A DNA stretch of 64,000 nucleotides from Bugula neritina (lineage: Eukaryota > Animalia > Bryozoa), in assembly GCA_964035545.1 (NCBI GenBank), contig OZ037768.1:2388741-2452740 (forward strand). The letters are read 5' to 3'. The translations under genes were made by a program, and so were the position numbers. Positions 1 to 64,000 of the stretch are shown piece by piece. Numbering within the stretch: the stretch's first letter is position 1; every line of letters begins with the position of its first letter. The notes beneath the pieces are model-generated. The model had not been told where the DNA came from. It did not search any database and saw nothing but the letters and a program-made list of their open reading frames with translations.

Positions 1-699
1 TTGCTTTGCTTTGTACTGCTCACAATAGAGCCTGTGGCTATCATTGTATGTATTTGTTATCATTCCTCTCATATTACTCTCAACTAGGATAGAATACCTA
101 GAATAATTTTTAAAACTCAAAGAAATGCATTAAAACTGAAGTAAAGATGAAGTTGCAACATTTGAGGTCTCAATAGGTTTTTAATTTGCTTAAATTTCAT
201 TTACAAGAATGTAAAAGGCTGCCGTACTAATTATTCATTGGTAGGAAACACTGGTTAATATAGTTGAAATTATTACCCAGTTTACATTAAAATTATTGAG
301 TAAATTTAAAAAATGATTACTACAAGACCAAATTTGTTACATGAAACCTTTAACGTGTAAACAGAGTAAATTCAGATATTGTAACAGTAGAATATTATAA
401 TACCTAAATTATTCACTAGCTTATATACAGATGTATATTACATAAGCAAAGATAATTACAACAGGAAACTACACTAGTAATATTTTTAGAAAAAAATTCA
501 TAAATTAATTTATGATTTTTATACAAAAAATATAATAAAATGTAATTAAAATACTCCATCAGTTTTAATAGCACTGGCAATTGAAACCTAAGAGATTAGA
601 GTCAAAGTAAAGAATATAGTAAATGTTGTTGCCATCAGTAACAGGCCCTACATAGGTGGTATCCATATAGAGGCATACACAGTGTTATAATGCATTGGT

Positions 700-10021
<9,322 letters not shown>

Positions 10022-10739
10022 CTTAGAACTATGCAAGAAATATTGACTAGAGAAACTGATAAAAATATGATGATGATCTTCATCTTGATATTGATAATGA
10101 TTATGAATACTATTAATATCATCATTATGATAATTGATGACTATAACTATAAGTATAATGATAATCATAATGATAATGGAATAGAAATTCAAATTAAATC
10201 GCCGTAATCATAATCATTTAAAATTAATAAAGTTATATGATAATCATAATTTCCTTTTAATTTTATGTTTTATTTTATGACTAAAAAAGAAATAACTTGT
10301 TCAGAATCAGATTTCAGCGAAACCAAAATAAAAATAAATTAAAACTATTGATTTTGAAAAATATATTTATTAAATTTAAACATTAAATTTAATGATTTAT
10401 CATTTATTTTTAATCATTAGATTAATTTTAAACTCAATATGAACATCAAATTCAACATGAATATATTCATAATAATTATTATAATTATTATATTTATAAT
10501 AATTCAAATTATTAGTATTACAAATTTCAATTTCAATTTGCATTTAAATTATTATAATAATATTAATATCTAATAATAATTATAATAATAATATACTTGG
10601 TCTCATACTTTAACTTATAGATTTAGTTATACTAATAATACTTATCGACTATCACTTTGTCGATAGTTAATACTATAGACATAAAGTTAAACTACAAGTA
10701 CAAGCTCAAAGTGAAAGTATAATGAATAATGTGCTCACG

Positions 10740-11100
10740 CTGATTTTGCTTATATTGATCTCCCACATTTATCTTTCAATCCATAAGTCATTAATTCTCT
10801 AGAGCTCAATTTAAATATGTGTAAATACAACACTAAGCAAATGAACATTATATTTTGTAGACTATAGCCTTTAGGAGGAGTATTTAGTCGGGTTTTTTAA
10901 ACACCCGTTGTTTTGACTAATAAAGACTCGAGAAACCTAGTCTGGTATATTATAATATTGATTTCAGATTTTTCAACAAGTATAACTATTATCTGTCAGT
11001 AAACATAGCCAGGTCGATGTCTAGGGCTCTGCAAGGGCCTCTCTCGTTTACACATAAAGTATTGCAAGTAAAGTTTCAAAGTAAGAAAATATGTATAATG
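10740..11100. promoter_or_regulatory. Probable bidirectional promoter region between NSUN2 and the zinc-finger gene
   Basis: Head-to-head genes (ATGs at 10021 and 11930); candidate 5'-UTR donors at ~10738 (minus, GTGAGC) and ~11067/11080 (plus, GTAA); flanked on both sides by 6-nt-periodic tracts. Inferred, no transcript data. Confidence 0.5.
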
Positions 11101-11929
11101 ATTTGAATGAGTTTCAAATAACATCAAGTCTAAAAGTAAAAGTAAAGCTTAAAGTTAAACTAAAAGTAAAAGTAAAAGACAAAAATCAAATTCAAAATGA
11201 AAGTTGAATTGAAAAGAAAATTAAACTGTAAAGATAAAGTATAGCAATTTGTAAATGTATAAGTATTAGTATAAGTATAACAGTTATTAATATTAGTATT
11301 ACTATTAGTATTATTCGCATGCTTATATTTATACTTATAGTTAATGTTATTGAGTTATAGAGTGTACAGTTATACCTGTTATAGTTCTAAGTTTATAAAA
11401 TTTCATACTCATACTCATAGCCATTGTAAATTTGACTTGCCCTTGGTAGGCCCAAAACACCTACAGTGGCAGTAGTTTACTCTCTGTGTTAGCCTGGTAG
11501 TACTAATCATAGCTAGTAAAAGTCTGACTCGTACTGATTATTATTTGAGTAATCTGTAGTCATACCCATAGTCACGGTGATGGAGGTTGACGTCTAAACC
11601 TTATTTAATATTCATATGGGCTATATTTAGGAAGTATAGTATACTCAGCCTAAGTTTACAAGTAAGAGTTGCTGGATGTAAATAACTATCCTTTATGCTT
11701 ACTTTAAAAATGGCTCAACGTGTTTAAGAGCATCGATAACTTTTAGGTCAAACTTTTATTATCAATCAATCTTTCAAACAAATATGTATAATTATTAGGA
11801 GTTAGATTTTGATATGTGATAGCGACACTTGTAAATTAAGAAAGATTAGATGGTGAGATTATAGTCGCTTCACTAAATTGCAGCATTATATGAGGTGTGG
11901 AAGATGTAGTGAGGGAAGACATTATAGCA

Positions 11930-14900
11930 ATGGACACTCACGAATCCTCCCCGTTCTTGAATGAATTCTTGCTACAGGTCAGTGTGAGAATATTTAGTTA
12001 ATAGTTTAGTGAATGAAGTGTGTTTGTCTGAATGCTTAAAGGTTTTTTCAACCTAAAACTCTTTACATCACAGTTTGAAACTCCGAAATTTTATTTAGCA
12101 TAACATTTTTGTAAAAATTTCATCATACAATAAAATATAGAAAAACAGATTCATTCAAAAGTTACCTCTGAGACAGTATTAAAGCTTCGAGTATCTAGTT
12201 TCAAGTTGGAATTTACGCACCCAGTGCAACTCTAAGAAATGATCATATCATTGCAGGTGGATCTACTTTACACGGCTTTTCGAAACCTGCCGGTTGAAGA
12301 GTATGGCGTAGCCCTAGACCACTTACATTCTCTTCTGGAGCGCCTGGGTGTGTACATTGTCAATATCTGTTTGTGTAATAAATTCAGTGAACATGTAATA
12401 AACTAAGTTTACATGTAATAAACTAAGTGTACGTGTAGTAAACTCAGTGTACATGTAATAAATTCAGTGTACGTAATAAATTCAGTGTACGTGTGGTAAA
12501 CTTAGTGTACGTGCGGTAAACTCAGTGTAAGTCTAAAAGCTTCAGTGTACGTGTAATAAACTTAGTGTACGTGTAATACGCTGTGGAATCAATACCAGCT
12601 AATACAGTTAACAAGTCTACTACTGCTAATGGCAACTATTTTACTCAATTTACCAAAAGCGAAACAGTCTGCAAAACTCCTGGCCACTTGGTATTGATTT
12701 TTTGTTACACTACAACTAATAAAGGTTGGCTTATGTCAACACCAATATGCTAAAAGTTCATTGAGCTCAAGTGGTATGCAGGGAGACAACGTTACATAAT
12801 AGCAAGATGTGCCTCTTTACATGACCTCTATTCAGCCTTGCTATTTTTTATAGAGTATCACTGTGAAGGGAGCTCTGAAGCTACAGATAGTACAGACTTA
12901 CCTAGTAGCACTAGAAGTCAAACTGACAAGTAAGTCCTAACTGTGGGGTATAATAAGCTTTGCTTACTTGGATAATGTCAAAGTATGATACAGATATATA
13001 CTATCTAATCTAATACTCTGCGCATACAATTTTATAGTGGCTGTTCGACTAAAACGAGGCGACGTAAAATTGCGAGACCCCGGAGGTCTAGTGAGATTTA
13101 TGATGCCGGTGAGGGAGATGAAGAGCTGGAAAAGTCAGCAGAATGTAAACTGGGCAGCAGCAGGAAAGTTGCAATAGTTCCCAATCCAGATGGTACGAGC
13201 AAGTAATGCTTGTTGTAGTCATCAATTTACACAAACTTGAGCTTTGTTTTACGTCTTAAAACTATAGTTGAAGATAGGTCATGAGTTGTGGTATGTTTCC
13301 TTGATTTAGAGGTTACATAACTATTGCAACGAGTCATGCTTATAATTTTTTCTCTTTAGACAATCAAAATTTGTTTCACTTATCTGTTAAGTCACAGAAG
13401 TTGAATAAATTCGAAGAAAGGTATAAGCAAAGCAATTTCGACTTTAAAACCTTCACATAGTTTTCTGTGAAGTCACCCTACTAAGCTTTTCCTAGTTTTT
13501 CCATTTAAAACAAAATATATGACATGACCACATGTTTACCTGTAACACTCTCTCTACCTGCCTGTGTAGTATTCCCTCTATCTGATTATGTAACATTTGG
13601 CAGTCGGCTGTCAGGTGGTGACAGATTTCAAAGGTGATGAGAGGTTTCAGTGTGACCAATGTGAGCTCAAGTTCTCTTACTACGCTGCCTTACTGCGGCA
13701 TCTCGACGCTCGTCACAAGACCTTTGATGCCAATCAGAAAATCCAGGAGACCAACAAGAGAGCCGTCAGCTGTGGTAAATGTGGAGCCACTCTGAGCAGC
13801 AAGGGGGCGCTGCATGGTGCGTTGATTGCTTTAACATGTTTCTATTCTCTATTCTTCTATTTGCTTAGTTTTATATGTGCCGAAAGTTCTCAAGTGTCAC
13901 CTGCCAGCCAATGTTATGCCACACTAAACCAGCATCAGGAAAATATTTCAGCTGTTGCTTATGTGCTCCATATAGAGTCAGATTTTAGTAGCTATAAATG
14001 TTTGATTTACTCTAAAGCTGTTATAGTTGAGCAGTTACTTCTCTGTTTTAAAAAGATGTTTTCCATTTGCCCATAAATTGTCTACCCTGAAATAAAGCTC
14101 AACAAAGCACTCAATGAGTTGAACATACTATACAGGCAATTGTATACTGTCTATACAAATATAGCCTTCTAGTCTATAACATGTGAACTCACAGTGATGG
14201 TGGGTTTATAGCTGCACCACTGTTTTGTAGCGCACATGCATATGCATTCAGGCAAACAGCCATTCACCTGTGATGTTTGCAACAAGAAATTCTCACTCAA
14301 ATCAAACTTGCTGAGACACAAGAAGATCCATGAGGGACTCAAACCCTACCAGTGTGATATCTGTCATAAGCGGTTCACGGAGAAGAGGAGTGTGGAGGTA
14401 CACAGACGTATACACACAGGCGAGAGACCATACCGGTACGTCAAACCCATGTGGCCCGGCCTACGGTGCCATGTTGTATTGGCTCTTTATAGTCAGTGTG
14501 TATTGAACTCTACTGAGCTTATAGAAATGTTCCAATATAAGTATAATCATGGCTTATTGTGTGTTCTAGCAGGTGTTACGTTGTTACTAGCAACTTTCTG
14601 GATGTGCAATTTAAAGATATATGTTTAACTAAACAGTGTGTACTGTGTAGTCCACATGTAACTAAACATGTATTCTCATTACCTCTGTTGTATTCCTTAT
14701 TCATATGCAATGGATCTTCCCTTCAGATAATGGTATACTTTCTCTTCTCAGGTGTGACGTGTGTGGGATGAGATTCTCCCAGCTGGGGTCATGGATTAGT
14801 CACAGAGACACTCACAAGGGAGAGGGTAACTCCTCGTATAAATGTGACCTTTGTGACAAGTCTTTCTCTCAGCGGGTTGGACTTCACAATCACAGGAAAC

Positions 14901-16977
14901 GACATCACGAAGAGAATAAGAATCACAAGTGTTCTCAGTGCACGGTAGCTTTCTACAGCGCAGGTAACACATTACTATAGCGCAGGTACCACATTGCTAT
15001 AGCGCAGGTACCACATTGCTATAGCGCAGGTAACACATTGCTATAGCACAGGTACCACATTACTATAGCACAGGTACCACATTACTATAGCACAGGTAAC
15101 ACATTACTATAGTGCAGGTAACACATTACTATAGCGCAGGTAACACATTGCTATAGTGCAGGTAACACATTACTATAGCACAGGTACCACATTACTATAG
15201 CACAGGTAACACATTGCTATAGTGCAGGTAACACATTACTATAGCGCAGGTAACACATTACTATAGTGCAGGTAACACATTACTATAGCGCAGGTAACAC
15301 ATTGCTAGTACATAAACCCCTATCTATAGCACTATTGTATTTTTGATTTATATCCGAGTTTATTAATTTACCATAGCACATGTTTACAAAAAATATTCTG
15401 TACCTGTCTGGTTAAAAATAAATTAGTTAGCTTCATCTTTCAAGTAAGCTTTAAATTATAATTAAATCAATATCGCTGAACTGTTTGTGTAAATTTTGCT
15501 ATAATGTTTTACATTACGTTCCTAAAAAGTTGCTATTCGTAATATTTGCAAATTGGAAAGATATGATTTCAACAAGCACTTCCGTTCTCTTCTGCAGAAG
15601 AGCTACGTCTGCACGTGCTCACTCACACCGGACTCAAGCCGTATCTCTGCTCAGAGTGCGGAAAGTGTTTCTCTCGGCAGCAGACGCTGAAGAACCACAT
15701 GAGGCAGCACAGCTGGTGAGAACAGTCTGATCTTGTTTCCTGCAGCCTCGTATGTAATAACTGTTCGCTACTAGATGTCTGTATTTCCTGTATAATCTGG
15801 TCGGTTTGTTTCAGTGACGTGACGGTATATTCTTGTGACTGGTGTCCGGATGCTTTCACCTCGGCACACGCCTTGTCACGACATAAGATGTCACATAAGA
15901 GTGGTACTGATGCTGTGACGCCGGAGGCTGACGGGCTGGTGGATGATGTCATCAACGAAGAACTCGATGTCTTACCCAAAGAGATGTTAGCCGCTTATTG
16001 TGATGAGAATACTTCTTCTCAGGACATCTTAGAGGTGAGACATTATAGCTCTTAGTTCACTCTTAGTCCTGTTGTTCATTTATTTATTGTATTATGAAAT
16101 AGAGACTGCTTTTAGTTTAACTTGAAAGTTATAATAACAGTTATATTTGGGAGTTATTCTTTCATTACTCAACTATTGAGAGATGGGCCCATTTAATGAA
16201 GATAGAATAGATATTGTTGGAACACATCCGGTCAATAAATGTCAGAAAAACTGTTCAAAGAAAAGTTATATTGAACAAATATTTCAACTTGACCAATCAA
16301 GATTGTCAACTTAATTTTTTTAGCAACAAAATGTAGGTGCTTTTCTGTTTATGCTTCTGACCAATCAAATAGAGGTATTTATTAGCAGTATCTCATTGGT
16401 CTAGAATTAAACAAGTAACCAACCAGAATTGCCACACTATTTGGTGCTATCCTTGAGGGAATGTAACACCTGCCAATCAGTGAAACTCGCCTGCCTGATT
16501 GTGCAAGGTTGACGTGGCCATTTTTTCCATTATTAAATATTTGTTGCAACAATTTATTCAGTCCTTAAAGCTCGTTTTAAAACTAATATGCTATATATTA
16601 ATAGGGTGCTGCATTGTATATAATAATATGCTATATATTAATAGGGTGCTGCATTGTATATAATAATATGCTATATATTAATAGGGTGCTACATTGTATA
16701 TAATAATATGCTACATATTAATAAGGTTTTGTAAATCACTATTGCAGTAATTAAATCGACAGACCCTGTTTTATTGGACAGACAAAAGTAAATTTTTTTT
16801 TCTCGTATTCAAAATTAGCCTTATATTTTGTTAGATAAACCATGAGGTGAAAACTCCTTTTCTAGTATTCTGATTAGTAAAGTATTTTTGTATAGTATTT
16901 TTTCAGTCATACATGTCATAAGATGATGCATACATGTATATTATTTCCAGGCGATATCAAGGACACATATGTTCTGA
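11930..16977 (+). CDS. C2H2 zinc-finger protein, 9 fingers, ~454 aa, 10 coding exons
   Basis: Exons 11930-11977, 12257-12347, 12854-12929, 13038-13192, 13604-13816, 14231-14435, 14752-14963, 15598-15715, 15815-16034, 16951-16977 (1365 nt in frame). Fingers CDQC, CGKC, CDVC, CDIC, CDVC, CDLC, CSQC, CSEC, CDWC with HTGERPY/HTGLKPY linkers. First and last exons are less certain. Confidence 0.88.
12375..12580 (+). repeat. 20-nt minisatellite (AATAAACTCAGTGTACGTGT-like) just downstream of a donor
   Basis: About 10 degenerate copies visible. Confidence 0.85.
14953..15306 (+). repeat. 22-nt minisatellite containing the splice donor (CTATAGCGCAG|GTAACACATTA), 16 donor copies
   Basis: CAG|GTA recurs every 22 nt from 14964 to 15294. 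Confidence 0.95.
16585..16725 (+). repeat. 40-nt tandem repeat, ~3.5 copies
   Basis: AATATGCTATATATTAATAGGGTGCTGCATTGTATATAAT repeated. Confidence 0.85.
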
Positions 16978-18245
16978 TGCAGTGCAATTTTCAAGGCATT
17001 TCCCTGGCCAAGTGCTAAATTTTCATCAATTAGAAAAAAGTCTTCTATTAAAATGTGCCTATTATTTCATAAATACCTATTTTCAATGTTATTCGTAATT
17101 GTTCTATTATAGCACACTAGTTTTTAATTTAATTATTGTAAATTATCTTTTCACAATATATGTAGCTCAGGTGTTTTATTTTGCAATCGTCTATTGTATT
17201 TATTTTTACTCCCACATTGTGATCTCATTGTTGTGTTTTTTTCCCATTTTCATACACAATGTTGTTTTTGTAACTATATTTTTATTGTATTTTTTTATTT
17301 TCACTAGTGCCAGTGTATTTTTGTTTAATAAATTATCATACTGTTTACCAAGTACAGTAACACAAAGTATTGTTTATAGTGAGATCTGCAGTCATGGATA
17401 TAATACATTGTGTAAGTCATGATGACCATTGTGGGAGACTGTCAATATTATTAATGGCGAAAAACCTTCAATTTTAAATTAGCAAATCACAAACATCTTC
17501 CATTTAACTAAAATATAATTATATAATGCTGAATATCATGTACTGTAAAGTGAGTTTCTATAAAACAGATATCATCATCAAGAATTATTAACCGAATTGA
17601 AGATATAATTGAGAGTAATTAGATAAAGGATAAACTTATAAAAGAATTGATTATATTTATTACAACTATACTTGTGACCCAGATATAGTCAATGAGCCTT
17701 GGAAAGTGAAACAGAGAAATCACTATTGAATATGCAATATAAACACAATCATACAATATGTAAGTAACCAGTTGTTAAAACTGTTTCTTTTATCATTACA
17801 AATTTATTATTAAAAATATTTGTAGCAGTTTCAAAATATGGGCTTTCGTATAAATCATGTGAAAAAGTGTGGAATGCTAGAGTTGAAGCCTATGGACGGA
17901 ATATAAAAATAAGAACATAAGTCTTTTATCAGCTTGTGTTCAGCAACATAGAATAATCTAACAATTATTTTGTTTTTCCATACATCTGGAATTAAATTTG
18001 GATTTAAATTAAAAATCAATAAAATATAAATAATATTGTACAAACTTTGAAAAATAAACTAACTTTATTTTTAAAAACCTAACCCACATAATGCTAATCT
18101 GTCATGATGCAACCACCCATTGGTATATCGATAGCGAGTACCAACTACCACCTGCAAGCTAGTGTCACACAATGTCATGGCATATGTCAACATGATGTCT
18201 GTTAAATGGAAAAAGTCAAACAACTGAGTAATTATATATAAACCA

Positions 18246-21200
18246 TCAGTAGTTGAAGTAATCAGGGACCTCGTCATCTGTCCACAAGACTTTAGGCACA
18301 GTTTGCATCATCTTCTGAGCTGAACGTCTGTAAATAAATATTAAACAGTTTCTGATATTCTCCACGAATAAATAACTATTTTAATGGACTTTTAAAGATT
18401 GAATAAAAATAATTACAACATATAACAGCGTAAGACTTATTAGTGGTACATCAATAAAAGCTTAAGATTACTACTGTTTTCATAGCAATGCATAAATGAG
18501 TTATACTGCTTTTACTGACAATATCACACTATATTATACGATCTCACATTATATTATTATGCTATACCACACTATAGTGTGCCATATTATATATTTATAC
18601 TATATTTTACTATTTTATACTATATTAGTTATTAAATGTGTTATGCGCTTTAAAGACTTGAAATAAAAGTATTTCAAAAAAATTCTAGATTCAAAAGTTG
18701 ATAATATAACTAACTATAAAGGTTGCAAGCTATTAACTCAACAAGACTGTTTTCTAACATCACTGGATCAGTTAACTTACTTGGTTATTGCCTTGCAGTA
18801 AAGGACAGACACACTACGCAAGTTCTTGCATCCTTTTCTAAGATATCTCATTGCCTTGTCTCTAAAATGTGTTGGGTTGTGCAATAATAACTACTCAGTA
18901 AGACATTAAGTGTACACAACAAATATCACATTGGTATTGCATCACCACAAATAAGCTGACTAAATTTCCAAGTTGGCCAATTTTAAATGTAGAAAAATAT
19001 GAATTGGTTCATCTTGAATAAAATGAACGCCAGCTCAGCTGTTATCAACAAATGGCTACATATAGCTCTGGTATACTATAATAGGATGTACATATAGTAG
19101 AACAACAATCCTGATTCTAGAGGAAATATATGCAACTTTCTAGAAGCTCTGGGGCTTAGCATTGAGTGAAATAAAATTATTCACTTTTCAACACAGCTAG
19201 CTAAATGTCTACATTACAGATGTATTTCTAAAATGCAAAGATAAAAAATGTATTATGCTAGTTCACAACCAATTAACCAATCCAATGATTATATTGAGAA
19301 ATCTTTACTATTTATCCCAAAAGACAAAGTTAATTTATTTTTCATTCAAAACTCAGTTTGGCCTAATGTAAACATATATAACTAGACCTCTTGAAGATAA
19401 AACAACTCCTAGTGGAAGTGAGGGTGGATTAGTTTAGGTCAAGGACCAAGCGCTGCCAAATAGTATGTGCTGCCGCAAGTTGACATACTTACGTCAGCAA
19501 GATGCAGCCACTCATGTCCAGCTCCATAAGGTAGTGACATACACCAGAGAGGTACTGTACACTCTGGTCGGTTAACTATATAGTAATATAGTAATACAGT
19601 AATATACTAATATAGTAATACAGCCATGCAGTAAGTAATAGCGTAATTCAGTAAAGCAGTCTTACAATATAGTAATACAATGTCACAGTAATGCAGTAAT
19701 ATAGTAATACAATAATACAATAATACATTAACATTGTAATTGCAATAGATAATTTAAAAGAAAGAAGCTATGCAATACAAATAAACACTATATACAATAT
19801 AAATAACTAACATTTAAAAAATATTATACTAATAACTAAATGGTGTCTATTCAAACATCTTTCAACATAATACTTCAAGTAAAAAATTAAGTTTGCTTAA
19901 TTAAATTGCTCAAAATGAAAATTCTAGCATAAAAATTCTCACCAGTTTGCATCCAGCAAGGTCAAGGACGTTCAGCAGACGACAACAGAATGCCAGATTC
20001 TTGATGGCACCATCTGTTAGATTCTGAAATGATTGCTAATAAGTCATGCAAAATGCTTTCAATTTTTAAGAAATTGTTACATTCGGCATAACTATATCTG
20101 TCTAAAAGCACATTTGGTATTACGGATCACCACTTTTGGTATTACCACATCTAGTTTTACTACAGACAGCCTGATAATCACCCTGCATACCCACCTTACA
20201 ATGTGCCAAACTCAGCCTGTTTACATCTTTACATTGCTGAGCAAATTTCTGTAGCCCTAAATCGGTTATTTTGTGGCACTCGGCTAGGGTAACATCTTTG
20301 AATCTAGTATTGTTGCCAAGAGCAGACAACCCCTGGTCCCCGCAAGCACAACCAGAGATGTCTAGAGAAACGAGGCTATGAGTCTGTCCCAGCAGTTCTA
20401 TGCCAGCTTCACTGATGTGTTCACAGAAACACACACTGAGGTAGGCTAGGCTGTGACACCTACCAAAGATTATACATACTTTACAGGTCAGACTGTTCCT
20501 CTTTTTAAAGAGTATATATAAATATTGTAGAAACAATAGGTAAAGTAATAACTGCATGCACATTACAGGTTTTAACACAAAGTCTGTAGGCAATGCATTT
20601 CATGGGATGCAATAATTGTGCCAGAATACGACAATTACCAAAGAGTAGATAAATCCTATCATATAAAATTATAGTTACAGTAAATAGTGACATACATAAC
20701 AAGTAAATTTATTATTAAAGTTTGTTAAACTAAATAGAACAATAAAATATACCTAAACTAAGAGAGAAGACAATTCCCTGCTTACCTCTTGTGTATATTG
20801 ACCAAGGCAATGTCGCCCACTCGAATACAGTTTGTTATGTTGAGCTCTCGGAGTTTCGGCCCCGATGGTCCGTCAACTAAATACCTGACACCTGTGTCGG
20901 TTATCCTACAAGTTATGAGAAAGAAAATAGTCGGTACTGTGATGTTTACTGTCTCGGGCAAAGCAAGTTGATCATGTACAAATTGCTCTTTAGTCTGACA
21001 GCTTAGCAGACATTATTTAAACCATATTTCTCCATTTTGAAAATAATTAGTCAACAAAAGATAGGAGTTGTTAAAAGCTTTTACTCATTTTCTCTGCACG
21101 TGAAGCATTATGTAGCTGATTTAGTTACAATATTAGTATGACTCAAAGATGATTGGCCATCACTGCCTTATCCCCCACCCCCCTTCACCTGATTCACTCA

Positions 21201-24200
21201 CCTCACACAGTCTGCTACATTCAGCACCGTGAGATTGCGACAGGAAGCCAGTGCTTTCAGAGAGTGGTCTGTGATTCGCTGGCAGTCGGAGATGTAGAGA
21301 TGAGTCAGTTCTGAAGAGAGTTTCCCGATCAGCTTGACAGCCGTGTCTGAGATAAGCTGATTGGCTGGAAGGGACAGCAGAAATATGCTAAGAGTTTAGG
21401 GTACATTAGATACAACGTTAACTTCCAGCCAAAATACTGACTCAAAAAAAAAATTATTTTCAAGCAAATACTTGTGTTTACCGTTTAGTGCACAACTACA
21501 TATATGGGGCAAATTTAAACTATATAATATATGCATATAACAGCTAGATACATTTTGAAAAAAGCAGTATATTATAATAGTAAGTTTGAAAAGGTTGAAA
21601 AGAGGTATTTCAGGACGAATCCGCACCTTCAACTCGAAGCCGTCGAAGAGATTTGGTATTTGCAAGACTTTTGAAGGAATCGTCTGTGAGAAACTGAGTC
21701 CCAAGGAGAGATAACTCCTGTACTTTAGTTTTCTTTGTCACCTCCTGTGAGATTATACAGTAACACAGTACAACACACCTGTATGCCATTGTCATCTAAT
21801 GTAATACCACACACCTGTATATCATTGTCATCTAGTGTAATACTACACACCTGTATACCATTGTCATCTAATGTAATACTACACACCTGTATACCATTGT
21901 CATCTAGAGTAATACTACACACCTGTATACCATTGTCATCTAATGTAATACTAGACACCTGTATACCATTGTCATCTAGAGTAATACTACACACCTGTAT
22001 ACCATTGTCATCTAATGTAATACTACACACCTGCATACCATTGTCATCTAATGTAATACTACACACCTGTATACCATTGTCATCTAGAGTAATACTACAC
22101 ACCTGTATACCATTGTCATCTAGTGTAGGGAAGTCATTGAATATCAGGTTCTTCAAACCAGTACAACCAGTCACTAAAGACTTGAGCCCCATAGTTGTCA
22201 GCTGTCCAAACAGCATGTCATAATTATGTAATATTAGAGAACATGAAGTCAACAAAAGTAATTTGAAAAGTAACAACATATTGGCAGTACTAACTCCAAT
22301 CTTATATTATGAATTCAGTATATACATGCAATCTACTTTGTTCTGCTTATATTAAAAGTTATAGTACAGTTTTCAAGAATGAAAATAACAACTTAAGATA
22401 TTACAGAATGGCTAAAATATGACTTTGAGTATCGAATATAGAATAATATAACAATATTATTTTATATTCTATAATAACTAAAATAAAACACAGTATATAT
22501 AATATCACATTATACAGTATAACAATAGTATAACACAGAATATATACTATAATATAATACTGTGTAACTACAATATAATACAGTACATAGAATATAATAT
22601 AATACATTACAATACAGAATAATACAATAGAATACAGTACAATACAGTGTATAAATCATAGTGTAAAAGCAAAGGGTTGCAGACCCACCTGGTGGCATCC
22701 AGACAGGTCCAGGTAAACTAGTCTCTTGGCACCTTTCCCATTACCTAAGTACTCCAACCCTTTGTCTGTCACTTTGAGACAGTAGGCTAAGCTAAGGAAG
22801 GACAGATTCATCAACCCCCTGTAAATCATTAGAGAATCTCGGTCTAAAAACATACCAAGAGATTAAACTACAAATCAACTAGCCTATAGTATACTAGACA
22901 CTATGCTTGTTTGTCTTATCATTTCTAGCAATAAAAAAGAAACAAGTGGATCAATGATTTTACCCATTTACTGTTTCCGTCATATGTGATGTCATCAAAA
23001 CTGAACATTAGATTACATCAATGCTGCCGGTAGAAACAAAATTAGATGATGCCAAAGCACGAAAAATATTATATATAGATTTAAAAAATATTTTTAAAAA
23101 AACTTTAAAAATATTGAGTGACACTTTTGTTGTAAAATAACATGTTACATGGTTTAATACCAACATAATATGTGAATATACAACATGGACGACTCACATA
23201 CTAGATGGACGACTCACATACAACATGGACGACTCACATATTAGATGAACATAGCAGACGAATGACTCACTTGGCTATGAGACGGCAGCTGCCGTCTGTT
23301 ATGGAAGTGTAGGAGACGTTGAGATACAGCAGACTACTGCAGCCCTCACTGATCAGCTTCATCTGGTCGTCCTGGCAACCACAAACAGCAAACTTAAAGT
23401 TGTTACACTGATTTAAGTGAAACGTCCGATATAGTATATACATGCATTCAGTGAATGGGGTGAGGGTCACAATAACTTGTGATGACAATGCTTTAATATT
23501 ATTTAGTGAAAACATGTCATCAACTGTCTATAACTTAGCTATAGTCTGATTTTCTGCTGTTAAAAAAGAAACTAAACACTACAATTTATAACAATAGGAA
23601 TATAATCTTGAACGAAAACACAACAGACTTCCAAGTGCTTTCGTATCTATTGAAGAAAATTAGTTTTCAGTGTGAAAATAGTTATTGGGAATTGGGAGGC
23701 CATATTCAGAAACCCTGCATTTATTATTGATAGCATAAGGATATAACAGCTGCGTGTACCGCTTCTAGTCATTTACAAATTATACCTTCATACAGTATAA
23801 TACATGATAGCAACTGGTTTTAAGCAACTGGCTATTATAAAAATATTACACCCCAAACAATACATTCTAATCTAAAAATAAATTATCTACAAAATAAATT
23901 AACTTAGATTTGATCACAATTGATCATGCAGTAAGTAGACAAAGCGCACAGCATGGTTCTGTATGTAAAGTGCTACTCACGTTGAAACCAATGCACTCGG
24001 AGACGTTGAGATCCTGGAGATTGCGACATTCACTGACGACCTTGAAAGTGTCCCAGCTGACGCTGTGCACGGCTCTTAGATTTAGATACGACACATAGGA
24101 TCTACTCTTCATCAGAAGTCTACAGGCTATCTTATCCGTCACACTAAATATACAAACAAAGAGCTCTGAAAGACTACTTATATGTTAGTTGCATATTAAC

Positions 24201-27200
24201 ATCACGAAGTCAATTAGGAGTTGTCCACTAAATGTAAAACAAACTATTGTAGGCAAACGATTCCCGTCCTTTAAAAAGGCAGTGTATTAATTTCAAAAAC
24301 TATATTCTTCAAGTCTTGTATTTCAAAGTTATAAAATATCAAACAGTAGCAGAGGAGGCAACTCCATTACACAGTGACTGAAGTTGAAATTTATAGTGAA
24401 AGAAATAATTTGAAAAAATCTAACAGCTAACCAGTTTAAAAAGTGAAACATTTAGACACTGTCATTAAAATACATTTATAACATTACAGTGAAAAGAAGG
24501 ACCTGACACAGTCATATGGATAATTGATGTTTTGTTTTCAAATGAAGTTTAAGAAGATGACAGTATTGGAAATTTCACTGCACAATGCACACCTACATCA
24601 ACAATGTTTATTTTAGCAAATTAGTATATAGATTGATGGGGAACACAATTCCTATTTCAACATCATTATGATATTCACAGCTCATTTAAATGTTTTTGCT
24701 CCTACATTTTTAATTCATTTTATAAAAAAAGAACACAACTACAGTAAACTACAAGCATTCCTACGCCTTACTACACACAGTTCAAAAAGATAGTCAAGTA
24801 AAGAGAGATGTATAACAGACAAAGATATAGAAAGATGTAAATCTAGCCACATACCCCCGAAGTAATCTGTTAAGATTCAAATGAAAAGATAGACATGAGT
24901 TAATAAAAATATTACATTTTATCGTATGTACCTACATCACAATAATATCATAGTGCATCATAATAATATACTGCAAAAACCTCCCATGAAAGTGCTTATA
25001 TAATATAACTAAGTAATAGTTATTATGTACCTAGAATTGGCATTTGGGATATTACAGTAATAGTGATTAGATACCTAGAATTGGTATTTGGGATATTACA
25101 GTAATAGTGATTATAAACACATTAATATAATTATGATGACATAGTACATACCTTTTCTGAACGGCTGAGAAATTTATCTACAATAAAATAAGTATTTGTT
25201 GAAATAAATGGAGATCAGAATTTAATATCAGAAAACAAATATAACAACACAGCTAAAAGATATGCTATGATACAGTATAGGAAACTACATGTTAAGTGCT
25301 TTCAGATAGCTGAGGTTCCCAGAATAGTACAGATTAAGTAAGTTAAATCTAGTTGTGCACAGTCTATACAAGCAAATGCACTGAAATCATGTCATAATAT
25401 AACATAAACAAGCCTTTAATTGTGTTTGGTGGATTGCAACCATTATAATTTCTATAATACAATATCGTAACATATATAACATGACTGAATATATATTATA
25501 TAATGTGGCATAATATATAATATAATATTATAACATATATAACATGACAGAATATATTATATAATATCTCATATAAAATGCCATAATATATATTATAATA
25601 CATCGTACAACATGTTTTGGTATATAATATATTACATCCTAAAATAACATATATGCCATGTAATCTATCATACTATATCATATAATACATCATATAATTT
25701 GTAAACTTAAGCTTCAACCATAAAGCAGTAGAAAAATCCACAGTATGACTGAAAGACACACACAACACTTACCCGTCTCCACAGTGACGGTATTTCTGTT
25801 ATCTCTTTCCATGCACGGCAAACACATGCACAGCGGGAAAGATCTATTAGGTTAAGATGGCGAAATATCTGTAAGCATTTATAGCAATTGTAATTCAGCA
25901 TTTTCATGTAATGCATTATAAGCATATGACCTAATTAATGTGACTACTCCATTTGCAACTTATATTGCATGAGACATATATGTGACTCATATTGAATGAC
26001 ACACATGTGTCACATATCGCATAACACAAACATGTGACCAATATTGAACAGCACACATATGGCCTACATTGAATGACACACATGTGACCTATATTGAATG
26101 ACACATATATGGAACCCATATTGAACAACACAGATGTGACCTATATTGACTGCTACATGCAAGTTTCATCACACACCAGGCAAGAATCCTCTCTGTCCAT
26201 AGCAGCAATATCATCTCTAGCCTCTCCAGTACTCCTACCAAAAGGATCGTCATCATCCGCGATCTCGCCACGACCTAATTTCTACAACACCAACAATGCA
26301 CCCAGACTGTGGCTTACACGCATTCAGTATAACATGTGAGTTGTGACGTATGATAGTATAAATGTTAGAGCTGAGAAAACTCAGAGGTTAAATTACACTT
26401 TCTGAGTTGTCTTTCCCTTAAGCTCAAATATATTTTTTAAAACTTTCCTATCACACTCAAATAAAAACAGAAAATAAATACGGCTACTACATTAATTGGT
26501 GTAAACATTATACATCTATAGGAAAAACCTGTCACAAGACCATAACAAGCAGCTATATTCAACTAAAACATTATTATTGATAAAAGTGTTAATTTAAACA
26601 AAATAACTTATATAATAATTAGTCAATTATAATAACAAGTTTATAGTCTTTATTTTATTTCCCGTTATTTATACACATTCAGTTTACACTAGTTACACAA
26701 TCTAGCTACCGACTAGCAAATAATAGTCACTACTCTGTCTCAGCTACTGCTCACCAACAAATGCAATCTCAAATTAAAAAGTCACAAATACAGACACTGA
26801 AAATTGCAAATGCATTGGATTTAAACTTCATAAAGCTACATACAAGCTTTCATTAGCATCATTGAAATAGCACCAATTTTAAACAGGAGCAAGTTTGCAA
26901 CTTGGAGTTTAAACCATAATGTATACTGATTTTTATGTATTAATATGAAAGTGAAGCAGGGGCTCCCAACCTGGAGTAGTAGTACCCTCCCCCATTCCAG
27001 AGTTGCTTAAGAAAAATTTACAGACTACTTTGTCTATTTTAAGTATATATAAGTTATAACTAATGTTTACGTTAGAATTCAACGATATATATTTACACCA
27101 TGTGGATTAGTGTTATAAAACACAAGTATAGTATGGGATGTTTAAACTTTTAGGAGAAATAAAAAGAATACGCAAGCTAAAAGAAGGTTGGGAACCACTG

Positions 27201-30200
27201 CTGAAAGGGGCTGTTTTATTGAGGGGAATTTATTAACAAAAATTTGCAAAGGACAGTTTGAAAGGTGTACATGATTTGACATCAAATTTTGTGCTTGGAA
27301 AGACAGCACAGTGCACTCATTAGATGACGGCAGCACCTGCTGGCAGTCACCTGACAAAAATTATACAGACAATAGAGTAGACAACTTTATATAATGTATT
27401 ACACGTTAAAATATATAACTAGCTTGTGCTCTACCACACTAACGAGCCTAGTGATACAAACAAATACATAAACAAATTATAGCTATTTTAATATGCAGTG
27501 AAAGCCCATACTTCTGCAGTTTCACGTTGAGCCTGCCAAAACAACAAATAGCACATGAAAACAATAGCAGCATTGGTAAATGATATTCAAACACTATTTG
27601 TATGCGTTTATGCACTATCTTCACATAACCCATTATGTGCAAACAACTCCACAGCATACAAAAGCAACTCTATAAAGGATCTCAACATGTGTATACAACT
27701 CCAAAATCAACACTGAGCTTTGGTGGGGAGACTAGACCTTTGACATAATACTTATGACTAGAAAATGTTATTTTAAAATACTATAAACAGTGAAACAGCC
27801 ATACAGCACAGCTAATTGACAACTCAATGTGGCTAAATACTTGTCAATATGCCAGCCATCCATGCCAAACATTGGGACAACTGCAACATTTAGTTTAGAA
27901 CATAATATTTATAACTACTCAAGAGCAGACAACCCTCTAACAAAATAAAACAAATGATAATGCTCCTTATTTTGCACTACAAATTTAAAACACAGTATCT
28001 TCTCATTTTTGTAGTAAGAAAATAATTATTGATCTATTTATAGACCATAAATCTTATGTAGAAGGTTTGGCATGGCTGGCTGACTCCCCCCCCCCCCACT
28101 GGTATATATAACATGACAAATGTCAAACATCACAAGGTGATTGCGTGTCACAGCACAACGTGAATTATTATAGCAAATAACAGTAGCCATATTCAACATA
28201 TACCGGGCCGCCTCCTGACGTCTTCGTAATGATAGCCTGTAGCATTGTAAGTTACACAGCTATAATACTCATATATTATTCACAGAATATGGCCATACAG
28301 ATCAATAAGTTTTACTGATTCATCAGCTGTCCACCATCATAATTATACAAGGAAATACAGGTAATTAATGGAATGGCTATAGCTGAGTCAGCAAATGGCA
28401 TCAGCAAAGCTTGTAAACTACATCACAGATTTCTAACTAACCTAGTATGATCTACAAAGCAGAGAGACCAAAGTATCTAAAAGACATCATTGAGATAGTA
28501 TTTAACTGTGCGTAATGCATTCATAGCACACGATTGTTTTACTACATCACAAAATCTTTTTTTTTACGAGCAGTAATAAATAAACTTCAACTTGTTTAAT
28601 GATACAAAAAATATTAGGTGGCCTTTAATGAAAAACATTCTACATCATGTACAAAACATTATGAAGGATTACTTCATGGTAATACAAAAGTACGTGTCTG
28701 CTAAACTATGACTACAATATAAAGAGTTGAAATTGACTCACCTCGAAGTATTCACGGGTTTGTCTGGCATCCAGAGTCACCTGATACCAGGCGCCAAAAA
28801 TCACACTCGTGACGGATTTGTGAAAGACGTTCTCTATAATGTTGTGAGCCACTAGAAAAGTCATTTGAATACTTTTAATACTTAATAATCAAAAATTAAA
28901 CAAATAATTAATCAAAATTATCAATAATATTTAATAAATAACAATAATTATTATTCATAATAATATTTGATAATTTAACAATTAATTAACAGTTTTATCA
29001 ACAACGTGAACTATAATATAGAGTTTTGGGAAAACAATGTGTAACGTAGCTCGATTTAGTAGTCAAAATCACACCTTTGCTTCAGTTCTTCAGACTTTCT
29101 TAATCTATTTTGTGACATTATATCTAAAAGTCACCCAACTTCTTTCTCAAGTATATTTAAGTTGAGATATAAAACTTGCTAAAACTTTAAACCAAAGCAT
29201 TTCATTCAACTCAGTGCGACTACAAACTCACTACTCTGTCTGCCCAGTCGAAAGTCCTTCCACACTATCCAGTGCTGAAGAGTCAGTCTCATCATTCTAT
29301 GAGCATAGTGGGTGGCTGCCTTGATCAGCTTTCTCTCACTCTCTATTTTCTTACGTCTCTTGTGTATGTGATACCTCATCCATGCACTAACATTATACAA
29401 GTCCAATGTGAATAAAATATTGTGTATTATTCTATTACATCACACACTATGTAATAACATAAAACCCTTATATAATTTTTTTAGTGAAGATGATCATAAT
29501 GCATTACCGTCTTGAATGTTTCCAAAACATGTATTTTATTACAACAATGAAATAGTACAAGCGTATTGGCTAAAGCTTCAACAAAGTGCAAAGTTCAACC
29601 GATTCTTAGACCGAGTTCCATTATTTGTAAAATATAGATTATGTTGATGTGACACATAACTTACTCAAAACACAGCTTCTTCATTCCTCTGTTATAATGA
29701 CTGTAGGCCTTCATTACCATCTCCGGCGTAGGCTGCAGTAACAGAACAACTGTATAATATATGCGTGTATAAGTTATACAATATGCATGTAGTGTATACC
29801 ATATGCATATAGTGTATATTATATATATGTGTGTAAAGTATATTATAATGCATATAGTGTATATAATATGTGCATTATGTATACTATATGCATTTATATA
29901 GTATAATATATGCATGTACAGTATATACTATATGCATGAATATATTATTACAGTATATGCTGTACAAGTTACATAATATGCATGCCTGTAGTCATTTTAA
30001 TTACATTTCATTTCAACAGCAACATGCAATTATTTGTAGAAGTTACAGAAAACAATCAGAGGACACGTTTAAAAAGCTGTATAAAAAGGACGAGAGAAAA
30101 CCGGGAAGGTTACTAACAATAGCACAAATACAGGGGAGAGTATAACAAATGTATTTATAAAAAAAAGCCAGCATGATTTTAGCAGAGTTTCATCTAAACT

Positions 30201-32603
30201 AAGGTGTGGGGTGATTTATAAGATAGTGTCACATTCTGTCAGTAATAATGGCAGAATTATGACTCATAAGTAGCAAATACTCAGTTCTAAAATCTATCTA
30301 CCAGGTTTGAAACGCCTGGACCCTTCTAAGTTTGATAAAAGGAATTATTAGAGGTGTAAGCCAGGCCTATAATAATGGGCCTTAAAATAGAATATGATAG
30401 TTATGAAGAATGTTTAGTTGAATACACATAAGTGTTGCATAGTAAATGCATAATACTTACATCAACAAGTTACTTACTTAGTACTTACACTAACAATATA
30501 TATTGAGTAAAAATACAAAAGAAAACTTACACTGCAAGGTAATTGCTCCATTTGCTACAATTTTGAACCACAATAAAATGATATATTTAATAACCCAGTG
30601 CTGATTATAATAATCGGATCAAAATAACTTCTTATTCCTCCACTTGAGGATCTTATATCACTGCAAGTTTCATATCATCTCCCCTCCGCCCCCCTCCCCC
30701 TTTCCCAGAGTCTGACCAAGGTTCAGATTACCTGGGAGTCATCGAAGTTGAACAGGTGAGCAAGCGCGCTCTCCACCACTGCTGACTTGTGGGCCGGACG
30801 CAAGTTCTCCATAACAAAGGCATCCCTACCAACACAGCGTACAGGAAATGACATCATACTAATACTGATAGTGACAGAGAAACTAGTGTACTACTAATAC
30901 TGATAATGACAGGGAAACTAGTGTACTACTAATACTGATAGTGACAGGGAAACTAGTGTACTACTCATACTGATTGTGACAGAGGATTTTACCAGCTAGT
31001 TGTGTGGTACACAGTATAATTAAAATGGTTGGTAGTAAGAAGTGATGAAAATTAAATAGTTTCAAACATGCAAATAATTGCAGTTGTTGGTTCATGTAAT
31101 ACCAACTATTTCAACCATATCATAATTTGTCCAGCATTAGGAAAAAATTGTTTAGCTGCAGTAACAGAATAATTTTAGCCTATGTTCTTTAACTGTCTTC
31201 ATTAATTTCAGTTTGAGGTGGGGTTGAGAATTGCATGCCAGAAAAAGATAGATTTTCTAAAGATTTTTCTCATTAAGAACAGCTTTTTCAAAATTTTCCA
31301 TGACCACAATTACCTTTACAAAGTGCAGTATAGAAAAATTACATGTCTGTATGTAAATATATTCTTTAAAATTGCAATATGTTATATTCTAAATAATTTT
31401 ATCCTTACCACTGTAATATACTATAACCTAAATATCCTCACCACTGTAATATGCCATAATCTAAGTGTTGAACACAAGAAAGGCAGTCAATCATGTATTG
31501 AAATGGATCTTCAGGGCAATGTATAGCTAGTCCAGTGAGCAGTGCCTGCAGGTTATAATCAAAAATAGCAAATGTATGCAATGTATAACATTAGAGAGCC
31601 TTTATGGGTCATTTTACTTAATTTAGTACACACTGGAAATCTCCAGTTTTTAGCTATTTTTCACAATTTAACTGCTAATTAGCATTGTTTTTTGCTTAAA
31701 ACTAGTAAAATATCAATAAATACACTTAAATAATCAAGGTTTTTTTTAATGTTGCTTGATTTTCCATGCTTTTTCCTAATTATACAACTATTTTTGGTTG
31801 CGGACCATTACGGGTTTTTAGAAACGGTCCGCAATCCAAATTAGCTAAATAAATAGAAAAAACATGGGAAATCAAGCAAAATTGAAAAGAAACTTGATTA
31901 TTTAAGTGTATTCATTGATATTTCACTAGTTTTGAGCAAAAATCCATGTTCATTAGCAGTTAAATTGTGATAAATAGCTAAAAACTGGAGATTTCCAGTG
32001 TGTACTAAATTAAGTAAAATGACCTTTGTTCTATTAGATTATACCATCAACACACAACTACAAGAAACTAAGGAGCCATACAATTGGTCGAACAGTCACT
32101 AACTAAAAATAGATTTCATGTAATAAAAATAAAACTCTTATAAACAGATTGTGCCTTATAATCATATTATTGTTTAATTTTACTTCTGTATTTGTAGTGA
32201 ATAAATATGACAGCATTTTCCTTATCTGTGACAACATTTGTGAAACTCATTCCAAGGAATATCAAAATAGAAGGTTTATAGAAACACTTATGTGTTAGCA
32301 GTTACTTAGGTCAAAAAATTTAAGTAGACTCCTTAGAATGGCAGTAAAGTTTAGCAAAAGTGATAAGTTTTGAGTATTTGACAGAAAAAAAAATAAAAAG
32401 CTAAAAATTAATTGAATTGAAACATTATTTAAAACAATCTAAGTTAAAGTTAGCAAAAGCTACTGAGGAAAAAAATAAGCCAGAAGGCAGCATATGATGA
32501 TGACTAAAAGATGAACAAATCTTACTTCATAGATATCAGGCAATCTGTTCTTGTGGAGGTAAGTCTTAAGGCCAGGGTCAATTCCTTTTAATGAGGCAGC
32601 CAT
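18246..32603 (-). CDS. FBXL13: F-box/LRR protein 13 (dynein regulatory complex subunit 6), ~773 aa, 21 constitutive coding exons plus one optional microexon
   Basis: Exons (minus): 32603-32526, 31545-31442, 30825-30732, 29732-29665, 29386-29232, 28851-28742, [28236-28204], 26281-26177, 25868-25773, 25177-25152, 24143-23981, 23371-23271, 22818-22689, 22201-22103, 21744-21627, 21364-21202, 20905-20786, 20459-20195, 20023-19943, 19575-19493, 18861-18781, 18327-18246 (2322 nt in frame without the microexon). N-terminal LPDIYEALLTGLAIHCPEDP, F-box IFRHLNLIDLSRCACVCRAW, and cysteine-containing LRRs such as CRNLQDLNVSEC, GKGAKRLVYLDLSGCHQ, GPSGPKLRELNITNC that are typical of FBXL13. Confidence 0.92.
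21772..22125 (-). repeat. 36-nt minisatellite made of the exon 3' end plus donor (ACACTAGATGACAATGGTATACAG|GTGTGTAGTATT), 10 copies
   Basis: Donors at 36-nt spacing from 22102 to 21778; translates as (VCSITLDDNGIQ)n in ORF 21725-22279. Confidence 0.95.
25960..26150. repeat. ~25-nt degenerate minisatellite (ATATTGAATGACACATATGTGAC-like) next to a donor
   Basis: About 7 degenerate copies visible. Confidence 0.75.
26957..27200. mobile_element. hAT/Charlie-like non-autonomous element (~244 bp)
   Basis: TIRs CAGGGGCTCCCAACCT and (reverse complement) CAGTGGTTCCCAACCT, resembling hAT-Charlie termini; the 8-bp TSD is not clearly preserved. Confidence 0.6.
27851..28084. mobile_element. Short TIR element (MITE-like, ~234 bp)
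   Basis: GCCAGCCATCCATGCCAAAC versus reverse complement GTCAGCCAGCCATGCCAAAC (18/20); no TSD seen. Confidence 0.55.
30855..30985. repeat. 36-nt tandem repeat, ~3.5 copies, near an acceptor
   Basis: TACTAATACTGATAGTGACAGGGAAACTAGTGTAC-type unit repeated. Confidence 0.85.
31607..32024. mobile_element. Foldback/MITE: ~418-bp near-perfect palindrome
   Basis: GGTCATTTTACTTAATTTAGTACACACTGGAAATCTCCAG... pairs with ...CTGGAGATTTCCAGTGTGTACTAAATTAAGTAAAATGACC; arms of ~200 bp converge on GCGGACC...GGTCCGC around a ~20-nt loop. Confidence 0.88.
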
Positions 32604-33476
32604 AATATATTCAAAGAGAGTTAGCTGATGTCCAAAAATAAAACAATACAAGTTAACTCAAACAAACTAATTTTACATTTTAATGAGCAATGAAGAAATC
32701 ACATTATGTTCTAGTTCACAAAATAAGTCAGTATATTTACAGATTTTCCAATAGTTTGAATAGATTTTAGCAGGTCATATCTACTATATATAACAAATTC
32801 ATAATTATAAGTCAAAAACTAGCAATATAAGATAGAAAAATCAAAAATACTTTTACTACAAGTACATCATATTTCATGTAAGAAAAAAAATCGTTAGGCA
32901 TGAAGAGTAACACAAAATATCATGCAATTACTTTTTACTACTTGAAAAAAAAGCAATCTGTAGTAAACAGAATATCAAAACTCAAACTGTGTACCTCTGT
33001 TTATTTATATTTAGCAAGGAAGAAGCCAATATTCACCCAATAAATTATAATGATGGAACTTGAAGTTGACGTTTGGCCTGCTGTATTACGATTATAATTA
33101 TTATCACTGATAATCATAATGTTAATAGTAACGTAGCAGGTCAACTTTCAACAGCAACCTTTCAATGATAATCTGAATTTGAATCCTTATGAGTATGAGT
33201 ATGACTATCAGTATCTTATTACTATGAGTATGAGTATGATAATGAATAAAAATAATGATTATATTTATAACTTGAACTTCAGCTCGTCCAGGAAAACTAA
33301 CTTGAGAAATATTCTAAATATCAATTGCCAACGTTGAATAACGCTGCTAGATTCAACACCCAACAATTTATTTAAACTGGCAACGCAATATACGCTGTAA
33401 AATTCCTTAATACAGTTATAATATTAATAATTCCTATTTTTCAGTAATGACTTTTAGTACTCAAACTAAAAAGGAT

Positions 33477-33501
33477 GTATTCAATAGCAACGCACATGCG
33501 C
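33477..33501. promoter_or_regulatory. Candidate RFX X-box plus NRF1-like site in the FBXL13/CerS divergent promoter
   Basis: GTATTC-AAT-AGCAAC fits the GTNNYY(N0-3)RRNAAC consensus and is followed by GCACATGCGC; FBXL13/DRC6 is a ciliary gene, a class regulated by RFX. Confidence 0.45.
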
Positions 33502-35593
33502 GTAAAATAATTTGCTTTTATAAAGGAAATTGCTAACAAAGTGTTAAAGTGTTGCCGTCAATTTTCACATCCTGTAGACACCACTTGTACTATGACCTTT
33601 TATTTCCACAGCGGTCAACTAACGCAAGGAATTTATTTTTAATGCAAGTCAACGGTTTTTTACTTTTTAACTTCAAAGAAGAGACGCGGTAATGCATGAT
33701 TGCTAATAAAGCATTTTTTGCGTAAATTCGACTAACCTGTTTTAAAGGTAAAAACTCACATATCATTATGATATTGATTATCTTAAAGTTAATCTTAGAC
33801 TTATCAATATCATTATTACCGCATTGTGATTATCATTATGATTATCACTTTCACTTTGACTTACAGTTACACTATGACTATCACTTGACTTTATCATTAT
33901 GATTAGATATTCACAATGATAATGATATTCATAATTATCATATTAATAATGATATTCACAATGATAGTAATAATGATTTTGATAATGAAGATTGTCATTG
34001 AATGATTGATATTATCATTATGATTATTAATCATTCTTATCACTTACTCTTAGTCTTATGAATATGATCATTATGATTATGATTATCAGTCTAATGATTA
34101 TCATTATCATTATCAATATCATTTTAAGTTCAACAGTTCAAGTTTAACTTTAACTTTATGTTTATGATAAAATTAAACTAAAACTCATTATTATAATGAT
34201 TATAATAATAATGATAATAATATTAATAATAATAATTTAAAATTAAATTATTGTAATTTACTAATTAATATTATTAATTATTATTCACTCAATGCAAAAG
34301 TCTGAATAAATATCAATATGATTATATATTTATATTAGCATAACATTAACGAGAGCACAAGAGTAGCTTTTATTTTAGTTACAGTAAAAGTAAAACTCAC
34401 TAAAATAACTAGAGTTCATTGAGTTTGACTGACACTGCGGTAGTTCCACAACCAAATCCTTATCCAATGTGAATATTTTAATTTATAGCAAGTCAGAAGT
34501 GAATGACTGAGCTGGCTAAGTTGAAGTTTAATTATATTTATTGCATTACAGGGCTGTATTCTCACTTTCGTAGACCAAGACTAAATAGTTTCATGTCATT
34601 ACCAATACGATTGGTCTTAGAAAAGCTAATTTTCTTTCTTTAATTCGATATTTTCTCAAGTAGTTGTTCATCATAAAATTCTGATTGCAAACAACTTCTC
34701 TTCCTTGAACAGCCTTGAAGCTTTGAGAGCTAGGTGGTTGGTTTTAGCCAATTGCAGTTTCATCTGCAATTTGTTTGCAGTTTACTTGTTGAACTGTTTT
34801 TTAAGTAAGTTTCACTGGTTATATGGAAATATTCAACACTAAGGCTAATTCAAAGTCAAAATTATCATGTAAAAAAGATTGATGAACTCGTTTAAATTAA
34901 AAACAGCTGTTTTCTATATTACATGATTTATTTAAGAGATATCAAATAAAACTTATCTCTTCCATGCAATAGAATTTGATGATGCATTGTCTTTTTAAAA
35001 ACATCAAGTAACAATTTAGTGAGTCATATATTATTAGTTGATTCAATTTGATACCCAGAATTGGATTTTTATTACCTGGTTTTTTTGTGTTCATTTTTGT
35101 TTCAACAAATTTTGTAATATCAAGCATTTTATGGCAGTTTTAATTACTAATAGGTTGGCATGCACTATATGTCTGCAGCAAATAGCAACTTGAATACATA
35201 GTGTAAGCCAATAATAATCCAACTAGGAGTTTACCTTTAAGCCTTAAAATAAATCTACCAACTCATTTACTTCTATCTTATCAAGATATTAGTGCTTTTT
35301 TGTCATCATCAAAGTGATTCTTACTTATGTAAACATTTTAATTGTTTATAGCAGAGAACAATTGTTAATAGTTTTGGTGTTGGAGTTGGGCTATATAACT
35401 TTTATTTTGCTTTATAATTCTAGTCAAACTTGCCAGTAAGAATTAATATAATATTTAAAACTAGTATTCATTTGATAATCATATTTAGTAAAAGCCATGT
35501 CAAGGTGATTAATGGGGTCATTGTAAGATTAGCATATGGCAGTAATGAGTTCCTGACACTTTACATTAGACAAACTGGTATCAAAATTACATT

Positions 35594-35915
<322 letters not shown>

Positions 35916-36363
35916 TCAGTAGCTGCTATCTAATAGGGTGTTCTCATGCATGTCATAAAAATAGTCATTGTGTTAAGCTAATCTTCAATTATTTGCTTTT
36001 TAATTTTTAGCTCGTGTCCTGCTGCTGTCTCCTGCTGCTTGTTTCGCTTTACTGCACTTCATAATAAAAATAATATAATTTTGTTTTTTATAGGTTGCCT
36101 GAAAAATGTTTGCTATTATCAATTTAATGGTGCGATTTAATGGTGCCCTTTAATGGTTTTTCAATATACCTTCACTACCAATTAATATGTTTAGCCATGA
36201 CTGGATGGTTATATAATTGTTTTCCCATCTTTTCAGATCATCCATCTCCTATCTGGAGACAGTTACATAAAAGCAATTAAAACTGCATTTGTCTGGTAAC
36301 AGGTTTGCTGTCGCTCATTTAGGTGAAACATTTCAGTGAGTGCCCGCAGTGTTTCCCTTCCCC

Positions 36364-39300
36364 ATGGAATTGCTCAACAAGTTTCAGGATTGGTTTTTCA
36401 ACAAAGAGTTTTGGTTGGCAGAAAATGTGACATGGAAAGACCTTGAGAATAATGCAGATGACGGAATATACAAAGCACAGCCAGCTGATCTCTGGGCGGT
36501 GTTTCCTACAGCCATTGCAATATTTATAGCACGACATTTATTTGAAAAGTATGTTTAACTCTTACAGCACTATTTCCTGATAAACTCAACTGAAATTCTT
36601 AGAATGTTGTATATAATTCATGAGAAGTGGAAATGGGTAGCTCTTATTACTTCAGTATCAGTAATAACTGAATGCTGTAAAGATTATCAGTGCTTTTTGA
36701 ATTATTCACGCAAATATCATTTTAAAAAACTGATAGGAAATAAATTGGCTCGTGAAGGTTAATAAACAATACCTATCTCATTATTCACTATAATTGTATG
36801 TCTGATTTAATTTGCACTTGTCAATTTGTTTCTCTTTGGTCATTGGGATATGACTTAAAATTTTTTCAAGTTTCTAGTTGATGTGGCATTGTTGTATTTG
36901 AAACTTGCTGTATTGCGCTTGTATCTGTTAGATTTGTTGTGCTTTAGTTTTGTCGCCAAACCGTTTGCTCAATATTATGGGGTATCTGAGAAGAAGGCGT
37001 ACGCTACTCCAAACCCCCATTTAGAAAGGATATATAGACAAAGTTCCTATCCAAGTCAACATGTAGTGGAGGTATGTAGTGCTGGTCCACACTTTATATA
37101 GTGGTGACTAGTTAGTAGTTGGCCACTGAGCTGTGACAGCTAAATACTATTTCAAGGTGCAGCAACTTACGTGTTTTATTTTTTAAACAGAAGAATCTAT
37201 CCCCCCCCCCCCCCCCCCCGTTAGGTAAATGCAGTTTGCAGGTAGATTGCAGTAGTGTAACACACTAAATCCTGAAAGTCTTTATTAGGTGTATTTTATC
37301 CTAAAGTCTTGTAAGTAGGAGATGTTTCACACCTGTAGCTTGTCTGCCAGTATTAACATATGATTCACGATATGCTTTCTCAGTCTCATTACCCTGCAAT
37401 ATAGGAGGTGGTCAAGCCCTGCATTGGTTAGGCAACTCCCAAATGAGTTGGAAACCACTTCTCCGTTGTTCTCATCTGTATTGCAATGCAATAAATCAGC
37501 ACTCATAATATTTTTGGAAGTTCATTTTTCATTTCAAATCTTTATGGTCAACATGAGCTTTGTGGTTGATCTACTGTATAACATGTATAGAGCTGTATGA
37601 ATGTGTAACATTTAGCAAGCTGTGAAACAGACCGACCTGACGGAAAAACAAGTGCAAAGGTGGCTCCGTCGTAGACGAAATCAGAGTCGCCCTACTGATA
37701 TGACGAAGTTTACAGAAACTGCGTAAGTTGTGTTTGTGTTTTGTTACTACTTATAGAATGTTCTTATCAGTTTGATAGATTCTTACTCCGTAGAGAGTAG
37801 AATGTAGGGATCACGTAATAATTCCTTAGATAACGTACCTGTGTTTTTATCAGCTTGGATTTGCATTAATTTTCACTCTAGGAGGTTATGTTATGGTATC
37901 AAAAACATTTCCCAGCAACTGCATCTAGACCTTGGTTTAAGTTGTTGAAGGGTAACTAATGTAAGAGGAAGTATTCAAGTTGAACTGGTCATTCCTTTTA
38001 ATATTTCACTTTTCTCAACAGCTCTTGTCATTTTAATAGACATGTATGCAAACATTGGTATGGAGTCATTATATAGGTCACATGGATATTATATAAGTGA
38101 CAGTAAAATAAATGACGTTGAACATTCATATCTCTTTCTTGTGGGTAATAATCTTGTCAGATTATATAATATATTGTTTTATCTGTGGAAGATGTGTAAT
38201 TGATATGCTATTGTTCTCTGCTACCAACTTGAATACTAGACTATGATAGGGTGTTATGTATTATGTTGTGTGTTCAGAACGCATTGTGTATTATACAATG
38301 TGTAGTATACAGTGTGTGCAGTGTGCAGCGTACACTGTGTAGTGTGCAGTGTGTACTATACAATGTGTAGTATACAGTGTGTATAGTATGTAGTATACAC
38401 TGTGTAATGTTCTGTGTGTAGTACAAAGTGTATTTATTAATATTATATTTTACAGATGGAGGTGTTTCTTCTATATTGCTATATTCATATACGGACTATG
38501 CACTCTCTACAATGTAAGTGTACTATACTGTATAGCTCATCACTCTATAATTACTACATAACTCAACAATATATTATCCAGCCATTCACTACCAACTCTG
38601 TAATTACAATGGCACTCCTTCCCTTCCACATTTTCCTTGTCCTCTACAGACATTATAAACTGATGAGTACTCCTATCCTATCCTACATTGTGAGACACAT
38701 ATTGTGTCTGATATGGAGGTGGCACTAATGAAGAAGCTATTTTATAGAGTAATATCTTCATTCATTTTTGTGGAACTTGAAACACTTTAGTTGTTGCAAG
38801 TCGCACTGCTTATGCTGGTTATGCTGGTAGTCATGATCTCACATAGGTTCAAAGTTTCACACTATTTATCCAAAAGCACAAGTGTTTTGGGCATACCTTT
38901 TCCATTCTGGACTCAACCTGTGTGATTTATATGCGAAGAATTTTGTCTTAAATTATTTGTATTAAACTGCTAAAATAAACCTCCCTGTTTCAGAAATCAT
39001 ATTTATGGGACGTCAAAGACTGCTGGAGGGGCCACCCTTTCCAGGTATTGTGTGTTTCCACATGTAGATGCAAATAACTAAGTAAAACTTGAGTTTTTCT
39101 CTTGGGTCGCTATTTGTCACATATATTGATGTACTGCCTTGTCTGTTATGTTGCTGTCAAGTTTAGTAAGTTTCTTGTAGATAGTTTGTAGTTTGCATAT
39201 GCGCTGTGCCTTTAGACTGCGTGTTTGTCATTGTAGCACGTGACAAATGATGTGTATTGGTATTACGTGGTAGAGATTGGCTTTTACGTCACTCTATTAT

Positions 39301-40828
39301 TTTCTCAATTTGCTGATGTCCAGAGGAAGGTAACTATGATTAGTTATTATATATTATACTTTAATATTTTGCCAATATAGTCTGGAATATTCCTTTTGGA
39401 ATTGAAATGATAAAATATGAGTATAATTATTACCAAACAAATGTTATACACCCTGGACATGGTATTAGTGTTGGTTATGTAAATAGCAGACCAACAAACT
39501 TGATTTGTTAGCCGAAAATCAAGTTGCAGATATTCCTATCAGCTTTACTGTCATGGCTCTTACTTAGTTTGCTGGCTACCTGTGTAGTGTACAGTGTAGT
39601 GTACTGTGTGTAGTGTACTGTGTGTAGTGTACTGTGTGTAGTATACAGTGTGTAGTGTACAGTGTAGTGTACAGTGTACTGTGTTTTGAACAGTATGTAG
39701 TATACTGTGTGTTGTACAGTGTGTAGTATACTGTAAATTATGGTGATTTTTACTGCAATGCAGAGATTGTTGAAACTACTTTTTCATTTTACAAACATGT
39801 GGTTGAATTCTGGTTGCAGGACTTCTGGGGGCAGTTTCTTCACCACATAGCTACCATATCATTGCTTTGTTTCTCTTGGTTTGTAAATTTTGTTCGGGTT
39901 GGCTCGCTGATACTGTGCCTCCACGACGCCGCAGACTACCTGCTGGAAGGAGCTAAACTTTTTAAATATCTCAACAAGAGGCTCCTCTGTGACATCACTT
40001 TTGGTATATTCACTCTGATGTGGGCTGTGACCAGACTTACTCTCTATCCCTACGTGTAAGTCATAGGATACTCGTCCTAATACCCTCGTAACACACTTAT
40101 ATTTCTAGAAAGTTCTGTGCACACTTGACACTTTGTGATGCCAACTGTTGAGGAATTATGTATCATACCGTGATTCTAGCTAAAAATGCTACAAGATTCA
40201 TCATTGTGACATCAGTGTATCTGTTTAGCAATATGGAAAAGCAATTTTTCACCATTTACATCGGCTATTAGTTACGGAATAGCCTTGCCATAGAATAATC
40301 ATAGTGCTGTGGGAGTTGTCTACTCTTTCTGTTTAACTTGCCATGTATGTTAGAAGTCATCTTCTATTTATAGAATACTCTGGACGACTATTGTGGATGC
40401 CAGTGCGATCGCCGGTTTCTCCACCGCTCTGTACGTGTTCAACTTCCTGCTGGGAATACTGCAAGTTCTTCATTGCTACTGGTTTGTGATGATCATGACT
40501 GTCGCCATCAGAGCCATCACTGCTGGAAAAGTAAGCACTTGTCACGTGACTTGTGGAGGGGGGGTTTGAGGTTTAGGGTAGTGAGTCCCCGGCAGGCCGG
40601 GGGGCTGCCCGGGGACTCACAATTCTTGATTGACTTTAAGATAAATGGCTACTAAGTTTGGTAAACATTATCTTAATTGTTAAAGAGTCTGCCATAGCGT
40701 GAAATCCCAGTTTTTTTTTCTCTCAGGTTGAGAAAGATGTGCGAAGTGCCAGTGAAGAATCTGACGATGATTCTGTGACCAATCACAGTCCAGATGTCAC
40801 TAACCAATCACAGTCCAGCAGTCACTAA
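36364..40828 (+). CDS. CERS: Ceramide synthase (LAG1/LASS family, homeodomain-containing CERS2-6/schlank type), ~370 aa, 9 coding exons
   Basis: Exons 36364-36548, 36948-37071, 37616-37722, 38456-38513, 38994-39044, 39237-39329, 39820-40055, 40374-40530, 40727-40828 (1113 nt in frame). FWLAENVTWKDL, Hox-like QVQRWLRRRRNQSRP, Lag1p motif RKDFWGQFLHHIATISL...RVGSLILCLHDAADYLLEGAK, C-terminal KDVRSASEES. Most similar in style to CERS5/6. Confidence 0.95.
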
Positions 40829-43800
40829 CCAATCACAGTCCTGCTGTCATTAACCAAGTCAACAGTTCTGGTCAATAAGATAGCTTTCCTTATCCATCTA
40901 GTGTTCCATTTGTTGTACATTCTCCATTATCTAATGTAATCATTATAACCTGCTCATACCATATCTATTCTAAATTACAACTAATATCAAGTATTATGTA
41001 TATTTATTCCTTAGTGAATAATACTCCTGTATCATTTTTCAGGCTTGTAGTTGTTATTTAATGCTGCCATTAACGTCAGCTAGTACTAGTTAGTTGATTA
41101 TTGACCTAAAATTGATTGTAAATATTGTAAGCGCTAACCAATGTAAAAAAAACTGAGCTCCAAAGTTGTCGGGTTCAATTGATTCTCACGGAATTACTAT
41201 TCCAGTCTGCACCGTATAAAAAGAATTCAACTGCAAAGAATTGATTTTTCATGTTTACATCCATTTGTTCTTATCATTTTTGTTCATCACTCGTTCATAT
41301 TCTTATTCTAAATGACCATTTGAAATGTTATGTTTTTTTTTCAAGTTGTATTATTTTGAAATTTGGTGCTGCTATAAGTCCTAACTTATATTTGCATCAT
41401 TTCTTGTAAATCCCTAGTTCTAAAATATACTAATTGACTAGCATGCCAGTCGGTACCTCTATAGCTCTTTGGTGGGTTTCTGCAATGTTCTTGCTGCAAC
41501 AAGTTATCTTAATGATAATGAATGATGCATAAATACAATGATACAATCAACAGCTCAGCTGCAGCACATTTCCTGTCAGCTAGTTACCACTCTGTGTACT
41601 AGGAGAATTCTCTAAACATTATGTCTCCAAGCATCTGGTGTAGCAGTTCGGTTGTCTTAGTTATACTAAAAACTCTCACCAACAGCTTGTAAGGTGTTTT
41701 CTTCATACTCTGCGGCTTTAAAATATTATATTAAATCCACTTGTACAGGAGAATACAACTTTGTATAAAGCCAACATTACTGCACATGGTAAACTTCAAT
41801 GTCGTACACTTAGTGTGTACATATTATGTTCAATAAATAAATGGATGTTAGTGAAAGTTGCAAAAATCGGTATCGCATAATTTGCTTGGCAGTTTTATGT
41901 CTGCTCACTAAGACCAAATAAATATTCTGTTTCCTTTGTCCATCAAGCAGCAACAGGTAGCAGATGGTGAATATTGCCTGTGCATAGATATTAGATAGAT
42001 AATAAATAGTCTACTTTAAATAATTTCTACATGCTGAGTTGCCTAAAACACCTACAGAAAGTTTGTCAAGCTGTGAAAAAGCTTTATGATCTACATTATA
42101 ATATTAATTAATATATAAAATAATGCAGTGTAGGACATTGCATATTTTATTAATGGCAGCACTATAACCGAATAATAAAATTGGAGAACTTTCAAAAACA
42201 TTCAATCAAACAACCAGTATTCAATTGTAAATATTGGGGCATTCATATGGTGAATATATTGAGCTATAAAATATTTTGAGTGTGCAGAAAGCTGTTTGAT
42301 AATAGTTGTTAGAATATTAGCTCATCAAGTCACTAGATACCATGTTTTTGTTTTTGTGCCTGCCAAGTTACATGCAACTCATAGACGCTAGAATCTAGAT
42401 GTTCAGTATGCTGTACGACATGGACTCTTTGCTGGTTGTAGAGTTGCTTTCCCATAATGCGTCGACGGATAAAATAATAATTGTGGCTTTGTTGGAAATG
42501 ACAACTACCAACTTGTGCAAGGCCAACGGCCAACATAATATTCACAGTAGCTGCATAATTATTATTATTATTAGTATTGTGGCTTTTTTATCCTTCCACC
42601 CAAGAACGTCTTCATTTTACGAAGTCAAATGAAGTTTTTTAATTTAAATTTCAAACCTTTTCGCACAATTTGTAGAGTATTAGCAAAAGCGGCTGATTAG
42701 AAATGTATCAAACGCAGAGATTTGCATTTGGCATTGCTATCACTAGGCCTAGTAGTTACTGTTAGTATTGGGTCTTGGGTATGTCAACATCAACTCATCA
42801 ACGTGAATATGAACTTGAGGTTCATCATAATCATTACGAACACGAGTGTTTAATTTAAAAAAAGAAATTAAAGTGAAATTTGCAAGTAAGATAGTGACAC
42901 CATGCTCGTGCAAGATGAAACGAACAAACCATACAATCACAATGTCAATGGCAATGTGCAACCCATAGCCATTGTGATTGTGATGGTTTGTCTAAATTCG
43001 AGACAAATAAAAATTGGCAGCAAAATTACCAACATCACGTTAATGCTAAAATAGATAAAATAATAATTCCGATGGTAAATGAATACATTATGATTAAATT
43101 CTAAGCTTGAAATAAAATTAAAATTGTCATCATAAATAATAATAAAATAATACTCAGCAATTATAAACTGTAGTACCCACAGTAACACTAACTACATTAT
43201 TTTCAGTCAAAATAATAGCAAATAATACTCAAGTAAATTTTAAAAAAAGTGCGTTACCAACATTCAAAAGCAACCAATAAATTACTGTTTGATGTAGTTG
43301 ATAAAATGTACAGTTATTAAAAGCTTATAATGCGATACTAAAAATTCTGTATAAACATAATCGTTGCTCTTTTTATTTTGCAACAGCTTTTAGTTTTATC
43401 ACTATATGTGCTGCGATTCAGCTCCACGTCTATTTTTACTAAAACAAATACCAGTAAAACTAAATAAAATTATATTGCACCTACATCACATAAAGGTATC
43501 TAAATTAAAGTTAACAATAATATGCACTAAGTCAAAAGTTTTACTTTTAGTAATTATATTTGTACTCTCATTCTATTAAAATAAACATATGATTTTAATT
43601 CAACTTAAACAGTTATCGTGTTGTAATTTTTAAAATCAATATGAATGTATGTAATACTAATAAAATTTAATTTACAAATAAAACTTAATATTGATAATAG
43701 TATTAATATATATAATTATATAAATAATTAATTTTAATGTTTTTACTAAAAAAAACCTCACAAACATTAACTTTAAAGATAAACTAATACTATTGAAGTA

Positions 43801-44260
43801 TTACATGTTTTTATTACTATTAATTATAAATTACTACTTATTAATGTTATTAATACCAGTAGCTTATGCAAAATTAAATATAGCTGCATTATGATGACAG
43901 TTACACACTGTAAATTTCAAATGAAAATAGTAAAAAAATACTTTTCAAGTTAATGTTTTAACCAATATTCTTCAACTAAATTTGATTTTGATTTCAACTG
44001 TGGATCACAGACTGTATAAAAAATAATTTAAAGAATTCAGGACTCACTTTACTTATACAATATCAAAGTAGTCTTATATATGTTGGCTTTCATGTACATA
44101 CTGTTTTAGAGTTGTATGCTCAAACAATTTAAATTTGTAATAACTTATGTGCTAAATTGATTTGGGATTTCTGGTTGCTTGTAAATAATGTTCCTGGTCG
44201 GCTTCAACTTTACCGCTATTTCAAAATAATTATAGTGCAATCTTGTTGCCTGCTATTCTA

Positions 44261-44820
44261 GTGATGTCATCCCAGATAGACACTTCCCAGTTAGACGCTA
44301 GGCTAAATTTTCCACTTAGACGCTTCCCACTTGGATGTTTCCCAGTTAGATGCTACTTATTTATATTGGTACAATATATATTTTATGTCCAACTTTTTTT
44401 AATATTATTTAAATATATATGTATATTTAAATAAAGCACGCATTGAGCACATAAATAAATTTCTTTGATATGCATTAACATATTTATTTTAAATATCTTT
44501 TGATTTTTTTGAACAGATATTTTGTTAATGAGTATTCATTGATTAAAGATAATGTTTATTATTAATATATCACTGTTTTTTGTCCCACACAAATCTATGA
44601 AAATTAAAATATTTTTCCAGATAATTCATGTTGGCTATTATAGTTATTACCATTTTTGCTATTTAGCAATGAATGCAACTGTTATATAGGTGTGTATATA
44701 GGTATATTATTATACAGTTATACGGCACCAAAATAAAAAATGGCGTCCAAGTGGGAAACATCTGAGTAAGAAATTTAGCCTATCGTCTAACTGAGAAGCG
44801 TCTATCGGGGATGAAACCAT
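44261..44820. mobile_element. MITE (~560 bp) with ~75-bp TIRs and an AT-rich core
   Basis: Left TCATCCCAGATAGACACTTCCCAGTTAGACGCTAGGCTAAATTT...CCCACTTGGA; right reverse-complemented TCATCCCCGATAGACGCTTCTCAGTTAGACGATAGGCTAAATTT...CCCACTTGGA; direct repeat (AT)TCTA on both flanks as a possible TSD. Confidence 0.82.
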
Positions 44821-45686
44821 TCTAACTGCTGCAATACACATGGCCTAATCTCTGGATTGGTGTAAAAGTTCAAAGTTTGAACTGAAATTTAAACTGTCCT
44901 CTGCCAACTTTGTTATCTCACCAAACTAGTTTTCAACCATTTTAAATATCTGAGCTGTTCCTGATTCTGGAAAGTATTCAAAATGCCAAGTTACAAAGAA
45001 ATCTTGCCCATTTGATTGCATATGATTTTTAGTAAAAATGAAACAAGTATAAATGGCACAAATAGAAAAGTAGATAAAATTGGCACTATTTCAATATTGT
45101 GGTGTTGGGGTAAAGGTTTGGAGTTTGGGGTGGAAAGTTTGTGATTGGGAGTTTGGGGTGATGGGCTTGGTTCAGGGTTTGAGAGTGGGAGTTTGAGAGG
45201 GGGGGGTTGTGATTTTTGGGTTAGGATATAGGTTTGGAAAAATTTAACATCAGTGTGCCATTTGTACCGACTTTTTCATTTGTGTCGTCATTACCCGTTT
45301 CATTTTTACCTGTGCTAGTTTATTTAAAATCATTTTTTTCTGTTTCTGGGGCTCCTCAAATGCATATATGTGGTATTTGGCGTATATCCCTTCTGGTTAT
45401 GCCACTCATTTTCTATACCATTCTGTTTTTTGTTAAAATAACTTAAGAATATATGTCTATAGATATATAACATGCCTGCTTTTTATAACCTTTTCTAAGC
45501 TGGTATTAAAATATTTTCTACTTTTAACTAAGAGGTTTTGTAAATTCCAATACATTACAATTACAACTCTACTAGTAGCAATCATTAAAAATAAAATGTC
45601 TCATTTGTAACATATGTACTTTTCCTTTGCAGGTTGTTGTAGAAATAGAATGAGATATTGACTCACAGATTTTCTCAGCTCATTAA

Positions 45687-47621
45687 ATGAATGAGTCTGA
45701 GCAATTCTTTAGAGCATTAGGTTTATGGAGCATCAACAGGCAAAATGTAACTCCATCCTGTCGCCCTTTGACAATTCAGGTGAATCTCAGAGCACATCAA
45801 CACACAAAGGAGTTAGTGCCATGGACCCCAAAGACACCATGTTCCATGCTGTCACCTCTAACCCCTAAGTTACATAACAGACAATTTGATTGGTATAATG
45901 CTTTTTATGACGAGGACAGTGAAATAAATGAAACGCCAAAGAAGCATGGCGTCAATGAGGCAAGATATATTGAAACTGATGATACAGCTTCATCTTTATT
46001 GAAAATTGATCTAGCTTCACCACTTGGTCAACGACTTTCACAAGCACTGGCATTGTTGCTCAATACTCATTTTAATCTAGTCACGGAATATGACAAGTAC
46101 TGTAATTCCGAACCACCGGTGGAGGACATTCGTGCACGACGCTCTTTACTTGGTATGAATGCAGTTCTCTAAATTAGAATTTTTGTCAAAACTAATTTTC
46201 GGGGTGTAAGTTTTTTAATTCAAAATTTCAAAATAAAAACATTTAAATTATAATTACTGCTTTAAACCGTTATGAATTTAGTGAAGGAGGGAATGGAATA
46301 TACTTAGCCTGGCTAAAGGCTAAATCACTTCAATTGTATAACCCAATATTAGCCAGTCAATAATTTATTTATTTAAATAATCAGCTTGTTATAATTAATA
46401 CTTTTCCTGGTAATCTATACACCTGACAATGTTTTGATTTATTTCTGTTAAAAAATATAGTTTGCAATTAAAAATGTGATGGGTAGAACAAACCAGTTTC
46501 AGAGTATTTGTTGCTAACTATGTGTTAAGACTAAATACCTTTTATTTGTATGTTTTCAGGAAAGGTGACATGTGTCTATAAAAGGCGGTATCGGCATCAA
46601 TATACCGATCGACCTTACATGTTTAGTGTAGTTGACAAAAGAGAACGTACTCGGCAGATTTACTATGGTGGATTAAATAAACGTTCACGTGTTCTTCATA
46701 AAAGCATGAGAAAATGCAGTGTTGTGTTGAAGAAGTTGGACACAAAGTATTTTACCACTGTAGATGGTAAATATGTTTGGATTATTATTTAGACTTAACT
46801 GTTCAAACATATATGATTGTGTGTCTTATTGTTTCCATGTAAACTGGATTGCTTGGGAAATGGATACTTGTAGATTTTTTAATATAAAGATTCTTGTTTA
46901 TTTATAAATATCAAGTTATAGGCATGTTTTGCACATTCATTTCAAAGCTCAAGGAAAAACAATTATCATTTCAGTAAATACCACCTCAGTTTTCTCAAAA
47001 CCTTAAATACCCTGCTGTTCTAAACAAGGTTCATCTCAACTGTTGAATGTTTGTGCTTGTTGTAGGAGTAAAAAGTATCAATTCTGGCTTAATAATTTAC
47101 TCTCCATATGTTAAACTGGTCCCATTACATTCATCGGTGCTTCCTAAAAGTTATGCCAAGGTAAGAACAACTTCTTTACCTGGAATTTAGGTGTCACTGG
47201 TTTTTAACCAAAATTTATTTTGCTTTCACAACTGACATGATATGTACTTTCAAAAGTTGGCAATTTATTTGAGCTTTTAGTTAAATAATTGTGAGGCGTA
47301 AATTATTTTGTTGAACTGCTATTTCCCTTTCCTTTCAAGTGTTGTAACTTTGTTCCATAGAGTTTGTCTAAAAATATGACAGCTGGAAATATAAATGAAA
47401 ACACTAACCAAGTATCACTTGCCACTCAATCTCATTCTGACGACTGCAACCTCACCGAACCTTCCAGTCGTGTTAGTTCTAAAAATGACAGCCCATCTGT
47501 CAACATTGCCGGCTCTCAAAACGATAATATCTTAAAACCGATCAGCCCCAATGAACCAGGCAATGTCAGAAAGTCAGCTCGAAGACGAGGAACTCCTCGC
47601 CGTCTCCTTCATAATATGTAG
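45687..47621 (+). CDS. Uncharacterised protein, ~342 aa, 4 coding exons; probably nuclear
   Basis: Exons 45687-46152, 46560-46766, 47066-47160, 47361-47621 join in frame through GT-AG junctions (1029 nt); AATAAA at 47763. No domain recognised. Confidence 0.75.
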
Positions 47622-48002
47622 TCATTATATTTTAGTTTAAATGCTTGCTAATTACATTTGTTTTTATGCCTAACTTATTTGTATGTATATTATGCATGTG
47701 GTAATACTGCTCATTGTTTTATACTGGTGTCATTTTTTACTTAACAAATTTATTATGTGCAAAATAAAAGAATTTTTATAATCAAAATTATTTTTCCAAA
47801 GCAAAATTCCTTTGCAAAACACATAACATTTTGAAGCAATAATGTATCATTCTGTTCTAGCATAAGAAGAATTCTAAGAAATAGAAAAGATTACAATTAG
47901 AATAAATTATATAAATAAAAAAATTCAAATGCAAAAGATTGAAAACACTACAGTAACTGCATAATTTGTGCTGAACCAGTATATTGATTCATTCAGAAGG
48001 GC

Positions 48003-51000
48003 TTAAGCAAAGAATGCCCAAAGAAAGGTAGAGAGCAGAATGAGAATGATGGCACCGACTGCATTCACAAGTCTCCACTTTCGCCCCTCCTCAATTGACA
48101 AGCTCTCTGCTAGCAGCTCTGCTTGCTCGGCATCAGTTAACTCTGGACCCGTCTGTTTTTCTATGCCACAAATCCAATTGACAGCTGTTCTATACCATGG
48201 CAAGGCTGTAAGTGTACATAATCACAGTTCAGTTTGTCTGAATTGTGCAGGCTAAAACCTGTTCAGTATTGAAATTTTTACTAATAAGACAAAGATTTGT
48301 GTTCACACTCTACATCAATATCCAATTCGTGGTACTTGCCACCTTGAATTATTTTTCCATAAACTTCTATCAAAACTTTATAGCTTCAGAATTAGATGTG
48401 CAAAATGCAAATGAAATAAGTACAATCATCAATAGATTTTCCATGAAAACTACATTTAGCTTACACTTGTCTTTCTCATAAATTCAGGCTAAATTAAGTA
48501 ACTCAACTATATTCCATCAAGATTGGACATCATTTAAAATTTACTCAAACAGAATAGACATACACCACAAACTTTGCTCACTTTCACACTTACCTTTGTC
48601 TGCATCTGCCACGTCACTCTCCATTTTGGTATTTCCGTCAGCTAATTGTTCGGTCGAGGCCACACCCATATCATCAACACTCTCAGAGCCGTTCTTCTTA
48701 GTCTCCAGTTCCATCAAATGATCGGGAAGATCATCATCGACAGATTGATCCAGCCGATCTCCAGGCTCATTACGTGAGAGATAAGTCAATCTTACCAACT
48801 GAATATAGTAACAGGAGAAATATCTTTAGGCGTAATTCATAATATTCAATTGTAGTTTTTGGGTACGTTTTTAACAAGGTACAATAGATTTTTCAAGAGT
48901 AGTAAAGTATACCTTCCTAGGATTGATAGGCTTGGTTAGAAGGCTGATGACGATCGCAATAATAGTGGTGAGGCCAAAAAGCAGACAACCAAAGTGCAGG
49001 TAGTGAACTTGGGAGATGATAGCCGGTAGTTTATACTCTTTATCAGAACCACAACCAGGAGGTGTACCGTAGGAGAACTCTACTATAAACCTGACTGCGC
49101 CGACCACCAGACCACACATAAGGGACCAGAATGCACCCTGATAACAAGAAATTTCATATTTATATAACTAAAAGCAGATATAAATCATTTGATAACAATT
49201 TAAACTCTTCCCATGGTAGCTATGCCTCCTTTTCATTTGAAGGTGAAACAAAATCCTAGAATATTATGCACTGATTAGTATCTGGTTAACAAGGCAACTA
49301 TAGTAAACCAATATTTTATGTTAGTGTAAAATGGTGTACTTGGTTTTAACCTTGCAGCAGTTTAGTACATGCTTGTTAAAAGAGTAGGTCAGATAGATGA
49401 CATTACAAACAGAATATCAGCAATACAGCTAATTACTTTACAGATTTATGAAAAAATGATAACTCCAACAGGTAGACTAAATTTTTTGCTAAAAAAGTCA
49501 ACTATAAATGCAAAATAATAAACTATTGGTGAGAGTTGTCGCCTTATTACCGTTGAAAGATAACTCCATAAATACTGAAATGCTAAATTCTATAGCTATT
49601 TAAAGGTTTAGCAACTTTCAGTTCAGCATGAGGACCTAATTGACAAATTTGGTAAGTTTGCTAGTATTTCTTACCTGCTCATTGATTCTTTTGGTGGAGA
49701 TAGCAAGAACATAGACAGCGGCTAATGGAGGGGTGAGGAAAGAAGTAACTTGCTGGATGTAGTGGAACAACTCCGAGAATCCTTGCACAATTGGAATCCA
49801 TGCAATGCTCACACCCACCAGTACTAGCACAGTCAATCTGAATCAACCCATAATCATGCAGTTGTAAGCTCTTGGTCAAACAAACAATATTTTTACACAA
49901 AATATTTTTTTAACTACTTTTACATCACTGCATGATCTAATCCTGATGAGCTTACAAAAAAGTTGAGAAGTACAACTATTAAAAGTCATCTCCCATAAGG
50001 CTAAAAATCAAAACTTCAAAATTTTAAAACATATAATTAGTCTTATTTATAATTATTTTATATATTTAAACATTCAAATACTTTAATTCTTTTGCCAAGA
50101 CAAAAAATAATTGCCTTTGAAGCACATACTTGTAACATAAAAACATTTTTGTATGTATCTAAAACTTGCCATACAAACTAAAGAAATTATGGTTCTGGCA
50201 AAATGCTATGCATGACAACCAATTGAATTTTTATTAAAATGTATAAAACGCTGAGAAAAGTCCTGTCAAATTTTGTAGACTTTAAAAGATGATCACACCT
50301 GTATGAGACAGAATTAACAATAAACAAAGTACCTTAGTAGGTAGCAGACGTTTACCTGGCTACAACTAGCAGCTCTCCTTCAGAGGCATTCTTACGAATT
50401 CTAGTATAGATATCCATAGTGAACAAAGTAGATCCGCTGTTGAAGATAGAGGTGAGGGAAGACATCAGGGCTGACAGCATCACAGCTATCATTAAACCAC
50501 GCAGTCCATCCGGCATCAACTTGAGCACGAGCAGAGGATACGCTAAGTTGGTGCATCCTGTCGCAGTGCCACACACTTTCAGACATTCTTCTTCAGAAGC
50601 ACATCCTACCACACCTGAGGATAAGGAATAGACTATCAAGTATGTTCAGTTCCACCAGGTTTAAACTATTCACACCCGGAACTGCTTACCAAACATGAGT
50701 AGGTAATGTGTTATAGTGAGTGATAATGTTATACCTGTTCTTGTATAGTATCCATACATACCAGGCGTATAGTGTGCTGTCTAGTGCGATGTATTGAATA
50801 TCCTGCTATAAGCAGTCAATTCATTATGGAACAGATTCTTAATATATTACCCACAAGGGTTCCTATCCCAGTGGTTGAAAAACATCTGCAGGTGGTATTT
50901 GGGTATAGTTGAAAGCCTTTGTAAGTCTAAGAAATTAAACAGACAAGTCTTCGCGCCTCTCACTCATTTAAATGACTGATAGCAAAAACAACATGTCTAC

Positions 51001-54000
51001 CGAGAAGGCCAGGAAGTGCTGACACTCACTGGGAAAGAGAATCCGAGAGACCATTCCGGGAATAATGAGTAACCAGAGAGGAGTGAACTTGAGGAAGCCG
51101 GCCAGAATGGTGCCGGCTCTTGCGTAGGATAGATTCTTGGCAGCCAATGTCCTCTGCACAATTACCTAGCATAAACAATAGTAGCACATATTAACAACTT
51201 CTACAAGTTTGAATTTCTATATTTAAGTACAGTAGATTTCTATAGCCTAAGTTCTTTAAGTTTCTTCAAAATATTTTTTGGTTTTGGGAGGGTTGACACT
51301 ATCGAAAGAAAATAACTTTTTTACTATATTTCTCATAGATCTAGAACACAGGTTTTTCTCAATTATTATACCTACATCAATTTTCACCTATTCACGCCAT
51401 TTCAAAAGTAAATTTATTACTTAACAGCTAGCCATGGATAGATGGTAAGTGTTGTATATCATGGTGAATTTGCTTTGAACTAAAACCAGCATTATGAAAA
51501 GAAAATTTTAAAATTCTAGCTGTGAGTACATTTAGCAGGCAGGTGATATTAGAAGCTGGTACATAAACATAGTGTTGAAATATGCAGTAGAGAGTTTATC
51601 AAGCTTAGAGTATTCTATACTAAGATGTATTATATAACAAACGTCCTCAAGTTGAACTAATGCAACACTTCACATCACATTACCTCGCACAGGTAAAGAG
51701 CTGAAGTTTCAAAAAGCAAAAATATAACTAGCTAGTAAAGAAAATAGTGCTGAGCTGTCATTTTATTCTCTCTGTACCTCAACATATTTAAGCAACATGG
51801 CTGCTAAAATCCTAAAAATATTTAAGATAAAATTCGCTGACTTATAAGGGGAAAATCAATACTGTTATATAATCTATCGATTAGCATCTTCCAGTTTTAC
51901 TCATATTAATATAATTTAGTTTTAAATACATTATTTTTGATATCTATAATCAATATGGTTGAGTAAATATCCATTTAGAAATTTAAAATTTTCAGCCCAA
52001 AATGCTAATTTGGTCAAAGATACCCTTACTGAGTTTTTCTTTCATTGTGAAATGCTTTTAAAATTATTCTGCTGTCATCATTCAATCTCAACATAATCCA
52101 ACAATAAGAAAAACATTCACCATTACTGGGGTTACTCACACTTATTGAAATACCTTGCAGCTTATATGCATAGGGTATGTACCATCTTGGTACAATTTAA
52201 AACATTTATTACTAAGCCAGCTGTTGATATGTCATGGTTTTAGATTCTTTGATGATTAGTCAAGGGTTTTACTGAGAAGTGAAGAGAAATTATTCTCTCC
52301 TTACAGTCTCGGTTTCAGATATTTGAAACATGAGATTTTATGGTGAAATACACAAGTTTTACTAGTTCTATATTTTTGAAATTGCAAACTTGACATTGGT
52401 AGCTCATTCGTTACTCTCCAACTTCAAATATTGGCCCTCGACAAGTTGCTGTAAAAATCTACCAAATCTACCACAGCTGTCTGTCTGATGTAATCTAAAG
52501 TCAGAACTAAAAGTCAGACACACCTGGTCGGTGCACCAGTACCAAACACCAGAGATGGTGATACCGAAGACCACCCCAGTCCAGGGCAGATCCGTGGTTA
52601 GTGTAGCTGGTCTCATGAAGTGCATAGCATAGTCGGGCACTGAGCCACAAGTGGTGTTGGAAGACACAGCTTCAGGCGAAAGTGAGGTAAAGAATTGGTG
52701 AGTTAAAGCTTCAAACACTGAGCCAAATTCATCCACATCTACAACTTTGCCTAGTTCCACAAAGCCTTTGAAAGAGAAAGAAATAAGCTGTGAATAAACG
52801 TCATTAACAGTCATCAGCAAAATAAGCGTGCTAAAATAAAATCTGAGAAATAGGCAAAGTGATGCAGTATAAAACAGAATGTTTTGTAATTTGCATTAAG
52901 TTCTAAATAAAAATGTCTAGTAATATAGAGATACTATACAGTGCTATGCTAAAAAGCTCATTTAAACGTAGTGTTTAAATTGCATGAAAATGATATTGCA
53001 GTTCATTCCAAGTTAAATTAGTGCCCAAAATACTATGCTGTGGAGAATTTGGCACTTAAAGCTGTTTGCTCTAATAAACTAAAGCACACCAAAACTGCAA
53101 TATATCAGAGCGATAAGGTATGAAGTGTAGCCTAACTTCACAATAAACTAAAAGCATCTGATAGTGCCCACTCATGAAGATAAAACTTAGCAAAGCTTAC
53201 CAATTAAAATGATAACAGCATTAAGCCCCCAAGTCCAAAATTGTAGATAACATTTCATTTCAGACCACCCACCCTTATTCAAATTTAATTTAAGAAGTTC
53301 ATAGACTACTTTAGATAAAATCTCCCAAATAAGAAGTGATTTAGAAATTTTCTAGCCGTTGGATTAAATCTAGGAAAAGCAACTAGCTGTTTAAAGCAAT
53401 TAAAAGGCTACCTGATCAGTGCACCAGTACCAAATAGAGGAAATGGTGAGACCAAAGACCATTCCAGTCCAGGGAAACGCTGGATCACTCGCTGGACGGA
53501 AGAAGTGCATAGAATTAGCTGGCACGATGCCACAATGGGCATACCGACACTTTGTAGAATTTAGAGCACCTGACAAGCACTGCCTTGTTAAGTTAGGCTG
53601 GCTTTCAACGCCCATGAATTTGCTTACAATTTGGCTGTAGCCGCCAGCCTCAATGTAACCTAGCAGAATATAAGAGAAGGTATCTAGCTAGCTATAGCTA
53701 TAATCAGTATAAGGAAATCTTGATAATGCCATCAGCAAATCATCAACACGAAGATAAATGCAGAATAGAAGAAAATTTGCTGAGCTGTAAAAGATTATTC
53801 TGAGCTAAATCAGTAAATGTAAGTAACAGGTGACTATCGACAGCTAAAATAATCAGAAACATTGTAAATGGAGTTATTTGTTACACTCCGGGATGTTAGA
53901 GTCAATTTCAAAATATATACTTGCAAAAAATAAGAAATTTCTGTAGCATTTTCATCTAATAACTGCAAATCAGTTAGTGCAGCAATAAAGGCTATAAGGA

Positions 54001-56466
54001 GAGCAAAAATGGAATAAATGGACTCACTAAGCACGGCCAATACAGCAGCTCCAATAATTATAATACAAGTCTGAGCAAAGTCTGTCCATATTACGGCTGA
54101 CAAGCCTCCTGAAAAATACAACAATGAGTATTTTGTACCAACTGTGGCCCAACACATACCGTCCCTGTATAATGCATACCAGGAGTAGATTCCAAGTCTA
54201 TCAGAGCCGGGACAAACTAGCTATAAATGCAATAAGCTTTATACAACAAAACGTTTACGCCTATACGTTGTTAAAATGTTAAAAATGCTTGAATTTTAAA
54301 ATAAATACAGCAGCCTGAGTGGATCATAGTATACTGATGACAAATAGTTACATAGTCAATATACAAGACCCACCCAACATACTAAGATAACCAGTTTATA
54401 GTGTTGGATGCAGAGTGAGCAAGGAGAGCTACGTATCTTATCTGAGTTTATAGTTACATTAGTTACATACTAACAAATACTTCAAGATAAGCATACAGGT
54501 TCAGAGTTGTACAAGTAGCTAACCTGCAGTCTACCTGCAATACACAGTATGAGTGAATACAAACCTGCAACTGTCAGAATCAGAGCTAGGAAGAGCAGGG
54601 CCAGGGTCGACTCATACACCCCCCAACCGATAGCCTTCTCCAAGAATATGGCACCAGAATAGAGATCAGCTGATATCTTAGTGAAGATGTAGAGGATGAG
54701 GGACAGAGAAGAGAGGTAAATGCGAATTCTATGACCTCCAAACCTCTTTCTCATGTACTCTGGCATCGTGAACACCTGATGAAGTATCAACTTGTAGAGA
54801 GCATTTCAATCAGATTTGTTTACTTGTGTATTTGGGTAGATAATGTTTACAGATTGAAAGCCTTCCAATTTGTCAGTATGTTATTCACTTCACCTGGTAA
54901 AGCTAACATGTCAGGGCAAAGCAACAGATATCATGGATCTTTGCAGAATTTCAGAATTATCATGTAACAAGTTTACAATATAAACATGGAGAGTGTAAAC
55001 TTACCCCTGAAGCAATGTACACTGGTACAAACACCCATCCCAGCAGCAGCAGAACAAAAGCAGCCTGTAGCAAAACAGATATAATAAATACCTGCTCCAT
55101 TAGGTCTACGGTATACAACGCAGTACAGTATATCCAGCATACTAAACTTATCTGTGGCATTAAAAACTATTAAAAAGTCAAAACTATGGAATGAAACCAG
55201 CCTACTAAAGACACCTTAGAAATGGTGTAGAATTAAAACACCTCCCGTAACACTTAAACATAAATACTCCAAGATCTAACCAAAAAATAACTGTGTCCCT
55301 TGTCTAGCAGCTGCATAAATATATTAATATATATAATAAAGTTGTTAGTTTTTAACTTCTGAAACCAGACACTATAGAGTGTACACAGTAAATAAATACT
55401 GGCAGAGTAACACCTACAGCACAATGTAACCTGTATATTCTATACATGTCAAAATACCTAGTCATCGGTATGTAAATACAGCCAATAATATGATTTGTTA
55501 CACTCTTACACTTCCTGTACACAAGAATCCTACTCACACTGAGTTCAAAGATGGCGACACCAATACCGGCCGAGGCTCCCGAACCAGCTAATCCGACAAA
55601 GTGACCTGACCCAATGTTACTAGCAAACAGTGAGGCTCCAACCTGTATTAGCACAAGTTTGCACCAGTATAACACAAGTATATATAATAATATTCAGTAT
55701 AACACAAGTATATATAATAATATTCAGTATAACACAAGTATATATAATAATATTCAGTATAACACAAGTATATATAATAATATTCAATGTAACACAAGTA
55801 TATATAATAATATTCAATGTAACATCCCTTCTTACTTTATTCAATCAGGTTGAAAAAGAATAAATTATTTGACCCTGCTTATATCGAATTGGGACTGTCT
55901 GCTATCACAAAGCATCATTTCCAGAAAAGTTCACATGGCATAAAGCTTCTTGCATTTAGCTATAAGAATATATTAACTGTACACCAAATTTTGTCATGTA
56001 TCAACAACTTACGGGTATCCAGTGCATGCTTCGTCCAGCTAAGAAGTAGCCTTTAGTACTTCCTCTATTACGACATGATGACTACAATAATTCACATAAA
56101 CTTACAGTGATCAGATTGTTCAAAACATTGCTAAAAAAACTCAAGTTTGATTCTTTTCACAGCCTAATGTTAGGTTTTTAGGACTAGAAACTGCTTTTGC
56201 ATCAAATCACAGTAACAGAGCAAGAGCAATTTTGAATTCGGTGCAAAAATTAAACTAACTGAAATATCTCAACACATTCATTAAACTATACTAAGTATAT
56301 TGCAAGTTGTTACTGTGTATAAAACACTAAATCTTCAGCATACACTCACCCATATGCCAACACCAATAATAGCAACAAAATAAGCTGCAATGACTACGAA
56401 ATCCCATGGTACTAGCTTGGCATTCTTGAGTAAGGAATCAGCATCATATTCTGAAGAGCTCGACAT
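48003..56466 (-). CDS. SLC5A: Sodium/glucose cotransporter (SLC5A SGLT subfamily), 693 or 691 aa depending on exon 7a/7b
   Basis: Exons (minus): 56466-56350, 56081-56013, 55642-55538, 55064-55005, 54775-54565, 54108-54028, [53659-53412 or 52765-52524], 51165-51030, 50614-50356, 49837-49675, 49137-48913, 48798-48594, 48205-48003. Motifs [91 protein letters not shown]. The exact paralogue (A1/A2/A9) is not assignable by eye. Confidence 0.95.
52524..52765 (-). CDS. SLC5 alternative exon 7b (242 nt, phase 1 to 0)
   Basis: tcaaag|GC TTT GTG GAA...GAC CAG|gtgtgt; FVELGKVV...[43 protein letters not shown]. Confidence 0.88.
53412..53659 (-). CDS. SLC5 alternative exon 7a (248 nt, phase 1 to 0)
   Basis: ctag|GT TAC ATT GAG...GAT CAG|gtagcc; [14 protein letters not shown]...[42 protein letters not shown]. 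Confidence 0.9.
55665..55823. repeat. 30-nt minisatellite, ~5 copies, adjacent to the SLC5 exon 3 acceptor
   Basis: CAGTATAACACAAGTATATATAATAATATT repeated. Confidence 0.92.
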
Positions 56467-58796
56467 CTTTCCTAAAAAGAGTAGCTGAAGTTGTCAACTG
56501 AAAGCATCTGATGAGTTATTATGAATAAACAGCTTTCAGTTACTCAACAAAATATGTTACATTCAAAATATCATTTCGAATTAGTCAAAAGCAAAACATT
56601 AAAACTTTAAACTTAGGCTAAGTGGAGATCTAATTAACACTCTGAGCCTATTGGGTTCACCAAATAGTCAGACTTTGACTAAGTTTAAATCAATAAAATT
56701 AAATGTCACTTTTACTGACTTTTACCTCTAGCTTGGCAGCCACCAAGTGACAGTTGATAATGTGAGTGTGACACTGACTGCAATAAAGTCAACCAGTGTG
56801 AGTGACACCCAGACTGACAATCACTATCATTATGATTATTAACACCAAGTAATTAGATTTACTTTTAGTAAAATAAAGCATTAAACTTAAAAATAAAATC
56901 AATACTATTAGTATTAATTTTATTCTTAAGTTTTACTATTAATAATATTAATAGTAATACTAATACTAATAGTATTAGTATTACTATTAATAATATAATA
57001 ATATTAATAATTATAATATAAATATTAATATAATTATAATAATAATATCTCATGATGAGAAGTTAATAAAATATGAGTATCATTGCAACTATTATTATTA
57101 CGCCTGCAATAGAGGAAGTAGTTTAACCCACTAGATTAAGCCTAAAGTCGCTATTATCATTATACCAACAGCCAAACAGAGCAATTTATCTTCTATGTAG
57201 TTCTTCGTCTTCTATTTGGCTTTCTTTTTCCAAACTGAAACTGTTTGAGTACGCCTCTTCCCAACAGTTTATCGGAATAACTTGATAAATATAACACATA
57301 CTGAAAGATTGCACAATATTATAGGAACCCAATCAAATTTTTATGAGGAGACAACTCGAGTACTGCATATGTTGCCAGTCCATGCATTCAAATATTGCTT
57401 CTTATTTAAATTATCGAAAAGAAATTTACGCAAGTTTTCAGTTAATTACATACTTTTCTTTTAATCTTTAGAAGTTTTGTAAATAACACCTATTGGTAAA
57501 TATGTTGATGTAACCAAAGATCTGTATAATATTATGCACTTTATCGCAAGTGATTTAACCTGCCCTTTTGTAAAACACCCATACAAAAGTATTAACTATT
57601 TTCAGAATAAAATAATATAGGGTGCTGCAGCAAAAACCACATCAAATTATATAACGTATAGCCTGAAAAACAGTTTTTTGCTATAATATAATATAATCAT
57701 TAATAGGTTAGAAATAAAATTTTCCTTTCTAATTTAATTACCTACCAACTACAATATACTAGTAAAATTCAAACTCATTGGATAACATATTATAGGCCAA
57801 AACGCATAACTATAAACCCTAACTTTGTTTGTTTCCTGTGGTATTTCATATTATAAATTCTTTTTGTGGTTTTTGTTGAATTTGGGTCTTTATGTTGGTC
57901 ATGCAAACTATATAAGCTTTATATATGTTTTATAGGTCGTATTGGTTATATAAGTCATATATAATTTTTTAGGCCAGAGGAGTTACATAAGTTATATAAG
58001 CATATATGTTATATAAGCCATACATAAGTCTTTTTAGGTCACAAAATATATCTACAGGACATAAGTCCATGTAAAGCAGTTTGACAACTTGTGCACGCAT
58101 CAAAATTAAAATAACAATATACTAAACTGTTTTATGGCCATTCTATGCTATTCCCTTATAAATTTGTATTGATGCAGGGTATTTTTAGCTCAGCTTTTGT
58201 TTTGGTAAAATATTGGATCAATGATTAATATTAGATCATTGATATAATATTTTCCCAAAACAACTAGCTGCCTATAAATATTGCTGTGACTGACAAGTGC
58301 TTATTGATGTACAAAAGTGCACTTATTCTTTGATGTGTCTGTAAAACAGCAACAACATTATCATTATGCAACTACTTTTAAGTTTTGGCAGCTGCATCGG
58401 GTCAAAAAGTCAAAGTACTAACATCATTTTGAATCAGGCAAATTGTCTAAATCAATTTTCTATTCCTAGATTAAATTGGGTGCCAGGAAGTATTTGGGCA
58501 AAGTATAAATATGATTATAATTGCCACCACTGCTGTAGTTGATGTAATGTAATTTTTGTTTGGTGAATAATTTATACTTTTTGTATTACTATAGTGATGA
58601 TTGGTGTGACATTATATAAATACACATTTGTATTTCATAATATTATATTATAAAATAATATAAGTTACTTTGTATAGTTAAAATGTCATTTCATCAATTA
58701 ATATACAATGTTCATTTCTGAGTGTTGTTCACACATGATTTATGTAGTTGAAAAAAGGAGCACAACTCCAATAAACCAACAACATGGTACTATAAA

Positions 58797-59000
58797 CAGC
58801 CGTGGTCTAGGGGTTAGAGCCCTGGTTTAGTAAACCCATAGTCGTGGGTTCGATCCCAGTAAAGGCTAATGCTAAGAAGAGCATCCAGTCATAATTGCTC
58901 CTGTGGCACATATTAATAAATCCTTAGCCCGATTTAACAAAAACCTTTTCGATAATGTTCATGGGTTTCTCACAGGGATGGTGACTATATAAACTTGCGT
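58797..59000 (+). mobile_element. tRNA-derived SINE (degenerate)
   Basis: A box TGGTCTAGGGG and B box GGTTCGATCCC at tRNA spacing but without a proper acceptor or anticodon stem; followed by a non-tRNA body (AAGAAGAGCATCCAGTCATAA...). The 3' boundary is approximate. Confidence 0.65.
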
Positions 59001-59580
59001 CAGTTACAGTACTATAACTCTATACGATTACAATACTTTCTAAAATAAATTATATCGCACCCTGAATTGGTTAATATATGTTATAATGCTGTGTGGTTAA
59101 TTCCATATGCCTTGCATAAAATGTCTAAATTTTCAAAATTCATCACACCCATTAGATATATAACTTGATATTACAAACAAAACACTATAAACATTTATTG
59201 AAATATTCATATTGAGATAGATGCACTATACTATAAACATAGCAATGTTTGAAAACATAAATAAAGTTGGTACATGCCAATATCCTATTTAAAGAATTTA
59301 GTTAAACTACAAAATGACATTGTTATAGTTATATAGTGCTTCAAAATCTCTTATTTGCAGTCGTCTATTCACTATATCTTTGTAAAATGTAGCTAGCTGT
59401 CCATATATTATAGCGGTGGTTTAGCCATAGTTCTTTTGTTTGCAAGATTGTATTATCAATCCTAGTGATTCATAGGATAACAATGTAAACAACATAATAT
59501 TAAAAATGATGTAGAGAACGCAATTCATGAAATGTTTGGGAAAGAATTGAAACCATTCTAATATGATTCAACTATAGATA

Positions 59581-59611
<31 letters not shown>

Positions 59612-60110
59612 TACTATTTGAATGTGAGTGCAGTTACTAGTTGCTGCTGAGTGTTCTATGTTAGTACGCAACTGTATTCATTGCTCGCGCAATGCCGGCA
59701 GTGCGCTGGTTTTGGGGTTGTTATGTTTTCGCGGACGCAGCTGACAGTTCCAGTTCATTGAGCACTTCTTTACAAAGCCGCCACTCTAAGTATATTATAT
59801 ATAAGTCAGTCACCTACAATTAATTATTGTTGTTTTATATCAATATTTCCGCATACACTTGCCACAACCTATTCCTATTGGTTACTACAAATAATGCCCA
59901 CCAATCATAGAAACATTGCAAGCATGTGAGGAAGCTAAGCCATGGTAGGAAGTAGTTCGGTTAATGGTTTCAGTAAGGAGCAACAGTAACTTTGTGTACT
60001 CCTATCTTATTCATTAAGCGTATTAACTCTTTCAGCGCTAATACGTTTATGGAGTTTAACGGCCTTTAACGGAGATTAGGCGATATTGCAATAGACTATC
60101 GCCAGAAGGT

Positions 60111-61983
60111 ATGATGATGCAGTGGCCGGACAACCATCTCAGTCTGAGTCATTCCACTGGATATAACCCTGGAGTATCAGCTAGTAAAGAAGTCTCTTCT
60201 AGTTCTACACCGACTCAAGTCACAACTTCACTGCATTCGGTAAATAGTAAGTCAGCCAACTCAGGGGAGTTACAAAGGGAGACATCGTCCACCGGCTCGT
60301 CAAGTCAAAGTGGATTTTCTACCGACCATCTTCAGTTCTGTTTGAGCATGCTTCCTCCTAGCTGCTCTTGTAAGTTGTTTTTGTTGCAGAAACTGTGTAA
60401 ACAAACATAACAGGTTTAATCTTTACACATATGTCTTGGCAATCAACAGATATTTTTTTCAAAAGTGCCACGATTACTGAGCAAAGCAAATCGCCTTTAA
60501 ATTGCTTTCCTTAGATGAGGGGTTATTTAAAATTTTTTTAGAGCATAGGCTTTTTTGGATAAATGATAATTTTTACTTGGTGGTGACTATGGTAAAATAT
60601 AATATTAATATAATACTTGTATCTTCATCTTGCTATTTTGTAAGCATGACTCTAAAAATTTATGTTAGGTTTACAAATTTCATAAAATAATTTGTTTTAT
60701 AAGTTTGGATTAACTAAATTACTCCTATAATAGTTTCACTGCGGTTTGGTGTAGATTTCTCTTTCAAAAGGACAGAAAAAACTCTTTTTGCATTGTCACC
60801 AAACAATTAACTTCTTAAATATGAAGTGAACATTTATGGGACAATTACACAGAAAATTCATTCATAGATTTTGGCAAGGACAGCCTGTGTGCTCCAACTC
60901 CATATGCAAGGATCAAATTCTAAACGTCCCAAACAAAAGATTTCAAATTTAAATTTCTGGCTTTCAATCAAAAAATATTTTTTCAGCAATGAGCAATGGA
61001 AAAATCAAATGTAGTTAATATTGGACTCGTGGGCTGCATGATTTAATTTTGTTGACAACTATTTTAATGGTTTATTTACCACTGCTACTTTAACAAGCTA
61101 TAACTGACTATTTACCTGTTACAGCATAGCCATATGTAAAGTATCAGAACAAATTATTTCTAACATCAAAAATTAGCTTACACGATTCCACTAACTTAAA
61201 AAAAACAAGAACTGATGTGATTGAACTTGTAGTTTGCGGAGTGCATCCTGTACAGTGGGGCCGAGATGAAGTACAACAATGGCTGAAATGGTGTATCGAT
61301 GAATTTTCCTTCACAGATGTTCAAACAGAGAAATTTGCTATGAACGGTAAGTAGGGCAATTAGGCACGATTGAATCGCTTCCCTATAGCAATGGTTTCGC
61401 TCTACTTAGTTTGTAAGCAACCTCTAAACTCATGATTCTATTTCCCAGTGGTGTTATTTTCTAGTTTCTTGCAGCAACTCACTATCAATATCTTAAAATA
61501 ATCACGTCTTAAAGCCATTCATCTTAGCACTATTACGGCATTGTTTTCCATGCAACACTCATGTTTAGGTTCATGTTATCTCATGGATATTTTTGTCAAG
61601 CTGGGTTAGTAACTTTTATTTCCTTGTTTGTTCTTGGCTTGTTAGGTTAGTCAAAGTCACATTGATTCTGACTCAATCAGTTGGTGGTGAATTATGTCGC
61701 CAACTCGTCTGCCTATGCATTGCTAAATATATATTGTGTTTTCGCCATCATTGATTTGTGAGACACTGCAACTATTTGCATATTTCATGATGTCATGTTA
61801 TAGCAAAACATCTACCCTATGCTGCTTTAGCTGGAAGTGTTTGTAGATTTTACTTTTTATCTTTTTAAGGTAAAGCTCTGATATTACTCAAGAAAGAAGA
61901 CTTCATTGAGCGAGCACAATCTGCAGGGGATGTGTTGTATAATGTGCTTCAGAAGCTGCTTGAAACGCAAAGTAAAAGCCCAT
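60111..61983 (+). CDS. ETV6: ETS transcription factor of the ETV6/ETV7/Yan (TEL) subfamily, 5' part with SAM-Pointed domain; continues beyond the window
   Basis: Exons 60111-60369, 61233-61346, 61870-61983 join in phase: ...LPPSCSFCGVHPVQWGRDEVQQWLKWCIDEFSFTDVQTEKFAMNGKALILLKKEDFIERAQSAGDVLYNVLQKLL, matching the MNGKAL..L...DF..R...GDVLY signature of TEL/Yan PNT domains. The ETS domain is not in the window. Confidence 0.85.
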
Positions 61984-64000
61984 GTAAGTGCTGACAACTC
62001 TTGGTCTTATTCTTTCACATGCTTTGTAAGTTCAAGTGGCTGACGAATGTACATCAGAAAATTTTCTCAATAATCCTCGTAACAGTTGCACAAATTTCCC
62101 TCTTCTGAATAAAAGAAGAAATTTGTTACCAATTTCAAATCTAATCAAAAAACTGTTTTCAAAAATAGCAATTTTCAACTTGTAAAAATAGAATAGTACA
62201 TATTTGAATATTTTAATTCAGTAACTGCTATATTCACACAGATTTCAATTATTTACCAGACCTATTCCAGGATTCACTGGTACACAATCGTAATTTTGAT
62301 ATTTTAGTCAGTTGCATTTGTAAAAAATCAATAATCCCTCAAATTTTAAATAAAGACTTTAGTTTAATTAGCTGAAATACTAGAGCAATTATAAACTAGC
62401 TTTCTGCTGAAATATCGTAATAAAACTCACCTGGGAGAAATCTGGCCATGGGCATGTCATTGGATTATTAACCTCTCTGGACTGGTCAGTCAGAGTTTCA
62501 TTGATTTATATCAAGGCCAATGGAAAGGCTTGTGGGCCGATTATATCTCAATGAAAACAATTAAAATTAATCACGTACTGCTAATTCAATAGCTCAGGTC
62601 ACAGAAAATGTTTAATCACACTTAATTACAGCATTGATCTGCTTCTCAAGGTCATAACAAGTTCTCCACAAACCCTCTGTTGTCTAAAGGAATGAGTTTT
62701 AAAATATACAAGTTTATGTTTGCGTTAGTCGATCACCAAATTTTTGCTGCCGTAGAAATAGATGCTATTTATAGTAAAAATAGCAATCTCTGATGTCAAA
62801 TATAATTGGATTCCACTTTATGCAAAACAGCAGATGAAACAACCTACTTCATCCTTGAACATTATGTCACATAGGCAGCATGCTGCCGGCAGTAATACTC
62901 AAGGATATTTTGTTAGGATGTTTGTTTCTTTTAAAATGTCAATTGGATCATCCGGGTGTATGAACAGGATATGGGTGTCTGTTGGCAACCCAAGTTTGCT
63001 CCACTGGTGCGGTGACATCACTAATTAAATGACATTGCGAAATACCTGCCTGTTCAAAAATAACAAAGTAAATCAATAGGAGCTAAGCAGCTGGTTGAGT
63101 TGCCAGCGAAATCACCAACTGATGACATAATAGCTGGACACAGACATCATGACGATATGTCAAGGTATAACAGGTCATATCAACAACATAAACAAACAGT
63201 TTCCTAAGTCATAACATCAGCACCCAACATATTTGTCTCTAAACTTTTGGCTGACAACTTATTGGTTGGCTACTTGAGACTTGTTGCTTTCTGGGTAAAC
63301 GTTTTCAGCTCTCAGAAGTGCAAGAGGAAGCAATGGCTGCCACATGAAAGTCTTCTAGTTATTTGTGCTCATTTTCCGCTAACAACTTGTCTAAATATGG
63401 GAATAACTACAAGCAGATTGCTGACTATTCAACTATCCATACACAGCTAACAATCAATATTGAGGAAGTAGTGAGACTGTAGAAAGACTGTATGGCTATG
63501 GTTTATTATTAGCTGATTGTTTTGTGGATGAATTATTAATTGAGGGCAAACAGCGATAGGATGTGTCAATAGTCTTATCTATTTCCTGGGAAAGGTTACA
63601 CAGGAAATCACCAATTTAATTAAGCACCTGGCAACCACATTGCTGTTTCCACTCACAATAGCGATCAGGCCTCTACACCATGCAGTAACACGCATAAAGA
63701 CAGCTTGCAGTGGTTAGCTGCTGCCAACTCTATTTTCTTTGATAATTGCTTTCATATTTCTCTGCGGTTTTTTTCATCCAGGCTAGCAAAATAATTATGC
63801 TAATTTAATATAGACTTGAAAAGGCAGAGCAGGATCTAAATGACACAAATATTAGGTTTTATATTCTCTTTCCACTTCCACCTACTATTATTACCGCCAA
63901 GTCATGCAGACTGTATGTGGAAATACCTTATCATTTCCGCAGGTGTTCCTCATAAAAACACCTTTAAGTTCCTGTAACTATAAGAATAATGGGAATATAA

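Follow-up and report, generated by a model that had tools for sequence, protein, structure and literature searches.

A conserved pair of either-or seventh exons in an SGLT-type SLC5 gene of the bryozoan Bugula neritina

Can a single sugar transporter gene supply two proteins by choosing between two neighboring versions of one exon, and if so, what does the choice change? The question is raised by an SLC5 gene of the SGLT type in a 64,000-nucleotide stretch of the Bugula neritina genome (hereafter the window; GC content 34%, taken from a source assembly of 216 Mb in 321 contigs). An earlier note on this DNA had proposed that two tandem exons of this gene exchange the sugar-binding helix and outer loop of the transporter, and thereby its sugar specificity. 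The analysis presented here supports the exon pair itself, and leads to a more restrained view of what the pair does. The reading that we favor, and consider probable from the sequences compared, is that one Na+/sugar symporter gene carries a tandem pair of mutually exclusive exons that would yield two transporters of the same class, differently tuned.

One doubled exon in an SGLT-type gene

The SGLT gene is complete; it runs along the minus strand between 56466 and 48003 and has 13 coding exon positions, each bounded by AG/GT (Table 1). Since an acceptor precedes the ATG of coding exon 1, a 5' UTR exon is expected further upstream. The cut-off of the Pfam SSF family (PF00474) is passed by exons 3, 5, 8, and 9; the two versions of exon 7, termed 7a and 7b, have no Pfam match when taken singly, yet they matched SGLT1/SGLT2 chains, and SGLT1 and SGLT2 are the top solved relatives for each exon tested. 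The sugar-site residues N78, H83, E102, Y290, W291, K321, and Q457, the sodium-site motif S392/S393/T395/S396 and the outer disulfide cysteines (255, 345, 351, 355, 361, and 511) are all present, as they are in human SGLT1 and SGLT2 (SLC5A1/A2; PDB 7wmv, 7sl8, and 7vsi). The pattern of Thr395/Ser396 and Thr460 is SGLT1-like. Unlike both human proteins, the gene lacks C517 and C522 and has His at 454, and in the tree it groups with invertebrate genes instead of any vertebrate paralogue. Judged by these residues, we infer that both isoforms would be SGLT1-like sugar symporters.

Table 1. Coding exons of the SGLT gene in the window, and further sugar-type SLC5 genes of the host genome
Feature	Position	Strand	Remarks
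Coding exon 1	56350..56466	-	ATG at 56466, acceptor just before ATG
Exon 2	56013..56081	-	spliced model
Exon 3	55538..55642	-	N78, H83, F101, E102 equivalents retained
Exon 4	55005..55064	-	spliced model
Exon 5	54565..54775	-	Pfam SSF
Exon 6	54028..54108	-	upstream donor common to 7a and 7b, phase 1
Exon 7a (alternative)	53412..53659	-	248 nt, phase 1 to 0, Ser287
Intron between 7a and 7b	52766..53411	-	646 nt
Exon 7b (alternative)	52524..52765	-	242 nt, phase 1 to 0, Gly287
Exon 8	51030..51165	-	downstream acceptor common to 7a and 7b, phase 0; K321 retained
Exon 9	50356..50614	-	C345/351/355/361 and S392, S393, T395, S396 retained
Exon 10	49675..49837	-	F453, Q457, T460 retained; D454 replaced by His
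Exon 11	48913..49137	-	C511 equivalent retained; without C517, C522
Exon 12	48594..48798	-	spliced model
Exon 13	48003..48205	-	includes stop codon
Further sugar-type SLC5 genes	C9:3626700-3648300, C3:2590000-2601500, C3:963400-978800		host genome
Further sugar-type SLC5 genes	C6:8631800-8642000, C8:8428200-8435600, C9:8537300-8545000		host genome

The coordinates, lengths, and phases that the earlier note had assigned to two intact paralogous exons proved exact, with 49% identity between 7a and 7b across their 3' 61 amino acids (E 3e-20). Both are open solely in the phase 1 to 0 frame and both are flanked by AG/GT. Comparison of the whole gene found no duplication of any other exon; exon 7 alone is doubled, which rules out a tandem gene duplication. 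The predicted consequence of using both exons or neither is also borne out in models spliced by script. With 7a the open reading frame has 693 amino acids and with 7b 691, while joint inclusion leads to a stop at codon 302 and joint skipping to a stop at codon 267. Joint inclusion or skipping likewise breaks the frame in all five exon pairs that have genomic DNA (the Logan/JGI/ENA contigs recovered for the exon pair comparison are all genomic). In the mechanism that we propose, exon 6 would join either 7a or 7b and then exon 8, the choice would be regulated, and the out-of-frame mRNAs with both exons or neither would presumably be cleared by nonsense-mediated decay.

Each exon encodes the outer loop that follows TM5, and then TM6 as far as Q295. 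In 7a the loop consists of a helix, an insert with a Cys pair, two sequons (NLT and NST) and the equivalent of Cys255, giving three cysteines in all (27, 37, and 42); in 7b a 10-residue insert precedes the loop helix, followed by one sequon (NTT) and the Cys255 equivalent as the only loop cysteine (39). These cysteines and sequons are all present as first described. The alignment to SGLT1, which stops at Q295, places the common Cys at 255 and fixes Ser in 7a and Gly in 7b at position 287, again as the earlier note had it. Synonymous differences in the motif that the two exons share do exist, but they are modest in number (of 14 degenerate codons that the exons have in common, 6 differ) and not the many that had been claimed. 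AlphaFold models of the single exons are of low confidence (pLDDT 49 and 58).

Other features of the window are given here for completeness. A 30-nt minisatellite at 55665-55824 (5.3 copies, 98%) ends about 20 nt upstream of the acceptor of SGLT exon 3. A 36-nt minisatellite at 21769-22127 (10 copies, 93% matches) lies in a minus-strand gene with LRR matches (about 20123-20599); it stays in frame past what looks like the end of an exon and seems to repeat the last codons of that exon together with the donor, giving a series of possible donors. By Pfam, the neighbors are an NSUN2-like methyltransferase (1589-7670, minus strand), and, on the plus strand, a C2H2 zinc-finger protein (13594-16052), a TLC-domain (ceramide synthase-like) protein (36340-40650) and a SAM/Pointed (ETS-type) protein (60060-61351).

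Purifying selection on both exons

Both 7a and 7b are carried by a sister population (L026, L032-L035, and L038) that differs from the window by about 10% in introns, and relative to this population pN/pS is 0.15 for 7a and 0.19 for 7b. Two far more distant sets of contigs, L028/L029 and L036, which are probably two further bryozoan lineages, preserve the succession 7a, 7b, exon 8, exon 9 and intact splice sites, with exon pair lengths of 248 + 242 and 251 + 242 nt, respectively. In L038/L035, L028/L029, and L036 alike, the pair agrees with that of the window in order, phase, length modulo 3, and AG/GT. More orthologues of 7a occur in the short contig L031 and the proteins P0030 and P0115. Between the deep lineages pS is saturated (0.67-0.92) and pN is 0.17-0.26 for 7a and 7b alike; protein identity is 59-71% for both exons and the frame is preserved. 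When a 240-nt exon was simulated under neutral drift to a distance of d = 1.5, it remained stop-free in 2% of cases, with amino acid identity of about 11% and never greater than 25%. Since the real exons are conserved at a saturated synonymous distance (the orthologues set against the simulation have 59-68% identity and an unbroken frame), unlike the simulated neutral exon, 7a and 7b are not chance survivals. Both are under purifying selection, and the long-term constraint claimed for them now extends over three synonymous-saturated lineages.

Orthologues of 7a and of 7b form separate strong clades (support 97/87 and 100/96; in a second tree 100/100 and 99/98), which means that the exon duplication is older than these species. 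Gene conversion between the two exons was considered and rejected, as the copies of one species are no more alike at third positions than copies taken from different species. Evolution is more rapid in the alternative exons than in exons 8 and 9 (pN about 0.25 vs. 0.07-0.15), partly because they encode the loop. Each retains a loop signature of its own: three cysteines with the sequons in 7a, and the insert FGS(L/V)(Y/F)E in 7b. One irregularity was seen in the 7a of L036, where codon 278 (approximately 5157-5159) reads Arg (CGC) at a nearly invariant Gly278 through a single-base change; this is either an error, a polymorphism or relaxed constraint.

As for how the choice between the exons might be made, the intron between them, with a range of 263-1078 nt (263, 314, and 1078 nt in relatives), is longer than simple steric exclusion would allow. 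No shared k-mers, stems or conserved motif above chance were found in the inter-exon introns of the window and its relatives. Conserved RNA hairpins at the splice sites were discarded as a candidate (seen in L036 only, with z-scores near zero elsewhere), as were Rbfox-type UGCAUG motifs, which are absent from the bryozoan introns. The 7a donor, GTAGCC, is weak and off consensus in the window and in several relatives, and some constitutive donors are equally weak.

Occurrence and origin of the exon pair

Such a pair is not confined to bryozoans. A scan of metagenome contigs recovered L039, which holds exon 6, two exon-7 copies (at 981-1214 and 2295-2513, of 236 and 221 nt, both phase 1 to 0, with Ser and Gly at 287) and exons 8-11. 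Its intron layout differs from that of the window gene, and its constitutive exons place it in the same invertebrate SGLT clade (support 91/93); it is a related gene from a non-bryozoan animal, with the pair at the same position. UGCAUG motifs are present in the introns that flank this pair. The protein model P0005 (207 amino acids) has two diverged exon-7 copies in a row, with Ser and Ala at 287, and is probably another related gene with an exon-7 pair. Two further related genes, L119 and L040, have a single exon 7 that resembles the first copy. At the Aplysia locus L122 (P0175 cluster), 44% of which is N, several short RefSeq models end by read-through of the exon-7 donor, and a second exon-7 copy may be present. 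P0006 was not retained as a further pair: its two copies are identical and exon 6 is doubled too, so that it likely represents an assembly duplication or a very recent one.

A single branch of the exon trees divides the first copies, without exception, from the second copies, with weak support (57/79 and 71/77). The AU test rejects a recent duplication inside the L039 lineage (p = 0.01) and does not reject a separate bryozoan origin (p = 0.30). One ancient origin of the exon-7 pair is thus possible from these trees. A more far-reaching history would have the pair arise once in an early lophotrochozoan SGLT gene as an ancient selectivity switch, in which the hydroxyl at 287 was lost and the outer lid differed, to be kept in bryozoans and at least two other lineages (L039 and P0005) and reduced to the first copy in L119 and L040; this we put forward tentatively, and consider rather doubtful.

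The earlier suggestion that a splice switch does here a job that vertebrates give to separate genes has to be qualified, because this animal has separate genes too. The host genome contains 8 further sugar-type SLC5 paralogues (Table 1), each with a single exon-7 equivalent and with varied residues at 283-287. Two tandem pairs are included among the 8. In the nearest three (the C9 pair and C3a) exon 7 is interrupted by an intron, and the start of the loop in the C9 pair is 7a-like; others have odd pocket residues, with Lys, Asn, Leu or Met at 286 and Gly or Ala at 287.

Differences between the isoforms and their meaning

Outside exon 7 everything is common to both isoforms, including N78, H83, F101, E102, K321, F453, Q457, T460, the sodium motif, and C511, and exon 7 itself always keeps Y290 and W291. 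Most of the divergence between 7a and 7b lies in the glycosylated extracellular loop. Across bryozoans the fixed features are, in 7a, an insert that follows the loop helix and carries two extra cysteines and two sequons; in 7b, the ten-residue insert before the loop helix, and one sequon; and, in TM6, M279V and L283I. The claim that the sugar-binding helix and loop are swapped therefore stands for the loop and not for the helix, in which Y290 and W291 do not vary and the fixed changes are only these two.

Structural work on SGLT1 gives these positions their context. The side chain of T287 contacts the C4-OH of the sugar of a bound inhibitor, L286 and M283 contact its C5 substituent, W291 is among the residues that contact the sugar ring, and the protein has a disulfide-stabilized extracellular shelter (PMC9616851). 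Substitution T287N alters the binding of glucose vs. galactose (PMC11061222), and SGLT2 has Ser at 287 (PMC12605011).

One alternative is that the pair is primarily a switch of sugar specificity through position 287, with Ser in first copies and either Gly or Ala in second copies, that is ancestral and was lost in one bryozoan branch. Such a switch is consistent with the second copies in the window group and L039 (Gly) and in P0005 (Ala), which are without the hydroxyl while the first copies have Ser, and with the influence of position 287 on the sugar preference of SGLT1 (PMC11061222). The Ser/Ser combination of L028 and L036 needs one change only, since the two are sisters in both exon trees. 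However, selection maintains both exons in these two Ser/Ser lineages, L031 has Ala in its first copy, the remaining pocket residues are all shared by the isoforms, and 70 of 157 homologous motifs have Ala or Gly at 287, so that chance can produce the pattern. We regard a primary 287 switch as unlikely, and the specificity claim of the earlier note survives only in part: it agrees with L039 and P0005, and not with L028, L036 or the 7a of L031. As the pair is maintained without Gly287 in other lineages, the difference at 287 is not why it is kept everywhere, though Gly287 may matter for sugar handling in this species.

The location of the fixed differences, almost all of which sit in the extracellular loop, could instead point away from transport altogether. 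The two loops would then carry distinct glycans and surfaces that serve trafficking, stability, resistance to proteases or the binding of a partner protein, for example in gut vs. body-wall epithelium, and the number of sequons (two vs. one) and the extra Cys pair are indeed conserved per exon. On the other hand, M279V and L283I hold as fixed differences in each of the three bryozoan lineages, and residue 283 is part of the pocket lining (PMC9616851). This account overlaps with the one we favor and differs from it solely by denying a kinetic effect, and in that exclusive form it seems improbable.

It is very improbable that a partial duplication left one copy dead or never spliced, given that both exons, at a synonymous distance that is saturated, are conserved beyond simulated neutral drift and that the one observation in its favor, a 55-nt frameshifting deletion in the 7b of L026, is most likely an assembly error. 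That assembly (JGI 3300003318) has clean coding deletions of 13, 55, and 11 nt, the 55-nt one in 7b and the others in exons 6 and 9. All three are missing from L038, which has the same sample label and is otherwise near-identical, and the 7b of L035 is also intact. The deletions are thus most likely assembly errors, L026 is unreliable for frameshift calls, and a 7b pseudo-exon was rejected as most likely an artefact.

We return, then, to two differently tuned transporters of one class. In this proposal the isoforms would differ in a glycosylated loop that is tied to exon 11 through the equivalent of the Cys255-Cys511 bond and forms part of the lid of the outer vestibule, and in a few pocket or vestibule residues of TM6, namely 279 and 283, plus 287 in this species. 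Both would remain in the glucose-type class and differ in affinity, turnover, inhibitor sensitivity or surface targeting, and the two might serve different tissues or stages. Gly287 would remove the hydroxyl that in SGLT1 contacts the sugar C4-OH, which makes a modest shift in selectivity plausible in this species.

The arrangement itself has precedents. SLC7A2 (CAT-2A/B), SLC12A1 (NKCC2 A/B/F), SLC25A3, and SLC39A14 likewise have homologous tandem exons of which one is used per mRNA. The isoforms of CAT-2 and NKCC2 differ mainly in affinity and not in substrate class. In solute carriers with tandem exons, combined use leads to frameshift and nonsense-mediated decay (PMC8373072; PMC5740500), and tandem either-or exons in general are well documented, frequently of ancient date, and over-represented among transporters and channels (PMC8373072; PMC9741552). 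In contrast to those solute carriers, the window gene belongs to another family and swaps another part of the fold, the outer loop and TM6. Invertebrate NALCN and calcium channels also use tandem exons to alter a selectivity-determining segment (PMC9741552), but the NALCN exons differ in the selectivity residue itself, whereas the pair described here has no fixed difference at the candidate residue 287. In the portion available of the supplementary tables to a catalogue of human mutually exclusive exons (PMC5740500), SLC7A2 and SLC39A14 are included and no SLC5A entry was found. Literature searches, incomplete in coverage, gave no report for SLC5, in agreement with the earlier note.

The exon pair is real and well conserved; duplicated either-or exons are known in other transporters, and the SLC5 case appears to be new. 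One practical consequence is a trap for annotation, as automatic models retain one of the exons or fuse both, as in P0005. With this gene SLC5 would be added to the families of transporters with duplicated either-or exons. The pair also amounts to a natural SGLT chimera experiment, with two proteins that are alike except for the outer loop and TM6 and that selection has long kept. Comparison of the isoforms would address the role of the little-studied extracellular lid and of residues 279, 283, and 287 in affinity, gating, and selectivity, and the contributions of lid and TM6 bear on the pharmacology of SGLT1 and SGLT2.
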